Assembly (NCBI GenBank): GCA_002839285.1
Contig: PGXT01000001.1
Span: 6,573-70,572, forward strand
Direction of reading: 5' to 3'
Length of the DNA: 64,000 bases
From: Spirochaetae bacterium HGW-Spirochaetae-5
GTDB lineage: Bacteria; Spirochaetota; UBA4802; UBA5550
This document shows positions 1 through 64,000 of the stretch, piece by piece; the first letter of the stretch is position 1, and each line of letters opens with the position of its first letter. The notes beneath the pieces are model-generated. The model saw only the letters and a program-made list of their open reading frames with translations. It did not search any database and had not been told where the DNA came from. The translations under genes were made by a program, and so were the position numbers.

Positions 1-750
1 CGTAATTTTCTGAAAGAACCGGAAGGTATTTTTATTAATAATAATGATATCACTCTTAAACTTACAGCAGAAAAATTAAGTATAGCTGGAAAATCAAACC
101 TGAACAACCTGGTGATGGACATTTCACTTCTTAAGGGGATTTTAAAAACCGGAAATTTTAAACTGGAAGGATATGATGGAATTTACAGTTTTAATCTTTA
201 CTCTTCTCTCCGCCAGGAATATCCTTATTTCAAATTCACTTCTGAAGCAAAAAATATTGACCTTGACCGGATATCCTACGAATCCGGACTGACATTCTCA
301 TTTGGCGGGAGGCTCTCCCTGGATGCCGGTTTTGAAACAAGCGCATACAGAATAGGGCAGGTTGTGGAAAACGGCAAAGCAGGTTTAAACATTTCGGTAC
401 AAAATGGTTATTTGAATAATACACCTGTTCAAAATAAACTCCACACCCTGCTGAGCAATATTAATCAGAAAGATGTATTCAATAAGCGCCTTGAATTTTC
501 AAGTTATTCAATCGGGATTATGCAGTCAGGTACTAACTTTTATATAAAAAATTTCAGTTTAGATTCAGCAGACATGAGCTTCAGTTCATTTGGCAGCTTT
601 ACAGAAGAAAATGGACTGAAAATCCCTATCAATCTGAATGTAAACAAAGAGAAAATAACTGAAAGGGTGCCTCTGGAAATTTACGGTAATCTAGAGACAC
701 CCTGCGTAAAAGTTAAGTCTAAAAATGAAACTGAATCTGTCTGTTTTTAA
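1..750 (+). CDS. hypothetical protein, probably 5-prime partial (track ORF 112..750; frame stays open back to position 1)
   Basis: No stop codon in this frame between position 1 and the GTG at 112. Ser/Asn/Phe-rich, beta-strand-like composition with no recognisable catalytic motif. Confidence 0.45.
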   Translation, partial: RNFLKEPEGIFINNNDITLKLTAEKLSIAGKSNLNNLVMDISLLKGILKTGNFKLEGYDGIYSFNLYSSLRQEYPYFKFTSEAKNIDLDRISYESGLTFSFGGRLSLDAGFETSAYRIGQVVENGKAGLNISVQNGYLNNTPVQNKLHTLLSNINQKDVFNKRLEFSSYSIGIMQSGTNFYIKNFSLDSADMSFSSFGSFTEENGLKIPINLNVNKEKITERVPLEIYGNLETPCVKVKSKNETESVCF

Positions 751-2906
751 TCTTTAATTGCCACCAGTTCATATATTTTAACAGGGTGAGCTTTACCTTT
801 TACACGGATCAAATCCAGCTCTCTGGCAATAATATCATCTTTTACATATTGATATGTAAACTCACTAATAATTATACCTATTTTATAAAACTTTGTTGTA
901 CCCTCAAGTCTCGAACCGAGATTAACATTGTCCCCCATGAGTGTATAGTCCATCCTTGCGGCGGAACCCATGTTACCTACAATCATATCCCCGGTATTAA
1001 TTCCTATACCGATTTCAAGAATAGGCTTATTCTCGCTCTCCCACTTTTTATTCATAACTTTTAATGCTTCCATCATTTCAATAGAAGCCTTACATGCATT
1101 CAGAGCATGATCCTCCATTTCTATGGGAGCTCCCCAGAAAGCCATTACTGCATCACCGATATATTTATCAAGAGTACCAAAGTACTTAATAATAATATCA
1201 GTCATAGACTGAAGATATATATTCAGATGTTCAACCAGTTCTTCTGGAGTAAGTCTTTCTGATATTGAAGTAAAGCCTCTTATATCGGAGAATAATACAG
1301 TAAGAATTTTCTTATCTCCCCCAAGCTTGATCTTACTCGGATCCTTAAGGAGTTCGTCAACAACAGATTTGGAAACGAATTTTGAAAAAGTCTGCCTTAT
1401 ATGCTTTTTCTCCTGCTGCTCATTTACAACCCTGTATGTAACAATCATTGAATAAGTAAGTGCAGTCTGAATCAATGGTGTTGCCAGAGCTGTTATAATG
1501 CTGAAATAGTCAAAAAGCAGATATGAAAAGACTGAATAAAGAATTATAAAAAGCACTGTAACTACAAGAGATGAACCGATTGACATTCGCGGGACAAATA
1601 ATCCGATAAGAAGAGCAATTATAAGCATAATCGCAATATTCTGAATATCTGAAAGTTTATAAAGAAAATCCTGATTAAGAATTGTATTTAAAGCATTGGC
1701 GTGGTGTTCAATACCAAAGGTCGCTCCATATGGTGATTTCTTCTCATCAGTTGCAACCCCTGTTACCGCATATGCAGCAACGAGAAGTATTTTATCCTTC
1801 AGTGAATTATTTCCCTCCATGGTACCTTCATTTGCGAAAAGATAGTATGGATAATGCTGAAAACTTCCGGATCCTCCAATAAAATTAACATCCATAAATC
1901 CGTAATCATCAATTGGAATAATTATTTCTCTCTTATCATTAGGTTTAGCCATCTTCTCTTTTGGAAGATTTTTAAGTTTAATATATTTACCTATTTTTAT
2001 TTCTACATTTTCAACGCCTATACCGTAGTAGTGCATAACTATCGCTAAATCAATATTAGGATAATATATTCCATTATACTTTATTATAAGAGGGATAGTA
2101 CGGTTAATTCTATCACGTCCGGGAAATACATTTGCAAAACCGATACCTCTTGATGCTCTTATAAGATCGGGAGTAGGGGGAGTAACATCGGCAACAAGCT
2201 GCTCTGTCCGATCCTTCGGATCAACCGGAAATGTAACTTTATTAAGAAGAGCCAGTCTCTCCTCATGATCATTATATGCAACATCAACTTCATCAGCTTC
2301 AAAAGGATAATCTAAAAATGCCGCATCAGACTCTTTTATCGCTTTTGCAAGTTCCGCCTCTCCGGGTTTATGATCGAGAAACATTATATCATAGAGAATA
2401 GCCAGAGGTTTACCTGTGGCTATAAAACGTGTGAGTCTGGCATGAATTTCCCAAGGGAAAGGCCATTGAATCCCCTGATCTGAAAACTCCCGGATTGTAC
2501 TCTCGTCAATACCGATAATTACAATATCTTTCCTTGCGCGGGGATTTATACGATTCATCTTTACCCCTTCTTCGAGCTTTACCGTCTTCTGAGAGGGATC
2601 TCTTACAAAAAATCTGAAGTCTATTGAACCCCATTCAAGTCCGGTAAGAAGGGTAGTCTGGGTAAACATGACAACCATAACAATAAAGACGGATATAGTT
2701 ATAAAAGGGCCTATATATTTTTCTGATAATTTTAAAAGCAGAAAAATAAAGAGAAGTCCAACCGGTCCGGTGAGCAGGCATATGATAAAGAAAAGCCTGA
2801 CACTTTTATCATATTTAACAGCAAGATATTTTCCGGCAAAACCGGATCCGATTAAGACAGATAATAGTAACAATACTTTAAAAATTGATAATAATATTTC
2901 ATTCAT
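747..2906 (-). CDS. membrane sensor adenylate/guanylate cyclase (CHASE2-like N-terminal sensor, multi-TM, C-terminal class III cyclase domain)
   Basis: C-terminal class III nucleotidyl cyclase motifs FSDIRGFTSISE, GDAVMAFWGAP, GIGINTGDMIVGNMGS and GDNVNLGSRLE. N-terminal TM helix, a large extracytoplasmic region, then several TM helices before the catalytic domain. Confidence 0.85.
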   Translation of the reverse strand: MNEILLSIFKVLLLLSVLIGSGFAGKYLAVKYDKSVRLFFIICLLTGPVGLLFIFLLLKLSEKYIGPFITISVFIVMVVMFTQTTLLTGLEWGSIDFRFFVRDPSQKTVKLEEGVKMNRINPRARKDIVIIGIDESTIREFSDQGIQWPFPWEIHARLTRFIATGKPLAILYDIMFLDHKPGEAELAKAIKESDAAFLDYPFEADEVDVAYNDHEERLALLNKVTFPVDPKDRTEQLVADVTPPTPDLIRASRGIGFANVFPGRDRINRTIPLIIKYNGIYYPNIDLAIVMHYYGIGVENVEIKIGKYIKLKNLPKEKMAKPNDKREIIIPIDDYGFMDVNFIGGSGSFQHYPYYLFANEGTMEGNNSLKDKILLVAAYAVTGVATDEKKSPYGATFGIEHHANALNTILNQDFLYKLSDIQNIAIMLIIALLIGLFVPRMSIGSSLVVTVLFIILYSVFSYLLFDYFSIITALATPLIQTALTYSMIVTYRVVNEQQEKKHIRQTFSKFVSKSVVDELLKDPSKIKLGGDKKILTVLFSDIRGFTSISERLTPEELVEHLNIYLQSMTDIIIKYFGTLDKYIGDAVMAFWGAPIEMEDHALNACKASIEMMEALKVMNKKWESENKPILEIGIGINTGDMIVGNMGSAARMDYTLMGDNVNLGSRLEGTTKFYKIGIIISEFTYQYVKDDIIARELDLIRVKGKAHPVKIYELVAIKD

Positions 2907-2994
2907 GATATTATCCAGTGGCTCATATTTTTTAAAATTTAAGTATGATAAACATTATTAGTCAAGATTTTTTTATACAGTTAGAGTTGAGATA

Positions 2995-3050
2995 GAAAGG
3001 TAGCGGTTTATTTTCGGGGGCACAACGCTACGCATACGCACCCCCGAAAA
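2995..3050. repeat. family-1 palindromic repeat, partial copy (leader GGTAGCGGTTTATTTT plus CGGGGG..GCATACGCACCCCCG hairpin)
   Basis: Shares the GGTAGCGGTTTATTTT leader with the copy at 58171 and the ACGCATACGCACCCC module with 56861. Lies in the divergent intergenic region between the cyclase gene and argS. Confidence 0.6.
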
Positions 3051-3182
3051 AAATTGCTGCCAGATAAAAATAGATGTAAAAAATTGATGATAAATATGAT
3101 TGACAAATGACCTGTTTTTTTCGGAAATTCAGTAATTATTCCTGAATATTATTATTAGTGTAAAAAAGAAAAATTACATATC

Positions 3183-3210
3183 CCCGCCGCCTTCGGCGGC
3201 GGGGATAATA
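3183..3210 (+). promoter_or_regulatory. perfect 10-bp GC stem with TTCG tetraloop (CCCCGCCGCC-TTCG-GCGGCGGGG), then a T-rich tract 35 nt upstream of the argS start: possible attenuator or terminator-like leader element
   Basis: Inverted repeat read directly from the sequence. A related half-site GCGGCGGGGTATAATA recurs at 6268 upstream of the TPR gene. Confidence 0.35.
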
Positions 3211-3246
3211 GATCCTTTTTACTTTATAAAAGTTAAGGAATAAATA

Positions 3247-4977
3247 GTGATTCAGATTACCAATAGATTATTGTCTAATTATTACAATTTAATGCACGAG
3301 GCAAAAGTGAACATAAAAGATAAAATTCATGATATAATATCAGTTTCTCTTCAAAGAGCTATTTCCGAGGGGAAACTTCCCGAAGCGGATTATCCTGTTA
3401 TAAAAGTTGAATATCCAAGAGAATCGAAATTCGGAGACTACTCAACACCCATTGCCCTGGAATCGGCAAAACTTATAAAAAGATCACCCATGGAAATCGG
3501 CGAAATACTGAAGAGTTATATTTCGGAAAACAGCGGACTGATCAGCGAAGTAGACCTGGCTAAACCTGGATTTATAAATATATTCACCTCTCTCGAGTAT
3601 CTTAAAAACAACATGCTTGAAATTGTAAAGATAAGAGAAAAATACGGCAGACAGCAGAAAGACAATCCTGTTAAATACAATATTGAGTTTGTTTCAGCAA
3701 ATCCCACAGGACCGATGAATGTTGTTTCGGCCCGGGCTGCAGCTCTTGGCGACACCATCGCAAATCTGATAGAAGCGAATGGAGATATTGCGGAGAGAGA
3801 ATTCTATATAAATGATTTCGGTAATCAGGTAAACCTTCTGGGAAGATCTGTATATGCCAGAATAAAAGAGCTGAAAGGTGAACAATCCGATTTCCCTGAA
3901 GATGGTTACCACGGTGAATATATTAAAGATATAGCCCAGTGGATAATAAAAAATCATTCTGAAGAGTTGAATAAGCTGGAAAACGATGATGTTAAATCTG
4001 CTTATGCAGCTGATAAAGCAATTGAATACAATGTCTCGGGACAGAAAAAGGATCTTGAAGATTTTAAAGTAATTTTCAAAACATGGTTCAGAGAGAGCAC
4101 TCTTCATAATAGAGGAGAGGTTGTAAAAGCTCTTGAAACTCTGGAGAAAAATAATCACATATATATAGAAGACGGTAAAAAAGTTTTCAGATCAACGGTA
4201 TTCGGTGATGATAAAGACCGTGTTGTAGTCCGTGATGACGGAAGACCGACTTATCTCATGGCTGACATAGCATATCACTTTGACAAACTCGAAAGGGGAT
4301 ACGATCAGCTCATTGACATCTGGGGTCCCGATCATCATGGCTATATCTCAAGACTGTCCGGCGCAGTTCAGGCCCTCTGCAGTAAAGAGAATATTTTCCG
4401 TGTACTTATATCTCAGCAGGTTAATCTCATTATGGAGGGTGAAACTGTTAAGATGTCTAAACGCCTTGGAAACTTTTCGACCATGAGAGAACTTATTGAT
4501 GAAGTCGGTGTAGATGTTTCCAGATTCTTTTTTATCATGAGATCAATGGACAGTCATCTGGATTTTGATCTTGCACTTGCAAAAAAGAACAGCTCGGAGA
4601 ATCCTGTTTTCTATCTGCAGTACGCCCATGCAAGAATATGCTCAATCTTTAAAGAAGCTGAAAAACGTGGAATAAAAATTAAACCGGAAATTTCCACTCT
4701 TGAAAATCTGAATAATAATGAAGCGATTGTATTATTAAAACTTCTGGCAAAATTTCCCGAAGAGATATCCGATGCGGCAATGACATATGAACCTCATAAA
4801 ATTTCTACTTTTCTTCTCAGACTTGCTCAATCATATCACAGGTTTTATGCCGAGCAGAGGGTTCTCTCCGATGATGAATCAAAGACCCAGACTAATCTTG
4901 CTCTTTGTGATGCAGTGCGGATAACAATTAAAAACGGACTGCAGATTCTCGGAGTAACAGCACCGGAGAGCATGTAA
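3247..4977 (+). CDS. argS: arginyl-tRNA synthetase
   Basis: 576 aa with a GTG start after an AGGAA ribosome-binding site. Class I aaRS signature region ANPTGPMNVVSAR and the KMSKS-type motif VKMSKRLGN. Overall length and organisation typical of ArgRS. Confidence 0.9.
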   Translation: MIQITNRLLSNYYNLMHEAKVNIKDKIHDIISVSLQRAISEGKLPEADYPVIKVEYPRESKFGDYSTPIALESAKLIKRSPMEIGEILKSYISENSGLISEVDLAKPGFINIFTSLEYLKNNMLEIVKIREKYGRQQKDNPVKYNIEFVSANPTGPMNVVSARAAALGDTIANLIEANGDIAEREFYINDFGNQVNLLGRSVYARIKELKGEQSDFPEDGYHGEYIKDIAQWIIKNHSEELNKLENDDVKSAYAADKAIEYNVSGQKKDLEDFKVIFKTWFRESTLHNRGEVVKALETLEKNNHIYIEDGKKVFRSTVFGDDKDRVVVRDDGRPTYLMADIAYHFDKLERGYDQLIDIWGPDHHGYISRLSGAVQALCSKENIFRVLISQQVNLIMEGETVKMSKRLGNFSTMRELIDEVGVDVSRFFFIMRSMDSHLDFDLALAKKNSSENPVFYLQYAHARICSIFKEAEKRGIKIKPEISTLENLNNNEAIVLLKLLAKFPEEISDAAMTYEPHKISTFLLRLAQSYHRFYAEQRVLSDDESKTQTNLALCDAVRITIKNGLQILGVTAPESM

Positions 4978-4981
4978 GACA

Positions 4982-6211
4982 ATGCCCGATGTAATAATTA
5001 TTTCAACAGGTGAGGAGCTGCTTCAGGGGACTACAATAAATACAAACAGCTCCTTCATAAGCAGTCTTCTCTTCGGAACTAATTTTAATGTTTTAAAACA
5101 TATAGTGATCGGAGATAAACTTGAATCAATAATATCCTGCATTAAAGAATCTGCAGAAGAAGCGGAGATAATAATTACAACGGGAGGGCTTGGACCGACC
5201 GATGATGACAATACCGTAGCGGCAGTCTGCAGTGTCTTCCGGAAGAATGTTTTAATCGATGAAGAATCAGACCGGAAAACTATCAGGTTCTTTCAGTCAA
5301 TGAATTTATCCCCCAGCAGACTTGACAGCCGGATGTCTGCTGTCCCCGAGGGAGCATATGTAATTCAGAACCGGTCCGGCTTGGCTCCCGGTTTTATAAT
5401 TAAAAATGAAACTTCGACGGTAATCTCAATTCCGGGTGTCCCGGCTGAAGCTGAAAACATGATGCTCTCCGATGTAATCCCTTATCTGAAAAAAGAATTT
5501 CTGTTTTCTGAAAACATGAAACTCACATACAGAATGTCCGGGATCAGAGAATCAGATATAAATACAATGTTAAACGATATTAACCTTCCTGTTTTTTTAA
5601 ATACAGGTATTACTTCAAAATCCGGTGTTTGCGACCTTGTTATAACAGGAATAAACGATGAGATAATTTCAAAAAACGAAATTGATATGTTAATCAATAA
5701 TAAATTCAAAAAATATCTGCTGGGATACAACGCATCATCTCCGGAAGAGGAACTTGTATCACTATTGAAAGAAAAAAACATGACAATTTCTACTGCAGAA
5801 TCATGCACAGGCGGGCTCATCGCAAAAAAGATAACCGATATTCCCGGTTCATCTGCTGTTTTCAAAGGATCTATTATTGCATACAGCAATGAAATCAAAG
5901 AAAATTTTCTTGATGTTTCGCCGTCAACTCTTAGACAATATGGTGCAGTGAGCGAAAATACAGCTGCTGAAATGGCATCGGGAATACAAAAAAAATTTGT
6001 CACAGATATATCTGTTTCAACAACGGGTATAGCCGGTCCGGATGGAGGGAGCGATATAAAACCTGTAGGAACAGTATGCTTCGGTTTCAGAATCAACGAT
6101 TATCAGCATACTTTTACAAGGATTATAAAGGGGAACAGAGATAGAGTGCGGACATTTTCAAGTCTGTACACAATTAATTTTTTAAGGGATTATTTAAAAA
6201 ATTTAGACTGA
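4982..6211 (+). CDS. cinA: competence/damage-inducible protein CinA (MoCF-biosynthesis domain plus PncC-like C-terminal domain)
   Basis: ITTGGLGPTDDD motif of the MoaB/MogA/CinA fold. 409 aa, two-domain architecture. Start is 4 nt after the argS stop. Confidence 0.8.
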   Translation: MPDVIIISTGEELLQGTTINTNSSFISSLLFGTNFNVLKHIVIGDKLESIISCIKESAEEAEIIITTGGLGPTDDDNTVAAVCSVFRKNVLIDEESDRKTIRFFQSMNLSPSRLDSRMSAVPEGAYVIQNRSGLAPGFIIKNETSTVISIPGVPAEAENMMLSDVIPYLKKEFLFSENMKLTYRMSGIRESDINTMLNDINLPVFLNTGITSKSGVCDLVITGINDEIISKNEIDMLINNKFKKYLLGYNASSPEEELVSLLKEKNMTISTAESCTGGLIAKKITDIPGSSAVFKGSIIAYSNEIKENFLDVSPSTLRQYGAVSENTAAEMASGIQKKFVTDISVSTTGIAGPDGGSDIKPVGTVCFGFRINDYQHTFTRIIKGNRDRVRTFSSLYTINFLRDYLKNLD

Positions 6212-6371
6212 TAATCAGTATAAACGATTATATTACATTAAAATTAAAGATTCTATATAACTCCGGCTTTAGCGGCGGGGTATAATATTTCTATTATTTT
6301 AAAAAAAATATGTTCAGGAATAACTCTGAAAATTATGATAGATTCAGTCATTAAAATAAACGGTATTATCA

Positions 6372-9227
6372 ATGAAATATAAAAAACTTATTATAAATAT
6401 AACAAGTCTGTTATTAATTCTCCTTGCTATTAATTCTGCAACAGCAGATTCACGGAATATATTCAATCAGGGGATTGAGGCTTTTAAAGCCGGTAATTAT
6501 GCCTCGGCAGAATTGCTTTTCCGGAAAACTGAAGAGAACAATGATGAATACAGGGACAGAGCCTGGTTTTTTCTTTCACGTACAATTTTCCAGCAGGGGA
6601 AATATAAATCAGCAATTTTTGAATTCAACTCTTTCCTCACAAAATGCAGAACTGAATCACTCCGGGTTGAATCCAGATTCTGGATTGGAGAATCATATTT
6701 TAATTTAAATGAAAATTTAAAAGCCATAGAAGAGTATAACAGATTCCTGGAAAAGGCCGATGATATAAATCTTATAATTACCGCCCATGACAGAATCGCC
6801 TCAATATATTACAAACAACAGCGATACGAGGAATCAATAATAGAATGGGAGAAAGCAGTTAAAAAGAGTTCAGATAAAGAACTTAATGCTGATTTAATAC
6901 TTAAAATTGGACGCGGACTTTTCAAAAACGAAAAATATGAAAATGCTCTTGAAAGACTTAATCCTCTTCTAAGTTCAAGAATTGATTCAAAGAAAAAAGC
7001 GGAAATCAGATTGATAATCGGAAGAATATATCAGCTTCAAAACGACCATAAAAAAGCTTTATTGACCCTGAATGCAATACCTGCAGAATTTGCTGAAATT
7101 TACCCATTCCACGATATGTACTATTTAAGAGCGATGTCTTATCTTGCGACTGATAAAATAAATCCGGCAAAGTCTGACTTTGAACTCTTTTATATAATAG
7201 GGAAAAAATCAGATCATTATTATGACGGGATGTATGAATATGGACGGATATTACTGAATACATCCAAACCGGAAAGCGGTATAGAAATACTTGAAAAAGT
7301 ATGGGAGAGTCAGGAGAAAATCGATCTCTCTGTAAAAAGCGCTCTGTTGATGGCGGAATTCTATATTGAAAAAGATCCTCTGAAAGCAATTAGATATCTC
7401 GAAAAATTCAGCTCTTATGAAGATGAAGAACTAAAAAAAAGCATTATTATAACAATCAGTAAAGCATATATTAAAAACATGAACTATGATAAAGCCGAGA
7501 GTTTACTGAAATTTTATCTGGAAAAATATCCATACGACCAGAACATTGATGAAGTAAAATTTCTTCAGGCAAGAATTCTGCTGGAGATAGGTGATTCAGA
7601 TAGTGCAACTGTAATTTTCAATGATCTGAAAAGAAATAATCCTTTTTCAAAATTTTTAAATGATTCAGATTACTATCTTGCACTTATAAATTATAAAAAG
7701 GGGAGACCCGTTGAAGCGGCCGCACTTTTAAAGAAGTATGTTTTATTGAAAGAAATCAATTACAGCTTTGAAGCACATAAACTTTTAACAGAGATATATA
7801 TTGAGTCTGAAGACTTAAAAAATGCAGAGAGAGAGATTAATCGGCTTCTTCAGTCTTTTCCAAATTATTCAGGTGTAGACAGACTTGTTTACACATTCGC
7901 GCAGACTCTTAATGAAAAGAAAATCGCTTCATTTCAAAAGTATTTCAACATTCTCCAGAGCAGATATCCCGAATCCGATTTTTCAATGCTTGTAAATATT
8001 ATAATGGGGAATAATAATTTTGAAAATAAAAATTACAGTAGGGCGATTGTTTATTATGAAAGATTTCTCAACAGCAATATATCAGAGTCCAGAGGTCTGG
8101 CTTATTACAACCTGCTCAAATCATATTTCCATCTGAAAGAATATAATAAAGTAATCAGTATAATCCGTAATGTAAAAATTCCTCCTCTTGATGAAAATCA
8201 GTGGCGTGAAATCCCTTTTATACATGCAAGATCTCTTTACCTTACTTTAAAATTTGATGAGGTTTATAACATTTTAAGATGGGAGGATATCAAAACTTTT
8301 GAGGATGATGATGCAAAAATGCTTATAGACTGCACAATTAAAATAGGGGACCTGGAGACTGCTGCGGTATTTATTGATAAACTTAAAGAGCGCGGATCTT
8401 TATACAGCAGCCAGCTTTTTCTGCTTGGTAATTATTATCAGGAAAAAAATAATTCAGTAAAAGCAGAGGAGATATATAATACTATTCTGCTCTCTAATTC
8501 CTCAGAAAAACTCAAAGAGAGTGCAAGAATAGAACTTGCTATTATAAAGATGAACAGCAATGACTACAGTCTTTCGATAAACTATCTTAACCAGATAGAG
8601 TTAAATGAAAACACACCGGAAAGAGATTCCCTGATTATAATAAATCATTTCTACATGGGTAAGGAAAAAATTGCTGCTGATATAACTGAATCAAGATTAA
8701 AGTTTATATTAAAAACCAGATTCACAGAAAAAGTTCTTCTTTTAAATCTGGAATATCATTATAAGAATCAACAGGTAATTACTTTTAACAAATATTCAGC
8801 GCTGTTAAGATCTTATAAAAATACCGATAATTATGTAAATTTTTTAACCGGAAAATTATTATACGAAACAGGGGATTATAGAAAATCGTTTAATATTTTT
8901 TATAAACTGTCACTAAAAGAGAATGATTACATTATTGAAACAAATTATTATCTTGGCAGATTAAGCCTGTTTTTTAATAAAAATAGGAACAGCGCTGTTA
9001 AATATTTTTTGAAAGTAATTGAATCTGCTGCAAATAATGATCTTATGTCGAAGAGTAAAATTGAACTGGCTATAATCTATTATGAAATGAACAACACAGA
9101 ATATGCTTCAAATTACCTGAATCAGATTATAAAGGATAATCAATTTGGCAAATACCGCATGGAGGCTGAAAACCTCCTGGAATATTATAACTTACAAAAA
9201 ACCTTAGATAAAGGAGACAACCTATGA
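6372..9227 (+). CDS. large secreted tetratricopeptide-repeat (TPR) protein
   Basis: N-terminal signal peptide (LLILLAINSATA). 951 aa of degenerate 34-residue helical repeats with recurring W/Y-LG-Y-A-P motifs. Confidence 0.7.
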   Translation: MKYKKLIINITSLLLILLAINSATADSRNIFNQGIEAFKAGNYASAELLFRKTEENNDEYRDRAWFFLSRTIFQQGKYKSAIFEFNSFLTKCRTESLRVESRFWIGESYFNLNENLKAIEEYNRFLEKADDINLIITAHDRIASIYYKQQRYEESIIEWEKAVKKSSDKELNADLILKIGRGLFKNEKYENALERLNPLLSSRIDSKKKAEIRLIIGRIYQLQNDHKKALLTLNAIPAEFAEIYPFHDMYYLRAMSYLATDKINPAKSDFELFYIIGKKSDHYYDGMYEYGRILLNTSKPESGIEILEKVWESQEKIDLSVKSALLMAEFYIEKDPLKAIRYLEKFSSYEDEELKKSIIITISKAYIKNMNYDKAESLLKFYLEKYPYDQNIDEVKFLQARILLEIGDSDSATVIFNDLKRNNPFSKFLNDSDYYLALINYKKGRPVEAAALLKKYVLLKEINYSFEAHKLLTEIYIESEDLKNAEREINRLLQSFPNYSGVDRLVYTFAQTLNEKKIASFQKYFNILQSRYPESDFSMLVNIIMGNNNFENKNYSRAIVYYERFLNSNISESRGLAYYNLLKSYFHLKEYNKVISIIRNVKIPPLDENQWREIPFIHARSLYLTLKFDEVYNILRWEDIKTFEDDDAKMLIDCTIKIGDLETAAVFIDKLKERGSLYSSQLFLLGNYYQEKNNSVKAEEIYNTILLSNSSEKLKESARIELAIIKMNSNDYSLSINYLNQIELNENTPERDSLIIINHFYMGKEKIAADITESRLKFILKTRFTEKVLLLNLEYHYKNQQVITFNKYSALLRSYKNTDNYVNFLTGKLLYETGDYRKSFNIFYKLSLKENDYIIETNYYLGRLSLFFNKNRNSAVKYFLKVIESAANNDLMSKSKIELAIIYYEMNNTEYASNYLNQIIKDNQFGKYRMEAENLLEYYNLQKTLDKGDNL

Positions 9228-9646
9228 GTAATCCGGATAGAGGGATGAACGTACCAGATGATTTAAAATATAGGGAGAATCATCAGTGGATAAAGATGAT
9301 TGATGACATAACCGGAATTTGCGGCATAACAGATTTTGCACAGGACAGTCTAGGCGATATAACATTTGTTGAATTTATCAATAATATAATAGGAAGCGAA
9401 AATCCCGAAGACGAAAAAATAGCAATAATAGAATCACCAAAAGATTCATTTGATGTTTACAGCATGGTATCAGGTAAAATATTAGAGATAAACAGATTAC
9501 TTGAAGATTCGCCGGAACTTCTTAATAGCGACCCTTATGGAGACGGGTGGATATTTAAAATAGAAATCGAAGACGCTATGGTTCTTGAGGATCTCCTGGA
9601 ACCTGATGAATATCTGGAAACAATTCTGCCGGATGATTTTATATAA
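9224..9646 (+). CDS. gcvH: glycine cleavage system H-protein-like lipoyl carrier
   Basis: Candidate lipoyl-lysine motif ESPKDSFDVYS and the C-terminal SDPYGDGWIFKIE motif typical of GcvH. Start overlaps the TPR gene stop (ATGA). No gcvT or gcvP adjacent. Confidence 0.7.
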   Translation: MSNPDRGMNVPDDLKYRENHQWIKMIDDITGICGITDFAQDSLGDITFVEFINNIIGSENPEDEKIAIIESPKDSFDVYSMVSGKILEINRLLEDSPELLNSDPYGDGWIFKIEIEDAMVLEDLLEPDEYLETILPDDFI

Positions 9647-9793
9647 ATCCGGTAATTAATATAACTTCCGATAAGATATATTATGTCTCTTTAGCTTTTT
9701 TCTTATGATTTACTCTGCTATTATAGCAGAATAAAGCAAGCATTTTTTTATTTTTCCCAACTCTTTTTCCACACCGCTTTTGTAACTTTTCCT

Positions 9794-9822
9794 TGACATT
9801 AAACACCATTACCCGGTATATT
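9794..9822 (+). promoter_or_regulatory. sigma70-like promoter candidate: TTGACA, 17-nt spacer, TATATT
   Basis: Hexamers read from the sequence about 180 nt upstream of the 10000..10752 ORF. The host may use a different consensus, so confidence is low. Confidence 0.2.
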
Positions 9823-9930
9823 AATTTTACTTTGCCAGAAAATCCCTAATCCCCCGACTCTAAAAAAAAGAATAAAAAACCGGATTCAAACAACACACCG
9901 GAGCAACCACCAGAAGAGGAAAAACTCCGC

Positions 9931-9942
9931 TTAAAACGGGAT
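9931..9942. repeat. 12-bp direct repeat TTAAAACGGGAT, left copy (candidate att junction of the integrated element)
   Basis: Identical 12-mer at 20457..20468, which is 85 bp upstream of the Rep gene start. The two copies bracket the co-directional gene block. Confidence 0.35.
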
Positions 9943-9999
9943 TATGTTTTTCAGGAGGATAAATTTAATTTCCCAAGTACAGAACTTGAAAACAGAATT

Positions 10000-10752
10000 A
10001 TGAAAATAGTTCATGATAACCGGGGACATTTAATCCTATTTAAAAAAGCCATCTTCTGGACAGAGGCCTGTAAAGAGGAATCTAATTACTATGACTGGAA
10101 ATCCTCCCTCCGCGCTCATAATAACATTAATGGCAAATACGATATACATCTTAATCTTAATTTAAATAAAGATGTCCCGGACATTTCAGAACTACCGGCC
10201 GGAAAGTACCGGATTGTTATATCCTTTTATAACCCCTCTAAAAGGACTAAAAACAGGCTTTACGGCTGTGTAGATACTCAGAGTATAGACTTTGTTGTCG
10301 GAAGCCCTCTAGAGCTTAAAAACGGGGGGGAGAGGGGAACGAGCAACCACTTTAACCCCTCCCCGATCTCCCAGCTTAACCAGCTGGAAGAGATCGGGAA
10401 CGTGGTCAACAAAGTCGGGGAGATTTTAAACAAGTCTCTCGATATCCACAAAAACACTATCATGTTTCAAAACGAAATAGAGAAAACAGCTTTTGAAAAA
10501 GGATACCAGGAGCGATTAAAACAGGAAGAGTCCGAGCGAACTATCAAGACTTTAACTGAACGATTGGACGCACTAGAGAGAGGGAAAGAATTAACCACCG
10601 GCGGGAATAACTCACTTGTTGAGACTCTTCTTAAAGCGGGGAAATCAATGGGGATTCTCCCGGACATAGATATTAATAACATCACGCCGGAGCAGATTGT
10701 TTCTATCCTTTCCAAATTTCAGGCGCCAGCTACACCGCCCGCGGGGGAATAA
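10000..10752 (+). CDS. hypothetical protein (250 aa) with a coiled-coil C-terminal half; the only plus-strand gene inside the putative element
   Basis: ORF with a C-terminal heptad-like region (QERLKQEESERTIKTLTERLDALERGKE). No recognisable motif. Confidence 0.4.
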   Translation: MKIVHDNRGHLILFKKAIFWTEACKEESNYYDWKSSLRAHNNINGKYDIHLNLNLNKDVPDISELPAGKYRIVISFYNPSKRTKNRLYGCVDTQSIDFVVGSPLELKNGGERGTSNHFNPSPISQLNQLEEIGNVVNKVGEILNKSLDIHKNTIMFQNEIEKTAFEKGYQERLKQEESERTIKTLTERLDALERGKELTTGGNNSLVETLLKAGKSMGILPDIDINNITPEQIVSILSKFQAPATPPAGE

Positions 10753-11078
10753 TTATGCATGTTAATTGGTTAATCAATTTTTTAAATTATAGAGTCCAAA
10801 GAGACTGCACTTATTTTAATAAAGCTGGTGTATTCTTCAGAGATAAAAATGATAAGATAATAAAAATTTCGTCTATTGAATCAAATGAAAATAATGATAT
10901 TATTTTGACGGAGGATTAAGAGTGGAAAACAAAGAAATCAATATTTTAATCCAAAATTTAAGAAAAGTTTTAACCGAACAGGAATTAAAAATAGATGATA
11001 CAACAACAGATCTATCTTTCAATTACAAAGTTTTTATACAAAAAACTCTTCAATCTCTTCAATATATAAGATAAATTT

Positions 11079-11112
11079 TACCGCATAACGCCAGATACGG
11101 CGTTATGCGGTA
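11079..11112. repeat. perfect palindrome TACCGCATAACGCC-AGATAC-GGCGTTATGCGGTA (14-bp arms, 6-nt centre)
   Basis: Read directly from the sequence. Lies just beyond the late-operon terminator near the left end of the element. Contains CATAA/TTATG half-sites. Confidence 0.5.
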
Positions 11113-11132
11113 AAAAACACCTTCAAAAAAAC

Positions 11133-11166
11133 GAAAAAAAAGCCCCGGTCATTAATACCGGGGCTT
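11133..11166 (-). terminator. rho-independent terminator for the minus-strand late operon (AGCCCCGGT-loop-ACCGGGGCT plus T8 on the minus strand)
   Basis: GC hairpin preceded on the plus strand by an A-run (a T-run on the minus strand), immediately downstream of the last late gene (11234). Confidence 0.6.
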
Positions 11167-11233
11167 TGAAAAATCAATTCATCAAGAATTGATTTTTTTG
11201 CTTTCCGGAGGCTTCGCGTGGATCTATTTTCCG

Positions 11234-11656
11234 TCACCCGCCGACACTTTTAAAGACTTTATAAATAAATAGTAAAACGATTATTATTATGATTAAAACC
11301 CCGATATTAAATATTTTATCAAGGGAGCTTTCTTTCTCAGGCTCTGCACGGCTTTTAATAGTCAATAACGACTTGTTAACCGCGTCCAGTGCTGCACTCT
11401 TCTTAAATTTTACATCGTCACTGTCACCGGGAACGACACTTAAAACACCGCTTTTAATGACCTGTTTTAAGTCCTTTATGACTTCTTTATCCGGGGAAAA
11501 ATCCTTCTGGATAGTACCGCACCCGATTGATAAAAAAATACAGATCAATATAACCACATAAGCCACACCGAGAAAAGCCCCGATAAGAGCTTTAATGTTT
11601 CTCTTTATAAATGACAACACTCTTCCCCCCTGAATTTTTAAGCAGCATAAAGGCAA
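11234..11656 (-). CDS. u-spanin-like lysis protein (N-terminal signal peptide with lipobox, C-terminal TM anchor)
   Basis: Signal-like hydrophobic segment ending in the lipobox-like SIGC, a soluble middle, and a C-terminal TM helix IGVLIIIIIVLLFIY. Last gene of the lysis cassette. The true start may lie inside the track ORF, since it overlaps the upstream gene by 64 nt. Confidence 0.4.
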   Translation of the reverse strand: MPLCCLKIQGGRVLSFIKRNIKALIGAFLGVAYVVILICIFLSIGCGTIQKDFSPDKEVIKDLKQVIKSGVLSVVPGDSDDVKFKKSAALDAVNKSLLTIKSRAEPEKESSLDKIFNIGVLIIIIIVLLFIYKVFKSVGG

Positions 11657-12299
11657 GCAACGCCCCGCCGATTAAATATATTTTATCAATACCCGGCTTT
11701 ATAATTTCGTTGTAAAACTCTTTAGCCTCTGCATTCAATTTCTGTCCGGCTTTTTTCGAAGCTATAAACGGATTATTAAGAGATATATATAAAGATGCCA
11801 TTAAAGCAGGCTTTTTAAATACTTCATACCAGATCAAAATATTATTTACAATCGGAGCAACGGGGATAATTGCAATTTCATAATCAGCAGCATCAATTGA
11901 CTTTTCAGGTAAAAAAATTCCCCCGTGTTTTTTTAAGACCTCGATACCTTCCAGCCCCTCTTCTCTTAAATCAAAATGAATATGTCTGTTAAAGCTGGAT
12001 AGATAAACAGTATTAGCATAAGCCCTCAACTCATTAAAAAGCCATACATTCATGTACAGAGGATAGACCGTGATATCAATAGCTTTCCCGCCTGAGTGAT
12101 TCGCGTTCCTTTTTGTCCGGTCTTGTGAGGTTACGATAATATCAGTGACATTCTCGTAAAAATATGATTTTTTTTTTGCATCATTGAATATGTCGGCCAG
12201 TAAGGTATATAAACCATGACCGGCATCATTTAAGCGAGACCCGTTTTTAAAATTCGGAGTCTGGAAGATGAAAAAATCTTTATCATACTTTATTGACAT
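11592..12299 (-). CDS. peptidase M15 (VanY / L-alanoyl-D-glutamate peptidase-like) endolysin candidate with C-terminal TM segment
   Basis: Zinc-ligand motifs HSGGKAIDI (H-x6-D) and HIHFD (H-x-H) characteristic of M15 peptidases. C-terminal hydrophobic helix IYLIGGALLAFMLL. Confidence 0.65.
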   Translation of the reverse strand: MSIKYDKDFFIFQTPNFKNGSRLNDAGHGLYTLLADIFNDAKKKSYFYENVTDIIVTSQDRTKRNANHSGGKAIDITVYPLYMNVWLFNELRAYANTVYLSSFNRHIHFDLREEGLEGIEVLKKHGGIFLPEKSIDAADYEIAIIPVAPIVNNILIWYEVFKKPALMASLYISLNNPFIASKKAGQKLNAEAKEFYNEIIKPGIDKIYLIGGALLAFMLLKNSGGKSVVIYKEKH

Positions 12300-12756
12300 T
12301 TTCTATTAACCACTTCGCCGGGTCTGTGTGTTTGTTGTTTATCATAACTTCAAAGTGTAAATGCTCCCCCATGGAAAAGCCATAATTTCCAATAGTGCCG
12401 ACCTTCCCCCCTTCAAGTATTATGTCGCCTACGGAGAGACCTTTTAACGGGGCTATATGCTTAAATACGAAAGTTACATCAGGATTATCGGAGCTGTGAG
12501 CGATAACATACGGAGTCCAGGCACGCCCCAGAGGGACAGTATTATCAATTTCAAACTTACCCCTGACAAGCTTAAATCTGCAAGGGTATTCACTGTCAAC
12601 GTCAAGGATTCTATCGACTGTCATATCGCACGGAGCAATAGCCGTTTTATTTTTACCTGTGAAATCAATTCCATAATGAAAAACAGGTTTTCTCCCCGGC
12701 AGTGTTCGCATCCCGTACGGGGAAGTTATTTTTTTGTTGTCAACCGGATATCTCAT
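12283..12756 (-). CDS. peptidase M23 (LytM-type) peptidoglycan endopeptidase
   Basis: M23 motifs HYGIDF (H-x3-D) and GEHLHFEV (H-x-H). 157 aa, single domain. Confidence 0.8.
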   Translation of the reverse strand: MRYPVDNKKITSPYGMRTLPGRKPVFHYGIDFTGKNKTAIAPCDMTVDRILDVDSEYPCRFKLVRGKFEIDNTVPLGRAWTPYVIAHSSDNPDVTFVFKHIAPLKGLSVGDIILEGGKVGTIGNYGFSMGEHLHFEVMINNKHTDPAKWLIENVNKV

Positions 12757-13010
12757 ATCTCATCAACCTTTATTTCTTCGGCTTCCAGTGCTGCCAGTTC
12801 ATCAAGTTTATATTGTATTGCCTGAGCGCATAGATCAGGGATAGATTTTAAAACTCTGAATCTCTCAATATTTTGAGGTGAATATATATCCGATTCACGG
12901 AGAACCAGAAAGTCACCATTTGCAAGCTGTAAGACAAAACAGGTTATATCCGTTTTATCTTCGGTTAATTCAATATCAATTATTGTTGTATCGTAAAATA
13001 GAATATTCAT
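12753..13010 (-). CDS. hypothetical protein (85 aa)
   Basis: ORF packed tightly between neighbouring genes with 4-nt overlaps on both sides. No recognisable motif. Confidence 0.35.
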   Translation of the reverse strand: MNILFYDTTIIDIELTEDKTDITCFVLQLANGDFLVLRESDIYSPQNIERFRVLKSIPDLCAQAIQYKLDELAALEAEEIKVDEI

Positions 13011-13976
13011 TTAAACCACCCTTTGGAAAATAAAAGAAAAGGGGGCTACACTTGAATTTCTTCCTCTACAATACCATGTCCCAGAAAGAGCCACCCCATT
13101 ATCATACTGAAAATTATATTCATATATATTATCTGTTGAATACTTTACTATAAAACTTTGATTTCTTGCTACATCGCCATTCATCATGTTAGCAATATCT
13201 CTAGCTGAAATAATAGAGCCGATAGGGAAATTTATATTAGAATTGACTGAACCAGTATAAACTTTATTTTCTTTTAAAAACCCTGCTGCAACTGCTGACG
13301 CATCTTTTAAAAAGCCCTCAGTTTCTGCAGATGCTTCTTTCAGAAAGCCGAGAGCAATTAAAGCAGCTTCATCTAAACCGGCAGAGGATTTAAAAAAAAA
13401 ACCGGATAGATTGAAGTTGAATATATATTGCAGTTTGCAGAAATCCTTTGCATTCATCAAATTTACAGTACCGGAAGCAGTGACAAGAAAATAAATTGAA
13501 ACATCACTGGAGACAATCCCCTTTGCTGTCTTGATTGCTGCAAGGTCAAGAGCAATAGACTTTTTTGCGTAATCCTGAGAGAGGTTTAAATTCTCCCCCT
13601 CTGCCGTGTCCTGATAGAATGATTCTGAGAGTTTGAAAAGTCCCGCGCTTATAAAGTCAGCTTCTGCGAGATTCTCATCACATGAAGTAAAAGCATTAAA
13701 AACAGTGTCCGCACCTATCCAAGCAGAGATTTTAATATCTCCCTTAAATCTGCTTATAACCTGATTAATGTAATCAGATTCAACCACCGTCAAGAAATTG
13801 TTTAATGATACTTCAAGCCCTGTTAGTTCAGTGACTTTCAATCTGCAAGCCATAACCTTTTTCGGGATATTCGCAAAATTATTTTTGCCGGATAGATTAA
13901 AGTCTAAACCCTGCATATTAAAATTAAATCCCGTTAATGTCTTAAAGTTCTGAAAGTCCTGAATTATAACAGCCAC
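13011..13976 (-). CDS. hypothetical structural protein candidate (321 aa; spike or major capsid candidate)
   Basis: Largest late-operon protein. Beta-rich N- and C-terminal regions and an internal triple repeat GFLKEASA / GFLKDASA / GFLKENK. No enzymatic motif. Confidence 0.4.
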   Translation of the reverse strand: MAVIIQDFQNFKTLTGFNFNMQGLDFNLSGKNNFANIPKKVMACRLKVTELTGLEVSLNNFLTVVESDYINQVISRFKGDIKISAWIGADTVFNAFTSCDENLAEADFISAGLFKLSESFYQDTAEGENLNLSQDYAKKSIALDLAAIKTAKGIVSSDVSIYFLVTASGTVNLMNAKDFCKLQYIFNFNLSGFFFKSSAGLDEAALIALGFLKEASAETEGFLKDASAVAAGFLKENKVYTGSVNSNINFPIGSIISARDIANMMNGDVARNQSFIVKYSTDNIYEYNFQYDNGVALSGTWYCRGRNSSVAPFSFIFQRVV

Positions 13977-14002
13977 TTGACCCGCCCCAAATTTTTATTT
14001 AT

Positions 14003-14344
14003 TTATACAAGCAGCTCAAAAACCAGAACCGCTACAATATCCGAGCTGTGCGAATTATTAAATTCATAATTATACTTTGCGCCCGGCTCCCCGAGTTTTA
14101 CCTTTTCGGGGAAAAGGTCTGTTAAAAGCTCAACCCCGATATTATCAAAAACCTTTTCACTTGTTGTACTGTTAAGCATTGTCATGTTTAATTTTCCCCT
14201 TAAACTTGACAGATCTGTGAGACAAACAACCTCACCTATTACGGGGTTTTTTCCCCTGATAAGCTGGTCAAGATCAAAAGTTCCAGCCAAGCCGGTTGAA
14301 CCGGCTGGAACGGTAATTGAAACTTGTGAATATTTCTTACCCAT
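14003..14344 (-). CDS. hypothetical protein (113 aa)
   Basis: ORF in the late operon. No recognisable motif. Confidence 0.35.
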   Translation of the reverse strand: MGKKYSQVSITVPAGSTGLAGTFDLDQLIRGKNPVIGEVVCLTDLSSLRGKLNMTMLNSTTSEKVFDNIGVELLTDLFPEKVKLGEPGAKYNYEFNNSHSSDIVAVLVFELLV

Positions 14345-14368
14345 AATTTAAACCCTATATCCCTTAAA

Positions 14369-14917
14369 TTATGCTATCTGCTGGGGCTTGTAAAGAATCC
14401 CTTTCATTACAACAACCAGCTCCGCATTTGCTTCAAGGATTGGAAGATTCACATTGAAATCAAAGTTTTCATCTTCTATCCATTCTCCGCCATCTATAAA
14501 AAGAGGCTGGAACGCTCTTACCGGCTGGGGCTGTGATGTACTTGTCGCCACCGTTACCGCTGAGTCAAAAAACTCTGCAAGGGAACCGCCCGCGATCTCT
14601 CTATCTGCAATAGATAGCTGAAAGTTACCGAGAGTGAGCTTCGAAAGGATTGCCGGGGTAACTGCTGCACCTGTTGAAAGCTTGTAAATAAATCCGACTT
14701 TCTGAACGTTGAAAATCTGATCTACCGGGAAGCGGGGACCCTGATTTTTCCAGTTTGTTTTACTACCTTTTGAGCCGAATTTCCCATCCATTTCAAGAAA
14801 CGCTTTTGCATCTACAACGGGGGTTGACGCATTACCGTCAATGGTATAATAAAAGGATTTTCCTATCCCGTCCATCAACTTTGAATCACCTTTTTTATTT
14901 GTTACTTTTCTTAACAT
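14369..14917 (-). CDS. hypothetical protein (182 aa), beta-rich; candidate jelly-roll capsid protein
   Basis: ORF in the late operon with alternating hydrophobic beta-strand-like composition. Fold is not verifiable from sequence alone. Confidence 0.35.
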   Translation of the reverse strand: MLRKVTNKKGDSKLMDGIGKSFYYTIDGNASTPVVDAKAFLEMDGKFGSKGSKTNWKNQGPRFPVDQIFNVQKVGFIYKLSTGAAVTPAILSKLTLGNFQLSIADREIAGGSLAEFFDSAVTVATSTSQPQPVRAFQPLFIDGGEWIEDENFDFNVNLPILEANAELVVVMKGILYKPQQIA

Positions 14918-14957
14918 TTGAATAACTCCGAATTTTTTATTTTAAAGTTTTAAGGTA

Positions 14958-15428
14958 TTAAAACCTTGTTACATCAGTTTCAACCGCTGCACGGTTTACA
15001 CCATTTCCCGCCGGGGGAATATATGAAGCCTGCTTTGTCTGTCCGTTTGGCATCTTAACCGGAACAGATACACCGCTTACCGCATTCATAGAACCGGAAC
15101 CGCCGAGCGCGTTAATGTATGTAATCAGAGTCGCTTTTTTCTTCGGGTCAGTCTCTTTCCCTGCAATCTCTGTTAATATGTCGCGAATCATCGCCACACC
15201 ACCGACCGCCATACCACCGACCGCCAGAAACTCCGCGACCTTCTTATCTTTTACAAGAAGACTTGCCAGAACCGCCGGAGCTACCATTGTCAAAAGGTTT
15301 GACAGATATTTATTGCTGATTCTTCCAGCAAGTAAAAACTGGACAATAACCGGAGCAAATGCGCCGACTGCCTTGTCTTTATCTGCAAAATTTTTAACGC
15401 TACCCATTAAATCTAATTTTTTAGCCAT
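14958..15428 (-). CDS. membrane-associated protein (156 aa; Ala/Gly/Val-rich hydrophobic segments)
   Basis: Three hydrophobic stretches (AFAPVIVQFLLAG, LLTMVAPAVLASLLV, FLAVGGMAVGGVAMI). ORF in the late operon. Confidence 0.4.
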   Translation of the reverse strand: MAKKLDLMGSVKNFADKDKAVGAFAPVIVQFLLAGRISNKYLSNLLTMVAPAVLASLLVKDKKVAEFLAVGGMAVGGVAMIRDILTEIAGKETDPKKKATLITYINALGGSGSMNAVSGVSVPVKMPNGQTKQASYIPPAGNGVNRAAVETDVTRF

Positions 15429-15431
15429 CGT

Positions 15432-16076
15432 TTATTTCCTCTTCTTTTTATTGCTTAATAACAAAACCCCGGCAGTTAAACCGCCGATAATTAACAGCGG
15501 ATTCATACCGGAGTTTTTCTTATTATCGTTTTCAATTTCAATTTCAATTTCATCATTGTATATTGTTTCTTTCTCTTCAGGCGGTAAAACCGGAGTAATA
15601 GGCTGCACCTGATAAATATTTGCCTCTGCGCTCTGTGTTGTTTTATAATTATAAATTATACCGATAAGACTATCAGTTCTAAATTTATATATTGCCTGTA
15701 AAATCTGAAGAACTCCATTTCTACTGAAAGCCGTTTCGCCCTGGTCTGTCTTTGTCTTCATAATCTCAGTTATGAAACTTTCTGAATTTTCCGGGGTTAC
15801 TGAATACCCTCTTAAGATTGATTCTTTCAGGTATGATAATATTATATGCTGCGCGTACCACCATGATACAACCGTGACGCCGTTTCTCTTAAGTAAATAC
15901 TGAACATGGCTTGTAAGCGCGAACAGAACCGCCATTGACGCCGTTTTTGTTTTTCCGTCTGACAGTCCGAAAGTAAGAACTTTACTAACTGCAAGTTTCG
16001 AATTAAAATCCGGGTCATTATTTGAAAACCAGTTTCTGAGACTGGTAATATCTATATATTTTCTATCAATTGTCAT
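15432..16076 (-). CDS. C-terminally membrane-anchored protein with a degenerate P-loop-like motif (214 aa)
   Basis: GLSDGKTKT resembles Walker A but is one residue short. C-terminal TM helix LLIIGGLTAGVLLL followed by KKKRK. Size is in the range of the small packaging ATPases of membrane-containing phages, but ATPase activity is not supported by motif alone. Confidence 0.4.
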   Translation of the reverse strand: MTIDRKYIDITSLRNWFSNNDPDFNSKLAVSKVLTFGLSDGKTKTASMAVLFALTSHVQYLLKRNGVTVVSWWYAQHIILSYLKESILRGYSVTPENSESFITEIMKTKTDQGETAFSRNGVLQILQAIYKFRTDSLIGIIYNYKTTQSAEANIYQVQPITPVLPPEEKETIYNDEIEIEIENDNKKNSGMNPLLIIGGLTAGVLLLSNKKKRK

Positions 16077-16080
16077 AATC

Positions 16081-16602
16081 TTAATACCATCCCAGAAACG
16101 CGAAATACTGATTAATCATTGCCTTAATATCATCAACAACCGCCATTCCCTGCTCTGGGATATCCCCGGCGTATAACTCATAATAAGCCTTTGCCGTTTC
16201 TATTACTGCCATAGTGGAAATATAAACATTCTTTCCGCTTGAATACATATCCCCAACAAGAGGCGCATCTTCTGCCAGCTTATCCAGTGCCGACAATAAA
16301 GGAGCGGAAGCATCGACAAAGGCTTTTATTCCTGTGTCTGCGTAAACGTCAGATACTGTCTCTTTTATGTCGCTGTATTGTTCCTGTACGCTCTGCGCTG
16401 CATCGACTGTCAACTCTACGGCGTTTTGAACCATGTCCATAATCTCTGACTGATAAGCAGCGGACGCCACATCCTGAACAGTTTCAACTGCATTCTGTGC
16501 AACATCAACAGCACTCTGGACGGCGCCAGTAACAGCAGAAACAGCATTTGTAATAATTCGCGGGGGACTCCAACCCCAGCCGACAACATCACTTTGTTTC
16601 AT
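16081..16602 (-). CDS. hypothetical Ala/Val/Gln-rich protein (173 aa)
   Basis: Repetitive S/AVxxAVQxAV segments. No TM or enzymatic motif. Confidence 0.35.
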   Translation of the reverse strand: MKQSDVVGWGWSPPRIITNAVSAVTGAVQSAVDVAQNAVETVQDVASAAYQSEIMDMVQNAVELTVDAAQSVQEQYSDIKETVSDVYADTGIKAFVDASAPLLSALDKLAEDAPLVGDMYSSGKNVYISTMAVIETAKAYYELYAGDIPEQGMAVVDDIKAMINQYFAFLGWY

Positions 16603-16604
16603 CT

Positions 16605-16799
16605 TTAACAGTGACCTTTTTCCCTATGTGATAAAGTCGAGGAAGCTTTAATGCAAATTTCAAACTCAAAGAGATTTGAGAAAAAAACTTTACAGTGACG
16701 GAAAAAGTCAGCAGTATGTATCTTATGACAATTTCTTTTATTGTCTCTGTTTTGTTTTCGCTCATCCTTAACCCCTTTTAAATTTTGCAATTTCTTCAT
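16605..16799 (-). CDS. small hypothetical ORF (64 aa), doubtful
   Basis: Fills a 165-nt gap between neighbouring genes. Basic, no motif. Confidence 0.15.
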   Translation of the reverse strand: MKKLQNLKGVKDERKQNRDNKRNCHKIHTADFFRHCKVFFSNLFEFEICIKASSTLSHREKGHC

Positions 16800-17169
16800 C
16801 AGGAAACCTTTCCCCCAGCTTTAAAAAATCATAACTATTATCATAGTCTATGAATTTTGAACCGTCCCACACTCTACAAAAAACATGATAACGGTTTACA
16901 TCTGTTCTTAAGTACACCACTTCAAAATCAATTTCATTCTGCATTAAGTAGATCATTGTGACTTTTGTTTTTTCGCCACAATCCCCACCATATCTGATTA
17001 TGTCGCTTGGGTCTCTGGAAACATCTTCGAAAACCTGCTCTTTAAATATGACTCCCTGCGACATAAAATTAAAAAAGTCTGTTAAGCTCTTTTCGATCAA
17101 AAAGGCGGGGAGCTTTTGAAAACCCGCAAAGAAAAACAGCTGATCTGTATAATGCTGAAAACTGAACAT
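16768..17169 (-). CDS. transglutaminase-like/papain-fold cysteine peptidase candidate (133 aa)
   Basis: GDCGEKT followed downstream by YHVF and D residues, compatible with a Cys-His-Asp transglutaminase-like core. Weak, motif-level only. Confidence 0.3.
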   Translation of the reverse strand: MFSFQHYTDQLFFFAGFQKLPAFLIEKSLTDFFNFMSQGVIFKEQVFEDVSRDPSDIIRYGGDCGEKTKVTMIYLMQNEIDFEVVYLRTDVNRYHVFCRVWDGSKFIDYDNSYDFLKLGERFPDEEIAKFKRG

Positions 17170-17175
17170 AGACTT

Positions 17176-17337
17176 TATCTGTACTTTTTAATCATTGTTT
17201 CTTTTTTCTTTTTGTCCGAATCAATTTCATTACAGCGTTTATTCCAGTCTTTTAAACGCTCTTCAAACTTTTTCCATGATTCAAGGCTTGCGCTTGCCTT
17301 TGGTTTTTTTGGTCTTTTAGGTTTTTTAATAGCCATT
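17176..17337 (-). CDS. small highly basic protein (53 aa; MAIKKPKRPKKPK...), candidate DNA-binding or genome-condensing protein
   Basis: ORF translated by hand from the minus strand; absent from the track because it is shorter than 60 aa. About 35 percent Lys/Arg. Confidence 0.3.
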
Positions 17338-17563
17338 ACTTACCCGCCTTTTTTATAATCATAATCAAAGGAATTGAGAGAATGACAAGTTTAACCGGAA
17401 CAAAACCGAATATCTTATATTCGTAAAGTGCTTTAACTGCGTCCGGTAAAACTCCCTGCTCTTTAAATTCCTTAACTAATTCTTTTTCGTCTAAAAACAA
17501 ACTCATTCTTTGACCTGTTGTATTTTTGATACATGTATCAATTATACAACAATTTGTCAACAA
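17336..17563 (-). CDS. small membrane protein (C-terminal TM; probable start at the internal Met giving about 56 aa)
   Basis: C-terminal helix LVILSIPLIMII. First gene after the internal terminator. Confidence 0.3.
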   Translation of the reverse strand: MLTNCCIIDTCIKNTTGQRMSLFLDEKELVKEFKEQGVLPDAVKALYEYKIFGFVPVKLVILSIPLIMIIKKAGK

Positions 17564-17598
17564 AAAAACCGCCTTTTTAGGGGCGGTTTTAAAAAAAG
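17561..17598 (-). terminator. rho-independent (bidirectional-looking) terminator separating the early and late transcription units of the element
   Basis: AAAACCGCC-loop-GGCGGTTTT hairpin flanked by an A-run and a T-run, immediately downstream of the lipoprotein gene. Confidence 0.6.
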
Positions 17599-17633
17599 TT
17601 GTATTTTATTAAATTATAAAATAATTAGTTAAT

Positions 17634-17957
17634 TTACTTCTTTTCGAGTGTGTAAGTTTTTTCCGCTGGATAATCCATCCACCAGAGGTAGGAAAAAATA
17701 TGAATTATATTAAATTCACTCTTTTGTAAATTGGTCTGAAAGTCTTTATACTCATCTTTCTGAAGTTTGACCTCTGTTGACATCCACAAAGGCTTACTGT
17801 CAGTGTGAGCATATGGAGTCACGCCTTTAAGCTCCCCATCAATAAAAATTTTAGCTTCGCCGGGGACACTCTGAATTTTTACAGTGCTTGAACAACCGAC
17901 CGCAAAGATTAAAAGACTTAATACAACCGCGAACATCTTAAATTTTTTCATGTGCAT
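17634..17957 (-). CDS. lipoprotein (107 aa)
   Basis: Signal peptide with lipobox AVGC (MKKFKMFAVVLSLLIFAVGCSS). Confidence 0.5.
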   Translation of the reverse strand: MHMKKFKMFAVVLSLLIFAVGCSSTVKIQSVPGEAKIFIDGELKGVTPYAHTDSKPLWMSTEVKLQKDEYKDFQTNLQKSEFNIIHIFSYLWWMDYPAEKTYTLEKK

Positions 17958-18005
17958 AACCTCTCTTTTATTTGATATAAAAATTAATTTATATGCTCTT
18001 TTTTG

Positions 18006-18215
18006 TCAATGTAAAATCTTTTTCTGCTTCTTAATATAGGCATAAGCTTTTAAGGCTATCCGGCCTATGACTTCAATATTTTTTTTCCGTTCCTGCTGCT
18101 TCCATTTTTTTATATTGTTAAGGTCACGACCTAGAATAAAACCAAACACAGCAGACACCATACAGACCAATAAAAATAATAAATTAAACATCACTCCCCG
18201 CCTGCATGAAATCAA
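18006..18215 (-). CDS. small single-TM protein with basic C-terminus (holin-like or virion membrane protein candidate)
   Basis: TM helix FNLLFLLVCMVSAVFGFILG followed by a Lys-rich tail. Confidence 0.3.
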   Translation of the reverse strand: MISCRRGVMFNLLFLLVCMVSAVFGFILGRDLNNIKKWKQQERKKNIEVIGRIALKAYAYIKKQKKILH

Positions 18216-18402
18216 ACTCCATGCTCTTAATGTCTTTAGAGTCTATATTACTTTTAATTTTCTTAAGTAATACCCGGCTTAATTTATGCAGTGCTTCAGC
18301 TTCTTTTTTTATTGCTTCAGCTGCTCCCGGATTCATTTTTAAAAGTCCAAAGGACTCCATCATATTTTTCTGAGTGCTTAAAAAATCGTTTTTAACTGAC
18401 AT
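18184..18402 (-). CDS. hypothetical protein (72 aa)
   Basis: ORF in the early unit. No motif. Confidence 0.3.
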   Translation of the reverse strand: MSVKNDFLSTQKNMMESFGLLKMNPGAAEAIKKEAEALHKLSRVLLKKIKSNIDSKDIKSMEFDFMQAGSDV

Positions 18403-18403
18403 A

Positions 18404-19018
18404 TTAGTTCCCCCATTGTTCTGCCATTGCTTTAGATATACCAGGCGGGAAGAGACTTCTTTCTTTCCCTTTCCCTTTCCCTAATTTACCGAATTTAGAA
18501 TATTTACTTAATCCCGATTTTGTTTTTTTAGAATTATAAAATAGATATTCCGGTATAACTTCTGAAGAGGGAAATAACCCCCCCTCCGGAAACCAGTTTA
18601 AAAACGGTAAATTTTTAAGCCATAAACAAGTCTTCTTTGAATAATTATCTCCGAAAAAATAAGGCTGTATAATTTGATCAGGTTTTTTAAATTTTGTACT
18701 CAGAACACCGACCGGATTTTCAATTGCAATTTTAGGGATATTACAATCCCATAATTTTTTTACAAAAGAAATAGCTTCTTTTTGCTGTTCTATTTTGTTT
18801 TTAAAATGTGCTGCCCCTGAAACTGCTAAATGAGTACACGGAGGAAACGCGATCATCATATCCCATTTATCATTTATTATATCCATGACATCGCCCTGGT
18901 AATGTAAACCAGGCTTTTCTGTTGGTAATAAATCACATGATAAAACATAATGACCAAGTTTTTTAAATTCATCTCTGACGGCTCCGGAATATTCACATGC
19001 AACCAGTATCCGCATCAA
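18404..19018 (-). CDS. miniature DNA (cytosine-5)-methyltransferase-like protein (204 aa) with a divergent motif I and almost no target-recognition domain
   Basis: Collinear C5-MTase motifs: motif I variant ILVACEYSGAVRDEF in place of LFxGxGG; motif IV FPPCTHLAVSGA (PC catalytic dipeptide); motif VI IAIENPVGVL (ENV); motif VIII-like YSKKTCLWL; C-terminal QWGN (motif X-like, compare QFGNSV). Confidence 0.5.
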   Translation of the reverse strand: MMRILVACEYSGAVRDEFKKLGHYVLSCDLLPTEKPGLHYQGDVMDIINDKWDMMIAFPPCTHLAVSGAAHFKNKIEQQKEAISFVKKLWDCNIPKIAIENPVGVLSTKFKKPDQIIQPYFFGDNYSKKTCLWLKNLPFLNWFPEGGLFPSSEVIPEYLFYNSKKTKSGLSKYSKFGKLGKGKGKERSLFPPGISKAMAEQWGN

Positions 19019-19290
19019 GCCCCCCTCTGAACGTCAATGTCTTTTGTCAGTGTGTTATATATTTCTCTAATCTCCGCGGGCGTCTTTACAGCTTTATTTT
19101 CAACGTGTAAAGCACTGTCATTTTTTAACATTCCTTCCCCTTCAACGTCTATAAAATCTATACCGTCAAATTTTGAGACAGTAAACTGAAAAGGAATTTC
19201 ATCAATCCGCTTTTTCTCTACGCCTTTTTTTATTAAATATACTTGTATCGCTATTTCAAATTCTTTAACAGTCCCTATAAAACAGATCAT
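19015..19290 (-). CDS. hypothetical protein (91 aa)
   Basis: ORF between the Rep and MTase-like genes with 4-nt overlaps at both ends. Confidence 0.35.
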   Translation of the reverse strand: MICFIGTVKEFEIAIQVYLIKKGVEKKRIDEIPFQFTVSKFDGIDFIDVEGEGMLKNDSALHVENKAVKTPAEIREIYNTLTKDIDVQRGA

Positions 19291-20372
19291 TATTTTTTAT
19301 CCTCCGGTTTTTTATATAATTCGACGTCTTGAATATCCGCGCCGTTGTATTGGTTTCCCCTGAAAAGTTGATTTTTAACGCCGTCCGACAGTACCCGGAA
19401 GCTCTTGACGACATCAGAGTCGTCAAGCTCCGGGAATCGGAAGGTTTTAACAGCTTCATAGCTCCAGAAATGTGTTAGTTCCCGTTTATGTTTAAGCAAG
19501 TGTGCTTCTTCTATAACAAGGGAGAAGAAGCACCGATCTCGACAATCCCCGCAAAATCCATCGTAACCGCTCGGACAGTCGACAGGGCTTGTTTGCACTT
19601 CCCCGACAACCCCCCGAGTCCTTCCACTGGAATATCCTCTGGATGCTCTAAACGCTTTTTTGTTGTGTTTGATAAGTGAATATAAACCGATTATTTTTTT
19701 AAGTTCTTCATCGGTAAGAGCTGCTCCGGCCTTCGCTTTTTGATAAATTGCCTTAACCCCGTTGAAACCTTTGGCCACATATTTAAAAATGTAATAGCTT
19801 GCCCGTGTACTGTAGCAAGCCTCTACACTGGTTATATGTTTCCATTTGCTGTTAATACGGTCTTTTAATTCAGGGTCTGCAATCTCTGCGAATGGCTTTG
19901 TCTTTTTTGTGTATTTGTTATATCTTCTACGCATAACAAATTTAACGGGGTTTTTGAGAGTGATTAAAATGTGAGCATGTGCAACGCCTTTTTTCGTTGC
20001 TTCAAGCGTAACAATATAATCGGTCATCTCGATATAACTGTCACGCCTGAGAGCATCAAAAAAATATTTTGAATCTTTCCCGAATTGCTCCCAGCTCTCA
20101 AAAGTGTCGGGATAAGTCAAGACAACATGAATTAAATTTGACATTGAGTTCTCAGTGTCAATATTTGTTTTAGCTTCAAGCATCTTTTCAATCTTCCAGA
20201 CTCGACCAGATACCCGGCTATCATGTGCAACATTACCCCGGCGCGGAGCAAGCCCGACAAATTCATTATTAAATTCTATGTAAAACTCCTTTTTGTAATG
20301 GAGATCAAAGAAATTAATGACTTCATAATCGAGATAATTTGTTGCTTTTTTTGCTTGACTTCTATCGCTCAA
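19290..20372 (-). CDS. rolling-circle replication initiator, HUH endonuclease superfamily I (phiX174 gpA / Microviridae VP4 / PM2 P12-like), with C-terminal Cys cluster
   Basis: Motif 1 VVLTYPDT, motif 2 HAHILITL (HUH), motif 3 YYIFKYVAKG (two catalytic Tyr spaced as in phiX174 YVAKYVNK). C-terminal CPSGYDGFCGDCRDRC resembles a zinc ribbon. Confidence 0.8.
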   Translation of the reverse strand: MSDRSQAKKATNYLDYEVINFFDLHYKKEFYIEFNNEFVGLAPRRGNVAHDSRVSGRVWKIEKMLEAKTNIDTENSMSNLIHVVLTYPDTFESWEQFGKDSKYFFDALRRDSYIEMTDYIVTLEATKKGVAHAHILITLKNPVKFVMRRRYNKYTKKTKPFAEIADPELKDRINSKWKHITSVEACYSTRASYYIFKYVAKGFNGVKAIYQKAKAGAALTDEELKKIIGLYSLIKHNKKAFRASRGYSSGRTRGVVGEVQTSPVDCPSGYDGFCGDCRDRCFFSLVIEEAHLLKHKRELTHFWSYEAVKTFRFPELDDSDVVKSFRVLSDGVKNQLFRGNQYNGADIQDVELYKKPEDKK

Positions 20373-20456
20373 TTCGGTAGTTTCCTTTTAATTGAATACA
20401 ACAAACCCGCCCCAAATAACGGGTTTTGTTTTCGGTAATTATTAAGAAATGACATT

Positions 20457-20468
20457 TTAAAACGGGAT
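20457..20468. repeat. 12-bp direct repeat TTAAAACGGGAT, right copy
   Basis: Identical to 9931..9942. Sits 85 bp upstream of the Rep start codon. Confidence 0.35.
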
Positions 20469-20485
20469 ATTCTCCCGCTTTTTTT

Positions 20486-20689
20486 TTATTTTGGTAATTT
20501 ACTTACGATGTCAGTCCATTTGATTTTACATTCTTCTCTCGTACCGGAGATAAAAACCTGCTGAACTATCCCCTCTAGTTGAATTGTAAAAAATGAACCA
20601 GTGTTGTCTTTTTTGTCTGTGATTGCAGACATAAAAATGATTTTAGCGGGATTGAAAACCCCATTTTCAGTGACTATAAGATTTGACAT
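20486..20689 (-). CDS. hypothetical small protein (67 aa)
   Basis: ORF between the element and ispF. No motif. Confidence 0.25.
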   Translation of the reverse strand: MSNLIVTENGVFNPAKIIFMSAITDKKDNTGSFFTIQLEGIVQQVFISGTREECKIKWTDIVSKLPK

Positions 20690-20845
20690 TTGAGACCTCT
20701 TTTTATTTTTTTTATTTTAACCTCTCGGAAGAGTGGTTAATCTTTTTTATTTTGCCGGGAGAGTTTTACTACCTCCCCCGGCAAGTTTGCCCTTTTCCCA
20801 CTGTACACGCCCCCCAGCCTGCACAGTGATAAAGGGGCAAGCCCT

Positions 20846-21019
20846 TTATTTTATTTCCTGAAGGTAATTATGAATGCTACGGATTTTTGCGTCACAGTTT
20901 AAATAAATTTCATCATTTCCAGGATTAAGAGTTGAGCAGGCTTTCAGCTCATCAATTACGACCTGTAATGATTTTTCTATTTTTTCGATCTGCTTGATAA
21001 CGTCGGAGGTGTTTGACAT
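20846..21019 (-). CDS. small protein (57 aa, MSNTSDVIKQIEKIEKSLQVVIDELKACSTLNPGNDEIYLNCDAKIRSIHNYLQEIK) downstream of ispF
   Basis: Hand-translated ORF; under 60 aa so missing from the track. Good AGGAG Shine-Dalgarno 6 nt upstream of the ATG. Confidence 0.35.
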   Translation of the reverse strand: MSNTSDVIKQIEKIEKSLQVVIDELKACSTLNPGNDEIYLNCDAKIRSIHNYLQEIK

Positions 21020-21107
21020 GGTAAACTCCTTTTAATATTAAAATTAATTTGCTTAATATTTAATAGAAAAAAGCTATTAGAATAAGATATATTATGTCTC
21101 CGCTGTA

Positions 21108-21614
21108 TTAGTTAAGACACAGAGCAGGATCAAAATAAAGAAGTGAAACAGTGTAGACAGCTATCCCCTCACCACGGCCGGTGAATCCGAGTTTTTCAGT
21201 AGTTTTACCTTTAATACCGATAGCAGCCGGTAAGAGTAAGCCATCCATTGCATCAGATATACTCTTTTTCATTTCAGTTATGTACGGGGAGATTTTAGGA
21301 TTATCACATATTACAACTGAATCGGTATTTATAACAGAAAAACCGTTGTTTATAAGTTTTTTATGAACCTCTTTTAAAAGCATCAGACTGCTGATATCTT
21401 TATATGCAGGATCGGTGTCGGGAAATAATTGTCCGATATCACCGATATTGGCAGGACTTAAAAAAGAATCTATAATTGAATGAACTAGAACATCCGCATC
21501 GGAGTGCCCCTGGAGACCCAGATGATGATCGATTTTTACTCCACCCAGAATAAGATCACGTCCATGAACCAGTGCATGAACATCAAATCCGTTTCCTATC
21601 CTGTAGTTTATCAT
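21108..21614 (-). CDS. ispF: 2-C-methyl-D-erythritol 2,4-cyclodiphosphate synthase
   Basis: Conserved GNGFDVHAL and HSDADVLVHS motifs. 168 aa. Confidence 0.9.
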   Translation of the reverse strand: MINYRIGNGFDVHALVHGRDLILGGVKIDHHLGLQGHSDADVLVHSIIDSFLSPANIGDIGQLFPDTDPAYKDISSLMLLKEVHKKLINNGFSVINTDSVVICDNPKISPYITEMKKSISDAMDGLLLPAAIGIKGKTTEKLGFTGRGEGIAVYTVSLLYFDPALCLN

Positions 21615-21620
21615 AGAGAA

Positions 21621-21932
21621 TTAGAGATTAAACACATCAGAAAGAGAGCTTAACTTTAATACGTTGAGAACTTTAGAACTTACTTTCTCAATAATAAGTT
21701 CCTTTTCTTTTTTCTTTTGAAGCTTTAAAAGACTTATGAGAACTCCAACACCCGAAGAGTCAATATAATCAACTTCTGAAAGATCAATTTCAATATCTTT
21801 ATCGGTATTCTGACCAATCTCAAAAAGTTTCTGTTTAAAAGTTTTTATAGACATCATTTCAATGTCTCCGTGAACTTTCAAAAAAACAGAGTTATCACGT
21901 TCCTGAACATCTATTTCCATAATTTCATCCAA
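21621..21932 (-). CDS. STAS-domain anti-sigma-factor antagonist
   Basis: 103 aa with DYIDSSGVGVLISL, the SpoIIAA-type phosphorylatable serine region. Confidence 0.65.
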   Translation of the reverse strand: MDEIMEIDVQERDNSVFLKVHGDIEMMSIKTFKQKLFEIGQNTDKDIEIDLSEVDYIDSSGVGVLISLLKLQKKKEKELIIEKVSSKVLNVLKLSSLSDVFNL

Positions 21933-22030
21933 TTAATACGATATCTGATTTATAGTAACAATAATAAGCAATAAGTCAAATTAATTTTTAATCCGTTTTA
22001 TTAAAAATCAATGGCAGCAGTTTATTTTCA

Positions 22031-22055
22031 GGCGTATGCGGAGCATAAGCCCCCC
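22031..22055. repeat. family-1 palindromic repeat, short copy (GCGTATGC-GGA-GCATAAGC plus C-run)
   Basis: Matches hairpin module C of the family at 47726, 58262 and 63243. Confidence 0.5.
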
Positions 22056-22077
22056 ATAAAATAATTTGCTACCAAAA

Positions 22078-23307
22078 TCAATGAGAAAAATCTATATCTA
22101 TCAAAATCATTCTGGGATAAACTTTACCAAGATATTCGTTGTTTTCAAGTTTAAAAATCATATCCAGATTTTTTTTTGTTTTATAGAATATACTCATTTT
22201 TTCGAACATATTCCATCCTATCGCCTGAATATTTCCGTTTAACTGATACTTGCCATGAGCTCCTGAGCTTCCGAAAGTATTAAAACTCTCAATTTTAACA
22301 TTTTTTACAGCGAAAACAGGTTCTTCATTACTTTTCCCGAAAGGTTCAAGTATAAATATACTCTTTATAAAATTTGAGCTGATATCATTTATTTCGATAA
22401 CAGAGTCCACATGAATTGTCATTTCAGGAATAAAATCATCTGAAATGGCGTTATTTATTACGGAGGCTATCTGGTTAATTCTGCCAATTTCAGCGGTAAA
22501 ACCGAATGCCTGGGCATGTCCCCCTACTCTTTCAAACAAATGAGAAGCGCCGGCAGTATACTTGAAAAAATCGAAATTCCCGGAACTCCTGGCCGAACCT
22601 TTCACTATTCCGTTTTTGTCAGAACCGGTAGCAATTATAACCGGTTTTTTTATATCATCGGCAATACGGTTTGCAATCAACCCGGCTAGACCATCAATAA
22701 TCTCTTCATGCATATAGAAAAAAATATTATCATTAATTATCGCCCTGGAATAATCCTCACTGATCTTTTCAATGATATCATTAACCATTTTTTTTCTATC
22801 TTCATTTATCTTCTGTATTGAATTAACTATCTCAGCGGTCCTGTCTGCACTATCTTCAAGGAAAAAATCAACAGTCATACCGGATTCACCCATACGGCCC
22901 GGAGCATTTAAAAGCGGAGCGATGTTCCAGCTGATATATTTAGAAGTCGCCTTATTTTTCCCTGTTAATGATAAAATCCCCCTGTGGCCCCTGCCGTTAT
23001 TTATCATGGAAAGGCCATACTTTACCAGCTGTCTGTTCTCGCCATGAAGGGGCATAATATCTGCAATGGTACCGATGGTAACAAGTACAACATACTCCTG
23101 AAGTACTGCCATGATTTTCGATGAACTTCTGAGCTGAAGTTCTATAAATAATTTTAAATAAAGTTTAAACTCACTTTTAGAATTATACGCATTTATTCTG
23201 AATTCCCTAGAAAGAATATCCAGCATGGTTTTGTTATTTTCAAAATTTTTATCAGAAACAGATTCCGCAATTTTTTTAAAATCTGTTATAACTATTCCAT
23301 TATGCAT
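22078..23307 (-). CDS. recJ: single-stranded-DNA exonuclease RecJ, C-terminal portion (DHHA1 domain), in a different frame from the N-terminal portion
   Basis: GGHAQAFGF (the GGGH motif of DHHA1). This frame stays open upstream as far as 23382, overlapping the end of the N-terminal ORF. Confidence 0.65.
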   Translation of the reverse strand: MHNGIVITDFKKIAESVSDKNFENNKTMLDILSREFRINAYNSKSEFKLYLKLFIELQLRSSSKIMAVLQEYVVLVTIGTIADIMPLHGENRQLVKYGLSMINNGRGHRGILSLTGKNKATSKYISWNIAPLLNAPGRMGESGMTVDFFLEDSADRTAEIVNSIQKINEDRKKMVNDIIEKISEDYSRAIINDNIFFYMHEEIIDGLAGLIANRIADDIKKPVIIATGSDKNGIVKGSARSSGNFDFFKYTAGASHLFERVGGHAQAFGFTAEIGRINQIASVINNAISDDFIPEMTIHVDSVIEINDISSNFIKSIFILEPFGKSNEEPVFAVKNVKIESFNTFGSSGAHGKYQLNGNIQAIGWNMFEKMSIFYKTKKNLDMIFKLENNEYLGKVYPRMILIDIDFSH

Positions 23308-23366
23308 AGATTTAATTATTGACGCAAGGGTAAGACTCTCGCTGTTAAGCAGAACAATATAATCAG

Positions 23367-24047
23367 CTAAGATAAACCTTCTTTATAAACCAGTATAAAA
23401 TACCGGTTAAAACCGGAAGTGTAACTATATAAAAAAGCCTGCACAAATTTAAAAGCAACCCCGACCCCTGCAAGTTCTTTAAAGGGATAGAGACATTTAT
23501 GCTGCTTAGGATTTATAATTATTGCATCGGGTAGAATTGTATCAGGTTCATGATGATCTGTTACTATAAAATCGATCCCGTTTTCTCTGCCGTAATTTAT
23601 CTCTTCAGTATCCCGGATTCCTGAATCCACTGTTATAACAAGGGTTATTTTTTCCTTTATAAACTCATCTATTATGTCACATGTAAGGCCGTAACTCTCT
23701 TTTGCTTTAGGATAACGGATAAGGGGAATACATCCCGCCTTACAAAGAACACTGTGTATTAATGTTAAAGATGTTATACCATCGAGATCGGAATCTCCGA
23801 AGACTGCTACTTTTTCTGCAGTCAGAATTGCTGTTTTTAATCTGCCGATACCTTCATAAATACCATGTAATAAAAACGGGCTGTGGAGACTATTAAGTTC
23901 AGGGAAAATAAAATCCAGTATCTCCTCTTCCTGAGTCATCCCTCTGGATTGAAGAATCGAAATAATAATTTTATCAATACCCGTACTGGCAGATATGGAA
24001 GCAATCTTATGCAGATCCGGATCCGGTATAATCCATTCAGGTTTCAT
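23367..24047 (-). CDS. recJ: RecJ N-terminal portion (DHH phosphoesterase domain), ending at a frameshift-type junction
   Basis: DHH motifs AVFGDSDLDGITS, ITVDSGI and IVTDHHEP. The ORF terminates about 60 nt before the next ORF starts, and the two frames overlap. Confidence 0.65.
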   Translation of the reverse strand: MKPEWIIPDPDLHKIASISASTGIDKIIISILQSRGMTQEEEILDFIFPELNSLHSPFLLHGIYEGIGRLKTAILTAEKVAVFGDSDLDGITSLTLIHSVLCKAGCIPLIRYPKAKESYGLTCDIIDEFIKEKITLVITVDSGIRDTEEINYGRENGIDFIVTDHHEPDTILPDAIIINPKQHKCLYPFKELAGVGVAFKFVQAFLYSYTSGFNRYFILVYKEGLS

Positions 24048-24733
24048 TATCTGCTTCTATCCTGAACCTTTTCAGATGCTTTTTTTGCAAGAAACACGGC
24101 TTTATCATTTGAACTTTTAACTATATGTTCTACTTTGAATTTCTGAATTTTCATTATAAGAGATGAAGCCTCTTTGATAAATTTTAAAATATCGGAATCT
24201 TTTGTTTTAAACTCAGAAACAAGCTGCCTTACTATAGCTTCAGAATCAGTTCTTATTTTAAGTTCACTTACCTGAAAGTATAATGCAAGTTTAAGTGCTC
24301 TTAGAAATGAAATATGCTCTGCTGATGGACCTGTTCTTTTACCTATATAATCTGATACTTTGCCGACCTGGCGGTCCTCCTGATCGAAAATAATAATACC
24401 TATTCCGGCATGTCCGGGATTACCATTTGAAACAGCTCCAACATTCATGGTGAGAGGTGTATTAACCGGTATAGCAGCAAGCTCGGCACCATTTAAAATC
24501 TCTTTAATATAGATCTGATCTGGACTTGAGCTATTAGCGCTATTTTCAGTACTCTTTTTTTTAATGATTACTTTACGTTTCGAAAATGTCTTCTCATGTT
24601 TGGATAGGAGCACGCGTGCTTCTTCAATAAGTACTGCAACATCTGCAGCATCACAGTCGGCAAGCTCAGCTATTTTTTCAATATTCTTTCCTTCAGCGAT
24701 AAGCTGTAATACACGGTCAATGCTTAAAAGCAT
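24047..24733 (-). CDS. RNase H-like domain protein with N-terminal HTH
   Basis: SNGNPGHAGIGIII matches the (R)GNPGPAGxG start of RVT_3-type RNase H-like domains. The N-terminal 40 aa look like a helix-turn-helix. Confidence 0.55.
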   Translation of the reverse strand: MLLSIDRVLQLIAEGKNIEKIAELADCDAADVAVLIEEARVLLSKHEKTFSKRKVIIKKKSTENSANSSSPDQIYIKEILNGAELAAIPVNTPLTMNVGAVSNGNPGHAGIGIIIFDQEDRQVGKVSDYIGKRTGPSAEHISFLRALKLALYFQVSELKIRTDSEAIVRQLVSEFKTKDSDILKFIKEASSLIMKIQKFKVEHIVKSSNDKAVFLAKKASEKVQDRSR

Positions 24734-24758
24734 GTTATTTTACTCTCCAGTTTATGAT

Positions 24759-25454
24759 TCAGTAGATAAAGCGTCCGCAGTTCGTGCAGGTTTCAATACT
24801 TCTCCCGGTTGAAGCGGATAATGTTATGGATGACGGAATCTGAAAATTACATCGGCTGCAGATCTCTCCGTTTAGATGTGCTATTGCAACTCCATCTTTA
24901 GAACTAATCAGTTTTGAAAACCTTGATCTGATCTGCGGATCAAGCGAAATAAGAAGTTCATTAAATTTATTTTTAAAACTTTCAGATTCTTTCTGGTTAT
25001 CGGTAATTTTTTTGTTGAGTGCCTCAATGTCTGTCTTTGTCTGTATCTCTGATTCGGATAATTGAGTCTTCAATTCAACCAATTTATCCTCTGAAGTCTC
25101 AAGCTTTTCAAGAAGATCTAAAACAACTCCTTCAAGTTTTTCTTTACTTTCATTTAAAACTATCAGTTCATTATTCTGAGCTTCAATTTCTCTTTCAGAT
25201 TTTAACTGATTCTTTCTCTCTTCAACTTTTTTTATTTTACTGTCGATCTCATCGAGGTCAAGTTCGTTCTTCTTCAAATTCATTTTTAAAGCTTTTATTT
25301 CAGACTCTAGTGTTGAAACTTTTAAAGAAATTTCTTTTAATCGGGTATCCCATGTTTTTATAGATTTCCTGCACCTCTCGGTTTCTGAATCGCACTTTAG
25401 TACGTTATCCCAGAAATGCTGAAGTTCTACCATTATACTTATTTCATTTTTCAT
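24759..25454 (-). CDS. zinc-ribbon and coiled-coil protein (COG1579-like)
   Basis: Long coiled coil followed by a C-terminal CSRCNFQIPSS...CTNCGRFIY zinc ribbon. This family is typically adjacent to NIF3. Confidence 0.6.
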   Translation of the reverse strand: MKNEISIMVELQHFWDNVLKCDSETERCRKSIKTWDTRLKEISLKVSTLESEIKALKMNLKKNELDLDEIDSKIKKVEERKNQLKSEREIEAQNNELIVLNESKEKLEGVVLDLLEKLETSEDKLVELKTQLSESEIQTKTDIEALNKKITDNQKESESFKNKFNELLISLDPQIRSRFSKLISSKDGVAIAHLNGEICSRCNFQIPSSITLSASTGRSIETCTNCGRFIY

Positions 25455-25455
25455 T

Positions 25456-26250
25456 TTATTTATATACTTTAAATGGATTTTTCTCTACATCTGATATTAC
25501 AATAGGAACCTTTTCATCATATAAAACATCGCCTGCAGATTCAGCAAGCAACTTTTTAAAAATATATTCTGTCCCGTAATGTCCGGCATCAATAACAGCC
25601 GCACCGCTGTCTATTGCATATTTAACATGATGATAACCCACATCACCTGTTATAATACAATCGGGATTATGAATTCCGATTATTTTTTCAATAGATCCGC
25701 CGCCGGACCCATTTATTAGTGCAATAGACCGGATTAAGCGATCTTCGTCTCCGGAATAAATAAGATAATCAAGATTAAGCCTTTCCCTGGTAGAAGAGAG
25801 AACTTCACTAAACCGTTTATTATTTTCAAGTACCACGAATGAACCGAAACCGGTTGCAATATTATCAACATCTTCAGCTTTAATCAATGGGATGCAATCT
25901 TCATAGCCAAGATGATTTGAAAGTGCTTTATACATAATTCTATCAAAATTAGTATGCATAGAATATAACGAGATCTTTGTAGAAATCATTTCGATTACTA
26001 TTTCAGATCTGGACTCAGATGAAATAATTTTTTTCACTGGTCTGAAAATTAGAGGATGATGACTGATAATTAAATTACATTTTTTTTTCACAGCGTCTTT
26101 GACGGTATTTATATCCGCATCTAAGCAGATATAAATACCGCTTAAAATCTCATCATCAAATAATATCTGCACGCCGGTATTATCATAAGTTTCCTGAATA
26201 TACTCAGGAAACTTATGATTTAGTCTTTTTATTATTTCATTAATTTTCAT
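25456..26250 (-). CDS. NIF3-family dinuclear metal-centre protein (YqfO/YbgI-like)
   Basis: IISHHPLIFRP motif and 264 aa length typical of NIF3. Confidence 0.7.
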   Translation of the reverse strand: MKINEIIKRLNHKFPEYIQETYDNTGVQILFDDEILSGIYICLDADINTVKDAVKKKCNLIISHHPLIFRPVKKIISSESRSEIVIEMISTKISLYSMHTNFDRIMYKALSNHLGYEDCIPLIKAEDVDNIATGFGSFVVLENNKRFSEVLSSTRERLNLDYLIYSGDEDRLIRSIALINGSGGGSIEKIIGIHNPDCIITGDVGYHHVKYAIDSGAAVIDAGHYGTEYIFKKLLAESAGDVLYDEKVPIVISDVEKNPFKVYK

Positions 26251-26261
26251 TTTCTACTCTT

Positions 26262-27308
26262 TCAGATTATCAGCATTGCATCGCCGTATGAAAAGAAACG
26301 GTACTCATTCCTGACGGCCTCTTCATATGCCTGCATAATAAGTTCATACCCTGCAAATGCGGCAACAAGCATAAGCAGGGTCGATTCAGGGGTGTGCAAA
26401 TTTGTAAATAAAACGTCTACTGATTCCACTTTACGCGGAGGATATATAAATATGTCTGTATTTCCTTCTCCAGGAATATTAAATCCGTTTTTATAAGTAC
26501 TTTCAAGAACCCGTAACGAAGTTGTTCCTACAGCAACAATCCTTCTCCCCTGCGATCTTGCAGAATTGATTTTTTCCGCTGAAACATTATCAAGTATAAA
26601 TTTCTCTGAATGCATTTTATGTTTAGAAAGATCATCATCGCGGACCGGACTGAAAGTCCCCCATGATACATGAAGTGTTGTGAATACAAATTCAATTCCC
26701 TTCTCTTTTAATGCGGTAAGCATATCTCCGGTAAAATGCAGTCCCGCTGTAGGAGCGGCGACTGCTCCGCTATGTTCGGCATAAATAGTCTGATAACGAT
26801 CAAGGTCGAACTCGTCACTTTCACGTTTTATGTATGGAGGGAGAGGTACTTCCCCTATTTCAAGCAGTCTCTCTTCTGTAAGTTCTACATTGGTCTCAAC
26901 TTCTACATATTCCCCGGAACGGCCTGAAACTTTAAAAATCACACCTCTGTCTTTTAATGGAGAAAACTCATCATTGATCTTAAGACGCTTTGTCCGGTTT
27001 GATATTAAATACCACCTGGAAGCATCAAGTTTTTCTGTTAAAACTATCTCTAAAGCTCCGCCGGATTTTTTAATGCAGTAAATCCGGGCATTTAAAACTT
27101 TTGTATTATTGAAAACAAGAAGGTCATCTGCGTTTAGAAAATCGGTCAGTGATTTAAAGCCGGTATGAGTAAACTCCTTTTTCTTTCTATTGAGAACAAA
27201 AAGATTTGACTCATCTCTTTTTTCGACAGGTTTTTGCGCTATTAACCCTTCAGGGAGATTATAATAAAAATCTTTAAGTGTATATTCTTTCTTTAACTCT
27301 TTCATCAA
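26262..27308 (-). CDS. queA: S-adenosylmethionine:tRNA ribosyltransferase-isomerase
   Basis: EVPLPPYIKRE and TTLHVSWGTFSPV motifs. 348 aa. Confidence 0.9.
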   Translation of the reverse strand: MMKELKKEYTLKDFYYNLPEGLIAQKPVEKRDESNLFVLNRKKKEFTHTGFKSLTDFLNADDLLVFNNTKVLNARIYCIKKSGGALEIVLTEKLDASRWYLISNRTKRLKINDEFSPLKDRGVIFKVSGRSGEYVEVETNVELTEERLLEIGEVPLPPYIKRESDEFDLDRYQTIYAEHSGAVAAPTAGLHFTGDMLTALKEKGIEFVFTTLHVSWGTFSPVRDDDLSKHKMHSEKFILDNVSAEKINSARSQGRRIVAVGTTSLRVLESTYKNGFNIPGEGNTDIFIYPPRKVESVDVLFTNLHTPESTLLMLVAAFAGYELIMQAYEEAVRNEYRFFSYGDAMLII

Positions 27309-28486
27309 TTAACAAGATGAATTGAACCTTTTTTCTGTGCAAGAGAATTATTACTTATTTTCTGAAATTTTATGTTCTTATAATAATATTTTAAAATTTC
27401 ATCATACTTTATCCCTTTCTCACTTCTCCCTTTTGCACCCCATTGACACATCCCTACTCCGTGCCCCCATCCTCTGCCGTTGATCACGAGTTTTTTATCA
27501 ATCTTTTTAGCTGTAAAATAAGTACTTTTTAATTTCTGAGGAGGGAATAATAACCTATACTGATTCCCGGTAAGATTTATTGTACCGTTATTATGTACTA
27601 TTTCAACAGAAATCACTCTGTCATTATCCTTTTTAAAGGATATTTTACGAATACTATCGACTCTCTTGTATTTCGCGGAGAGAGCTTTAGCAATTTCATC
27701 CATTGTCAGTTCTGTGGTCCAGGTATAGTGAGGAGAATTTTCGCTATACCTGCACTCCACGCTCTCCAGATAAGGGAGATCAGCGCCTGACCAGACATCT
27801 TTGTCATCAGAAGTCTTACCGCCGCTTGTAGAGTGGAAATAAGCAATAATCGGCTCATAATTATATGTCATTATTGTTCCGGAGGTTTTTGTCACAGCTT
27901 CTATTGAAGAGGGTGTTTCAGAGGCGATCCCTTTATACACCTGAAAATTTGTAGTCGAATCAACATCATACACATTTTTACTACTATTTTTGATTATATG
28001 ATAATATGAATAAGTCCTCGCAGCAACAGCCTGAGCTTTCAGCGCTTCGATATTCCATGAGGCAGGCATCTCCGATGGTACTACGCTATACAGGTATTCC
28101 TCTATGCTCAGAATGTTTACTATATAAATCTTACCCAGTATATTATGCAGTTCAATTTTCCCCCTATAACCGGTATTATTAACATACAGAATATTTTTAT
28201 CAGACTCAATCAGATATATACTGCTGATTTTCTCCGGATAAAAATTTAAACCTGCACTTTTGGATTCATGAACTATGCGTGAGTTTTTTTTATCAATGAC
28301 TCTTAAGCCTGAATCAGACCTGATTTTAAAAGAATCGTTCTCGACCTTCACAAGTACCTTGACATAAGCAGCACCTGCCGGAATGTTCATACTCTTACTT
28401 CTTAAATATTTTTCAGAAGGGGTACATGAAAAAAAAATTGAGCCGGATAAAATAATCAATAATACAATTTTAAAAATTTTATACAT
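27305..28486 (-). CDS. SpoIID/LytB-domain protein
   Basis: GRGWGHGVGMCQWGAKG signature of the SpoIID/LytB family. N-terminal signal anchor. Confidence 0.75.
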   Translation of the reverse strand: MYKIFKIVLLIILSGSIFFSCTPSEKYLRSKSMNIPAGAAYVKVLVKVENDSFKIRSDSGLRVIDKKNSRIVHESKSAGLNFYPEKISSIYLIESDKNILYVNNTGYRGKIELHNILGKIYIVNILSIEEYLYSVVPSEMPASWNIEALKAQAVAARTYSYYHIIKNSSKNVYDVDSTTNFQVYKGIASETPSSIEAVTKTSGTIMTYNYEPIIAYFHSTSGGKTSDDKDVWSGADLPYLESVECRYSENSPHYTWTTELTMDEIAKALSAKYKRVDSIRKISFKKDNDRVISVEIVHNNGTINLTGNQYRLLFPPQKLKSTYFTAKKIDKKLVINGRGWGHGVGMCQWGAKGRSEKGIKYDEILKYYYKNIKFQKISNNSLAQKKGSIHLVN

Positions 28487-28498
28487 ATAAAACCCGGT

Positions 28499-29395
28499 CT
28501 ATCCTTTAGGATGAAAATTTTTGTGAATTTTCTGAAGCTGTTTTTTAGCCATATGAGTATATATCTGAGTTGTTGAGATATCCATGTGGCCAAGCAGTTC
28601 CTGGACAGAACGGAGATCAGCTCCATTTTCTATCAGGTGCGTTGCAAATGAGTGCCTTAAAGTATGAGGCGTAATATTCTTTTTAATTTCAGTTCTTGTA
28701 ACATAATTTTTCAACAGACGCCAGACAGACTTTCTATTCAACTGAGACCCTTTTTTACTTACAAATAAAAACTCCGAATCTCTGCTGCCGATTATTGCCG
28801 GCCTTGATTCCTTTTTATATTTCAACAAAAGTCTAGCTGCTTCTTTACCTATCGGCACCATTCTCTGCTTATTACCTTTACCAATTACAGTTACGAATAG
28901 ATTATCAAAATCAACATCTCCGGAATTTAGATCTATTGCTTCTGAAATTCTCAAACCGCTGGAATATAATAACTCAAAAATGGTTTTATCACGAAGCTCA
29001 TAACTGTCCTCTTCTGATATCGAATTAAACAGCTTATTTAATTCATTAACAGTAAGAAAATCCGGCAAAGTTTTTTCTACATGAGGAGTTTCGATTTTCT
29101 CTGTGGGATTTTTAATATTAGTATCAACATTATCTGAAACAAAATTATAAAACTGTCTTATTGCAGCAAGAGATCTTGCCAGAGTTCTTGTTGAGTTTTT
29201 TTTATCATTTTTTTCATACTTTAAAAACTGCTGAATATCCTCATGTGTGGCATCAAGGATATCCTTACTTTTATTTGATAGAAATTCACTGAATTTTTTT
29301 AAATCATAGGTGTATGAATAAATGGAATTCTGGGACAACCCCTTTTCAACCTGAAGAAACTTTTTAAATCTTTTAATTGCCACTACTTCTTTCAC
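28499..29395 (-). CDS. tyrosine site-specific recombinase XerC/XerD-like
   Basis: C-terminal catalytic region LRHSFATHLIENGADLRSVQELLGHMDISTTQIYTHM (R..H-x-x-R..Y). 298 aa. Confidence 0.8.
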   Translation of the reverse strand: MKEVVAIKRFKKFLQVEKGLSQNSIYSYTYDLKKFSEFLSNKSKDILDATHEDIQQFLKYEKNDKKNSTRTLARSLAAIRQFYNFVSDNVDTNIKNPTEKIETPHVEKTLPDFLTVNELNKLFNSISEEDSYELRDKTIFELLYSSGLRISEAIDLNSGDVDFDNLFVTVIGKGNKQRMVPIGKEAARLLLKYKKESRPAIIGSRDSEFLFVSKKGSQLNRKSVWRLLKNYVTRTEIKKNITPHTLRHSFATHLIENGADLRSVQELLGHMDISTTQIYTHMAKKQLQKIHKNFHPKG

Positions 29396-29678
29396 CGGAA
29401 TACTCCTGGATTAAAATTTACACCCGCAGGACCTGTAATTTTATCTGTTTATATACTAATTCTTTAATAATTACATTTAAATTATCGGTAGAGCTGAATT
29501 ATGTCTTAATAGAGTTGTTACATTTTATTCTAAAAAGACATAATTTTTTTATTAAAAATCAAATAGCTCCATCTTTTTAGAGATTGGCCGCTTCAGGAGG
29601 AGTAAAAATAAGATTTATCACTTATCAGGGGATTTATTATAAACACTTAATAAATTATTTGAAAGAAGATTACGATGA

Positions 29679-30404
29679 TTACTTTTTCTTTTTTCCAGCT
29701 TTAATTTTTTTTACAGGTGAATCGTCAATAATTTCACCGTCTTTAAACAGTACTTTTCTATCTGTGTACTCTGCAACATCCGGCTCATGAGTAACCATAA
29801 TAATTGAGATGCCTGTTTCTTTGTTTAGTCTTGTAAAGAGCTTCATAATTTCTTCGGTATTCTTTGAATCAAGATTACCTGTAGGCTCATCTGCGAGAAT
29901 AATTGAAGGATCATTAATTAAAGCGCGGGCAATTGCTACGCGCTGCTGCTCTCCTCCTGAGAGTTTATTGGGATGATGATCATATCTGCCGGACAATCCA
30001 ACCATATCGAGCAGCTCCTTAGCACGCCTATTAAGCTCCTTAGAAGATACTCCCCCCTTATAAAAAAGCGGAAGTTCAACATTTTCCATTGCCGAGGTTC
30101 TTGAAAGGAGATTAAAACCCTGAAAAACAAAACCGATTTTACGATTTCTTATCTCTGCCTTCTGATCATTATTAAGCGTAGAGCCGTCAATCCCATCGAG
30201 TAGATAAGTACCGGTGGTTGGTGTATCAAGAAATCCCAGAATATTCATAAAAGTGGATTTACCCGACCCTGATGAACCCATAATAGAAACGAATTCACCT
30301 TCTGCAAAATTAAAGGTTACCCCTTTAATAGCGCTGACACTAACCTCCTCACTGAGATTATATATTTTAACAAGATCCTTTATCTCTATAATTCTTTTTT
30401 TCAT
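29679..30404 (-). CDS. ABC transporter ATP-binding protein (MacB/LolD-type ATPase, no fused permease)
   Basis: Walker [13 protein letters not shown] signature [15 protein letters not shown], Walker [12 protein letters not shown]. 241 aa. Confidence 0.85.
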
Positions 30405-30426
30405 AACTCAAACACTGAATTTATTT

Positions 30427-31518
30427 TTACTGCTTCTTTTCTTTAACCCGGACCAGAATTTCATCATTTTCATCCAGTCCTCCGGTTATTTCGGTATACA
30501 TATCCCCCTGAAGCCCTGTTTTTACCTCAACGGCCTTGTAGGATTTCCCCTCGATTATTCCGGTTTTTTTCCAGATTATTTTTTTTGTATTATCAGAATC
30601 CATATCCGCTTCAGGAGAGACTATTAAAGCCTGATTCAAAACCATCAATACCCCCTTCTTTTCACTCACGACAACTGTAGCTGTTGCTGTCATCCCGGGT
30701 CTTAAAAGAAGTTCCGGATTGTCACATGTAACAATGGATTGATAAGTGACAAGTCCTCCTGATTTAACCGGATTGATCCTAACCTGATTTATAGTACCTT
30801 CAAATCTTTTATCAGGAAATGCACTTACAGTAAAAACAACCTGCTGGCCGTTTTTAATATAACCAATATCTGATTCGTCAATGCTTATAGTAAGAATCAT
30901 TTTATTAAGAGTTGGTGCAATTAGAAATAATGGAGAATTTGTACTTACCGGCAAATTCTCCTTTGCATAAACAGTTACAACGGTACCGCTAATGGGAGAA
31001 TAAACTTTTGAATATTCACGCTCTTTCACTAAAAGATCATAATCCATTTTAGCCTGTTTATATAAAAGCAGAACTGAATTATATTCTATTTCAGAATTTT
31101 CCATAGCACGTTTGGAAATAAGATTATCTTTATATAGATTTTTTTTACCTTGAAGATCCTGCTCAGCAGATTTAATTTTAAATTTCGCATTTTCAAGTGA
31201 ACCCTGTGCTCTGACAATTCTCTGCTCAATATTTAATGAATCAACTCTTAAAAGGATATCGCCTTTTGAAATTTTACTATTAAAATCAACATAAATTTTT
31301 TCTACTATTCCATTGGCTTTACTCAAAATGGTCAACGGATCAAGAATATCAAGCTCACCGGTTACTGAAATTGTCTTTTTAACCTCACCCCTGGAAACCT
31401 TTTCGAAAACAAGTTCCCCTCCTCCGCTCTTACCGCATCCTCTTATTGAAAAAATAATAATGAGAATAACGATGGCTATTGAAGCTGATATTATAGTTTT
31501 TATTCCTGGTTTTTGCAT
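30427..31518 (-). CDS. HlyD/MacA-family periplasmic efflux adaptor
   Basis: N-terminal TM, coiled-coil hairpin and beta-barrel/lipoyl-like segments typical of membrane fusion proteins. Confidence 0.75.
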   Translation of the reverse strand: MQKPGIKTIISASIAIVILIIIFSIRGCGKSGGGELVFEKVSRGEVKKTISVTGELDILDPLTILSKANGIVEKIYVDFNSKISKGDILLRVDSLNIEQRIVRAQGSLENAKFKIKSAEQDLQGKKNLYKDNLISKRAMENSEIEYNSVLLLYKQAKMDYDLLVKEREYSKVYSPISGTVVTVYAKENLPVSTNSPLFLIAPTLNKMILTISIDESDIGYIKNGQQVVFTVSAFPDKRFEGTINQVRINPVKSGGLVTYQSIVTCDNPELLLRPGMTATATVVVSEKKGVLMVLNQALIVSPEADMDSDNTKKIIWKKTGIIEGKSYKAVEVKTGLQGDMYTEITGGLDENDEILVRVKEKKQ

Positions 31519-32870
31519 ATAGAACTCTCTCCAATACCGATGATACTTGTTAATTTAGCCAGAGTCAATAAATAACTATATTTTGATTCGAGAAAACCGA
31601 TGTCGGCCTTAATCACGCTTAATTCAGCATCCTGAAGCTCAAGCAGCGTACCACCGCCATTCTCATAACTTCTCTGTGCAAGAAGCAGATGCCTCTGGGC
31701 ATTCTTTGTAATCAGATTAGATATCTCCATCTGTTTCTTTATCTCTTCAAGACTCTTAAAACTATCGCGTATCTGGTTCTTTGTTTCAATTAATAACTCT
31801 TTCTCTTTATACGATATTTTATTATAATCACTGACCACCGAATCAACCCTGGCCGATATACGTCCCCCGGAATAAACCGGTAAAGTGGCTCTAATTGCTC
31901 CGTTAAACGCGGGGCTCCATTTCTCAAAATTGAAATTATCTGACATCTGCCCCACCCCGTAGAGTTTTTCACTCTGATAACCGAGACCTAAAAGCATGTC
32001 AACCCTGGGGTAATGAGAAGCATTCTCTTCAAAAATTTTCAACCTTGCAGCCCGCTTCTCCAGAGTAACAATTCTTATCAGCGGGCTGTAAACCTCTGCC
32101 ATCTTATACAGATCATCCAGCTGACAATTAAGTTCCGGTATTGCTTCTACATCCCCGGGATTTATCGATAAAGTCTCAACCTCTTCAAGCCCCATGGACC
32201 GGAATAAGCTGAGCTTGGTTTTTCTTTCATTATTTTTTGCTTTTTCAAGCTGAAGCTGAGAATCAGCCATGTCAACTTCAGCTTTACTGACATCGAGTAT
32301 AGGGCGGGCCCCCTGCTCAAAAAGCTGTTTAGCAAGATCAGACTTCTTTTTAAATTTCTTATGCATCTCCTCTTTGATCCCGAGAGTGTTTCTGGAAAGG
32401 AGGTAACTATAATAAGCATTTTTAACTTCAAAAACAATAGTGTTTCTTGTTTTCTGATTTTTTAATTTTGATATATCAATACCTGTTTTGGCATTTTCCT
32501 CGATATAATCTTTTTTAGCGTCGTAAAGATTATATACAACGGTAAGTCCAGCAAAAAGACCTATATTGGTATCCTGACCGGGTATCTGGAAATTTGTATT
32601 GGCAGTAGTGTCTGTTTTTGCATACTCTACAGTTTTTATTTCGCCATCAATAATAACACTTTTCATAGATTTAGCTATTTTATAATCAGCTACGCTCTTT
32701 TTATTATCTTCAATCGACAAGAATAAATCGGGATGATTCTGAAGAGCAATATTTATACACTCATCGAGATTGACAATGCGCTCTGCAGGAAAAGCATTAA
32801 TTGCGATAAAAATTAACAGAAGTAAAAATATTTGTTTCATGAATTTTTTAAATTCCCTTTGTAGTGACAA
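31500..32870 (-). CDS. TolC-like outer-membrane efflux channel
   Basis: Signal peptide, two-repeat coiled-coil architecture, 456 aa, encoded upstream of the adaptor and ATPase genes. Confidence 0.7.
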   Translation of the reverse strand: MSLQREFKKFMKQIFLLLLIFIAINAFPAERIVNLDECINIALQNHPDLFLSIEDNKKSVADYKIAKSMKSVIIDGEIKTVEYAKTDTTANTNFQIPGQDTNIGLFAGLTVVYNLYDAKKDYIEENAKTGIDISKLKNQKTRNTIVFEVKNAYYSYLLSRNTLGIKEEMHKKFKKKSDLAKQLFEQGARPILDVSKAEVDMADSQLQLEKAKNNERKTKLSLFRSMGLEEVETLSINPGDVEAIPELNCQLDDLYKMAEVYSPLIRIVTLEKRAARLKIFEENASHYPRVDMLLGLGYQSEKLYGVGQMSDNFNFEKWSPAFNGAIRATLPVYSGGRISARVDSVVSDYNKISYKEKELLIETKNQIRDSFKSLEEIKKQMEISNLITKNAQRHLLLAQRSYENGGGTLLELQDAELSVIKADIGFLESKYSYLLTLAKLTSIIGIGESSICKNQE

Positions 32871-33137
32871 AGATTATTTTTTTTAAATAATCAATGTTAT
32901 AATTTAATATATACTGTATATGTCAAGACAATAAATGCTGATTCCAGCTCACCCGCCCCTCAATTCACACTACGACAAATCTACTAAATACATCGTTATT
33001 TTTCAAGCGGTGTTCGTCCAGCAGAGTTTGTTTTTATTTTTTTAACTCAATTAATGCATAAAAATAAAAAAAATAAATATTATTAAAAAAAACATTGACA
33101 GTCCCCGCATATAAAATTATCTGTTACCTCGTTGTCT

Positions 33138-33210
33138 GCTAGCGTAGCTCAATCGGTAGAGCAGCTGATTTGTAATCAGCTTGTTGGGGGTTCAATTCCT
33201 CTCGCTAGCT
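33138..33210 (+). tRNA. tRNA-Thr (anticodon TGT)
   Basis: Cloverleaf folded by hand: 7-bp acceptor GCTAGCG/CGCTAGC, D-arm GCTC/GAGC, anticodon stem GCTGA/TCAGC with loop TTTGTAA, 5-nt variable loop, T-arm with TTCAATT loop. No encoded CCA. Confidence 0.8.
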
Positions 33211-33216
33211 AAAAAT

Positions 33217-33298
33217 GGTAAGGTTCCCGAGCGGCCAAAGGGAACAGACTGTAAATCTGTCGGCGTAGCCTTCGAAGGTTCGAATCCTTCCCTTACCA
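33217..33298 (+). tRNA. tRNA-Tyr (anticodon GTA) with long variable arm
   Basis: Acceptor GGTAAGG/CCTTACC, anticodon stem ACAGA/TCTGT with loop CTGTAAA, long variable arm, T-arm GAAGGTTCGAATCCTTC. Confidence 0.8.
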
Positions 33299-33306
33299 AC
33301 GCCGGA

Positions 33307-33337
33307 AAAGCTCCTGATTATTCAGGAGCTTTTTTTA
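33307..33337 (+). terminator. rho-independent terminator after the tRNA pair
   Basis: AGCTCCTGA-TTAT-TCAGGAGCT hairpin followed by T7. Confidence 0.7.
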
Positions 33338-33418
33338 TGCCTTCAGGTTATACTTCTCTGAAATTTAATATTGACATATTGGCAGATAAAGTTTTTATTT
33401 AAATCATGAAGAGATTTT

Positions 33419-34144
33419 ATGTTAACAGAAAATGAACTGATCCGTTATAAAAGACAGCTTGAAGTATCAGGCTGGGATAAATCGACGCAGGAAAAACTTA
33501 AAAGCGCCTCGGTCTTTGTCGCCGGAGCCGGCGGTCTAGGGAGCCCTGTGTTATATTATCTGGCTGCTGCAGGAGTGGGGCATATAAAAATCTGTGATAG
33601 AGATAAAATTGATCTCTCCAATCTCAACAGGCAGATTCTATACAACACAGTAGATACAGACAACTGGAAAGCCGAAACTGCCTCAGCAAAAGTTTCGCAG
33701 CTGAACGATGAAATAAAAATTACATATTTCAACTCCGAAGCCGGATGGCCCCTTCTTGATGAAATAAAAGAATGCGGCATTATTGTTGACTGCCTCGATA
33801 ACTTTGAATCGAGACATATATTAAACCGTATTTCTCTTCAAACAGGCATTCCAATGATTCATGCAGGCGTGTCGGAGTATTACGGACAGATGACATTCCT
33901 GCAGCCGGGAGAAACCCCCTGTCTGGCATGCTTCATACCTGAAGATATTAAAAAAGAGACAAAAGGCATAGTCGGTGCAATGGCCGGGATTGTCGGTTCA
34001 ATGCAGGCTATTGAAGTAATAAAATTTTTAACAGACACTGGTGACATTCTTAAAAACCGGCTCCTGCATATTGACGGAAAATTAATGAATATAACAACTC
34101 TAACTATAAAAAGAAATCCCGACTGCAAAGTCTGTTCAAAATAA
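33419..34144 (+). CDS. ThiF/MoeB-family E1-like adenylyltransferase with C-terminal Cys pairs
   Basis: Nucleotide-binding motif VFVAGAGGLGSPVLYYLAAAGVG and CLAC...CKVC zinc-binding pairs. Confidence 0.75.
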   Translation: MLTENELIRYKRQLEVSGWDKSTQEKLKSASVFVAGAGGLGSPVLYYLAAAGVGHIKICDRDKIDLSNLNRQILYNTVDTDNWKAETASAKVSQLNDEIKITYFNSEAGWPLLDEIKECGIIVDCLDNFESRHILNRISLQTGIPMIHAGVSEYYGQMTFLQPGETPCLACFIPEDIKKETKGIVGAMAGIVGSMQAIEVIKFLTDTGDILKNRLLHIDGKLMNITTLTIKRNPDCKVCSK

Positions 34145-34156
34145 AAGAGGTACTAT

Positions 34157-34465
34157 ATGTTCAAAAAATCAAGAATAATCATGGCAATTACAGTTATACT
34201 TCTGATCTTTGCCGCCTATTTCTATTTTAAATATTATTTTACAGAAGAACAGAAAAACATCACTCAGCGTAAACTGGATACAATTACCGGACAGGATCTG
34301 GCTGTCACCATATTCGGTGTTGATGGAAGGATTATTAAAAGATGGACCGGCGTAAAAAAAATTACAACATTCAAAGACGAACGTAATTACACTTTTTTCT
34401 ACACAAAAGACGGCAAATATGTCCAAATCCCGAACTCAGTCTGGTATTTAGCAGAAGAGGAGTAA
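34157..34465 (+). CDS. small membrane-anchored hypothetical protein (102 aa)
   Basis: N-terminal TM helix. Translationally close to recG. Confidence 0.4.
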   Translation: MFKKSRIIMAITVILLIFAAYFYFKYYFTEEQKNITQRKLDTITGQDLAVTIFGVDGRIIKRWTGVKKITTFKDERNYTFFYTKDGKYVQIPNSVWYLAEEE

Positions 34466-34469
34466 TCCC

Positions 34470-36554
34470 GTGAATATTCCCGTTACTTCGATACACGGGA
34501 TTGGACCTGTAAAAGCGGAAATCCTTAAAACTGAAGCCGGTATTGAAACTGTCGAAGATCTGCTTTATTATATACCCCGGAAATATCTTGATAGATCGTT
34601 GATTAAACCGATGGTGGACTGCTTCTCCAATGAAGAAGTCACCGTCGGAGGAAAAATCATTTCAGTTAATCTCATACGGCGCAGACAGATATTACTTCAG
34701 GTTGATGTTTCTGATGGAACGGATATTGTTTCTGCTGTATTCTTTGGAGCTGCAGGTTTTCTGCAGAAGCTTTTCAACGAAGGGGATTTTATTCTCCTAT
34801 CGGGCAGGATAAACATCCTCAGAGGTAAGCAGATTGTGCATCCCGATTTTGACTTCATTGATGAAAGCTCTGATATTAAATCTGTTAATACGGGGAGAAT
34901 AATCCCGCTTTACAGATCAACAAATTCACTTAAAAAAAACGGATTTGATTCACGCGGTTTCAGAAGATTAGTGAAATCAGTTCTGGAACATTACATTTCC
35001 CGAATAGAAGAGACCATCCCTGAATCCATACTGAATAAATACGGACTCATACGGATAAGTGATGCTTTAAAAGGGATACATTTCCCCGATACTATTGAGC
35101 ATGCCGAGCAGTCCAGAATGCGTCTCGCATTCAATGAGATTTACTTTTTCCAATACTACATACTCCTGCTGAAGAAAATTAATAATGCAGTTTTACCATA
35201 CAGCCGGACTATATCAGCCAAAGCTGCAGAAAAATTCATAAAAACATTAAAATTCAGCCTCACAAATGATCAGCTACGTGCCGTTGACGAGATATCAGCA
35301 GATTTAAACTCCCCTTACCCCATGAACAGATTACTCCAGGGGGATGTCGGTTCCGGGAAAACCGTTGTAGCTCTTGCCGGAGCCGTTATAACCATAAGCA
35401 GAGGCCGGCAGGCGGCACTGATGGTACCCACAGAGATACTCGCGCAGCAGCACTATGAGACATCCCTGAAGATACTTCCGGAAAATATCAGAACCATTCT
35501 CATCACAGGAAGCATGACTCAGAAAGAGAGAAAAACTGCCTACGAAATGATCTCAAGCGGTAATGCAGATCTCGTCATCGGTACCCATGCTTTAATTCAG
35601 TCAGCCGTAAATTTTAAACAACTAGGCTACATAATCATTGACGAACAGCACCGGTTCGGCGTAGAGCAGCGCGGAAAACTCCGGACAAAGGGGGAGACTC
35701 CCGATCTGCTTGTTATGACAGCAACACCAATCCCGAGATCATTATCGATGACTCTTTACGGTGATCTTGATGTGTCATATATCCGCGAAAAACCGGCAGA
35801 CAGGCTGCCGGTAAAGACTCTTGCTTTTCCGGTATCAAGGCTTGGCGGTGTTTACAACTCCATGCGTAATTACCTGAAACAGGGCCGTCAGATATTCTAT
35901 GTTTTGCCGATTATTGAAGAGTCGGAAAAGATTGATCTTAAATCCGCAGTGGAGACATACAATCATCTGAAAGATACAGTATTTACAGATATGTCCGTAG
36001 CACTTCTGCATGGTAAAATCCCTCAGAATGAAAAAGATGATATAATGCTCCGGTTTAGAAAGGGTGAAATAAATATTCTTGTGTCCACAACAGTTATTGA
36101 AGTGGGAATAGATATACCAAACGCAAATGTAATGGTTATTGAGCATTCCGAGCGATTCGGTCTTGCTCAGCTTCACCAGCTGAGAGGTCGCGTCGGCCGC
36201 GGAGAGCATCAGTCATTCTGTATACTTATCCATCCTGAAAAAATTTCGGGAGATGCTGAGGAGAGAATAAAAATTCTTACTGAATCTGATGACGGTTTTA
36301 TTATTTCAGAGAAAGATCTTCAGCTTCGGGGGAGCGGACAGCTCATCGGAACACGGCAGCACGGTTTCACAGATTTTGAATTTGCCGATCTGGGAACCGA
36401 TATTGATATTATAATCAATGCAAGAAGAGAAGCGGAAATCGCCATTTCGGAACTTCAGGATATGGAAGAAGAGCTGAATAACATAAGACATAACAGATTC
36501 AACAAACAGCTAAAGGGATTACGGCATAAAAGAATCCTGTCGCTTCTGTCATGA
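34470..36554 (+). CDS. recG: ATP-dependent DNA helicase RecG
   Basis: Walker A GDVGSGKT, DEQHRFGV (DEQH box), N-terminal wedge/OB region, 694 aa. Confidence 0.9.
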   Translation: MNIPVTSIHGIGPVKAEILKTEAGIETVEDLLYYIPRKYLDRSLIKPMVDCFSNEEVTVGGKIISVNLIRRRQILLQVDVSDGTDIVSAVFFGAAGFLQKLFNEGDFILLSGRINILRGKQIVHPDFDFIDESSDIKSVNTGRIIPLYRSTNSLKKNGFDSRGFRRLVKSVLEHYISRIEETIPESILNKYGLIRISDALKGIHFPDTIEHAEQSRMRLAFNEIYFFQYYILLLKKINNAVLPYSRTISAKAAEKFIKTLKFSLTNDQLRAVDEISADLNSPYPMNRLLQGDVGSGKTVVALAGAVITISRGRQAALMVPTEILAQQHYETSLKILPENIRTILITGSMTQKERKTAYEMISSGNADLVIGTHALIQSAVNFKQLGYIIIDEQHRFGVEQRGKLRTKGETPDLLVMTATPIPRSLSMTLYGDLDVSYIREKPADRLPVKTLAFPVSRLGGVYNSMRNYLKQGRQIFYVLPIIEESEKIDLKSAVETYNHLKDTVFTDMSVALLHGKIPQNEKDDIMLRFRKGEINILVSTTVIEVGIDIPNANVMVIEHSERFGLAQLHQLRGRVGRGEHQSFCILIHPEKISGDAEERIKILTESDDGFIISEKDLQLRGSGQLIGTRQHGFTDFEFADLGTDIDIIINARREAEIAISELQDMEEELNNIRHNRFNKQLKGLRHKRILSLLS

Positions 36555-36637
36555 CATCCGGATATATGAAGATACAGAAAACTTTTTTAAACATAAAAAC
36601 ATTGAAGCACTACATCAATTTACGAAATGTTTAGAGC

Positions 36638-36679
36638 CTGTCATTTCGAACCCCTGTCAATTTTTCGGGTGAGAAATCT
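36638..36679. repeat. family-2 repeat, half copy (TGTCATTTCGAACCC ... TGAGAAATCT)
   Basis: The 15-mer TGTCATTTCGAACCC recurs as its reverse complement at 60371. The GAGAAATCT module also recurs at 60322. Confidence 0.5.
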
Positions 36680-36751
36680 TATTGAACTTTATTGAAGCTG
36701 ATAAACGCTCTATTACCCCCGCTGCCCTGGGCAACGGGGGCTTATAAAGAT

Positions 36752-38650
36752 TTATGCTTCTATATCTGTTTTATAATCATCACCGGTAGTGCTATTAACT
36801 GCAGTTTTCCCGTTTGACATAGGTGGAAGCTCCTCTCCTGCCATTATCTTGACAATATCAGCAGCATCAAGAGTCTCTCTTTCGATCAGGCTCTTAGCCA
36901 TTGTTTCGAATTTCTCTCTCCCTTCGATAAGCTTTTTTCTTGCTTCATCGAGACAGAATTTTATAATTCTATCTACCTCTTCATCTATTATCTGGGCTGT
37001 AGACTCGCTGAAATCACGGTGCTGAGATATCTCCCTTCCGAGGAAAATCTGCTCCTGTTTAGCACCGAATGACATTGGACCTACTTTTTCACTCATACCC
37101 CACTCTGTTACCATTTTACGGGCAATATCAGAGGCCCTTGCAATGTCATTGCTTGAACCGGTTGTTACCTCACCGAATTTAAGCTCTTCAGCGAGATGTC
37201 CTCCGAAGAGTATCTGGATCTGATTGAGCCAGTGATTTTTAGAATGTATATGCTTCTCTTCAGATGGAAGCTGCATGGTCAAGCCGAGAGCACGGCCCCT
37301 GGGAATAATTGTTACTTTATGAATAGGATCGGAACCGGTCATAAGCCCCAGTATTGCATGACCTGATTCATGATAAGCAATTATTACTTTCTCCGAATCG
37401 CTTATGAGCATAGATCGTCTTTCAGGCCCCATGAGGACTTTATCCTTGGCCTCTTCCATCTCCTGCATCCCTACTCTCTTCTTGTTCTTTCTTGCCGCAA
37501 GCAGAGCCCCTTCGTTCACCAGATTGGCAAGGTCGGCACCGGTAAACCCCGGTGTGCCCCGGGCAATGACTTTAAGATCCACTTCACGTGAAAGAGGTAT
37601 CTTCTTTGTATGAACAGCAAGAATCTTTTCTCTACCTCTGATATCAGGTATATCAACAACAACCTGTCTGTCGAAACGTCCGGGACGAAGGAGAGCCGGA
37701 TCGAGTACATCGGGTCTGTTAGTTGCTGCTATAATAATAACACCTTCATTAGCTTCAAATCCATCCATCTCGACAAGGAGCTGATTAAGCGTCTGCTCTC
37801 TTTCATCATGTCCGCCGCCGAGTCCAGCACCTCTGAGACGTCCAACAGCATCAATTTCATCTATAAAAATTATACATGGCGCACTCTTCTTACCCTGCTC
37901 AAAAAGATCTCTCACACGTGATGCACCAACTCCGACAAACATCTCGACGAAGTCGGAACCGCTTATTGAGAAAAATGGAACACCCGCTTCACCGGCAATG
38001 GCTCTTGCAAGAAGAGTCTTACCTGTTCCCGGAGGCCCCACAAGAAGAACACCCGTGGGTATCCTTGCTCCGATTGCTATAAATTTTTTAGGCTCTTTAA
38101 GGAAATCAACAATCTCTTTAAGTTCCTCTTTAGCTTCATCAGCACCGGCTACATCCCCGAAGTTAACTTTATTCTTCATATCGGGATTCAGTTTTGCTTT
38201 GCTCTTTCCGAAAGCAAGAGCTTTATTACCGGCACCCTGAATCTGTCTGAACATTAAAAACCATATTAAAGCAAAGAAAATGAGCCATGGCAGAAAACTT
38301 AAAATACTCTTCAGAATAATTTTATCATCTTCATCTGAACCTTCAACTGCCACTTTACTGTCAAGAAGTGTTTTCATAAGTGCAGGATCGTCGAATGGAA
38401 TCTGAGTTGTAAAATCATATCCGTCATCATTTCTGCTTACAGCTTTAGTTTCAGAACTCTTATATTTCCCTGAGATTTTCTTCCCATTATCAACTCTTAC
38501 TTTTGAAATTTCGCTGTTTTTCACTTTTTCAAGAAAAACGCTATAATCTAGAGTAACTTTTTCATTACCGGTTTCGTTCATCTTGAAAATTGCCATAATG
38601 ATTAGACCTATCAGCAGAAAAAAAGCTATCTGTTTTGTTACCTTGTTCAT
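36752..38650 (-). CDS. ftsH: ATP-dependent zinc metalloprotease FtsH
   Basis: AAA Walker A GPPGTGKT, second region of homology, HESGHAI zinc motif, N-terminal two-TM anchor. Confidence 0.95.
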
Positions 38651-38806
38651 TCTCTACTCCTGAAATGTATGTATAGATGCTTCACATTCTCAATATAATG
38701 ATTAAGAATACCGGATAAACCGGGCGGGATCATAAACGGCAGCAGCCTTATACTCCCGGAAAACAACGGACTGGAACATTACGTTATTTTTAAAACTTAA
38801 CTACAA

Positions 38807-40222
38807 TCAATAATCACTGAAAAAAAATGCAAGTATTCTTTTTGTGTCATCCTTTATGTGGAAGTTACAGGCAATTCTGTTATTATTTGAATTCACTAAG
38901 CCGGGAAGGTACGCAGCTACGTGATTATCTGCAACGATAAGCGGTATACTATTTTTAACTCTGATGTCAAGTTTCTTTTCAATCATAATTTCTTTAATTT
39001 TCTTTGAACCGGTTTCAATTATAATGCGATCACCGGCACGGCGGTTTCTGATCTCCAGATGCTCAACATCCTGTTCCGGCTGTAAAAATATGACATCATT
39101 CCGCTCTTTATTCTGATTGTAAAATTCATTATCGACAATACTTACTTTTAATTCTTTTTTCAGTTCGGGAATTCTGATAAGATTCCCATCTTCAATCGAA
39201 AGGGGATATCCCCAGTTCACATTGAAATCCTCACTTTTCGTCATTTCACCTATAATTATAATCTTTTTATTATTAACTGAACTTTTTCTGATTACCAGAT
39301 TACCCTTTTCGTAGAGAATCATATTTGCGGAATTTATCAGATACCTTCTGTAAATCTCACCAAAGATAGATATATTAACCTTAATCCCATATTCTTCAGA
39401 AAGGATCTTCGATATAAAAAACTTTATCTGGGCAAAGTCTTCATGAAAACCTTCTAAACTGATTATAATATCAGAACCGGCTTTATTTACAGCATCAGGA
39501 TATAATTTACCTGATAATCCCATGATAAGAGACTGATTTTCAATTGCATGTTTTGCAAGATTAACCAGATTCTCTTCAGCCGGAGGAAACCGTTCTGCAA
39601 TTGACGGGAGAATTACGTTGCGGAGATAATTCCTAAGATAAGTATTATCTTCATTGGAAAGATCCTCTCTCCATTGAAGATTATGATTCTCCAGATAGGA
39701 GTAGATTTCATTCTTTTGCGCGAAAAGGACAGGACGGATAATATTATCTGTTACGGGAAGAATCCCCCTTACTCCTGATATGCCGGTACCGGAGAGTATT
39801 CTCATCAGCACGGTTTCTGCATTATCGTTGAGATTATGGGCTGTTGCAATTTTATTATAATTCTCACTTTCTGATATCTGCCGGAGAAGAGAGTATCTTT
39901 TATCGCGTGCCTGTTCTTCAAAGGAGATACCGCTGATTTTATTCTTATTAAAATCAAACCGTTCGATATAGCAGGGAATAGAAAACTCTTCACTTTTGTT
40001 TTTTATAAAAAATTCATCTTTATCGGTTTCAATACCGCGGGTTAAATGATTAAGATGAAATATACCTGTTGAGAACGTGATCTCCTGCTGGAGTTTTTTC
40101 ATCAAATGGAGCATAAACATGGAATCTTTTCCGGCAGAGAGTGACAGGAGAATTTTATCACCGGAAGTAATCAAGTCATTAGCGATAACAAAATCCCTGA
40201 ACCGGCTGTAAATGTCATCCAT
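38807..40222 (-). CDS. tilS: tRNA(Ile)-lysidine synthetase
   Basis: PP-loop LSLSAGKDSMFMLHL. 471 aa. Immediately upstream of ftsH as in many bacteria. Confidence 0.85.
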   Translation of the reverse strand: MDDIYSRFRDFVIANDLITSGDKILLSLSAGKDSMFMLHLMKKLQQEITFSTGIFHLNHLTRGIETDKDEFFIKNKSEEFSIPCYIERFDFNKNKISGISFEEQARDKRYSLLRQISESENYNKIATAHNLNDNAETVLMRILSGTGISGVRGILPVTDNIIRPVLFAQKNEIYSYLENHNLQWREDLSNEDNTYLRNYLRNVILPSIAERFPPAEENLVNLAKHAIENQSLIMGLSGKLYPDAVNKAGSDIIISLEGFHEDFAQIKFFISKILSEEYGIKVNISIFGEIYRRYLINSANMILYEKGNLVIRKSSVNNKKIIIIGEMTKSEDFNVNWGYPLSIEDGNLIRIPELKKELKVSIVDNEFYNQNKERNDVIFLQPEQDVEHLEIRNRRAGDRIIIETGSKKIKEIMIEKKLDIRVKNSIPLIVADNHVAAYLPGLVNSNNNRIACNFHIKDDTKRILAFFFSDY

Positions 40223-40242
40223 AATTAAGGAATACTGTAAGA

Positions 40243-40701
40243 TTAAATTTTAATTTTATTGAATATTTTTTCTTCAAGAGAATTCATCCTCTTTTCATCT
40301 TCCGGGGATTTTTCATGGTCGTAACCGAGGAGATGAAGAGCTCCATGAATAATAAGCCGCTTTATCTCTTCAGCAATGGTCACTTCATATTCAAGAGCCT
40401 GCTTTGATGCAGTTTCAAGAGAAATATATATATCACCAAGCTCTTCCATGGGGTTATCTATTATGGGGAACGGGTCATCGCGGTATGCGAAACTTATTAC
40501 ATCTGTGGGTTTATCCTTCCCGCGGTATTCCGAATTTATTGAAGTTATATATTCATCATCAGTTAATATTAGATTTACCGATACATTGTCTGTCTCTGTT
40601 TCGATCAAAGTCATTTCTGCTATTGAATAAAACAATTCCTCTTTAAGATCTCTATACGGCAGAGTTATATTTCCTTCAGTAAAAATTTCAATTGAACGCA
40701 T
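40243..40701 (-). CDS. ybeY: rRNA maturation endoribonuclease YbeY
   Basis: HGALHLLGYDH zinc-binding motif. 152 aa. Confidence 0.9.
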   Translation of the reverse strand: MRSIEIFTEGNITLPYRDLKEELFYSIAEMTLIETETDNVSVNLILTDDEYITSINSEYRGKDKPTDVISFAYRDDPFPIIDNPMEELGDIYISLETASKQALEYEVTIAEEIKRLIIHGALHLLGYDHEKSPEDEKRMNSLEEKIFNKIKI

Positions 40702-40724
40702 AATTAAATTCCGCTAAACCCATA

Positions 40725-43025
40725 TTATTGAATATCTCTCATTTCACGGGCTTCCTTTTCAAGATCTTTAATCCGTTCACTGTCAGGATACTCTATTCTT
40801 GTATGAAATATTCCGAAGAGCATCCGCAGGAATACGTTCTGCACCACTTTCAGTTCGACCATAGAGAGACCGGAATCATCCAGGTCTCCATCGTTAAGTT
40901 TGTTATATATTATTTTACGGACCATCCCTTCAAGTTTCTCCTTTGAAGGATCCTTCAGTGATCTCGATGCAGCTTCAATCGAATCAGCAAGCATTACAAT
41001 TGCGGACTCTTTACTTTGAGGCTGAGGACCGGGATACTGAAAATCATTACGGTTAACCGGTTCCGATGTATTTCCGCTTGCATTTTCAAGAGCCTGATGA
41101 TAAAAGAAAGTCATCGTTGATGTACCGTGATGCTCACGGATAAAGTCTATAACAGCCTCGGGGAGACCATGCTTTTTGGCCATTGTCACCCCCTTGTTTA
41201 CATGTGATATTATAAGCTTCGAATATTCAGTGGGGGACATCCTCTTTGCTCTGATATCTGTAATCCCGTTTTCAATATATATGCCGGGATCGTTAATTTT
41301 CCCTATATCATGATAAAACGCCCCAACCCTTGCAAGCATATAATTCGCGTTGATCTCCTTACATGCAGCTTCGGCCAGAGTTGAAACAACAAGCGAATGG
41401 TTATAAGTTCCAGGCGCATTAAGAAGCATCTTCTTGAATATATTCGCATTTAAATCCGACAATTCAAGGAGTTTGAATTTTGTTGTAATGTCAAAAAAAT
41501 GTTCGTAAATGGGGAAAATCCCAAGAGCAAGAATAGAATTAAGAATACCGCTGGCAATTGCAAGTTCTGAATTTGTTAATGCTATTTTCCATGGAGTATT
41601 TTCAATCAGCGCAATAGACGTGATGATAACTGCGTTTATCACTCCGAGTATGAGCCCCCCTTTGAAAAAGTCCGAACGTTTATCCACATGAAGATTAATA
41701 AATGTCCCCATTACCGCAGAACTGAAGGCAAGATAAACACTCTGGGTATCGATCCCCACGATCATCAGGGCGAAAAAAACAATATAAAGACCGACAAAAA
41801 GAGACAGATATATATTGTAAAGTATTGAAATCATCATTGTAATAAATGGAATCGGCATAAGAAGAATATATGAAACTTTCGATGCTCTGGCCATTTCAAA
41901 GTTTTCAATGAAAAATGCATATATCATAAAAAACATAATCAGAGAACAGATTACAATTATCCCCTTCCTGTCGGGGAAATAATACAGCTCATATGTGAAA
42001 GTAAAAAAGCTGAGAAGAGCTACAAAAATAACCTGAAGAAGTATCAGTCCCATGATAAAATTTATATGAGAAGTTTTAGCATATTTATTTATTATAGCGA
42101 TTTTCTGAATTACCTCATTGGTAACCGTATCCCCTTCCCGGATTATTGTCTGCCCCTTTTTCAGAAGTCCCGTAACCGGTTTTATCTCTTTAAGCTTTTC
42201 GTCAATCCGTCTTAAAGTCTCTTCTGAGTTGAATGCGAGATTCGGTTTAAGATAATTTTTTATTACTGCTGAAACGGCCAGAAGAGTCTCCTGAGGTAAA
42301 AATGGCGCCACCGAATAGCATACATTATAAAGACGCTGCTTGACATTTTCAACAGTCTGCAGATCATCAAGAACTGCCGGGACCTCTTCGTCGGCATCGG
42401 GTGAATCACCGCTTCGGATTGTTACTGACTTAATGTTAAGTTTAAGCGGATTATCGTATTCAAGATCGAGTACACCTAATCCCTTATAATCATATATATA
42501 TATTAATATTTTAATTACTGAACTTTTAAGCTGTCTGGGATTATCATAAAGAAGGAGACTTAAAAGAATCTCATCACTGTAATATTGAGAACGCGGCAAC
42601 CGGCTTTTAAGCATTTCAAGCTGAGCATCAAGGTCGACTATACCGGCTGGTATACTCTCTTCTATTGTTTTTATAAGAGCTGACAAGAGGATGTCGGCAG
42701 ATTTAATATTATCTTCAAGAACGGATGTATCTTTATCAAATACAAGTTTTTCACCCTGCAGGGCTATTGCTTTCTGAGATTCAGTCTCAATATCCTTTAC
42801 AAAGTGAATATCACGGGGCACCCGGATATCTGAATCAGCAATATCACCTACATTATATGAATATGTTTTATCCGTTACCTTATAGGCAAGTATGCCTGTG
42901 GAGACCAATATCAGCAGAAAGACAAAAACATAGTATAAACGTATTTTTTTATCTTTAAATATTCTGTAAAAATTCTGGAACTCCTTAATTTCGACCGGGC
43001 AGAATATCCGCCTCAGCAGAATCAT
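40725..43025 (-). CDS. 7TM-receptor with intracellular HD hydrolase domain (7TMR-HD family)
   Basis: Large extracytoplasmic N-terminal region, 7 TM helices, C-terminal HD motif FYHDIGK. Sits between phoH and ybeY as in the conserved ybeZ-ybeY neighbourhood. Confidence 0.8.
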   Translation of the reverse strand: MILLRRIFCPVEIKEFQNFYRIFKDKKIRLYYVFVFLLILVSTGILAYKVTDKTYSYNVGDIADSDIRVPRDIHFVKDIETESQKAIALQGEKLVFDKDTSVLEDNIKSADILLSALIKTIEESIPAGIVDLDAQLEMLKSRLPRSQYYSDEILLSLLLYDNPRQLKSSVIKILIYIYDYKGLGVLDLEYDNPLKLNIKSVTIRSGDSPDADEEVPAVLDDLQTVENVKQRLYNVCYSVAPFLPQETLLAVSAVIKNYLKPNLAFNSEETLRRIDEKLKEIKPVTGLLKKGQTIIREGDTVTNEVIQKIAIINKYAKTSHINFIMGLILLQVIFVALLSFFTFTYELYYFPDRKGIIVICSLIMFFMIYAFFIENFEMARASKVSYILLMPIPFITMMISILYNIYLSLFVGLYIVFFALMIVGIDTQSVYLAFSSAVMGTFINLHVDKRSDFFKGGLILGVINAVIITSIALIENTPWKIALTNSELAIASGILNSILALGIFPIYEHFFDITTKFKLLELSDLNANIFKKMLLNAPGTYNHSLVVSTLAEAACKEINANYMLARVGAFYHDIGKINDPGIYIENGITDIRAKRMSPTEYSKLIISHVNKGVTMAKKHGLPEAVIDFIREHHGTSTMTFFYHQALENASGNTSEPVNRNDFQYPGPQPQSKESAIVMLADSIEAASRSLKDPSKEKLEGMVRKIIYNKLNDGDLDDSGLSMVELKVVQNVFLRMLFGIFHTRIEYPDSERIKDLEKEAREMRDIQ

Positions 43026-43143
43026 TCAGACAAACCTGATGAGAGCATTTAAACTGTCCTGGAGCAGTATCAAGTGACTCTCCGCCCACAAGACCATATA
43101 ATAGATTGAGTAATTGAAAAATGCATTTTAATAGCAAATACAA

Positions 43144-44103
43144 CTAATTATAACCGGCTTTCTCGTACGCTTCAACAATTTTTTCAACAATTGGATGTCT
43201 TGAAATATCTTCCCGTGAAAAATTTATAAATTCAATTCCATTAATATTCCTGAGTATCTTCTGACTCTGAATAAGACCTGAAAACTGAGGTTTTGCAAGG
43301 TCAATCTGCGTAACATCACCGGATATTACAAATTTTGAATTACTGCCGAGTCTTGTCAAAAACATTTTCATCTGAGACATTGTTGTATTCTGAGCTTCAT
43401 CAAGAATAATATAGGCATTATTCAATGTCCGTCCTCTCATATATGCCAGAGGAGCTATCTCGATGAAACCCTTTTCAATAAGTGATGTAACCCTCTCGGC
43501 ACCAAGAAGATCAAAAAGAGCATCATATAACGGCCTTAAATAGGGATTTATCTTCTGAATAAGATCCCCCGGGAGAAATCCCAGGTTTTCTCCGGCTTCA
43601 ACAGCAGGTCTTGTCAGAACTATCCTCTCGACCTTACCTTTAAGAAAGTAATGAATTGCCATTACCACCGCAAGATATGTTTTCCCGGTACCTGCAGGCC
43701 CTATTCCGAATGTTACCGGTGAATTATGAATGGCATTCAGATATGAAGCCTGATTTACCGTTCTGGGAACAATGGTTTTTCCTGTATCGGGTATGAATAT
43801 TTTAAGCCTGTTTATTTCGTCAAGTCTGAATTTATGGCCGGAATTTATCGTAGTGGTAATATAGCGTATTTCGAAGTCATCAAGTTCCTGATTAACATCC
43901 TTCTTATCAAGATACTCTGTAAAAGCCTGGAGCACCTCAAGACCCTTGACAGCATCAATTTCAGACTGAATAATTACGGTGTTTCCTCTGGGGATCATTG
44001 TAATCCCCAGAATTTTCTCCACCTGTCTGAGATTTTTATCTTTAAAACCGCAGACCCTCCTGTATAAAGAGGAATCTTCAACTTCGAAAACTTCTTTGAA
44101 CAT
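43144..44103 (-). CDS. phoH: PhoH-like ATPase
   Basis: Walker A GPAGTGKTYLAV. 319 aa. Confidence 0.9.
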   Translation of the reverse strand: MFKEVFEVEDSSLYRRVCGFKDKNLRQVEKILGITMIPRGNTVIIQSEIDAVKGLEVLQAFTEYLDKKDVNQELDDFEIRYITTTINSGHKFRLDEINRLKIFIPDTGKTIVPRTVNQASYLNAIHNSPVTFGIGPAGTGKTYLAVVMAIHYFLKGKVERIVLTRPAVEAGENLGFLPGDLIQKINPYLRPLYDALFDLLGAERVTSLIEKGFIEIAPLAYMRGRTLNNAYIILDEAQNTTMSQMKMFLTRLGSNSKFVISGDVTQIDLAKPQFSGLIQSQKILRNINGIEFINFSREDISRHPIVEKIVEAYEKAGYN

Positions 44104-45878
44104 TATTTTTTTACTATCCTGAGTGAAAGCTCGTTCAGCTGATCATCCGACACATGAGAGGGAGCTTCACTCATCATACACTGGCCCTTCTGTGTTTTAG
44201 GGAATGCTATAACTTCTCTGATCGAATTCTTTTTAAGCAGTAGCATCATAACCCTGTCAAGACCCAGCGCCAATCCCCCGTGAGGCGGAGCACCAAACTG
44301 AAGCGCGTCGAGAAGAAATGAAAATTTAACTCTCGCTTCCTCTTCAGACATGCCGAGTATGCTGAATAATTTGGACTGTACCGCAGAATCATGTATCCTG
44401 ATTGAACCGCCCCCGATTTCAGATCCGTTTAGAACTATATCGTAAGCCTGCGCTTTAATTTTACCGGCATTTTCAGGGGTAATATTATTTAGCAGATCCA
44501 TATGTTCAGGCAGAGGAGCGGTAAAAGGATGATGAACCGCATAATATCTCTTATCCTCTTCGTGATATTCAATAAGAGGAAAATTTTTAACCCAGAGGAA
44601 GTTAAGTTTACTATCGTCAATCATATCAAGATCTCTTGCGATTTTCAGTCTCATATTCGCAAGAGTTGTATTTACTATCTGAGCCTTATCTACAGAGAAG
44701 AATATTACAGCAGGTTCTTTAAGTTCAAACCTCTCCACTAGTTTACTCTTCTCGTCATCAGTAATGAACTTGGATATTCCGCCTTCGAAATTTCCGTTAC
44801 TGTATTTAAACATGGGGAAACCTTTGGCTCCGAACTTCTTAACATATTCCGAGTAGTCATCTGTCATTTTCCGTGAGAGTTTCCCGCCATCCTCAACTGC
44901 AATACCTTTAATTACACCTTTCGATGAAAGCGCAGAAGAGAATACATTGAAAGTGGAAGAAGCAAATATATCGGAGCAATCTCTGATTTCAAAACCAACC
45001 CTGGTATCCGGTGCATCTGTTCCGTACTTGCTCATTGCCTCATCATAGTCGATCACAGGGAACTTATATGAAACATCTTTTCCTGTTACCTCTTTTACAG
45101 CCTGTTTGAGAAGGTCTTCAATTATCTCCATGATCATGTCAGGAGTAATAAATGAGAGTTCCATATCTATCTGGGTAAACTCCGGCTGACGGTCATTCCG
45201 GAGATCTTCGTCACGGAAACATTTTACTATCTGAAAATAACGGTCGTATCCGGAAATCATAAGTATCTGTTTAAAAAGCTGAGGCGACTGAGGGAGTGCG
45301 TAAAACTCCCCCTTATTAATTCTGCTTGGTACAAGAAAGTCTCTCGCACCTTCAGGTGTTGACTTATTTAACATAGGAGTCTCTATCTCAATAAAACGTC
45401 TGTCGCTGAGAAATTTCCTGGTGAACTGCATCATCTGATGGCGTTTGATCATCGATTCTTTCATATCTTCACGGCGAAGATCGAGGAATCTGTATTTCAG
45501 CCTTACTTCTTCGTTTACAGTATCCCTTATATCTAGAGAGAATGGAGGGACAAGGGATTTGTTTAAAATTAAAATACTGTCGGCAACAATTTCAATCTGC
45601 CCGGTGGGAACATTGGGATTGATCGTCTCTTTTGATCTCTCACGGACTTTACCCTTTATCTGCACTACCCATTCACTTCTTACGCTGTCTGCTATTTCAG
45701 CATTTTCCTTAGATACTGATGAATCGAATACCGCCTGAATAATACCTGTTACATCACGTATTTCAAGAAATATTATCCCGCCCAGGTCCCTCTTTCTGTC
45801 AACCCAGCCTGATATAGAAACGTCACTGCCGGTGTCATTAAGTTTTAACTCACCGCAGTATGATCTGTCATTAAACAT
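44103..45878 (-). CDS. aspS: aspartyl-tRNA synthetase
   Basis: Class II motifs FRDEDLR, GGGSIRIH and GLDR. N-terminal OB anticodon-binding domain. 591 aa. Confidence 0.95.
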   Translation of the reverse strand: MFNDRSYCGELKLNDTGSDVSISGWVDRKRDLGGIIFLEIRDVTGIIQAVFDSSVSKENAEIADSVRSEWVVQIKGKVRERSKETINPNVPTGQIEIVADSILILNKSLVPPFSLDIRDTVNEEVRLKYRFLDLRREDMKESMIKRHQMMQFTRKFLSDRRFIEIETPMLNKSTPEGARDFLVPSRINKGEFYALPQSPQLFKQILMISGYDRYFQIVKCFRDEDLRNDRQPEFTQIDMELSFITPDMIMEIIEDLLKQAVKEVTGKDVSYKFPVIDYDEAMSKYGTDAPDTRVGFEIRDCSDIFASSTFNVFSSALSSKGVIKGIAVEDGGKLSRKMTDDYSEYVKKFGAKGFPMFKYSNGNFEGGISKFITDDEKSKLVERFELKEPAVIFFSVDKAQIVNTTLANMRLKIARDLDMIDDSKLNFLWVKNFPLIEYHEEDKRYYAVHHPFTAPLPEHMDLLNNITPENAGKIKAQAYDIVLNGSEIGGGSIRIHDSAVQSKLFSILGMSEEEARVKFSFLLDALQFGAPPHGGLALGLDRVMMLLLKKNSIREVIAFPKTQKGQCMMSEAPSHVSDDQLNELSLRIVKK

Positions 45879-46077
45879 GGCTCTCCTCTAAAAAACAAAT
45901 ATATAATTATAACATTTTTGCGCAAATCCTGCTTACGCCTGAATAGACAATGCGGTTTTTTGACCCTTTACCATCTATTATTTGTGCAGCTGAAACTATG
46001 CACGGGAATTATTAATAATTTTTTCACGACGGTATTTGTCAAGTCTAAAAATCAGAAGTGTATAAATCTGAGTAATA

Positions 46078-47136
46078 TCAGAATTTTTCCGGAGCTTTAT
46101 ATCTCCCCCAGAATTTTAAATGGGTTAATGAAGTTAAAGTCATAATTCTTTCTATTGCGCGAAACCGAATTAAATAATGAATAATCCGGTATGTCATGAA
46201 ATAAAACGGAAGAACAATAACTGAGAAAATCATAAATTTAATAAATGCATTATTCATCCAGGACAAGTACGAAAATGTACCGGAATTTGTCACCAGATAG
46301 GCTATAGATGCTGATATTATAATTGAGAAAAGATAAAAAAAAGCGAATAGAAATCCGTGAGGAGTTTCAATAGCCTTTTCAGGACAGACGTTCATACAGT
46401 GCATACAGCTTTCACATTTCGATGTCCAGAACATTCTCCTGTCAACAACAGTAATGGCCCTGACCGGACACTCCCTTACGCAGCGCATGCATTTTGTGCA
46501 GTCTCTTGAAGCAAAATATGACTTAGATAAAAATAATCTGCCAAGCAGGAGATATCCTATGGCAACAGGTGATATCATCGTATCCTGTAAAACATCATAC
46601 ATCGCACGGTAAACCTTCCTGCCGGTAAGTATTCTTTCTGCAAATCGTGTTACCCTTATCTTCTGCTTACTATAAATAAACTCTGTACCGGCAGGCCCGA
46701 TTGCAGGGTGAAGTGATATCCAGTTTGACGGCAGATCAACAGGAAACAGACCGGCAATTCTGTACCCTTTAAAAAGCAGTATTACTGCGGATATATAATG
46801 AAGAACGCCGCTTAAGCCTGGAAGAACAATTTTAAACAACCTGACCCCGGCGCGGGTGTTAAGAACAAAAGCATCAGCTCCATCGGTCGAAGGGAATCTT
46901 CTTATGAATTTTCGAGTGATTTCAGGGAAATGAAATCCATGAGTCGGGGAACAGAATCCGACCATTGTACCGGCAGAAGGAGAAATCAGATCCCCGGATT
47001 GTATTTTAGAGATATCAATCATCTCTGCCTTAATCCCCAGTCTCTCCGCTGTTTCGCAGATCCAGAACGCGCAATGTTTCGCGTTTCCTGTTCCTGAAAA
47101 ATAATAAACAATAAGCTGATTATATTTTTTATTCAT
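46078..47136 (-). CDS. flavodoxin-like/4Fe-4S ferredoxin-domain membrane protein
   Basis: Two CxxCxxCxxxCP clusters (CTKCMRCVRECP, CESCMHCMNVCP), a flavodoxin-like N-terminus (VYYFSGTGN) and C-terminal TM helices. Confidence 0.6.
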   Translation of the reverse strand: MNKKYNQLIVYYFSGTGNAKHCAFWICETAERLGIKAEMIDISKIQSGDLISPSAGTMVGFCSPTHGFHFPEITRKFIRRFPSTDGADAFVLNTRAGVRLFKIVLPGLSGVLHYISAVILLFKGYRIAGLFPVDLPSNWISLHPAIGPAGTEFIYSKQKIRVTRFAERILTGRKVYRAMYDVLQDTMISPVAIGYLLLGRLFLSKSYFASRDCTKCMRCVRECPVRAITVVDRRMFWTSKCESCMHCMNVCPEKAIETPHGFLFAFFYLFSIIISASIAYLVTNSGTFSYLSWMNNAFIKFMIFSVIVLPFYFMTYRIIHYLIRFRAIERIMTLTSLTHLKFWGRYKAPEKF

Positions 47137-47188
47137 TACATCGCTTCCTGCATATCAGACTTTCAGGCCCAAAGGCAGACGAAGCCTG

Positions 47189-47605
47189 TTATTTGATGAT
47201 AGGCTTTGTCTCTTTACCGGCATCTGCAAATCTACGGTTCATATCTTCACCAAGAGCTATAAGTCCGCTGAGAGGTCTTATTAATACTTCAAAATTTTCA
47301 ATCTGACCATCATCATTAAATTCAATCAGATCTACCCCTTTCACCGATTTTCCGTTTACCACAGCACTGAACTCAAGAGCCCAGTTTTTTCCGTCAAGAA
47401 ACTCTCTATGATATTTAAATTCTGTTAAAACTTCAATTACATTACTTAACACAAACATTGCTTCATCTTTTGTTGATTTTGGTTTAAAAACAACAGGGGA
47501 ATATAGAGTTATTTTGTCAGAGATTAATTCATTAAGAGTTTTAAGATCCTTTTCAAAGACTACCTTATGCCACCGCTCCAGAAGTTCTTTATTCTTTTTA
47601 TCCAT
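47189..47605 (-). CDS. NTF2/SnoaL-like fold protein (start moved to the internal Met; the track extension to 47719 overlaps a repeat element)
   Basis: MDKKNKELLERWHKVVFEKDL... is compatible with an NTF2-like small protein. The upstream 38 codons of the track ORF lie within the family-1 repeat. Confidence 0.4.
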   Translation of the reverse strand: MDKKNKELLERWHKVVFEKDLKTLNELISDKITLYSPVVFKPKSTKDEAMFVLSNVIEVLTEFKYHREFLDGKNWALEFSAVVNGKSVKGVDLIEFNDDGQIENFEVLIRPLSGLIALGEDMNRRFADAGKETKPIIK

Positions 47606-47653
47606 ACTATCCTCCGATATAATTCTATTTTCTGGCAGCAATTTATTTCTGAA

Positions 47654-47744
47654 GGCACAGCGCTCCGCGCTGTGCCTTAAATGGGTGATTACGGGGGCGT
47701 AGCCCCCGTAATCACCCATAACCAGCTTATGCGAAGCATAAGCA
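47654..47744. repeat. family-1 modular palindromic repeat, full copy (hairpins A, B, C)
   Basis: A: GGCACAGCGC-TCC-GCGCTGTGCC. B: ATGGGTGATTACGGGGG-CGTAG-CCCCCGTAATCACCCAT (17-bp arms). C: GCTTATGC-GAA-GCATAAGC. Confidence 0.75.
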
Positions 47745-47836
47745 CTCCTGAAAATAATTCGCTACTATACTTCCTTCAGATAAATGGATATATTTTTCCT
47801 GTCAATAAATATTATTTTTGTATATTCTAAAGAAAA

Positions 47837-49831
47837 TCAGAGATGATTAAATCCCGGCATTGCCAGGTTACCCTGACGTGTAAAAGTTAGTATAACATCA
47901 TTTGTAATACGGCTTGCAAATCCAGCCTCACATACGTAGAAATAGAAGAGCCACTTTCTCTGAAACTCAACATCATATCCCATCTCGATCAGGCTGTCTT
48001 TAGCTTCAATAAATCTGATACGCCACTCCCGAAGAGTACGGGCATAATGCGGGCCGATATTTATAAGATTTTCGATATGAAATTTTGAATTCTTCTCCAT
48101 TGCAACGCTAAGTGCCGTAACAGAAGGGAGAACTCCTCCGGGGAAAATATATTTCTGTATCCAGTCAACACGTCTTAGATAATCTTTAAAATGATGATCC
48201 GCCGTTGTAATTACCTGGATCACAGCTACACCAGCCGGTTTAAGAAGTTTCTCAAGAGATGCGAAAAAATGTTTAAAGTTTTCATGTCCCACAGCCTCGA
48301 GCATCTCAATTGAAATTATCTTATCAAATTCTCCCTCTACATGCCTGTAATCTTTAAGCAGTACTGTAATCTTTTTATCAAGCTTTTCCTTTTTTATAAG
48401 TGAAGTTACGTAATCATGCTGCTTCTGCGATAGAGTTATTGTTGTAACTCTGCAGCCGGTTCTCTTCACAGCCTCTACTGCAAATCCACCCCAGCCGGAA
48501 CCGATTTCCAGCACATGATCCTTCGGTCCGATACCGGCCTGTTTTATTATAGTATGAACTTTATTCAGTTGTGATTTTGTCAGTGTATCACTCTTTTTGT
48601 TATATATTCCGCATGAATAGAGAAGCGTCTTATCAAGAAATGTCTGGAAAAAATCGTTTCCCAGATCATAGTGTGCACTGATATTTTTCTTACTGCCGGG
48701 AATTGTATTTCTCTTTCTTTTATGCAGTACCCTGTTAAGGAAGAGACCCAGATTATTCGCCACGACATGATTCTCGTTCTCCATCTCAAGCTGCTCGATA
48801 AAAAAACGGATCAGTCCCACGGGATCAGGTGAATCCCAATCTCTATCCATAAAGGACTCGCCAAGACCTATATCTCCGCTGATCATTACTCTGGAGAAGA
48901 ATCTGTAAGTAGTAAGCACAATCTCCGCCCTGTTCTTTGAGTCTTTATTGCCGAAATATTCCACAGTACTATCAGGGTATACCAGCTTAAGATATCCATC
49001 TTTAATATTTCTGAATTCGGAGAGCACCGCACTCTTTGCAATCTTCTGAAACCATGTCGGAGGGAGTGTACCGATTGTCATGGGACTGGAGGGATTAGGC
49101 TTTGGAACATATGTAAGCTTTCTGAAAAAGAAGAGTTTAAAAGCCTCCTTATATATCCTTGGAACTGTTTTAAGAACTGTTAAAGGATATTTACCAACAG
49201 TTTTCATTAATGATTTTTGTGTCAATGGCTGAGCATCTCCGGTCAGACGTGCCAGCATAATCTTTTCATTATCTCTTACAAGAGTAATACGTATCTCAAT
49301 GTTGTCTGTTGATTTTGAAAACTGAAAAATGTACCCCCCTTCGAGAGTGTTGAATGGAGAGACATGAAACTCTTTCTTCTGTTCAAACTCAATGAATTTT
49401 GAATCACCTGACTTCACCGGTTTACTGAGAATATACAGATGCTTTTCACCAAAAGTGTTGTTTACCTCGGCAGCTATCACAGCAATTGAATTGTCTTTCC
49501 GGTAACAGTAGTAAAAACTTACCGGATTAAAAACATAATTGATATATCTTGCAGAGGTAACCAGTTCAATTCTTGCAATGCTCTCTTTTATCCCCGACTT
49601 CTTAAGAAATCCGCGGATTTTTTCGTTTATGCTCCCTTCACCTCGAAGATAATCCCTGTCTCGAAGCGAGGCGAGATTAAATCTGTTATGACTGAAAAAT
49701 CTGATATCTCGATGAATCGCATCTAGTTCATCGAGATCGAATGCGTAAAAATAAACAGGATACTTAAGTGTATGAACCGTGGGGCTGCTCCTGTGATGCA
49801 TCACCTCGCCGGTATAGATTCGGGTATTCAT
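47837..49831 (-). CDS. fusion protein: N-terminal DUF1365 domain plus C-terminal cyclopropane-fatty-acyl-phospholipid-synthase-family SAM-dependent methyltransferase
   Basis: N-terminus YTGEVMHHRSSPTVHTLKYPVYFYAFDLDELD, the DUF1365 hallmark. C-terminal SAM motif VLEIGSGWGGFA and the CFA-synthase fold. 664 aa. Confidence 0.8.
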   Translation of the reverse strand: MNTRIYTGEVMHHRSSPTVHTLKYPVYFYAFDLDELDAIHRDIRFFSHNRFNLASLRDRDYLRGEGSINEKIRGFLKKSGIKESIARIELVTSARYINYVFNPVSFYYCYRKDNSIAVIAAEVNNTFGEKHLYILSKPVKSGDSKFIEFEQKKEFHVSPFNTLEGGYIFQFSKSTDNIEIRITLVRDNEKIMLARLTGDAQPLTQKSLMKTVGKYPLTVLKTVPRIYKEAFKLFFFRKLTYVPKPNPSSPMTIGTLPPTWFQKIAKSAVLSEFRNIKDGYLKLVYPDSTVEYFGNKDSKNRAEIVLTTYRFFSRVMISGDIGLGESFMDRDWDSPDPVGLIRFFIEQLEMENENHVVANNLGLFLNRVLHKRKRNTIPGSKKNISAHYDLGNDFFQTFLDKTLLYSCGIYNKKSDTLTKSQLNKVHTIIKQAGIGPKDHVLEIGSGWGGFAVEAVKRTGCRVTTITLSQKQHDYVTSLIKKEKLDKKITVLLKDYRHVEGEFDKIISIEMLEAVGHENFKHFFASLEKLLKPAGVAVIQVITTADHHFKDYLRRVDWIQKYIFPGGVLPSVTALSVAMEKNSKFHIENLINIGPHYARTLREWRIRFIEAKDSLIEMGYDVEFQRKWLFYFYVCEAGFASRITNDVILTFTRQGNLAMPGFNHL

Positions 49832-51099
49832 AGATTAACTCCAAATTTCTCAGCAACCTGAAGAGCAGAACGCGCCGCATCTTCATGGAAACCGTATCCG
49901 AAATAACTGCCGCAGAAATACGTTCTATTGACTCCGTTCAGCGATGGCAGCTCACTCTGTGTTTTCATAGAATCAAAGGAGTAAGTAGGATGATGATACA
50001 CCATCTCAGTGATTATTGATTCTTTCTTTATTCTCTTCCCGGTATTCAGCGTGACAAAATAATTATTTTTTGTTTTCAATCTCTGAAGCCTGTTCATATC
50101 ATAAGTAAGCGAGAGGACTGAACCGCTTCCGGTTGTCTGTTCGCGTATAAAATTCCATGAACCTTTAGCATGTCTGAGCGTCGGCATTACAGACGGGTCG
50201 GTATGTAGTATTGTATAATTTTTCTGATAAAACCATGGAGAGAGTAATCTCTTCTCGTCGGGAGAAGGATCTTTAAGCATAGCAAGCGCTTCATCGGCAT
50301 GAGCGGCTATTATAACATAATCAAAGTCGCGGAAGTTCCCGTCAGAAGATTTTATTGTAACACCGGTTTTTTTTCTTACAACTTCCACTATTGGTGTATT
50401 GACAATAACATCTGTTCCAAGAGTTTTTCTTATTGTCTTTACATAGGCGAAACTCCCGCCGATTACGGTTTTCCACTGAGGCTGCCCTGCAACACCAAGG
50501 AGTCCGTGATTATTCAGAAATCTGAGAAATGACTCAGCAGGGAAATCCATCATACCTTCATCGGGTGTTGACCAGATTGCAGCCCCCATGGGGATAATAT
50601 GGTGGGTAATGAAGAATCCCGAAAATTTATTATCCTTCAAATATTGCCCAAGAGTCCTTGTTCCGACACTTTTATGTTCCAGATCTATTTTTGTAATCTT
50701 ATAAAACCGCAGAATCTCTTTTATCATGCTGCGAAATTCTGAATTTAAAATATTGGATCTCTGTGCAAAGAGTCCGTTAAGACCTCTGCTGGAATACTGC
50801 AGACCTGTGTTTTCACAGAAATAACCGAATGACATACTTGTATCTCTAAGACCGGTATTCAGCTCTTTAAAAAGTTTTGTAAGAACAGGATAATTCCTGT
50901 GATTCATAACAATAAAACCTGTATCAACAGGGGTCCCCGCATCGGGTCCATCCTTTATAAGAATAGTATTGGTATGTCCTCCGGGATAATCATTTTTTTC
51001 GAATACTGTGACGTTATGTTTTTTATTCAGCAGATAAGCCGCCGTTAACCCGGCTACTCCGGAACCGACAACTGCTATTGAATATTTTTTATCTTCCAT
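49828..51099 (-). CDS. FAD-dependent oxidoreductase, amine-oxidase-like (candidate fatty-acyl desaturase of Ufa-type pathways)
   Basis: Rossmann motif VAVVGSGVAGLTAAYLL. 423 aa. Stop overlaps the DUF1365-CFAS gene start. Confidence 0.75.
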   Translation of the reverse strand: MEDKKYSIAVVGSGVAGLTAAYLLNKKHNVTVFEKNDYPGGHTNTILIKDGPDAGTPVDTGFIVMNHRNYPVLTKLFKELNTGLRDTSMSFGYFCENTGLQYSSRGLNGLFAQRSNILNSEFRSMIKEILRFYKITKIDLEHKSVGTRTLGQYLKDNKFSGFFITHHIIPMGAAIWSTPDEGMMDFPAESFLRFLNNHGLLGVAGQPQWKTVIGGSFAYVKTIRKTLGTDVIVNTPIVEVVRKKTGVTIKSSDGNFRDFDYVIIAAHADEALAMLKDPSPDEKRLLSPWFYQKNYTILHTDPSVMPTLRHAKGSWNFIREQTTGSGSVLSLTYDMNRLQRLKTKNNYFVTLNTGKRIKKESIITEMVYHHPTYSFDSMKTQSELPSLNGVNRTYFCGSYFGYGFHEDAARSALQVAEKFGVNL

Positions 51100-51122
51100 A
51101 GATATTACTCCGGATTTTTATA

Positions 51123-51551
51123 TTAAAAAAACTTTGTTAAAAAATAGACATAAATACCAGCAAAAAAGCCCTGAGCTGTCCCCCATGCCATATCAATTAA
51201 AGTTATATAGAGAGTGTAGCCTTTAATAAAAGAGAGATTAGTCATGTCGTATGTAGCATAAAGTACAAAACCTGAAATAGCCCCAACTGTCATTGAAGTA
51301 ATCAATGTATTATTAAGCTGAAGAGCCATTGATATAAAAAAAACAAGACCAACCGCAATAATAACCTGAACCGTAATACCCGCCTTGAGATTAAATACAA
51401 TTTTACCATCCTTTATCTCTGCAAGATAGCCCAGGCTGTTAAAATATATTTTATTCGCAACTACTGCAAGCCACAGCAGATCCAGAATAATAAATATAGC
51501 CGCAGAAACTAATGAAATCTTTATAAATGCTGCCGAAAAAAAATAGTTCAT
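51123..51551 (-). CDS. DUF2177-like small membrane protein
   Basis: Four TM helices in 142 aa. Usual companion of this gene cluster. Confidence 0.45.
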   Translation of the reverse strand: MNYFFSAAFIKISLVSAAIFIILDLLWLAVVANKIYFNSLGYLAEIKDGKIVFNLKAGITVQVIIAVGLVFFISMALQLNNTLITSMTVGAISGFVLYATYDMTNLSFIKGYTLYITLIDMAWGTAQGFFAGIYVYFLTKFF

Positions 51552-51851
51552 AACCGACTCCCTGATTTTTAATTATAATATTAATTGAATTAATAACTGT
51601 AGACAACTTCACGTCTTTTCCTGCATAGGTTTGAAAAAAATACTTATATTATAAATAAGCTTTTTAAGATTTAAATCAAACACTTCATTAATTAAATTAT
51701 ACATAATATAATAGAAAACAACTAAAATTTTACAAATATAGAGTGTTTTAAAAAAATATTAAATTCTAAAATATCACATTACAAAGATTGACCTCTTTTA
51801 AGAGAATAGTTATATTGAGTTATAATTTTTCTTTTATTTAAAGAGGGTAAT

Positions 51852-52427
51852 ATGAAAAATCAGATAAATATAAATATTACGAAGTTAATTTTAACAGCCA
51901 TTTTATCTTTATCCGGCAGCGGTCTCTATTCTGCACAGATTGGCGGTGTTCATTTTCAGGATGTATACCCATCAACTTCAGGCAACTTAAACATCAGAGG
52001 ATATTCGATACTGAATTATATGATGGTTATAAAAGCCTATGCCGGGGCTTTGTATCTCAAACCATCAGTCAGTTCCGATCAGGCACTATCAGCTGCTCCA
52101 AGAATTCTTGAACTTTATTATTTTCATAAAATCTCCGCCGATGATTTCAGAGAATCGACAATAGAGATGATCAAAAAGAATACCGATTCAGCAGGATTCG
52201 GAAGAATTGAAAACCAGTTAAACGCCTTCAATGCATTTTACAGAGATGTAGTTCCAGGTGACAGGTACAGAGCGGATTATACTCCTGAAAACGGAACAAC
52301 TCTCTATCTGAACGGCAGGGCTCTGGGGACAATAAAGAGTGATGAATTCTCAAAAGCATTCTTTTCAATATGGATTGGTAAAAACCCCATAGATAAAAAA
52401 TTCCGCGACAGACTCCTTGGGAGATAA
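51852..52427 (+). CDS. chalcone-isomerase-like domain protein, secreted
   Basis: Signal peptide plus YRADYTPENGTTLYLNGRALGTIKSDEFSKAFFSIWIGKNPID, consistent with Chalcone_3-type proteins. Confidence 0.5.
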   Translation: MKNQININITKLILTAILSLSGSGLYSAQIGGVHFQDVYPSTSGNLNIRGYSILNYMMVIKAYAGALYLKPSVSSDQALSAAPRILELYYFHKISADDFRESTIEMIKKNTDSAGFGRIENQLNAFNAFYRDVVPGDRYRADYTPENGTTLYLNGRALGTIKSDEFSKAFFSIWIGKNPIDKKFRDRLLGR

Positions 52428-52429
52428 AA

Positions 52430-53794
52430 ATGAAGGAAATTATTATTGATGCAAAACTCCCTCTTCTTACCAAATTATCTTACGCTCTCCCGGCATTTTC
52501 GCTGGCTGTAATCGGGATACCGGTCTATGTATATATGCCGAAATTCTACACCGATGTTATAGGACTTAACATCGCTTATGTCGGAGGAGTTCTTCTTGCC
52601 GCGAGAATATTCGATGCGGTTACAGACCCGGCTATCGGACTTTTATCAGACAGAACAGTGAGCCGCTTCGGCAGGAGAAGACCATGGATTGCAATCGGTT
52701 CATTTTTTACGGCAGCAGCGGTTATCTTACTTTTCAATCCTTCTGTAACCGGTAATATAAATCTGAACTACCATTTTGCCGTGAGTGTTTTCATGCTCTT
52801 TCTCTTCTGGACTATTGTAGTTGTTCCCTATGAATCACTGGGGCCTGAACTTACATTCAACTATAACGATAGAAATTCATTATTCAGTTTCAGAGACGGA
52901 TTTTTAATAGCCGGTACACTTGCTGCTGCGGCATCCCCGGCTATAGTCAAAGGGATTACGGGAGCAGCTTCATCACCGGAGGATGAACGGTATGTTTTTT
53001 TTATTCTCTCAGTAATTTATGCTCCACTGATAATAATATCATGCCTTTGGTGTATTACTGTTTTAAAAGAAAAGAATATATCAGAAAAGAGAGAACATCT
53101 CAGCATAATAAAAGGATTAAGCTATACTTTTAAAAACAGACCATTTCTTATACTCCTTGCAGCCTATACTATCAGCGCTATCGGGAACAATCTCCCGGCA
53201 ACTCTGATTCTTTTTTATGTTCAGTATGTGCTGCATTCCCCTCTGGCCGATCTGTTTCTTCTATTATATTTTATAACCGGTATTTTATTTCTCCCGCTAT
53301 GGATTAAAGCAGCAGAACGTTTCGGTAAAAAAAATGCCTGGCTTTCGGCCATGGCAATAAACACAGGTGCTTTCACGGGAGTATTCCTTCTTGGTGCTGG
53401 AGATACTGTAATGTACGGGATTCTTGTATTTCTCTCCGGAACAGGTTTCGGTGCAACACTGGCGCTCCCTTCGTCGATGCAGGCTGACATCATCGATTAC
53501 GACGAGCTTATGACCGGCGAAAGACGCGAGGGACAGTATGTGGGGATATGGTCATTTGCAAAAAAGGCTGCCGCCGCATTCGGTGTGGGGATCGGCTTAA
53601 CAATACTCGGATTATCGGGATATGAACCGAATATTCAGCAAAGCGAGAGTGTAACATTTACCCTGCGCGTGCTTTACGCTCTGGTTCCATGCCTGTGTAA
53701 TGCCGCCGGATTTATGATAGCGCTTTACTATCCCATTACGGGGGCAGAATTTGAAAAGATCCGCAAATCTATTCAGGAGAAAAAAGGAGTTTAG
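52430..53794 (+). CDS. MFS transporter, GPH (glycoside-pentoside-hexuronide/MelB-like) family
   Basis: 12 TM helices and the GPH motif DPAIGLLSDRTVSRFGRRRPW. Confidence 0.7.
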   Translation: MKEIIIDAKLPLLTKLSYALPAFSLAVIGIPVYVYMPKFYTDVIGLNIAYVGGVLLAARIFDAVTDPAIGLLSDRTVSRFGRRRPWIAIGSFFTAAAVILLFNPSVTGNINLNYHFAVSVFMLFLFWTIVVVPYESLGPELTFNYNDRNSLFSFRDGFLIAGTLAAAASPAIVKGITGAASSPEDERYVFFILSVIYAPLIIISCLWCITVLKEKNISEKREHLSIIKGLSYTFKNRPFLILLAAYTISAIGNNLPATLILFYVQYVLHSPLADLFLLLYFITGILFLPLWIKAAERFGKKNAWLSAMAINTGAFTGVFLLGAGDTVMYGILVFLSGTGFGATLALPSSMQADIIDYDELMTGERREGQYVGIWSFAKKAAAAFGVGIGLTILGLSGYEPNIQQSESVTFTLRVLYALVPCLCNAAGFMIALYYPITGAEFEKIRKSIQEKKGV

Positions 53795-53796
53795 AA

Positions 53797-54588
53797 ATGG
53801 AACATACATTTGAAATAATGTTATTCAATTTTGCCGCTGTAGCAGCAATGATGTTCTGCGGCTGGATTTACAGTCTTGTTAAAAATAATGTAACTATTGC
53901 CGACAGTCTCTGGGGACTCGGTTTTGTTCTTACTGCATGGATTACATTTTTCCAGAGTAACGGTTTTCCTGAACGAAAAATGCTGATTACAACTCTTGTC
54001 ACCCTATGGGGATTAAGACTGTTTATACATATTACAAAACGTAACAGAGGGAAAGGCGAAGACCCGCGATACACAGAGTGGAGAAAAGAGTATGGAGACA
54101 GATTCAAGTATGTCAGTTTATTTAAAGTATTTCTGGTACAGGCTCTTTTTCTCTGGATTATATCCCTCTCTCTTCAGATAGGAGAAATATCTGAATCACC
54201 GGATTATCTTACAATTTTCGATTTCATCGGGCTTGCTATATGGATTGCAGGATTTTTAATCGAATCGTTTGCAGATTACCAGCTTTCATCCTTTCTGAAA
54301 AGACCGGAGAACAGAGGAAAGGTAATGAACAGTAAACTCTGGAGATACAGCAGGCATCCCAATTACTTCGGAGAATCGGCAATGTGGTGGGGAATTTTTA
54401 TTATAGCGCTTTCAGTACCTTATGGGTACATAACAATTATCAGTCCCATAGTAATTACATATACACTTCTTCGAATAACAGGAGTTACGCTGATGGAGAA
54501 AACTATCTTCGGAAACAATCCTGAATACAGAGAGTATGTCGCTACGACCAGTTCATTTATTCCATGGTTCAAAAAGAAAATGGTATGA
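53797..54588 (+). CDS. DUF1295 / ICMT-like membrane methyltransferase or steroid-reductase-fold protein
   Basis: SRHPNYFGE motif. 263 aa with several TM helices. Confidence 0.65.
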   Translation: MEHTFEIMLFNFAAVAAMMFCGWIYSLVKNNVTIADSLWGLGFVLTAWITFFQSNGFPERKMLITTLVTLWGLRLFIHITKRNRGKGEDPRYTEWRKEYGDRFKYVSLFKVFLVQALFLWIISLSLQIGEISESPDYLTIFDFIGLAIWIAGFLIESFADYQLSSFLKRPENRGKVMNSKLWRYSRHPNYFGESAMWWGIFIIALSVPYGYITIISPIVITYTLLRITGVTLMEKTIFGNNPEYREYVATTSSFIPWFKKKMV

Positions 54589-54632
54589 TCCCGCTGCCAA
54601 CGATATAATATGCGGGGATATTGATTACAAAG

Positions 54633-56570
54633 TTATTCGTACATGCTGTCGATCTCTTTCGCGAATCTTTCGATGATCTCCTTCTTCTTGACTTTCTGAG
54701 AAGGTGTAAGAAGTCCGTTCATCTCTGTAAATCTCTCTGTAAGGATTGTGTACTGCTTTATCTTTTCGTAACTTTCAAGTTCGCAATTGGCAGCATCAAT
54801 TTCATCATTAATCAGCTCTTGAAGCTGATAATTGGCGATAAAATCCTCCCCGACTTTTATGCATGTACGGAATCCGCCATAATCATCCCATTGAAGCATA
54901 TCTTTTTTATACTTAACACCCTCCTTATCAAAAAGATCGATAAAATAATTATAATTCGGTACAATCAGCGCTGATATATACCGCCTGTCATCACCGACAA
55001 TGAGAATCTGATCGATATAACTGCTGGTAGTAAAAAGATCGACAATTTTAAATGGAGAGATATTCTTACCTGAGTCCGTACAGATAATCGATTTTTTACG
55101 ATCTGATATTTTATAGTAGCCATGTTCGTCAACGGTAACCATATCACCTGTCCTGAACCAGCCATCTTCTGTAAAGAGCTCATCTGTCCACTCAGGCTGA
55201 TTAAGATACTCTTTGAAGACCCCGGCTCCGGTTATCTCAAGCTCCCCTTCATCAGATACTCTGCTCTGGCTTCCGCAGGCATTTATACCAATATAACCCG
55301 GCTTCAATGCTGTTATGGGATTAACAATACAAGCGTTAAAACTTTCAGTAAGTCCATACCCCTCAACAATAGGAACACCGATGGCATAAAAATACTTAAG
55401 AAGATCCGCAGAAATTGCCGCAGTTGACGAAAGTGAAAATCTGAATCTGGTGCCGAAAATTGAACGTATCTTAAGAAGAATTTTATCCGCGAGTTTAAAT
55501 TTCAGACGCAGGACCGGACCAAGCTTTGATACAACATCGAAATCTTTGTGCATATTATAGCAGCCCTTTGCATCTTTTCTATATTCAAGAACTTCGTAAC
55601 CTACATTCAGTGCCCATGTTAAAATCCTTTTTTTGAAAGCATGCTGATTCATAACATACTGCAGCTGGAGATACATCTTTTCGTATAGTCTCGGAACACA
55701 GTTAATCCATGTGGGGTTATACTTTCTCAAATCATTAATGAGAGTCCCGACTTTATCGGCATAGGCAATTGTCGAAGAATGATAGATTGCGGCAAGCTGA
55801 CATGAACCTCTGTCAAAGATATGAGCAAGGGGGAGAAAGCATAGAGTTACATCATTTTCATCAAGAGCCATTCCGTATCTTTCAAGAAATTCATCAGCCC
55901 CCGCCATTCTCGAGCTGCAGTTGAAATGTGTAAGGATAACACCCTTTCCCGGTCCTGTTGTTCCTGAAGTATAAATTATAGTATACCAGTCATCCAGTGT
56001 AATAGATTCTTTTCTATTCAGAAAATCGAAATAGTGTTCCTCCTTCCATGAGTTGCCCTTATCAATCAGCTCCTGCATCCCTATGATACGGCTGTCGCTG
56101 CTTTTATAATTAATATCTAAAATAACAACCTTTTCAAGCTTGGGGATGTCGTTAAATGAAGCCATGGTTTTATCAAGCAGCTCTTCATTCCCGACAAAGA
56201 TAAAACGGGACTCTGAATCATTCATTATATAAACGACTTCTTTCGTATTAAGCGTGGGGAAGATAGTTACACTTACACCGCCCGTACAGGCCAGTGCCAT
56301 ATCAGCATGTGTCCAGTATGGAGAACTTTCCGACATGATTGCTACACGGTCACCTTTATTAAGACCAATAGCCATTAATCCGCAGCATATAGATTCTACA
56401 CGGTCCCTCATTTCAGACCATGTAAAGCGCCCTTTATTATCATTTGAATAGAGTTTCGCATTAAATATCTGAGCATTCCGGGCCGGAAACCTGCTGCATG
56501 AATTGTAGAAATGCCATGAAACCGGTTTTAAATCCTCTTTTTCCCAGCGCCACTGTTCAATTCGGGTCAT
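54633..56570 (-). CDS. long-chain-fatty-acid--CoA ligase (AMP-binding enzyme)
   Basis: AMP-binding motif YTSGTTGPGKGV and a downstream GYGLTE motif. 645 aa. Confidence 0.85.
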   Translation of the reverse strand: MTRIEQWRWEKEDLKPVSWHFYNSCSRFPARNAQIFNAKLYSNDNKGRFTWSEMRDRVESICCGLMAIGLNKGDRVAIMSESSPYWTHADMALACTGGVSVTIFPTLNTKEVVYIMNDSESRFIFVGNEELLDKTMASFNDIPKLEKVVILDINYKSSDSRIIGMQELIDKGNSWKEEHYFDFLNRKESITLDDWYTIIYTSGTTGPGKGVILTHFNCSSRMAGADEFLERYGMALDENDVTLCFLPLAHIFDRGSCQLAAIYHSSTIAYADKVGTLINDLRKYNPTWINCVPRLYEKMYLQLQYVMNQHAFKKRILTWALNVGYEVLEYRKDAKGCYNMHKDFDVVSKLGPVLRLKFKLADKILLKIRSIFGTRFRFSLSSTAAISADLLKYFYAIGVPIVEGYGLTESFNACIVNPITALKPGYIGINACGSQSRVSDEGELEITGAGVFKEYLNQPEWTDELFTEDGWFRTGDMVTVDEHGYYKISDRKKSIICTDSGKNISPFKIVDLFTTSSYIDQILIVGDDRRYISALIVPNYNYFIDLFDKEGVKYKKDMLQWDDYGGFRTCIKVGEDFIANYQLQELINDEIDAANCELESYEKIKQYTILTERFTEMNGLLTPSQKVKKKEIIERFAKEIDSMYE

Positions 56571-56860
56571 GTTATTTCTCCATTTGTAATTAGGCTATTA
56601 TTTAAGAACAATGTTCTACAATTCAATAAAAATAAGCTTTTGAACATAAAAAATTACACCTGGTATTTCAAAATCCGGGTATTAACCCTGTTAAGCATAC
56701 TTTACGGTATTATTACTACGGTTTTAAATAAGTAACAGTAGCTGCTGTAATATTTAGAGCCTTTTTTTCATAAGAACAAAAAAATTGTTTGATATTTATA
56801 AAAAAGTATTAAAAATGAAATAACCAGAAAACAGTTAATGAATTATCTCCGCGGATATCG

Positions 56861-56883
56861 AGCATCGCATACGCACCCCTGGA
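56861..56883. repeat. family-1 repeat fragment (CGCATACGCACCCC)
   Basis: Same 14-mer as at 3031. Confidence 0.4.
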
Positions 56884-56914
56884 AATAGTTCGCTACGGAA
56901 AACAGGAAACCAAT

Positions 56915-57763
56915 ATGATAATAAAAACGCTGGATGACAAAAAATTATCTCTGGAGAATGACGGAAAACTGGAACTTTTTTTCATAGGAACCGGGAGCGC
57001 ATTTACCAAGAGACAATATCAGACAAATCTTCTTATTGTTAAGGGTAAAGATCATCTTCTCATTGACTGCGGAACAAAGTGTCCTCAGGCTGTATCGGAA
57101 TTGGGAATACCGGTTACTCAGATAAAGAATTTTCTCATAACCCACTCTCACGCCGATCATATCGGGGGGCTTGAAGAGATATCCCTTCTCGGCAGATATG
57201 TAACCAAGAGAAAACCTGTAATGGTTATAAATGAAACTTATCAGCATATCCTCTGGGACATGTCGCTCCGGGGGGGGTGTGAATATAACGAGGAGGAAGC
57301 GGGAGACATGCTTACCTTCAAGGATTTCTGGGATGTAATCAGGCCTCAATGGCTGCCCGATTACAACAGGGAGACCTTCGGACTGAAAGTCGGAAATATA
57401 GATATCAAAATAATGCGGACTAAACATATCCCCGATTCGTCATTTGACTGGCAGAGTTCATTCTGGAGCTGCGGTGTAATTATAGATGACAGGGTATTTT
57501 TTACAAGTGATACCAGGTTTGACCACGATCTCATTGAGTTTTATGAAAACAAATTTAATTTCGAAACTATTTTTCACGACTGCCAGTTTTTCACCGGAGG
57601 AGTTCATGCGTCACTGGACGAGATAAATTCATTGTCTCCAGAGATAAAAGCCAAGACATACCTTACTCATTATGGAGACAACTGGGAAGAATTTGATGAA
57701 ACTGTAAATAAATACGGATTCGCAGGACGGGCAATACAGCAGCAATACTACATTTTTGAATAG
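56915..57763 (+). CDS. MBL-fold metallo-hydrolase
   Basis: HSHADHIGG motif. 282 aa. Confidence 0.7.
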   Translation: MIIKTLDDKKLSLENDGKLELFFIGTGSAFTKRQYQTNLLIVKGKDHLLIDCGTKCPQAVSELGIPVTQIKNFLITHSHADHIGGLEEISLLGRYVTKRKPVMVINETYQHILWDMSLRGGCEYNEEEAGDMLTFKDFWDVIRPQWLPDYNRETFGLKVGNIDIKIMRTKHIPDSSFDWQSSFWSCGVIIDDRVFFTSDTRFDHDLIEFYENKFNFETIFHDCQFFTGGVHASLDEINSLSPEIKAKTYLTHYGDNWEEFDETVNKYGFAGRAIQQQYYIFE

Positions 57764-57830
57764 AACTGATTATATAGTTTACGAAACGGGGTAAAACCAT
57801 ACCCCGTTTCAGGATTGTTTCATTTTAAAA

Positions 57831-58031
57831 TTATATTACTTGAACAGCAGTTGCACGTTGACCTTTATCGGAATCTTCAATTTGAAAATCCACCTTATCT
57901 CCTTCTCTGAGACTTTTAAATCCATCACCTGCAACACCTGTATAATGGACAAAAATATCCCCTCCATCATCCTTTGAAATGAAACCAAAACCTTTCTTCT
58001 CGTTAAACCATTTTACTACACCACTTGGCAT
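57831..58031 (-). CDS. cspA: cold-shock protein
   Basis: [18 protein letters not shown]1-type motif. 66 aa. Confidence 0.9.
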
Positions 58032-58170
58032 ACAAAACTCCTTAAAAAAAAATTTCTTATAAAATCTTTTATCCGGTAATTTTCAGCCGGATAAAAATTA
58101 TGAGCCTGCTCATTCTACATAATTAAGTTTAATTTGTCAAAAATATTTTGAAATTTATATCCGGTATTCA

Positions 58171-58292
58171 GAGGTAGCGGTTTATTTTTGGGTCACAGCG
58201 CTTCGCGCTGCGCCTGAAATGGGGGTTAACGGGGGCGTTGCCCCCATTAACCCCCATTTCAGCGTATGCAAGGCATACGCACACTTACCCCG
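58171..58292. repeat. family-1 modular palindromic repeat, full copy with leader (leader-A-B-C)
   Basis: Leader GAGGTAGCGGTTTATTTTTGGG. A: CACAGCGC-TTC-GCGCTG. B: TGAAATGGGGGTTAACGGGGGC-GTT-GCCCCCATTAACCCCCATTTCA. C: GCGTATGC-AAG-GCATACGC. Confidence 0.75.
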
Positions 58293-58312
58293 AAAGAACA
58301 TACAATAATTGA

Positions 58313-59062
58313 TCAATTCCTGCTCTTTTCAGGAAGCAGAAGAACCTGACCTGGATAAAGTAATGTCGGATTCGATATTTTATCTTTATTAAGTTTATAA
58401 ATATCTTCCCATTTTTTATAATCCCCGTATAAAGCTTCACTGATAAGAACCAGGGTATCCTTTTCTTTTACAAGATATTCATTTTCTGCAAGAGGTTTAA
58501 CCTGAACCGGTTCTGTTTTATCTTCCGTGGAAGTTATATCGGTTTTATCTTTTTCAGATTCTAAAATCTGATCCTGAACAGGTGGAGCAGGTTCCTCTTT
58601 TTTCTCAGATACAACGTTATCTGCTACATTTCCCTTATAAAAATATTTAAAAAAAGCAAATAGAGCAAAAATTGCCAGGAGAATAAGAACAAGTATAAGG
58701 AATATTTTATTGCCGCTTTTTTCCGGAGCAGCTTTGGCCTCAGGTACATATACAGCTTCAGCAACCTGAACTGTTTTGACAGATTTACTCTCTTTTTCCA
58801 TTTCAGGTTCGATTAAATCCGCCATACTCTTTTCAATATGCTTTAAAGCGGTTTCAGTGAGAGTATAATTTTCAAGTATGTAATTCAATGTCCTTTTTTC
58901 TATGTCAGTTACTTTACCTCCATCGCTTATCGCTTTAATAATGTTTCTGGAATCTGCAAGAGAAATTCTCCCGTCACCCTTCCCTTTTACACTCTTTCCG
59001 GCGATGTCAAGCATAGCCTTATCATAATTTTTGCCATTTATCTTCTTATAATATGAGCTCAC
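58313..59062 (-). CDS. LysM-domain membrane protein
   Basis: C-terminal LysM (YLVKEKDTLVLISEALYGDYKKWEDIYKLN...PGQVLLLP), a central TM helix, and an N-terminal unknown domain. Confidence 0.6.
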   Translation of the reverse strand: MSSYYKKINGKNYDKAMLDIAGKSVKGKGDGRISLADSRNIIKAISDGGKVTDIEKRTLNYILENYTLTETALKHIEKSMADLIEPEMEKESKSVKTVQVAEAVYVPEAKAAPEKSGNKIFLILVLILLAIFALFAFFKYFYKGNVADNVVSEKKEEPAPPVQDQILESEKDKTDITSTEDKTEPVQVKPLAENEYLVKEKDTLVLISEALYGDYKKWEDIYKLNKDKISNPTLLYPGQVLLLPEKSRN

Positions 59063-59204
59063 GTCGTTACCTCCGGTTATTATATAAAACTGTTTATATA
59101 ATATAATTACTGAATAAAGAGCAAAAAAAAGATATTACTTTTTTATTTTTTTTTGTATTTATCACATAACTGATCATTTTTTGGTGGCAATAATGATATT
59201 CATA

Positions 59205-59420
59205 CCACATATGCCCCAGCACCAGGAGTTCCTGACCTGTACCCACATCTTTCTGTGTAGCCCCCTATATCCCCCGGAGGGAGACTTAAAAAACATTTGT
59301 TTTGAAAAAATTACGTTAAAATAAATGAATTTTACGATATTGTTTGGAAGTCCCCCTCCGGGGGATTTAGGAGGCTGTTGTGATGTGGGTACAAGTCAAA
59401 GAGGGTGCGGGGGCTTGCTC
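59205..59420. repeat. nested long-range inverted-repeat structure. Outer arms CTGTACCCACATC / GATGTGGGTACAAG; inner arms CCCCCGGAGGGAGACTT / AAGTCCCCCTCCGGGGG; a 60-nt AT-rich centre lies between the inner arms
   Basis: Arms read directly from the sequence (59237-59249 with 59382-59395; 59271-59287 with 59348-59364). Intergenic, between two minus-strand genes. Confidence 0.55.
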
Positions 59421-59441
59421 GATAAAGAATAAACAGGCGAG

Positions 59442-60236
59442 CTACAATTTATTTAATTCTTTTTTATAGTTATTTATAACTGAATTAATCTGTTCGATTA
59501 CTTTATTACTATTAGTGGATGCTTCTTCAAAAAATCTGTTCATCTCTGCTTCGATTTCGTTATTCTGTTTCTCCTCTTCAGGAGTAACAACATCTCCAGA
59601 CTTTCGATCTTCCATTTCGGCAATCTTTTTTTCATTCGTATCTTCAATCTGACCGTCTAGTGTATCAATGTAGTACCGTATCAGATCTCTCCGTTCTTCA
59701 AGAAGTTTTATCTTTATTTGATAATACTCTTTTTTTTCGGCTGATGTAGTTTTACCGTTTTTCAGGCCGCTGCAGTAAGCAATGAGCTTTTCAAGTTCCT
59801 TTTTGTGAGATGATGCATCCTTTTCTATCATTTTCGGAGATATCCATATATCTCCGGGAAGGTTTTCTTCATTACATACATTTTCAGATAAAGCATTTAT
59901 CTCAATTACAGTTTTATCCTTTTCGGGATCTTTTTCAATAATTGTATTTTCATCGGAATTACCATTACCAGATTTGAGCAGTGAAAATATCCTGCCTAAA
60001 TAACCGGTATCATCACCGGCAGAACCAGCTGTTGAATCGGCAGTGCTTTCTCCCAAATATAGACCCGCTTTCTTTTTAGTACAGTCTACACAATCGGGAT
60101 CTGTGCTCTCTGTTTCAACGGAATTCTCTCCAGAGAGAAATACAAAAAGAAGAGAAAGAGTTATGAGAAATAACCCTATGGGGATAAATCCGGATTTCAT
60201 TTTACTGAAAAATTTCATTTCGTAGCCCCATCTCAA
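59442..60236 (-). CDS. hypothetical secreted or lipoprotein-like coiled-coil protein
   Basis: Signal peptide, probably starting at MKFFSK..., followed by a Glu/Lys-rich coiled coil. Confidence 0.4.
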   Translation of the reverse strand: MRWGYEMKFFSKMKSGFIPIGLFLITLSLLFVFLSGENSVETESTDPDCVDCTKKKAGLYLGESTADSTAGSAGDDTGYLGRIFSLLKSGNGNSDENTIIEKDPEKDKTVIEINALSENVCNEENLPGDIWISPKMIEKDASSHKKELEKLIAYCSGLKNGKTTSAEKKEYYQIKIKLLEERRDLIRYYIDTLDGQIEDTNEKKIAEMEDRKSGDVVTPEEEKQNNEIEAEMNRFFEEASTNSNKVIEQINSVINNYKKELNKL

Positions 60237-60294
60237 TAAATCTCCTTATGATCACTTTTAAAGTAAGCATTTAACTAACGAAATAGTATATACT

Positions 60295-60388
60295 CTGTCA
60301 TTTCGAAGAAGCGATAGCGACTGAGAAATCTAAGATTTCTCACAGGAGTTTATCCTGAGCCTGCCGAAGGGTTCGAAATGACAAAATC
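60295..60388. repeat. family-2 repeat, complete palindromic unit with terminal inverted repeats (TGTCATTTCGAA ... TTCGAAATGACA) and internal GAGAAATC-TAA-GATTTCTC hairpin
   Basis: Read directly. Shares its 15-mer with 36642. Confidence 0.55.
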
Positions 60389-60544
60389 TAATTCAATCGT
60401 TAACCGATATAAAAATTATATTTAAAAATATTTACTATCTTAAAATATAAAACTTAATAAATCAGAAACTCTTTTAAAAACACAAAGGAACAGGTATTAA
60501 GTCATCTTAAAACCTGTTCCTTCTGAATGTAAAATATTATTTTA

Positions 60545-61048
60545 TTACGGTCTGATATAATCTCTTGTTTTAGTATAAACGCTATATGTCCATGTACTTA
60601 AAATATGCCCTACACATCCTGTGCTCATTGCATACCCGTAATTAGCGCTTGACTGAGGAATAACAACTTCATCACACCATGACCACAGGGACAATCCGGG
60701 ACAGTAGCCCAGAAGCTGATTAACAATAGCTGAACCGGGACGAAGATCTTTTGCAGCCTGAGTAAAAGTATCTCCAAATGCAACATAAGTACCCTTGTGA
60801 GGAGTGGCAATATAAACAACCTGATTAACTTTAGCTGCACCGCCGAGATACTTCATATAGTATCTTGCAACAAGTCCGCCCATGGAATGACAGATTAGAT
60901 CCACCTTTGTTTTGCCTGTAGCTTTAAGGGCAGCATCAACTTTACCTTTTAATATATTCGCGCCATTGACAACGCCGGGTATTGTATTATATGTATAATA
61001 GTATAGATAATTCGAAGGATAACCATCAGACTTAAACCATGATATCAT
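60545..61048 (-). pseudogene. class-2 (Bacillus LipA-like) lipase / alpha-beta hydrolase, N-terminally truncated
   Basis: GxSxG nucleophile motif CHSMGG and downstream LipA-like organisation. The in-frame upstream sequence hits a stop 10 codons before the Met, with no signal peptide and no oxyanion-hole HG region. Confidence 0.5.
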
Positions 61049-61186
61049 TGAGGAAAAGTTAACAATTCCCCTTATTTATGATTTCTAAAACCGTCCAGAC
61101 GGTCTTTATCTATAAATAAGCACACATCTTAAAATATGTCTTCTCAATAGCATACATCTTGATTTGATATAAGATTATCAGGGGTT

Positions 61187-63019
61187 TTAATTATTAACTA
61201 TCTTATATTTTGTTCTATAGTTAACAGGCGTATCATCTATGGTTTTCTTAAAAACTCTGTAAAAAGTCGGCAGGCTCTCAAAACCTACGGCAAAGGCTAT
61301 ATCCACAATAGAATCATCTGTATTTAAAAGTAGTTCGCAGGCTTTTTTCAGACGGATATCATTTATGTAATCGGCAATATTCCTGTCCGTAAGCTTTTTG
61401 AACATTCTTCCCAGATAATCACTGTTCATGTTAGTCATTTTTGCCAGACTCTCACGGGATATCTCCTCATGATAGTTCTCTTCTATATACTTTATTGTAT
61501 CTTCAAGTTTTTTTCTGGCAAAATACGATACCACCTTATCCTGAACCTCTTTTTCAAGGGAATCAACAACGCCCTGAAGAGCCTCCATAGATTTTTCAAG
61601 TTCTGCTGTCTTCTCCTCAACCATACTGTTAAGATTATCCTTAAGTCTGTTAAGGTCACTGTACATAATTGAATTTGCAAGTGAGATTGCTGCTGAAGAT
61701 TTTACGTTTTTAATAAATAGTATTTCATCAGGAGTAAGAGGTTTTCTCTCTTTTGTTTCCGGGAGCATAAGAAGCGCTATGAGATTATTGTGCTGAGTGA
61801 GAGGTATTATATATTTAGAATTATAATTTCTGAATATCTCCAGCAGCTCCTCTCCCTCCTTTCCGCAGCTTTGATTATACTCAATAGAATCACGGTCAAT
61901 CAGCACCTTTGAACGGATAAGCATATTTTTGATATCTGGGGATAAATGAAACTGCCTGGTATCGAAACCGGGGGGATTACCGCCGCCGGTTTCACATAAA
62001 ATAAGTTCAGCAGTTTCAAATGATATTCCCTTTTTTATAACATCTGTAAACTGTTTTACAAGTTCATCTAAAGTTTTAAGTGAGTAAATACTCTCAATAA
62101 AATCCGACTCTATCTTCATAAGTTCAAGTTTTCTTTTATTAAAAAATTTATCAATGTGCTGGTGCACTATGCGGAAAAAATGATAGTTAACAAAGAACCA
62201 CAAAATCCCGGAAATCAGCAGTACAGCAAAATTATCTCTTTCGATATAGGGATAGAGCAGATATAAAACTATTATATTCGGTACAGTAAGTATCGCAGAG
62301 AGAAGCCCCCATATTGTAGCAATCTGAAATATACCCCGGAAATCTAGAAGACGGTGGCGAAGAACCCCATAAGCTAAAAATGAAAGCGGTATAAAACTGA
62401 AATTTCCCGGAGGATATAGATCGATCCCCACAATTGCCGGATAATTCATGATAGATAAAATTCCGGAGATAAGAAAGGACGCGATGATATATTTAAGCTT
62501 AAGCCTTTTCATCTGATTCGTTTCAACTCTGATTTTTCGTATAAAAAATATTATCAGATAAACCAGGACTGAAGCGGCATATACTCCAAAGGCAAGAAAA
62601 GCAGCCCCCCCCTGCCCCATGTATCCCCAGCTATATTTATTCAATGCCGGTATGTAATAAGACGTAGGTGTAAAGAGTGAAATGATAAAACTTATTACAA
62701 AAGAGATTTTAACCAGACGGATATTCCCGATATCGATTGCGCGGGAAAAATAGAGCAGACTGATAGCCGGTGTGTACACATAGAAGAAGTGTACAATTCT
62801 TTCAATCTTTAAAATCAGATCCTCGTTACCTCTGAATAACTGATGACAGATAAACACAGGACTGAGAAGAGACCACCATACACACAGAATTATAAAAATA
62901 ACATTCTCGGATTTAAATCTGCTTTTAAAAAGAATAATATAAATTATAACAAAGCTCACCAGAAGTGAAAGCAGCGGCGGTAAAATATTAATTGAAAAAT
63001 TTGATGTAATTAACTTCAC
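61187..63019 (-). CDS. AraC-family transcriptional regulator with N-terminal 7TM sensor domain
   Basis: Seven N-terminal TM helices, a central coiled-coil/GAF-like region, and a C-terminal AraC HTH (IAFAVGFESLPTFYRVFKK). Confidence 0.7.
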   Translation of the reverse strand: MKLITSNFSINILPPLLSLLVSFVIIYIILFKSRFKSENVIFIILCVWWSLLSPVFICHQLFRGNEDLILKIERIVHFFYVYTPAISLLYFSRAIDIGNIRLVKISFVISFIISLFTPTSYYIPALNKYSWGYMGQGGAAFLAFGVYAASVLVYLIIFFIRKIRVETNQMKRLKLKYIIASFLISGILSIMNYPAIVGIDLYPPGNFSFIPLSFLAYGVLRHRLLDFRGIFQIATIWGLLSAILTVPNIIVLYLLYPYIERDNFAVLLISGILWFFVNYHFFRIVHQHIDKFFNKRKLELMKIESDFIESIYSLKTLDELVKQFTDVIKKGISFETAELILCETGGGNPPGFDTRQFHLSPDIKNMLIRSKVLIDRDSIEYNQSCGKEGEELLEIFRNYNSKYIIPLTQHNNLIALLMLPETKERKPLTPDEILFIKNVKSSAAISLANSIMYSDLNRLKDNLNSMVEEKTAELEKSMEALQGVVDSLEKEVQDKVVSYFARKKLEDTIKYIEENYHEEISRESLAKMTNMNSDYLGRMFKKLTDRNIADYINDIRLKKACELLLNTDDSIVDIAFAVGFESLPTFYRVFKKTIDDTPVNYRTKYKIVNN

Positions 63020-63210
63020 TATTTTAATCCATATTCTTTTTTAATTTGATCTAGACGACATTATTCATTACACATAATCACTTTAACTCAAATTGAAAGC
63101 ATACATAGCTTTACACGATCAAAGTAAAACTTACACATTCAATGCAAGTCAACAAAAATTAAAGTTAACAATATCAAATACGTGTAACTGTTCAAAAAAT
63201 AATTTGCTGC

Positions 63211-63340
63211 CCGTCATGAGGTAGCAAGTTGTTTTAGGGAGTGCGTATGCTCCGCATACGCCTTGAGTGGGGGATTACGTGGGCGCTGCCCGTAATCCCC
63301 CACTCAAGGCCCACGCTTAGCGCTGTGCCACCGTCATGAA
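63211..63340. repeat. family-1 modular repeat, full copy in leader-C-B-A order, flanked by 9-bp direct repeat CCGTCATGA
   Basis: Leader GAGGTAGCAAGTTGTTTTAGGGA. C: GCGTATGC-TCC-GCATACGC. B: CTTGAGTGGGGGATTACGTGGGC-GCTG-CCCGTAATCCCCCACTCAAG. A-like: CACGC-TTA-GCGCTGTGCC. Direct repeats at 63212-63220 and 63331-63339. Confidence 0.7.
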
Positions 63341-63544
63341 GACATCAAAAAAAATTTATTTGTTGCTTTTTAACATTTAGTGTTTTAATGATATTTCAGC
63401 TATTTATTCGTTAACATTTTCTATCTTTGATATTGCTTCTATACCCCCGCCGGATACTACGGGGGTATTATTATAAAGTTTTAAACCGGAAATTCAGATT
63501 AAAATACGGAATCTGATTTATAAAAACTTCGACTGGAGAGATTA

Positions 63545-64000
63545 ATGAAAAAAAATACCCGTTTATACAGTAACACTCTGGAAAAATGGAGCGAATATTT
63601 CGGCAGCTGGTTTAATGATGAAGAGAATTTCCGCGGTGCACGTATGGAGAGCGAGCTTTATCCATATTCCGCACTTTTTGAGCCGATAAAAATAAATTCA
63701 CTTACTGTAAAAAACAGAATAATAATGGCACCTCTGGGGAACATCAATATGGCTGATGAAACCGGACGGCCGTCAGCAAAAATGCTGGCCTACTTTACCG
63801 AAAGAGCCAAAGGGGGAACCGGCCTGATAACATCAGGAATTGTACCGGTAAGCCACAACATCGATCCGACTGTTACAGAAATCGGGAACTTTAGAACAAA
63901 CTATACTGGGTGGCGGGACCTTGCAGAATCACTCCACTCATTCGGTACCGCTTTTTTTATTCAGCTCTCACCAGGCATGGGAAGAGTTGGATCACCTGAA
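63545..64000 (+). CDS. Old-Yellow-Enzyme-family NADH:flavin oxidoreductase, 3-prime partial
   Basis: NRIIMAPLGN motif of OYE and 2,4-dienoyl-CoA reductase-like enzymes. The ORF runs off the window end. Confidence 0.7.
   Translation, partial: MKKNTRLYSNTLEKWSEYFGSWFNDEENFRGARMESELYPYSALFEPIKINSLTVKNRIIMAPLGNINMADETGRPSAKMLAYFTERAKGGTGLITSGIVPVSHNIDPTVTEIGNFRTNYTGWRDLAESLHSFGTAFFIQLSPGMGRVGSPE

Follow-up and report, generated by a model that had tools for sequence, protein, structure and literature searches.

The window is a 64,000-nucleotide stretch of the genome of HGW-Spirochaetae-5, an uncultured spirochaete, in which a block of foreign genes lies between the host genes gcvH and ispF (Table 1). 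The insert measures 11,411 bp (window positions 9690 to 21100). At its two ends, a 19-bp sequence is repeated exactly in direct orientation (9671 to 9689 and 21082 to 21100); none of 100 shuffles gave two matches. Three related genomes (L002, L003, and L004) carry an empty site, with a gcvH-ispF gap of about 125 bp. The original prediction of a foreign block between the two genes is borne out by these empty sites, but its extent of about 10.5 kb was too short: the real ends add g67 and g57, upstream of Rep, to the element.

The 19-bp repeat falls inside the 28-bp dif site of the host, a feature that the original prediction had missed. The dif 28-mer is common to five genomes (L001 to L005), down to 52% gcvH identity. 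If half-sites are assigned to XerC and XerD by analogy with Escherichia coli and Bacillus subtilis, attL comprises the host XerC-side arm, the center, and a XerD-side arm and holds the left repeat copy (9671 to 9689), and attR has a divergent XerC-side arm with the center and the XerD-arm core intact. GC skew flips sign at the insertion site, from positive on the left to negative on the right, in six loci. The element occupies the chromosomal dif, at the terminus of replication. Profile searches found no recombinase or integrase among its genes, and insertion at dif through the host Xer recombinases would explain this lack; the host xerD gene, 7.4 kb from the insert and outside the element, acts in trans. 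The element is therefore an IMEX (a mobile element using host Xer recombinases) and as such joins other Xer-exploiting elements, the ΦCjT23-like and Vibrio double-jelly-roll (DJR) prophages among them.

Table 1. Features of the element and its flanks (window positions)
Feature	Position	Strand	Description
gcvH	9224-9646	+	Host gene left of insert
attL	9664..9691	+	Near-perfect 28-bp dif, ACTTCCGATAA GATATA TTATGTCTCTT; 27/28 vs dif 28-mer of L001-L005
Promoter	9793..9822	+	Sigma-70-like, upstream of p250; TTGACA-18-TATATT, consensus match only
p250	10000..10752	+	Conserved terminal gene on opposite strand
p54, p50	10755..11074	+	Two small ORFs (54, 50 aa) downstream of p250
Terminators	11076..11167	-	Two strong hairpins, 18-pair and 11-pair stems, then T runs (11167-11139, 11115-11076)
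g140	11234..11656	-	Two-TM; lipobox-like N-terminal signal, C-terminal TM; TM-like segments 19-53, 109-140
g235	11592..12299	-	LAS-type (M15-like) metallopeptidase motif; C-terminal membrane anchor
g157	12283..12756	-	M23 peptidase, endolysin; PF01551 at 1.2e-10; phrog_3578 endolysin at 4.3e-32
g85	12753..13010	-	Small acidic protein; no family matches
g321	13011..13976	-	Spike/receptor-binding protein candidate
g113	14003..14344	-	Small conserved protein adjoining capsid gene; syntenic homologues in all relatives
g182	14369..14917	-	Predicted single jelly-roll protein, candidate major capsid protein
g156	14958..15428	-	Conserved polytopic membrane protein, 3 TM-like segments
g214	15432..16076	-	Conserved; C-terminal TM anchor and basic tail
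g173	16081..16602	-	Acidic; helical, repeat-rich look judged from sequence
g58	16589..16765	-	Small basic ORF; weak match in L014
g133	16768..17169	-	Conserved; C64, H95, D110 invariant in 5 homologues
g53	17175..17336	-	Very basic small protein, pI 10.2; conserved in L014, L016, L026
g75	17336..17563	-	Small; C-terminal TM segment and basic tail
Hairpin	17565..17590	-	Predicted intrinsic-terminator-like hairpin, early/late boundary
g107	17634..17957	-	Lipoprotein-like; PEGA domain PF08308 at 8.8e-6; signal-like segment
g69 (TM), g72	18006..18402	-	Small early ORFs
g204	18404..19018	-	Phage-type DNA methyltransferase, PC and ENV motifs; phrog_757 at 8.3e-64
g91	19015..19290	-	Conserved small acidic protein downstream of Rep; 77% identical in L014
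Rep	19290..20372	-	HUH rolling-circle initiator; PF23343 at 1.4e-7; phrog_3419; HAHILI and YIFKY motifs
Two hairpins	20403..20477		Conserved, g67-Rep spacer; terminator and/or candidate origin
g67	20486..20689	-	Conserved small protein upstream of Rep; 67% identical in L014, 48% in L016
g57	20846..21019	-	Small terminal ORF adjoining attR; 57-aa ORF in same place in L014
attR	21075..21102	+	Pseudo-dif, TATTAGAATAA GATATA TTATGTCTCCG
ispF	21108-21614	-	Host gene right of insert
Host XerD	28502..29395	-	Recombinase; TIGR02225, 359.7 bits vs cutoff 329.6

The genes had been described as 21 codirectional minus-strand genes; however, p250, p54, and p50 lie on the plus strand. Homologues of p250 occupy the same end in the same orientation in L014 (60%), L026 (43%), L023, and the circular relative L018. 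The promoter-like sequence upstream of p250 is the best in the region (11/12). No domain match was found for p250, which is a candidate lysogeny or Xer-accessory factor. Neither p54 nor p50 has family matches or was detected in relatives, and they are possibly variable cargo. Both predicted minus-strand intrinsic terminators are present as terminator-like hairpins, and the left pair closes the late operon convergently with the p250 unit.

Rep is of the HUH/YxxxY type, and its match to PF23343 exceeds the gathering score. The protein had been predicted as a phiX/PM2-type Rep; rolling-circle HUH initiation holds, but PM2 likeness does not, since PF23343 is an inovirus/plectrovirus G2P type family. 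Only 4 Rep homologues were found among 5.8 billion sequences. In the g67-Rep spacer, the hairpin stem is retained in L016 by a different sequence. The predicted methyltransferase (g204) is real; it and g107 have no homologues in L014 or L016 and are accessory.

The structural model of g182 (182 amino acids) is a single jelly roll (pLDDT, 79) with viral capsid proteins as the best structural matches, and the protein is soluble, with no signal peptide or transmembrane (TM) segment. A capsid-type jelly-roll fold is thus predicted, in line with the original prediction, but the size is that of a single and not a double jelly roll. The adjoining g113, which looks beta-rich from its sequence pattern, has no similarity to g182 and is a candidate penton or second capsid protein. 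In g321, the N-terminal domain (about residues 1 to 220) is conserved in L014, L016, L018, and L023, and the C-terminal domain is variable: here it matches the tail-protein C termini phrog_21249 and phrog_24121, whereas the homologues in L014, L023, and L026 end in a Pfam Collar domain instead. The best reading of g321 is a spike with a swappable receptor-binding C terminus. As predicted, profile searches of the element found no terminase, portal, or large capsid gene, and a P-loop ATPase was likewise absent from it and from all six elements checked.

Within the proposed lysis cassette, the M23 endolysin is supported by two family matches. The M15 assignment of g235 comes from the conserved H-x6-D...H-x-H motif (5 homologues all keep H68, D75, H106, H108, and D110); the protein has no Pfam, NCBIfam, or PDB profile match. 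From its topology, g140 is a candidate u-spanin or holin, with a full-length homologue in L014 (49%). TM or signal-like segments are clear in six proteins and weak in a seventh, g235, consistent with the more than six small membrane proteins or lipoproteins expected. The positional counterpart of g173 in L018 (332 amino acids) has a TM anchor at its end. The hydrophobic segments of the membrane proteins suggest an internal lipid membrane. The 53-amino-acid basic protein noted earlier (g53) is a candidate DNA-condensing protein, and g133, which has no profile match, may be a transglutaminase-like or papain-like peptidase, judging from its invariant Cys-His-Asp.

Elements with the same gene order lie at dif in three other metagenomic or metagenome-assembled genome contigs (L014, L023, and L026), each with dif on one flank and pseudo-dif on the other. 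A further relative, L018, is a 9.27-kb circle (judged by a 30-nucleotide terminal overlap) with a dif-like attP where prophage ends would be; this complete circle has the same virion/lysis module and no recognizable HUH Rep. The gene order of the module is kept in six or more contigs, while replication genes are swapped among relatives. All ORFs of the window element are intact and tightly packed, and the full gene set is maintained under purifying selection in relatives only 35 to 75% identical (dN/dS against L014, 0.09 to 0.38). Members of the family are very scarce in public data, with 11 clusters at 50% identity among 1.84 billion representatives, and GenBank phage records contain no match for g182 or g321.

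The original picture of a virus-like element that is integrated, encodes a Rep and a lysis cassette, and lacks genes for an integrase or for packaging is upheld. The viral reading draws on the capsid-like jelly roll of g182, the Collar or tail-fiber-like C terminus of the spike, the M23 endolysin, the kept module order, and the dN/dS values. Reading from sequence, we consider the block likely to be a provirus, that of a small, temperate phage that lacks a tail and belongs to an undescribed group. A defective prophage remnant, or a satellite needing a helper phage for its capsid or packaging, would agree with the missing packaging ATPase, the lack of a major capsid gene recognizable by sequence, and the rarity of the family. 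This is unlikely given the intact ORFs, the gene set kept under purifying selection, the complete circular relative with the same module, and the jelly-roll protein, spike, and lysis genes that the element itself encodes. A genomic island that exploits Xer but is not viral, or a rolling-circle plasmid that integrated with envelope-related cargo, could likewise be flanked by dif, lack an integrase, and encode an HUH Rep, and most of the proteins have no known function. Yet none of 72,556 plasmid records matches Rep, the element encodes a capsid-like fold, a phage tail-collar or fiber-type spike, and an endolysin, and a fixed module order with swapped replication genes is typical of viruses; we find this explanation quite unlikely.

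The placement of Rep in the G2P families PF23343 and PF05144 raises a filamentous inovirus- or plectrovirus-like phage, extruded instead of released by lysis. Inoviruses typically integrate at dif through XerCD (PMC7307601, PMC12715192), and small TM proteins with basic tails, such as g75, resemble their coat proteins. Such a phage is nonetheless very improbable here, as a Zot/pI-like P-loop ATPase is absent from all six elements, g182 is a soluble, capsid-like jelly roll, and the gene set includes M23 and LAS peptidases along with a spanin- or holin-like protein.

The element had originally been placed either with PRD1-lineage-like viruses such as FLiP and PM2 or in an undescribed group, and the latter is the better option. 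Comparison of its protein families with those of FLiP and PM2 detected no homology, with hhalign probabilities of <3% throughout. In lifestyle, the best reading is similarity to ΦCjT23 and FLiP (Finnlakeviridae and related Flavobacterium prophages). Both have small genomes (7.6 to 9.2 kb there and 9.3 to 11.4 kb here), a rolling-circle Rep, a cell-wall-degrading enzyme, and a spike whose N-terminal domain is conserved; both lack a packaging ATPase. Prophages of the ΦCjT23/FLiP group lack an integrase and are flanked by 28-bp dif motifs implying XerC/XerD integration (PMC9719478, PMC7654751). However, their Rep is unrelated to that of the element beyond the HUH motif, their capsid proteins are double jelly rolls (solved chains of 239 amino acids for ΦCjT23 P5 and 310 for FLiP), and their hosts are Bacteroidota and not Spirochaetota; the element differs further in its M23 and LAS peptidases and spanin-like gene.

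Vibrio dif-type DJR prophages (NO16, "Asemoviridae") are also tailless and temperate, about 10.6 kb, and inserted at dif by XerCD, and they have a terminal gene adjoining attP that is read in the direction opposite to the lysis genes (PMC9966536, PMC12715192). They differ in their double jelly-roll capsid, packaging ATPase, and RstR/XafT-like lysogeny genes; no relation of p250 to XafT could be detected, and p250 has no Pfam match. The two-single-jelly-roll membrane viruses P23-77, HCIV-1/SH1, and SPV1 are mostly double-stranded DNA (dsDNA) viruses of 16 to 30 kb with an FtsK/HerA-type ATPase, which the element lacks. TLCφ and GGI share the absence of an integrase and a dif insertion that leaves dif and a degenerate dif (PMC5357621). 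Their divergent attP arm is XerD-side, whereas that of the window element is XerC-side; TLCφ-like polarity is present in the relatives L023 and L001. Microviridae, some of which integrate at dif (PMC3091885), share with the element an HUH Rep whose motif has two tyrosines (YxxxY), the presence of a small basic protein, and the lack of a packaging ATPase. In contrast to them, the element has no F/VP1-type capsid (420 to 560 amino acids), no microvirus Rep family match, a genome twice as large, and many membrane proteins and endolysins. Our best reading assigns the element to a group of tailless phages that is rare and undescribed, at the level of a new family.

In the proposed life cycle, host XerC/XerD would recombine a double-stranded circular form with dif. 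Once the element is excised or induced, rolling-circle replication would start from a nick that the HUH Rep makes at an origin, probably located in the g67-Rep spacer. The late operon would then supply particles built from g182, possibly with g113. Spikes of g321 would stand at the vertices, and exchange of the C-terminal domain between relatives could change receptor specificity. The internal membrane would probably be formed by the tail-anchored or polytopic g75, g156, and g214 and the anchored LAS peptidase g235. As no packaging ATPase was found and g53 is small and very basic, we lean toward packaging of single-stranded DNA coupled with rolling-circle synthesis, the mode seen in FLiP and ΦCjT23, with dsDNA as the alternative; the circular relative without a recognizable HUH Rep weakens this argument. 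Lysis through the M23 endolysin, together with the LAS peptidase and two-TM g140, would release the particles.

The gene block lies between gcvH and ispF, and a gcvH-anchored scan of species-representative genomes led to related Spirochaetota metagenome-assembled genomes (MAGs). In three of these (loci L002, L003, and L004), the gcvH-ispF gap is about 125 bp and contains no element gene. In the window, an exact 19-bp direct repeat, ATAAGATATATTATGTCTC, occurs at both ends of the block (see the table); of 100 shuffled sequences, none contained two matches. A 28-bp sequence, ACTTCCGATAA-GATATA-TTATGTCTCAT, encloses the repeat. The 28-mer, which is very similar to the dif site of B. subtilis, is kept in all five related loci (L001 to L005), including one where gcvH is only 52% identical (L005), and the site is filled in some of the genomes only. 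GC skew in the window and in these five loci is positive to the left of the site and negative to its right, and the flanking genes converge on the 28-mer, as expected at a replication terminus. The repeat and dif ends set the length of the element at 11,411 bp, with a near-perfect dif at one end, a pseudo-dif at the other, and a predicted attP of TATTAGAATAA GATATA TTATGTCTCTT.

None of the 26 element open reading frames (ORFs) matched an integrase family in Pfam (20 of them were also searched against PHROGs and 9 against NCBIfam), and this lack is explained by insertion at dif. Integrative mobile elements exploiting Xer (IMEXs) insert at the terminus dif, are flanked by dif and dif-like sites, and carry no recombinase of their own. 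All of these features were found here, together with a dif-like attP in a circular relative, and by its sequence the element would count as an IMEX. We consider it very probable that the block is mobile, that it has inserted at dif, and that it relies on the host Xer system. Integration and excision of IMEXs are catalyzed by XerC and XerD of the host. The host XerD was identified with TIGR02225 (360 bits, above the cutoff). Its gene is only ~7.4 kb from dif, an arrangement shared by L014, a JGI contig with a relative of the element. A CTXφ-type hairpin attP was rejected, with no inverted second dif-like site in the element at up to 8 mismatches. Elsewhere in the window, recJ is seemingly split into ORFs of 409 and 226 aa versus a single 687-aa gene in L014; possible causes are an error in the MAG assembly, a frameshift, or decay to a pseudogene.

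Coordinates of the element, its flanks, and related features in the window and in related loci
Feature	Sequence	Position	Strand	Remark
gcvH	window	9224-9646	+	flanking gene
dif	window	9664-9691		near-perfect
19-bp repeat, left copy	window	9671-9689		exact
Element	window	9690-21100		11,411 bp
Three ORFs	window	10000-11074	+	
Terminator-like hairpins	window	11167-11139 / 11115-11076	-	
Terminator-like hairpin	window	17590-17565	-	
g107 and g204	window	17634-19018	-	
Pseudo-dif	window	21075-21102		XerC-side arm divergent; center and XerD-side core intact
19-bp repeat, right copy	window	21082-21100		exact
ispF	window	21108-21614	-	flanking gene
recJ	window	22078-24047		two ORFs
xerD	window	28502-29395		
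Unrelated element	L001 (OW818666.1)	10487-16926		6.4 kb
Winged-helix protein gene	L018	2873-3328		151 aa
Region with repeated motif	L023	5112-10613		~19-nt motif, six times

Relatives of the element are very rare. Searches returned 4 Rep homologues among 5.8 billion sequences and 11 clusters of the g182 family among 1.84 billion representatives (ORFs are named by length in amino acids, with g for the minus strand and p for the plus strand), and the g182 family gained no members when its profile was used in a second word-indexed search. Rep matched a protein of Spirochaetae bacterium HGW-Spirochaetae-5 at 100% identity. The element in L014 has a matching gene order, the same gcvH/ispF dif site, and the same dif/pseudo-dif layout. 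Dif and pseudo-dif sequences also flank the related elements in L026/L027 and L023, and the 7.6-kb fragment L016 has a dif-like site at its end. The termini of contig L018 (9,297 nt) overlap by 30 nt, which indicates a circular genome of ~9.27 kb. This relative retains the late, lysis, and p250-like modules, and its single dif-like site, ACTGACAATAC GATATA TTATGTCACAT, separates the p250-like gene from the early genes, precisely the position that the prophage ends have in integrated copies.

Genes of the conserved core are g67, Rep, g91, g75, g53, g133, g173, g214, g156, g182, g113, the N-terminal ~220 aa of g321, the M23 endolysin, g235, g140, and the opposite-strand p250. The replication modules differ among members: there are Reps of PF23343, the L023 Rep belongs to PF05144, and L018 has no HUH Rep. 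Instead, a winged-helix protein with a weak HTH_36 match stands at the head of the L018 early genes, so members of the family swap replication modules. A motif of ~19 nt, TAWAAACTTGCGAGGGTTT, lies just upstream of a gene at each of its six occurrences in the L023 element and may serve these genes as a common signal for ribosome binding or regulation.

Several gene assignments of the original prediction held up in profile searches. The HUH Rep matched PF23343 (REP_ORF2-G2P; 1.4e-7, 32.1 bits against a gathering cutoff of 27.8) and phrog_3419, the DNA methyltransferase matched phrog_757 (8e-64), and the M23 endolysin matched PF01551 (1e-10) and phrog_3578 (4e-32). The M15 endolysin and the u-spanin are candidates only, the former from an H-x6-D...H-x-H pattern, which is invariant in five homologues, and the latter from topology. 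As predicted from sequence, scans of the ORFs against Pfam, PHROGs, and NCBIfam gave no match to an integrase, a terminase, a portal, or a large capsid protein. The block had been described as entirely minus stranded; a dense minus-strand block is present, and three plus-strand ORFs at one end had not been separated from it. Clear transmembrane (TM)-like segments were found by hydropathy scan in g140, g156, g214, g75, g107, and g69, with a weak one in g235. A Pfam scan identified a PEGA-domain lipoprotein (g107). This gene and the methyltransferase gene (g204) are accessory. Both are missing from L014 and L016, and they look like insertions into the early region, with possible roles such as superinfection exclusion or antirestriction.

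The original prediction had also named g182 and g321 as possible capsid or spike proteins. With a 3-sequence alignment, AlphaFold2 modeled g182 at a pLDDT of 36, and a good model was obtained only after distant homologues had been added (12 sequences; all-beta, pLDDT 78.9, pTM 0.74). In structural comparisons, this model scored 7.9 with the Satellite panicum mosaic virus capsid protein, 7.8 with SPV1 VP4, 7.3 with P23-77 VP17, 7.2 with both the STIV major capsid protein (MCP) and PRD1 P3, 6.3 with the FLiP MCP, and 6.1 with both ΦCjT23 P5 and HCIV-1 VP7. Foldseek matches in the PDB and BFVD were mostly circovirus and satellite virus capsids (E values of ~1e-5 to 1e-3, TM scores of 0.3 to 0.5). 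Noncapsid jelly rolls were also among the structural matches, and the scores are moderate. We conclude that g182 is predicted to adopt a jelly-roll fold closest to capsid proteins; with its 182 aa, it would be a single jelly roll and not a double one. No relationship of g182 to g113, g321, p250, or a 238-aa protein of the L001 element was found with hhalign, and PDB sequence searches with g182, g321, and g235, or with family profiles of g235 and g133, gave nothing useful. In g321, the N-terminal domain is conserved, the C terminus of the window copy matches tail protein C termini in PHROGs, and a Pfam Collar domain replaces it in L014, L023, and L026. Such a pattern would be expected if g321 were a vertex spike whose receptor-binding domain can be exchanged.

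The proposed kinship with FLiP and PM2 was not borne out, as we saw no profile similarity to any protein of either phage. In hhalign comparisons of six family profiles and Rep with all FLiP and nine PM2 proteins, probabilities stayed below 3%, and those of the family profiles with PM2 stayed below 1%. We rejected Corticoviridae (PM2), finding neither a P2-type double jelly-roll MCP nor a P9 packaging ATPase; the ORFs of at least 60 aa in six elements all lack a P-loop motif. Microviridae were rejected because an F/VP1 capsid gave no Pfam or PHROG match and the element (11.4 kb) exceeds a 4- to 7-kb genome, and membership of Finnlakeviridae or a ΦCjT23-like group because the defining feature tested was absent. 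Two-single-jelly-roll (two-SJR) capsid viruses (Helvetiavirae-like) have an FtsK/HerA-type packaging ATPase, unlike the element; as to their two-SJR capsomer, the model of g182 shows one jelly roll, and g113 is a candidate partner. In lifestyle and gene logic, ΦCjT23 and FLiP are the closest known systems. Both are single-stranded DNA (ssDNA), lipid-containing phages that have a Rep and lack an ATPase, and ΦCjT23-like prophages are 6 to 8.4 kb and dif flanked (PMC9719478, PMC7654751). Close as well are the dif-type double jelly-roll prophages of Vibrio, in which, as in the element, the direction of a terminal gene opposes that of the lysis genes (PMC9966536, PMC12715192).

We think it likely that the element is a tailless temperate phage and functional. 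Less likely is a defective element or a satellite: dN/dS values of 0.09 to 0.38 between the window and L014 show that the genes are under selection. The G2P-type rolling-circle Rep (PF23343; PF05144 in L023) is a likeness to Inoviridae and Plectroviridae, but the pI/Zot-like morphogenesis ATPase of these families was missing (no P-loop motif and no Zot match in Pfam), so that membership of Inoviridae was rejected, and a filamentous phage is also the less likely reading. The same holds for a nonviral island or plasmid. Rep had no match among PLSDB plasmids, and none was obtained among 50,697 GenBank phage records by whole-element megablast, by tblastn with Rep, or by tblastn with g182 and g321 (with E relaxed to 10 and 1), or in IMG/VR scans with g182 and Rep. 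The group is invisible to sequence-based virus finders.

For the tailless phage, the HUH Rep, the lack of an ATPase, and the many TM proteins are indirect evidence for a circular ssDNA genome within an internal lipid membrane, as in Finnlakeviridae and ΦCjT23-like phages. Strand base composition did not discriminate between ssDNA and double-stranded DNA, and we lean slightly toward an ssDNA genome. We infer an internal membrane and a capsid built around the candidate proteins. The element is probably a new family of an already known kind, the dif-integrating small tailless phages. It is more doubtful, and proposed here only tentatively, that it is the first representative of a new family-level bacterial virus lineage in which an icosahedral, membrane-lined shell of single jelly-roll proteins (g182, alone or together with g113), not double jelly rolls, takes up a 9- to 11-kb genome without any packaging ATPase, with an Xer-dependent provirus in the spirochaete dif. 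If true, the two-SJR viruses of archaea and thermophiles would have a counterpart in bacteria, probably with ssDNA, and the stage that is supposed to have come before the double jelly-roll capsid would survive in a living example. To our knowledge, no group seen before combines a capsid candidate of single-jelly-roll size and an inovirus-type Rep with lysogeny through Xer and the absence of a packaging ATPase, and the element would offer a concrete system for studying the origin of double jelly-roll capsids and motor-free DNA packaging. Next to nothing is known of tailless phages in spirochaetes, and this would be the third phylum with dif-site lysogeny by tailless phages, after Flavobacterium and Vibrio.

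On a related spirochaete chromosome (L001), an unrelated element occupies the same dif site as in the window. It encodes a 358-aa HUH/YxxxY Rep with a weak PF23343 match, a 224-aa membrane-anchored LAS-motif peptidase, an Arg-rich 78-aa protein, and the 238-aa protein, and it had no PHROG matches. Its attP polarity is reversed relative to that of the window element, with a perfect XerC arm and a divergent XerD arm. Unrelated Rep elements can thus occupy one dif locus.

Follow-up and report, generated by a model that had tools for sequence, protein, structure and literature searches.

Genes at the Locus

In the 64-kb window (the whole stretch of 64,000 nt that was analyzed) from an uncultivated spirochaete, the host genes gcvH and ispF are separated by a Rep-encoding, phage-like element, the features of which are collected in Table 1. 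More than half of its ~25 ORFs have no recognizable family match. The Rep protein is of the gpII/ORF2 rolling-circle type (PF23343, 32.1 bits with a cutoff of 27.8), and the alignment places its HUH motif at HaHil and its tyrosine motif at YYIFKY. The putative spike protein has a conserved N-terminal and a variable C-terminal part. For the 182-aa protein, an AF2 model was obtained (pLDDT 78.9, pTM 0.74), the best Foldseek matches of which were capsid proteins of the single jelly-roll type, at low TM-scores (0.3-0.49); the penton protein of FLiP was among the weak fold matches at rank 39. The model suggests that this is probably a jelly-roll capsid protein. Besides the M23 peptidase, the element has further enzymes of the lysis type, as well as numerous small membrane proteins. 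The 67-aa protein is 67% identical to its counterpart in the related element L007 and 48% in L009, and ORFs similar in size to the 57-aa ORF are present in relatives.

Table 1. Coordinates of host genes, att sites, repeats and element genes in the window.
Feature	Position	Strand	Remarks
gcvH (host)	9224..9646	+	PF01597; stop codon 17 bp before the dif 28-mer
attL	9664..9691	+	28-bp dif-like site ACTTCCGATAA-GATATA-TTATGTCTCTT; same in ENA contig (L001)
Left 19-bp repeat copy, crossover core	9671..9689	+	ATAAGATATATTATGTCTC
Integrated element body	9690..21081	.	11,392 bp in window
Left 12-mer	9931..9942	+	Inside CDS of the 308-aa element protein, codons L-K-R-D; not an att site
308-aa ORF, 3' part	10000..10752	+	Strand opposite to main operon; homologs in L007 and L061
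M23 peptidase, endolysin-like	12283..12756	-	PF01551 1.2e-10; phrog_3578 4e-32
Putative spike or receptor-binding protein	13011..13976	-	Collar domain in L007 and L061 counterparts
Putative jelly-roll capsid protein, 182 aa	14369..14917	-	AF2 model and Foldseek
DNA methyltransferase	18404..19018	-	phrog_757 8e-64; accessory, absent from relatives
rep, HUH rolling-circle replication initiator	19290..20372	-	PF23343 REP_ORF2-G2P 1.4e-7; phrog_3419
Right 12-mer	20457..20468	+	Part of intrinsic-terminator hairpin 20457-20480
67-aa protein	20486..20689	-	Beside attP and rep in two relatives
57-aa ORF	20846..21019	-	Adjoins attR/attP; no family match
attR	21075..21102	+	TATTAGAATAA-GATATA-TTATGTCTC(CG)
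Right 19-bp repeat copy	21082..21100	+	
ispF (host)	21108..21614	-	PF02542; convergent with gcvH across dif
xerD (host)	28499..29395	-	TIGR02225 equivalog; 7.4 kb from site

All ORFs of at least 50 aa were scanned against Pfam, PHROGs and NCBIfam. No integrase or recombinase was recognized among those of the element, many of which matched no family, and tblastn with the host XerD gave no match inside the element, in agreement with the first-pass annotation, which had seen neither a tyrosine nor a serine recombinase in the block. The host gene that it had called xerC/D-like proved to be xerD (359.7 bits against TIGR02225, cutoff 329.6). This is the only xer gene visible in the 64-kb window, in which no xerC was seen.

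Junctions, Empty Site and Circular Form

The real junctions are formed by a perfect 19-bp direct repeat, which has no further match in the window even at two mismatches; a shared 19-mer was found in just 2 of 4791 random window pairs. The 19-mer belongs to a 28-bp dif site, ACTTCCGATAA-GATATA-TTATGTCTCAT, of which it is the core, and each junction is a dif-like 28-mer, the two being directly repeated. attL agrees with the dif of the clade at 27/28 positions and is composed of the host XerC-side arm, the 6-bp center, and an XerD-side arm with an element-derived second-to-last base (T). attR is a hybrid with a degenerate, element-derived XerC-side arm and a host-type center and XerD-side arm. 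In the window, its last two bases and the following 44 nt are missing (a 46-nt deletion), while the sequence in the ENA and Logan assemblies is ...TTATGTCTCAT TAGAAAATTTG. A 62-nt stretch, into which the N-terminus and start codon of the 308-aa ORF fall, is missing from the window and present in two other assemblies.

A second assembly, Logan SRR3546454, contains both a one-copy empty site and an 11,473-bp circular contig, and its contigs encode proteins identical to the GcvH and IspF of the window. The empty-site contigs end or begin within the site, have 26 nt in common and both carry attB-specific bases, and attB was read as gcvH...ACTTCCGATAAGATATATTATGTCTCATTAGAAAA...ispF, with a single core copy and a single dif 28-mer. 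Element-free cells are therefore present in the same sample. The two ends of contig SRR3546454_24690 overlap by 30 nt (k-1), so that the contig is an 11,473-bp circle. It equals window positions 9690-21100 circularized, save for one mismatch and a 62-nt indel, and matches the predicted excision product; its length is that of the window body, one 19-bp core and the missing 62 nt. From this contig, attP was directly read as TATTAGAATAA-GATATA-TTATGTCTCTT, which agrees with the host dif at 6/6 positions of the center, 10/11 of the XerD arm and 6/11 of the XerC arm. The sequences of attB, attP, attL and attR are consistent with a conservative exchange within the 19 identical bp.

Active excision is what we infer from the circular contig, because the inter-copy junction of a tandem array equals attP, so that an array could also yield such a contig. 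[quoted passage not shown] However, the element ORFs are intact and identical in the circular and integrated copies, which differ by one mismatch in 11.4 kb, and no difference from the lysogen was seen in the host flanks of the empty-site contigs (100% identity), which argues for one population. We consider an inactive remnant unlikely, and the integration mechanism would be the same for it.

These junctions lie 260 bp (left) and 614-632 bp (right) outward of a 12-bp repeat, TTAAAACGGGAT, that the first-pass annotation had placed just outside the first and last element genes. The two copies are where it had located them, both on the + strand and without a third exact copy in the window, and the right copy is indeed 85 bp upstream of the rep start (20372). 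They do not bracket the block, as both are internal to the element, the limits of which had been drawn too narrowly: positions 9690-9999 and the two small ORFs beyond the right copy (20486-20689 and 20846-21019) also belong to it. Chance occurrence of such a pair had been rated low, though not negligible; in this AT-rich window, 425 of 4824 pairs of random 600-bp segments (8.8%) shared an exact 12-mer or longer, as did 26 of 265 pairs at a spacing of 10.5 kb. With 679 distinct 12-mers repeated in the window, the pair is no rarer than expected by chance.

Could TTAAAACGGGAT nevertheless be a target duplication or an att core at which Rep or Xer acted? The 12-mer does occur at both places, and nowhere else in the window, but comparison with the empty site went against it, since attB lacks the 12-mer and has a single copy of a different core, the 19-mer. 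The circular form is joined at the 19-mer, with both 12-mers internal (947 bp apart in L011). The left copy is coding sequence. The right one, ~615 bp inward of the true right end, makes up the 3' half of a terminator hairpin (-12.3 kcal/mol, z = -4.0), which comes after the 67-aa ORF (- strand) and lies upstream of rep. Neither copy was found in L007 or L009. Because of the attB and attP sequences, the 12-mer is refuted as an att core, and we give this explanation practically no credence.

The Target Site and Related Elements

The 28-mer has an 11-6-11 architecture with an ATAA/TTAT inner dyad. It matches the predicted dif of L. interrogans chromosome I (ACTTCCGATAATACATATTATGTCCCTT) at 24/28 positions, with 11/11 in the XerC arm, and the experimentally confirmed dif of B. 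subtilis at 21/28 (both from PMC3025954 and its supplement). An exact 19-mer scan over 185,579 species genomes gave 46 matches, one per genome, of which 43 were in Spirochaetota or Leptospirales. Positions 1-7 and 27-28, which the scan left unspecified, were still conserved in 39-45 of the 46 matches, while the flanks were unrelated. With the loci oriented by the site, GC skew was positive in the left flank of 33/40 and negative in the right flank of 31/37 (sign tests ~4e-5 for the 43-genome aggregate, the members of which are phylogenetically related). This switch from + to - at the 28-mer is the polarity expected of a terminus. Within the window alone, the skew tracks the gene strand and does not itself mark a terminus; the case for a terminus is built on the 43-genome aggregate. 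The ambiguous local skew would also be compatible with some other single-copy site, e.g., a chromosomal integrase target or a regulatory site, and the dif role is here predicted from sequence. Such a site is very improbable in view of the similarity to the predicted Leptospira dif, complete in the XerC arm, the dif-type architecture with its inner dyad, and the occurrence once per genome in 43 genomes at the switch in skew.

The family to which the element belongs, characterized by an HUH Rep, the lack of an ATPase and what is probably a jelly-roll capsid protein, is very rare: 5.8 billion proteins yielded 5 homologs of Rep, and 1.8 billion yielded 11 capsid-like representatives. L007 (Rep 74% identical) is integrated in the same gcvH/ispF gap, with the junctions ACTTCCGATAA-GATATA-TTATGTCTCTT and TATTTTGATAT-GATATA-TTATGTCTCAT, whose differing bases limit the crossover to 15 bp, center included. 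L061, whose Rep is 46% identical and which has at least 11 core genes in common with the present element, is found between different host genes, trkA and a hemerythrin gene, and is flanked by a full dif and TGTGAACATAT-GATATA-TTATGTCTCAT, 10,749 bp apart. Directly repeated dif or dif-like sites thus bracket both of these elements as well. In L009 (Rep 50% identical), ...ATAA-GATATA-TTATGTCTCAT is found upstream of small ORFs and rep. For all three integrated elements, the center GATATA is identical in attP and attB.

Mode of Integration

Judging from these sequences, the ~11.5-kb element is very probably inserted in the host dif and moved by the host Xer recombinases. Of the two routes proposed in the first-pass annotation, integration through host Xer is supported, the junction anatomy being that of Xer recombination at dif by an element without a recombinase. 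Rep-mediated integration is not, as the four junction types fit a conservative exchange inside the dif-like site. On the replicative form, host XerC and XerD would bind attP as double-stranded DNA, and on the chromosome they would bind dif; strands would be exchanged at the borders of the shared 6-bp center. Integration would leave a hybrid site at attR and a near-perfect dif at attL, and chromosome dimer resolution would therefore be kept. The reaction would be reversible because both products keep the identical center and an intact XerD arm, and reversibility would account for the presence of attB and attP in one sample. The circle would then be replicated by Rep in rolling-circle mode.

With most element proteins lacking a family match, a recombinase or factor encoded by the element, e.g., by a small ORF next to attP, might have escaped recognition and act at the dif-like site, with host Xer dispensable or only a partner. 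L007 and L009 have a conserved counterpart of the 67-aa protein beside attP and rep, and TLC-phi sets a precedent of an IMEX that encodes a small Xer activator (PMC6744903). However, no element ORF resembles a tyrosine or serine recombinase, a DDE transposase or DUF3653/XafT, and the 11-6-11 attP, with its center and XerD arm like those of the host dif, is what Xer needs. We regard an element-encoded recombinase as improbable, and an element with a small activator would still be an IMEX.

Comparison with Known Elements

Among the IMEXs of the VGJ-phi type (Vibrio cholerae), integration at dif leaves two Xer-competent sites and is reversible (PMC5357621). Like VGJ-phi, the present element lacks an integrase, its replicative form has one double-stranded dif-like attP, and it encodes an HUH rolling-circle Rep. 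In the attP of VGJ, four central-region differences from dif1 next to the XerD side restrict catalysis to XerC, whereas here the 6-bp center is that of the host dif and the outer XerC arm is degenerate instead; with GATATA identical in attP and attB, an attP of the VGJ-phi type, non-homologous to dif on the XerD side of the center, was rejected. Unlike the filamentous VGJ-phi, the element has a Spirochaetota host, is not recognizably filamentous and has no Zot/pI ATPase (no Pfam/PHROG match, and a Walker A motif in no element ORF). Inoviridae and Plectroviridae were rejected on the missing morphogenesis ATPase, although the Rep type fits.

CTX-phi and TLC-phi likewise exploit host XerCD at dif without encoding an integrase. 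CTX-phi uses a folded single-stranded attP from two inverted sites (a forked hairpin), and its integration is irreversible. No inverted dif-like site pair was found in the window, where the core at up to two mismatches and ATAA-N6-TTATGT gave two matches each, both on the + strand; this type was rejected. TLC-phi has a degenerate XerD arm and encodes the XafT (DUF3653) activator. That type was also rejected, given an XerD arm matching at 10/11, small ORFs without Pfam match and no DUF3653-like protein.

The dif-type double jelly-roll (DJR) prophages of Vibrio with a "right-armed" dif-like attP (Ma & Zhang 2025, PMC12715192) are similar in being small (~11-13 kb), non-tailed, temperate and integrase-less phages integrated at dif, with dif regenerated at one junction and an attP that mimics the center and one arm. 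The present element differs from them in having no sequence similarity, no packaging ATPase, a PF23343 Rep, and a capsid candidate that is a 182-aa putative single jelly-roll instead of the Vibrio DJR protein. Gokushovirus/microvirus prophages (PMC7062461) are also small, Rep-encoding, integrase-less and integrated at dif-like motifs through XerCD. Unlike these, the element is about twice as large (11.5 kb), has no homologs of F, H or VP4 by Pfam or PHROG, and contains lysis-type enzymes, the M23 peptidase among them, together with numerous small membrane proteins. Microviridae were rejected on the absence of a homolog of the major capsid protein F and on size (11.47 kb versus genomes of ~4-7 kb).

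A loose analogy exists with FLiP (Finnlakeviridae), a ssDNA lipid-containing phage whose genome, in the same range of ~9-11 kb, also encodes a rolling-circle Rep and a cell-wall hydrolase along with jelly-roll capsid components. FLiP is likewise not known to have a recognizable packaging ATPase. There is no sequence homology between the two, and FLiP is lytic with no known integration.

Implications

By its sequence, the element is assigned to the known IMEX class; no IMEX of a spirochaete was found in the searchable literature. The element borders have been corrected, and the sequences of attB, attP, attL and attR were directly read. The dif site ACTTCCGATAAGATATATTATGTCTCAT has been defined for a large clade of uncultivated Spirochaetota and can be used to locate termini and to detect further dif-integrated elements. 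Since the IMEX mechanism class is well known, this is an extension and not a surprise, in which Xer hijacking would reach a new phylum and a very rare virus-like family. It is conceivable, although we would not favor it outright, that the element stands for a family of small, temperate, non-tailed Spirochaetota phages not described before, in which a rolling-circle HUH Rep and a single-jelly-roll-like capsid protein would be combined with the lack of a packaging ATPase and possibly with ssDNA, and that it is the first IMEX beyond the well-studied proteobacterial and Bacteroidetes cases with a fully dif-identical attP center and XerD arm. If this is true, XerCD would exchange both strands completely and reversibly in the absence of FtsK, perhaps with help from the conserved 67-aa protein next to attP.

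The element is bracketed by a 19-bp direct repeat

A repeat scan of the region revealed a perfect 19-bp direct repeat, ATAAGATATATTATGTCTC, of which the left copy begins 25 bp past the gcvH stop codon and the right copy ends 7 bp short of the stop codon of ispF, which is encoded on the other strand (Table). This is a far stronger bracketing repeat than the 12-mer TTAAAACGGGAT, which the first-pass annotation had placed at the element ends with a low but not negligible chance expectation. The chance rate of shared k-mers was taken from the real sequence of the AT-rich window, using pairs of 600-bp windows. A shared 19-mer was found in only 2 of 4791 random pairs, while 8.8% (425/4824) shared an exact match of at least 12 nt, as did 26 of 265 pairs (about 10%) set 10.5 kb apart; the window contains 679 distinct repeated 12-mers. 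As reported, the 12-mer occurs exactly twice in the window, with the right copy 85 bp upstream of the rep start codon. The left copy, however, is coding sequence (L-K-R-D) within a 308-aa element ORF, and the right copy belongs to a hairpin, GCGGGAGAAUAUCCCGUUUU (-12.3 kcal/mol, z = -4.0), supplying its 3' half and U-tract; the hairpin comes after a 67-aa ORF on the minus strand. Neither copy was found conserved in the related elements. We conclude that the two 12-mers are a chance pair, real as a string match, yet chance-level and misplaced.

Exact-protein look-ups showed the locus to be present in three assemblies: the ENA metagenome contig ERZ27239241 k141_4563, the NCBI MAG 'Spirochaetae bacterium HGW-Spirochaetae-5', and Logan contigs of SRR3546454. 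Among the latter, the gcvH contig terminates in ...ACTTCCGATAAGATATATTATGTCTCATT and the ispF contig starts with TCCGATAAGATATATTATGTCTCATTAGAAAATTTG..., the overlap between them being 26 nt. In each, bases specific to an uninterrupted site are present, namely ATT after the core (TTT in the element) and TCCG before it (TAGA in the element). This contig pair is the empty chromosomal site, attB, with a single copy of the 19-mer and none of the 12-mer, which is incompatible with the 12-mer as attachment site. The whole element was found in one 11,503-bp contig of SRR3546454 with a terminal overlap of 30 nt. As this overlap equals k-1 (Logan k = 31), the contig represents an 11,473-bp circle. It is colinear with window positions 9690-21100 closed into a ring and differs only by 1 mismatch and one 62-nt indel; the circle joint (attP) reads ...GCTATTAGAATAAGATATATTATGTCTCTTTAGCTTTT. 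Since the 19-bp repeat is shorter than k-1, the reads must contain k-mers across attP and across attB. The sites attB and attP and the integrated ends attL and attR are linked by conservative exchange within the 19-bp identity.

Apart from three deletions (Table), the window shows 100% identity to both the ENA and the Logan assembly. Because these two independent assemblies agree and one deletion breaks a housekeeping gene, the deletions most likely arose in the assembly from which the window was taken and have no biological origin.

Table. Features of the element and its surroundings in window coordinates.
Feature	Position	Description
19-bp direct repeat, left	9671-9689
62-nt deletion	~9861/9862	takes out Shine-Dalgarno and ATG at the start of the 308-aa ORF
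12-mer, left	9931-9942
Inverted repeat	11076-11115	perfect, 17 bp, 6-nt loop (TTTTACCGCATAACGCC / GGCGTTATGCGGTAAAA)
Hairpin	11139-11167	strong
182-aa conserved protein	14369-14917
Overlapping palindrome	17516-17551	20 nt (TGTTGTATTTTTGATACATG / CATGTATCAATTATACAACA)
Terminator	17565-17590
DNA methyltransferase	18404-19018	phrog_757
Rep	19290-20372 (-)	HUH, PF23343; HaHil and YYIFKY motifs
M23 peptidase		endolysin-like
Protein with fibre-like or Collar-like C-terminus
Several small membrane proteins
12-mer, right	20457-20468
19-bp direct repeat, right	21082-21100
46-nt deletion	21100/21101	directly after right 19-mer; last 2 bases of dif arm (attR) and 44 nt of spacer
recJ fragments	22078-23307 and 23367-24047	ORFs split by the 94-nt deletion
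94-nt deletion	23367/23368

The attachment site corresponds to the chromosomal dif

The attB sequence, ACTTCCGATAA-GATATA-TTATGTCTCAT, has the 11-6-11 layout of a dif (dimer-resolution) site with an ATAA/TTAT inner dyad. It matches the experimentally confirmed dif of B. subtilis (ACTTCCTAGAATATATATTATGTAAACT; Kono et al. 2011, PMC3025954) at 21 of 28 positions and the predicted dif of L. interrogans chromosome I (ACTTCCGATAATACATATTATGTCCCTT; supplement of Kono et al. 2011, PMC3025954) at 24 of 28, including 11/11 in the left arm. When 185,579 species, each represented by a single genome, were scanned for exact copies of the 19-mer, 46 matches turned up, each in a separate genome, and 43 of these were Spirochaetota or Leptospirales MAGs. 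The nine positions of the 28-mer left unspecified in the scan were kept in 39-45 of the 46 matches, and the sequence beyond the site was unrelated. When 43 loci were oriented by the site, GC skew was positive on the left flank in 33/40 and negative on the right flank in 31/37 (sign tests about 4e-5, the genomes being related to one another). This change from positive to negative is the polarity expected at a replication terminus. The terminus argument is based solely on the 43-genome aggregate; the GC skew of the window alone was rejected as evidence, as with 9 kb more leftward it turns negative again and tracks gene strand. On sequence grounds, the chromosomal dif site has the 19-mer as its core.

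Beyond the XerD-side arm, most of the 46 genomes carry at +1 to +7 past the 28-mer a loose motif, T-A-G/A-A/G-A-A/T-A/T, commonly TAGAAAA, and the attP of the element retains TAG at the same place. The conserved dif site may therefore reach past the canonical 28 bp. Two variants were also seen among the dif loci. One (positions 7219-7246 of locus L019, CAXXHB010000003.1) is attL-like, with ...TTATGTCTCTT and then an A/T-rich flank in place of ...CAT TAG. The other (1745-1772 of locus L018, Omnitrophota MAG JAUXSB010000033.1) reads TAATTTTATAA-GATATA-TTATGTCTCTT, with a non-host left arm and a ...CTT right arm. Both sites, on short loci, may mark junctions or attP sequences of further elements that integrate at dif. 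The 19-mer was matched in IMG/VR by L058 and L059, the latter a tailed-phage terminase and HNH fragment that was dismissed as a chance match.

Related elements occupy dif sites

Only five Rep homologs were found among 5.8 billion proteins. One of them (74% identical; L007) is encoded by a related spirochaete on a JGI contig of 352 kb; it belongs to a syntenic element of 11.15 kb that occupies the same gcvH/ispF gap, between ACTTCCGATAA-GATATA-TTATGTCTCTT and TATTTTGATAT-GATATA-TTATGTCTCAT. The two differing bases (positions 11 and 27) confine the exchange to 15 bp with the 6-bp centre among them, which is what Xer cleavage at the borders of the centre should produce. A second element (Rep 46% identical, at least 11 common core genes; L061) is found in MAG SZUA-423, with trkA on one side and a hemerythrin gene on the other; a full dif and TGTGAACATAT-GATATA-TTATGTCTCAT flank it at a distance of 10,749 bp from each other. 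Its position between other host genes indicates that the element family targets the dif sequence and not a particular gene neighbourhood. In a third (Rep 50% identical, partial contig; L009), ...ATAA-GATATA-TTATGTCTCAT is present beyond two small ORFs upstream of rep. Every integrated copy has a complete dif on one side and, on the other, a site with a degenerate, element-derived left arm. For P0010, only a 932-bp contig was recovered. No Rep relatives were found in IMG/VR, and Rep-profile and attL-specific pattern searches of JGI metagenome contigs gave no matches.

A 9,297-bp contig (Logan SRR23829994_10862) with a 30-nt terminal overlap, giving a 9,267-bp circle, encodes distant homologs of the capsid-like 182-aa protein (28% identity) and of the 235-aa and 308-aa proteins, together with an M23 peptidase. 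Neither a Rep homolog nor a dif-like site could be detected in it, and it may belong to the same virus group as a more distant and possibly non-integrating member.

Gene content of the element

The element contains about 25 ORFs (Table). No tyrosine or serine recombinase, transposase, Zot-type or FtsK-type ATPase, or Walker A motif was found in them, and the lack of the last means that there is no recognisable packaging ATPase. Searches for BLAST-level relatives of Rep and the 182-aa protein among 50,697 phage genomes (tblastn), for significant PDB sequence matches to Rep and the 182-aa, 321-aa and 235-aa proteins, and for Rfam matches in 9000-22000 were all negative.

The conserved 182-aa protein had only 11 representatives among 1.84 billion. 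An AF2 model from 3 sequences was unusable (pLDDT 36.5) and was redone with a 12-sequence alignment, which gave a predicted all-beta, jelly-roll-like fold (pLDDT 78.9, pTM 0.74). Nearly all of its best Foldseek matches were single jelly-roll capsids (PCV2 Cap, STMV, SPV1, CRESS-virus), with E-values of 1e-5 to 1e-3 but low TM-scores (0.3-0.49); its nearest structural neighbours are small ssDNA/ssRNA virus capsid proteins. On this basis, we tentatively regard it as a capsid protein. The element is probably a temperate phage, small and non-tailed, whose family has not been described.

The methyltransferase is not found in the three related elements, nor are a PEGA-domain lipoprotein and two small ORFs, which were seen in this element only (18404-19018 and 17634-18402). 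As the methyltransferase and the lipoprotein are missing from the relatives, the stretch between the replication and structural modules has the look of an accessory ('moron') region. The left (+) module and the main (-) operon converge, and the inverted repeat between them likely terminates transcription in both directions; a second strong hairpin lies nearby. The palindrome, found at the start of a 75-aa ORF a short way downstream of a terminator, may serve as an operator or as an origin-like element.

Proposed integration by host Xer recombinases

The first-pass annotation had rightly described the element as integrase-less and noted a host xerC/D-like gene nearby, which encodes XerD (TIGR02225 above cutoff) and lies 7.4 kb off. 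It had offered two routes of integration. Rep-mediated integration is unsupported, as the junctions fit conservative exchange inside the 19-bp identity. The proposal that host Xer integrates the element is well supported, with the 19-mer dif core and not the 12-mer as the repeat. In such a reaction, host XerC/XerD would recombine double-stranded attP with dif. The attP matches dif in the centre (6/6) and the right, XerD-type arm (10/11), and at 6/11 positions in the left arm, the arms being assigned by analogy with E. coli and B. subtilis (PMC5357621). Since attL and attR have identical centres, the reaction is predicted to be reversible, in keeping with the presence of attB and attP together in one sample; a tandem array could also be the source of the attP junction. 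In the Logan assembly of SRR3546454 (contigs L002, L004 and L011), the chromosome is broken precisely at dif, and the element closes into a circle through attP. A mixed sample of lysogens, non-lysogens and a higher-copy circular or tandem form would be expected to yield an assembly graph of this kind.

Judged by its sequence, the attP architecture is unlike the three classical Vibrio classes of integrative mobile elements exploiting Xer (IMEX). CTX uses a folded ssDNA site, whereas no inverted second site was found here; VGJ has a central-region mismatch that the element lacks; and TLC has a degenerate XerD arm and XafT, neither of which is present. Instead, attP resembles the 'right-armed' dif-like attP of dif-type non-tailed Vibrio prophages (PMC12715192). 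Our search of the literature outside subscription journals found no spirochaete IMEX. The element is a further IMEX of a known mechanism class; the phylum is new and the element family is very rare.

Follow-up and report, generated by a model that had tools for sequence, protein, structure and literature searches.

A mini Dcm-like cytosine-C5-methyltransferase homologue, probably an orphan DNA methyltransferase, encoded with a rolling-circle Rep in a spirochaete genome

We analysed a stretch of 64,000 nucleotides from Spirochaetae bacterium HGW-Spirochaetae-5 (hereafter, the window), in which an 11.4-kb virus-like element is integrated into the spirochaete chromosome. The element is bounded by perfect 19-nt direct repeats at 9671..9689 and 21082..21100 (plus strand); in the window this repeat matches twice, whereas shuffled sequences give an expectation of 0. 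A coupled block of genes on the minus strand begins with a rolling-circle Rep at 19290..20372, which has an HUH-type HAHILI motif and a YxxKY-like motif and matches PF23343 (REP_ORF2-G2P, E = 1.4e-7, above the gathering score) and phrog_3419 (E = 3.2e-5). It is followed by a 91-amino-acid ORF without a family match (19015..19290, minus strand), start/stop-coupled both to Rep and to the gene under study, which encodes a mini C5-methyltransferase-like protein (18404..19015, minus strand, stop codon included; 203 amino acids, 23.0 kDa, pI 9.2). The methyltransferase gene is translationally coupled to the Rep block. A terminator-like hairpin of nine pairs and a T-run at 17565..17590 (minus strand), picked up by a consensus scan only, is likely the end of the minus-strand unit that holds the gene. 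The element also carries an endolysin-like gene. No restriction or defence genes were found in the four neighbouring ORFs (PADLOC) or among the element ORFs scanned with Pfam and PHROGs, and the methyltransferase gene is an orphan on a phage-like mobile element, with no restriction endonuclease adjacent to it. Neither Rep nor a 182-amino-acid ORF of the element had a match in 50,697 phage records, and Rep had no relative in IMG/VR.

The ORF list and its translation put the reading frame at 18404..19018 on the minus strand. The original prediction had described an ORF of this extent, with no strand given, as encoding 204 amino acids; the ORF stands, but the length most likely does not. The listed TTG at 19018 directly precedes an ATG at 19015, and we read this ATG as most likely the true start, giving a protein of 203 rather than 204 residues, because a Shine-Dalgarno-like GAGGGGGG (19020..19027, minus strand; read from the sequence) precedes this codon (19015-19013) by 4 nt, the codon shares bases with the TGA that closes the preceding ORF (TGATG), and the N-termini of homologues read MK/MR-(I/V)-L.

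The ORF is a real, conserved gene. The same protein, at 100% identity, is annotated as hypothetical in the metagenome-assembled genome of Spirochaetae bacterium HGW-Spirochaetae-5, and the gene lies far beyond chance, since at least 8,000 homologues were scored in the homology search, with 6,570 clusters at 50% identity having E ≤ 0.001. Among PHROGs it matches phrog_757, ‘DNA methyltransferase’, from end to end (E = 2.6e-63), its residues 1-202 covering positions 15-219 of the 247-position profile. The origin of the sequence in a metagenomic assembly, and the fact that 6 of 21 Pf-prophage dcm copies have been reported as pseudogenes (PMC7549136), would suit a chance ORF or a decayed, non-functional remnant in this genome. 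We find this barely credible given the full-length ORF with its end-to-end match, the presence of every family-invariant residue, the strong ribosome-binding site with stop/start coupling, and 62-68% identity to many intact homologues.

Relatives of the phrog_757 type are carried by 1,496 of the 50,697 phage records (~3%). The family is very large and already annotated in phages, so the gene is in this respect fairly ordinary. The ACEYSG loop and the nearly absent target-recognition domain (TRD), which the original prediction singled out as features that do not fit, turn out to be the norm of this family. Its core clade includes P-SSP7 gp12 from a Prochlorococcus phage, the ‘dcm’ of Pf inoviruses, and proteins of 15-kb Arthrobacter phages and of Vibrio, Acinetobacter and Cellulophaga phages. 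These are full-length homologues with 40-52% identity, share the signature CExSG / SCD / H / PPCT / ENP / KxTCLW / RS / QW, and are likewise orphan, accessory genes; their hosts and element types differ from ours, the methyltransferase gene alone being held in common. Literature searches turned up no core-clade protein, P-SSP7 gp12 and Pf dcm included, that had been tested experimentally. In Pf inoviruses, in a 7.7-kb inovirus-like contig with Zot and Rep, in Vequintavirus (next to a primase/helicase gene) and in phage contigs of 30-40 kb, relatives are found among replication or early genes. Across nine loci we found no common partner gene that could supply DNA recognition, and no homologue of the 91-amino-acid ORF lay beside the methyltransferase gene in the other loci compared. 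In longer relatives, P0192, P0200 and P0219 among them, a scan recognised no fused domain that might confer specificity or act as a partner.

By sequence, established methyltransferase models recognise the protein poorly. Sequence searches covering Pfam, NCBIfam and the PDB (phmmer), together with hmmsearch runs of two family profiles, gave no match reaching threshold, and PF00145 did not hit the 203-residue protein even at E ≤ 10, let alone at its gathering score. To gauge conservation we used a set of 106 diverse family members (42-57% identity to the query), and counted motifs in 275 members. PF00145 was the sole Pfam family matched repeatedly by members, in 8 of the 106, all below threshold (best E = 0.0011), and the PADLOC type II methyltransferase model matched weakly across motifs IV to VI (E = 0.018).

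The AlphaFold2 model (pLDDT 88, pTM 0.85) has a seven-stranded Rossmann-type layout, and in a Foldseek search of the PDB the top 50 matches were all C5-cytosine methyltransferases, namely DNMT3A/B, M.HaeIII, DNMT1 and M.HhaI (E = 2e-6 to 2e-4; TM ~0.5 on the query). Matches in BFVD were dominated by viral C5-methyltransferases. In the model the protein thus has a class I Rossmann-type fold with the C5-methyltransferase arrangement, in agreement with the Dcm/M.HhaI fold originally predicted; a structure lacking the Rossmann methyltransferase fold, which would have counted against that prediction, is not what Foldseek shows. The pLDDT drops to ~60 exactly in the loop after the Pro-Cys, as expected of a mobile catalytic loop.

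We mapped motifs by aligning the 106-member family profile with hhalign to M.HhaI plus M.HaeIII and to DNMT3A, the reference sequences being verified against PDB entries. Motifs I to VIII are collinear with both (E = 1.4e-4 each), the profile-profile link to the canonical enzymes being modest, with a probability of ~52%. At the position of motif I, C7-E8-Y9-S10-G11 (18983..18997, minus strand) replaces the FxGxG loop that binds AdoMet, aligning to F18-A-G-L-G22 of M.HhaI; the alignment supports the earlier reading of ACEYSG as standing in place of the glycine-rich loop. Within the family the motif varies as ACE(Y/F/E/C)S(G/Q), and ‘ACEESQ’ members have no glycine at all. S26-C27-D28 (18932..18940, minus strand) closes strand 2, with SCD in 261 of 275 members; D28 falls within 1-2 residues of M.HhaI E40 in the alignment and is a candidate for the ribose-binding acid of motif II. 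G41-D42-V43 (18887..18895, minus strand) is the equivalent of motif III, GDI in M.HhaI, as judged by hhalign and family counts. C7, C27 and H38, all in the cofactor half, are invariant residues specific to the clade, and none is present in the aligned sequences of the phage KarlJaspers Dcm or its Chapo homologue.

The catalytic half is more conventional. The FPPC and ENPVGVL segments named as motifs IV and VI in the original prediction are both present: P58-P59-C60 (18836..18844, minus strand) aligns to P80-C81 of M.HhaI and holds the candidate catalytic cysteine, and E99-N100-P101 (18713..18721, minus strand), canonically ENV, aligns to E119-N-V, with ENP in 270 of 275 members. P58, C60, E99, D28 and K127 are invariant across the 106 diverse members, a pattern that argues for retained catalysis. 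The proposed motif VIII is sound in position, but K127-K128-T129 (18629..18637, minus strand; followed by C-L-W) resembles the canonical Q-x-R-x-R little, as KxT replaces RxR and both arginines are missing. K127 and T129 align to R163 and R165 of M.HhaI and to R790 and R792 of DNMT3A; conservation of T129 is 90% or higher.

Some 53 residues separate motif VIII from R186-S187, close to the ~55 first proposed between motifs VIII and X. The variable part, a Lys/Gly/Ser-rich segment of 48 residues (residues 138-185; 18461..18604, minus strand; pI 9.7), occupies the TRD position, where M.HhaI has ~140 and DNMT3A ~100 residues; in most family members it is 20-50 residues long. The model predicts a β-hairpin here, with strands at 158-161 and 169-172 (pLDDT 66-87). 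R186-S187 and the C-terminal helix GISKAMAEQW (18410..18460, minus strand; helix 191-201 in the AlphaFold2 model) make up the probable motif X region, with RS in 236 and QW in 253 of 275 members. QWGN, the first proposal for motif X, is doubtful, as it ends the C-terminal helix and is probably not that motif. E-R-S-L-F-P-P-G, before the last helix, is the better candidate; its resemblance to G-R-S-W-S-V-P-V of DNMT3A is weak and not significant (E = 0.8).

Degenerate motifs of this kind raise the question of whether the protein is an enzyme at all. A non-enzymatic, DNMT3L-like derivative could bind DNA or a host protein and serve as a replication regulator or a decoy for host defence. The degenerate motif I, lacking glycine in some members, the failure of any methyltransferase model to match at threshold by sequence, and the placement of the gene among regulatory and replication genes would suit such a role. 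Pseudoenzymes such as DNMT3L, however, have lost the Pro-Cys nucleophile and the ENx glutamate, whereas here both are invariant or nearly so in thousands of diverged sequences. Together with the mutant phenotype of a studied relative, described next, this makes a non-enzymatic role, in our estimate, highly unlikely.

The closest studied relative is a 236-residue Dcm-like C5 methyltransferase of the Drexlerviridae phages K42 and KarlJaspers (bas06_0055 in the latter). With KarlJaspers bas06_0055, hhalign gave a probability of 99.4% (E = 1.2e-21) and BLASTP an E value of 7e-15; identity is 29-33%, and BLASTP aligns only the catalytic half, the N-terminal half being unalignable. The K42 genome is 95.4% identical to that of KarlJaspers, and its 711-bp dcm triggers the retron Ec86 (Eco1) and raises 5mC in the msDNA of that retron, as measured by LC-MS (bioRxiv 10.1101/2023.08.16.553469; published as Cell Rep 2024;43:114857). 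The C82A/E128A/K175A/K176A variant gave neither retron triggering nor the rise in 5mC (bioRxiv 10.1101/2023.08.16.553469), which speaks against a non-enzymatic protein. By BLASTP and hhalign alignment to KarlJaspers bas06_0055 and the Chapo homologue, the four residues correspond to C60, E99, K127 and K128 here. In that study the CCWGG specificity was assumed from the host Dcm, and assays were done in a dcm+ host (bioRxiv 10.1101/2023.08.16.553469). A further retron study, on Bas51, concerns an adenine methyltransferase and is irrelevant here.

Like our protein, the K42/KarlJaspers Dcm is small, stand-alone and phage-encoded, has neither RxR nor a large TRD, and shares the features of the catalytic half (FPPCT, IENPV, KKTCLW and, ahead of the final helix, R-S-L-(S/T/F)-P). 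It differs in coming from tailed enterobacterial phages and not from a rolling-circle element, and in an insertion of ~20 residues between motifs VI and VIII. The cofactor half found here (CExSG, SCD, H38) differs from that of this only tested relative, in which a near-canonical motif I, F-D-G-S-G, aligns with our C-E-Y-S-G and the SCD, H38 and GDV signature of our clade is missing.

Among proteins of known structure, DNMT3A and DNMT3B are the best fold matches in the PDB, although Foldseek scores for DNMT3A are barely apart from those for M.HaeIII or DNMT1, and the sequence similarity to DNMT3A is marginal (E = 1.4e-4, profile versus sequence). Shared with our protein are an acid as the second residue of motif I (F-D-G there, C-E-Y here), ‘(F/L)-W-x-N-L-P’ downstream of motif VIII, an ‘R-S’ preceding the final helix and a comparatively small TRD. 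DNMT3A nevertheless keeps R790 and R792, and its ~100 residues between motifs VIII and X; it functions in dimers or tetramers and has regulatory domains. Like M.HhaI and M.HaeIII (PF00145), the protein has the C5-methyltransferase fold with motifs I to VIII in the same order, and it keeps the nucleophilic Pro-Cys and the glutamate of ENx, but it lacks FxGxG and RxR and stays below Pfam thresholds; M.HhaI has ~140 residues between R165 and N304, compared with a TRD of ~50 residues here. Canonical type II C5-methyltransferases measure at least 327 amino acids, against ~200 here, and our protein has no cognate endonuclease.

Could the fold, while still catalytic, have been put to another use? A repurposed enzyme might act on a different substrate (ssDNA or hairpin DNA, replication intermediates, RNA), act almost without sequence specificity, or use a SAM analogue to transfer a group other than methyl. 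The clade-invariant C7, E8, S10, C27 and H38 in place of the motif I glycine loop, KxT in place of RxR, and a TRD position filled by only 20-50 basic residues all fit such a change, as does the recurrence of the gene in single-stranded DNA rolling-circle elements (the one in this window, Pf phages and the inovirus-like contig), and the substrate of the tested K42 relative was msDNA, which is single-stranded and forms a stem-loop. Yet KxT and the minimal TRD are common to the K42 Dcm, which gave ordinary 5mC; conservation extends to GD(V/I) and to the acid that follows strand 2, which usually contact adenosine; and rolling-circle elements also pass through a double-stranded phase. We therefore regard a repurposed fold as unlikely.

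A precedent for a new use of the fold is CmoX, a phage-encoded C5-methyltransferase homologue that acts as a DNA cytosine C5-carboxymethyltransferase at GC sites with carboxy-SAM as cofactor (PMC12783734). CmoX is nevertheless a full-length protein (Arg-350) with normal motifs, superposes on M.HhaI with an RMSD of ~1 Å, and is encoded in linkage with cmoA (Cx-SAM synthase) and cmoY (amide ligase) (PMC12783734); it falls outside the phrog_757 family. Among those ORFs of the element that were compared with Pfam and PHROGs, none was a CmoA/CmoY-type or other cofactor-synthesis gene. Being full length and having cmoA/cmoY neighbours, CmoX was rejected as the match for a ‘repurposed methyltransferase’.

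A further reading concerns the CE(Y/F/E)S(G/Q) clade, in which the glycine loop, the motif VIII arginines and the TRD have been lost and the invariant Cys7, Cys27 and His38 gained. Its members may depart from ordinary SAM-dependent, sequence-specific methylation of double-stranded DNA and be near-nonspecific or structure-specific C5 modifiers of replication intermediates or ssDNA, or users of another cofactor or of a bound metal. We rate this as quite unlikely; if true, such a non-canonical modifier would explain the spread of the family through rolling-circle, filamentous and tailed phages.

We favour, with moderate confidence, another explanation: the protein is probably a ‘mini Dcm-like’ (phrog_757) DNA cytosine-5 methyltransferase, an orphan carried by a phage and produced along with the rolling-circle Rep of the 11.4-kb element. 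The first of the alternatives raised originally, a compact phage methyltransferase, gains weight from the phage-like integrated element and the near absence of a TRD and, indirectly, from the K42/KarlJaspers homologue that raises 5mC in msDNA (bioRxiv 10.1101/2023.08.16.553469). In the mechanism we propose, the N-terminal half would hold S-adenosylmethionine through E8/S10/G11 of the degenerate motif I, D28 beyond strand 2 and the GDV aspartate D42. Base flipping would bring a cytosine of double-stranded DNA, for example in the replicative form or the prophage, into the pocket, where Cys60 of the Pro-Cys would attack C6 while Glu99 of E-N-P protonates N3; the methyl group would pass to C5, and β-elimination would then release the enzyme. 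Lys127 and Thr129 would stand in for the canonical Arg-x-Arg. The DNA would be gripped by the flexible catalytic loop (residues 61-71) and the basic Lys/Gly-rich hairpin (138-185) in place of a full TRD, and because this short basic hairpin replaces the domain, the recognised site is probably short or loosely defined. The gain expected for the element is that its DNA would be shielded from host restriction. For a single-stranded DNA virus, methylation of the packaged strand would yield a hemimethylated replicative form on entry.

The family sits outside Pfam and NCBIfam and, at 180-210 residues, probably counts among the smallest C5-methyltransferase-like proteins; experimental data come from a single distant branch, the trigger of retron Ec86. 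The way in which such a protein locates its site with no dedicated recognition domain, and whether its degenerate loop can still bind AdoMet, would bear on the evasion of restriction by phages, on retron triggers and on putting so small a cytosine methyltransferase to work as a tool.

The open reading frame at 18404..19018 (minus strand), found by ORF listing and translation of the window, encodes a small C5-cytosine-methyltransferase-like protein, mini-MTase. The listing begins it at TTG, and the following codon is an ATG (19015-19013). Because this ATG lies 4 nt past GAGGGGGG, overlaps the TGA stop of a preceding 91-aa ORF as TGATG and fits homologue N-termini of the form MK/MR-(I/V)-L-(I/V)-A-C-E, the product is most likely the 203-aa protein starting there (computed 23.0 kDa, pI 9.2), and residues are numbered from its methionine. 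The metagenome-assembled genome 'Spirochaetae bacterium HGW-Spirochaetae-5' encodes a hypothetical protein of the same sequence (100% identity).

A word-indexed search returned at least 8000 homologues, all at E ≤ 0.001, the closest among the matches listed being 198-237 aa long with 62-68% identity. Clustered at 50% identity, the hits of an exhaustive profile search form 6570 clusters within E ≤ 0.001, of which 1630 fall within E ≤ 1e-30; almost all are proteins that stand alone, 180-240 aa in length. On sequence grounds this is a real gene of a very large family, and that it is a decayed copy strikes us as barely credible. The family is already known: it is catalogued in PHROGs (residues 1-202 match phrog_757, 'DNA methyltransferase', E 2.6e-63), annotated widely, and studied in one branch. 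By tblastn, relatives occur in 1496 of 50,697 phage records, labelled variously as hypothetical protein, 'DNA methyltransferase', 'DNA cytosine methyltransferase' or 'SAM-dependent methyltransferase'. Full-length relatives with 40-52% identity include gp12 of Prochlorococcus podovirus P-SSP7 and its kin, as well as proteins of Pseudomonas aeruginosa Pf filamentous phages, 15-kb Arthrobacter phages, and Vibrio, Acinetobacter, Rhizobium, Cellulophaga and Pelagibacter phages. In Pf prophages the gene is 'dcm' by annotation only; it is present in 11.5% of them, and 6 of 21 copies are pseudogenes (PMC7549136, PMC11878078). Pfam, NCBIfam and the PDB gave no sequence match for mini-MTase, family profiles included.

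Structure prediction supports the C5-methyltransferase fold proposed in the original prediction. A confident AlphaFold2 model built on 43 homologues (mean pLDDT 88, pTM 0.85) arranges its strands and helices in the order of a class I methyltransferase, with strands at residues 2-6, 23-28, 38-40, 53-56, 95-101, 114-116 and 129-134, a long helix at 72-90, a small hairpin at 158-161/169-172 and a C-terminal helix at 191-201. Confidence dips only in the loop after Pro-Cys (61-70, pLDDT ~60) and at 141-150 (66). Foldseek returned 65 PDB matches at E ≤ 0.001, the best 50 of which are all C5-cytosine DNA methyltransferases, led by DNMT3A/3B (E 2e-6, TM ~0.5 on the query) and followed by M.HaeIII, DNMT1, plant MET1 and M.HhaI; since the model matches these enzymes, a Rossmann methyltransferase fold is predicted. 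Among viral models, the best match was a family member (TM 0.85), and the next were mainly annotated viral C5-methyltransferases.

The motif strings quoted in that prediction are all present, at C-E-Y-S-G 7-11, P-P-C 58-60, E-N-P 99-101 and, at the C-terminus, Q-W-G-N; K-K-T-C-L-W occupies residues 127-132. We aligned a profile of 106 members (42-57% identical to mini-MTase) by hhalign with M.HhaI and DNMT3A, whose reference sequences agreed with PDB chains along their whole length (10mh_A 1-327; 5yx2_A 1-285, residues 628-912), and with M.HaeIII. Motifs I to VIII were collinear with M.HhaI plus M.HaeIII and with DNMT3A (each E 1.4e-4, probability ~52%). C7-E8-Y9-S10-G11 corresponds to M.HhaI F18-A-G-L-G22 (motif I), D28 falls within 1-2 residues of E40 (II), G41-D42-V43 matches G59-D60-I61 (III), P59-C60 matches P80-C81 (IV), E99-N-P matches E119-N-V (VI), and K127 and T129 match R163 and R165, or R790 and R792 of DNMT3A (VIII). 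Sub-threshold matches pointed in the same direction: PF00145 was hit by eight of the 106 members (best E 0.0011) and every other Pfam family by at most two, a BUCT618 relative aligned with PF00145 positions 54-98, and residues 46-115 of mini-MTase matched a PADLOC type II methyltransferase model. Mini-MTase L-W-L-K-N-L-P also resembles F-W-G-N-L-P of DNMT3A. QWGN falls at the distal end of the C-terminal helix, and its reading as motif X is unlikely to hold; the best alignment to DNMT3A motif X (G-R-S-W-S-V-P-V-I-R) was E-R-S-L-F-P-P-G-I-S, which was not significant (E 0.8).

Nine residues (C7, S26, D28, H38, P58, C60, E99, Q114 and K127) are invariant in the 106 diverse members, and E8, S10, C27, P59, T61, N100, P101, P118, F121, G122, T129, W132, R186, Q200 and W201 are at least 90% conserved. 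Across 275 sequences, motif I reads ACEYSG in 109, ACEFSG in 62 and ACEESQ in 37, with minor variants besides; SCD (motif II) is present in 261, H38 in 274, ENP in 270 and R-S before the last helix in 236, and K-x-T-C-L-W is nearly universal. From residue 138 to R186, where a target-recognition domain (TRD) would sit, mini-MTase has a Lys/Gly/Ser-rich segment of 48 residues (pI 9.7), and other members mostly have 20-50. The odd motif I and near-absent TRD noted originally are thus present but not peculiar to mini-MTase: because they recur across the 275 sequences, they are, with the loss of RxR, family properties. That the nucleophile and the ENx glutamate are strictly retained, as are GD(V/I) and the acid after strand 2, suggests that catalysis and an adenosine-containing cofactor have been kept. 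With nucleophile and glutamate invariant, a non-catalytic binder seems improbable.

The studied branch comes from a retron Ec86 preprint (bioRxiv 10.1101/2023.08.16.553469, cited elsewhere as Cell Rep 2024;43:114857), in which escape mutants were isolated of Drexlerviridae phage K42, whose genome is 95.4% identical to that of phage KarlJaspers. All escapers carried mutations in a 711-bp 'Dcm-like C5 cytosine methyltransferase' gene, whose product was toxic only when expressed alongside the retron; by LC-MS, 5mC in msDNA was high with wild-type K42 Dcm and low with C82A/E128A/K175A/K176A. Its authors modelled the protein on DNMT3A and assumed CCWGG specificity from the host Dcm, the assays being in a dcm+ host. 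In KarlJaspers (MZ501090), gene bas06_0055 has precisely this length (711 bp) and encodes a protein with C82, E128, K175 and K176 within FPPC, IENP and FKKTCLW. Mini-MTase aligned with it by BLASTP (E 7e-15, 33% identity over residues 52-199) and hhalign (probability 99.4%, E 1.2e-21), pairing C60/C82, E99/E128, K127/K175 and K128/K176, and a homologue from Chapo (Tunavirus) gave the same picture. This enterobacterial-phage branch is found at full length in ~1366 phage records. Unlike mini-MTase, the tested protein has F-D-G-S-G as motif I, lacks the SCD/H38/GDV signature and carries a ~20-residue insertion before motif VIII. In phrog_757-type relatives with CExSG, SCD and H38, the cofactor-binding half contains Cys7, Cys27 and His38 as clade-specific invariant residues (minus-strand codons 18995-18997, 18935-18937 and 18902-18904 in mini-MTase), none of which was seen in the aligned KarlJaspers/K42-type sequences; a metal site or altered cofactor pocket is conceivable.

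Homologues elsewhere lie in similar surroundings. In Pf phage PfAC08 the gene is between excisionase/Arc-like genes and a ssDNA-binding protein gene; in Vequintavirus it precedes primase/helicase and polymerase genes; in 30-40-kb phage contigs it is near a YqaJ-type exonuclease or N6/N4 methyltransferase gene. On a Logan contig (SRR30681631, 7696 nt), a 64%-identical homologue at 5444-6061 is accompanied by genes for a Zot ATPase and for a protein of the REP_ORF2-G2P family; the contig has the appearance of an inovirus genome that is complete or nearly so. No conserved neighbour gene was found across these loci, which share only the methyltransferase gene with the element in the window; the gene thus behaves as an independent accessory unit passed horizontally from phage to unrelated phage. 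Its recurrence in single-stranded DNA elements, like the clade-specific cofactor half, favours a repurposed, still-catalytic enzyme in which substrate, cofactor or chemistry has changed, a reading we nevertheless regard as unlikely.

In the window, mini-MTase comes last in a run of three minus-strand genes coupled stop to start, after a rolling-circle initiator Rep (19290-20372; PF23343 REP_ORF2-G2P, E 1.4e-7, above gathering score; phrog_3419) and the 91-aa ORF (19015-19290). Downstream follow small ORFs, a PEGA-domain lipoprotein and a strong terminator-like hairpin (17565-17590); just beyond is a 36-nt near-perfect palindrome (17516-17551, overlapping arms, 90% complementary). Perfect 19-nt direct repeats, ATAAGATATATTATGTCTC (9671-9689 and 21082-21100; two matches in the window, none in 100 shuffles), bound an 11.4-kb element between host gcvH and ispF. 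Besides the operon, its minus-strand block (11234-20372) encodes an M23 endolysin-like peptidase (12283-12756; phrog_3578, E 4.3e-32), a 321-aa protein with a weakly tail/receptor-binding-like C-terminus (13011-13976), a 182-aa ORF (14369-14917) and many small or membrane proteins without assignment. No capsid protein, Zot, packaging ATPase or integrase was recognised in the element (9671-21100). On sequence evidence it is integrated, virus-like and rolling-circle replicating. The repeat contains ATAA-GATATA-TTATGT, resembling the E. coli dif core (…CATAA-TGTATA-TTATGT…), so Xer-mediated integration is possible. Two further features are candidate terminators or replication-origin structures: a GC-rich hairpin immediately ahead of Rep (20403-20426, minus) and, in the interval separating a plus-strand ORF (10000-10752) from the minus-strand block, a perfect inverted repeat whose 17-nt arms flank a 6-nt loop (11076-11092/11099-11115). 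Adjacent tRNA-Thr(TGT) and tRNA-Tyr(GTA) genes (33138-33300, plus) are ordinary host genes unrelated to mini-MTase.

The fold, motif conservation, K42 Dcm homology and operon and element context are established by this analysis; SAM use, DNA substrate, specificity and biological role we infer. Mini-MTase is probably a SAM-dependent DNA cytosine-5 methyltransferase of the orphan kind, which is produced along with Rep and marks the element's double-stranded form. Formation of 5mC was shown by others for the distant relative K42 Dcm only (bioRxiv 10.1101/2023.08.16.553469). The chemistry would follow the standard C5 route, with Cys60 attacking C6, Glu99 protonating N3, methyl transfer to C5 and then elimination. 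The mobile catalytic loop and the basic mini-hairpin would make the DNA contacts, so that specificity would be short or loose, and escape from restriction would be the likely benefit to the element.

KEGG 'DNMT3A' is reported to be among the commonest phage 'metabolic' genes in virome studies (PMC11309003); as the best structural matches of the family are DNMT3A/B, such calls may largely be phrog_757 proteins. The element may be a less ordinary object than its methyltransferase gene. None of the 50,697 phage records matched Rep or the 182-aa ORF, and IMG/VR yielded no relative of Rep; the element may represent an undescribed small virus type of spirochaetes.
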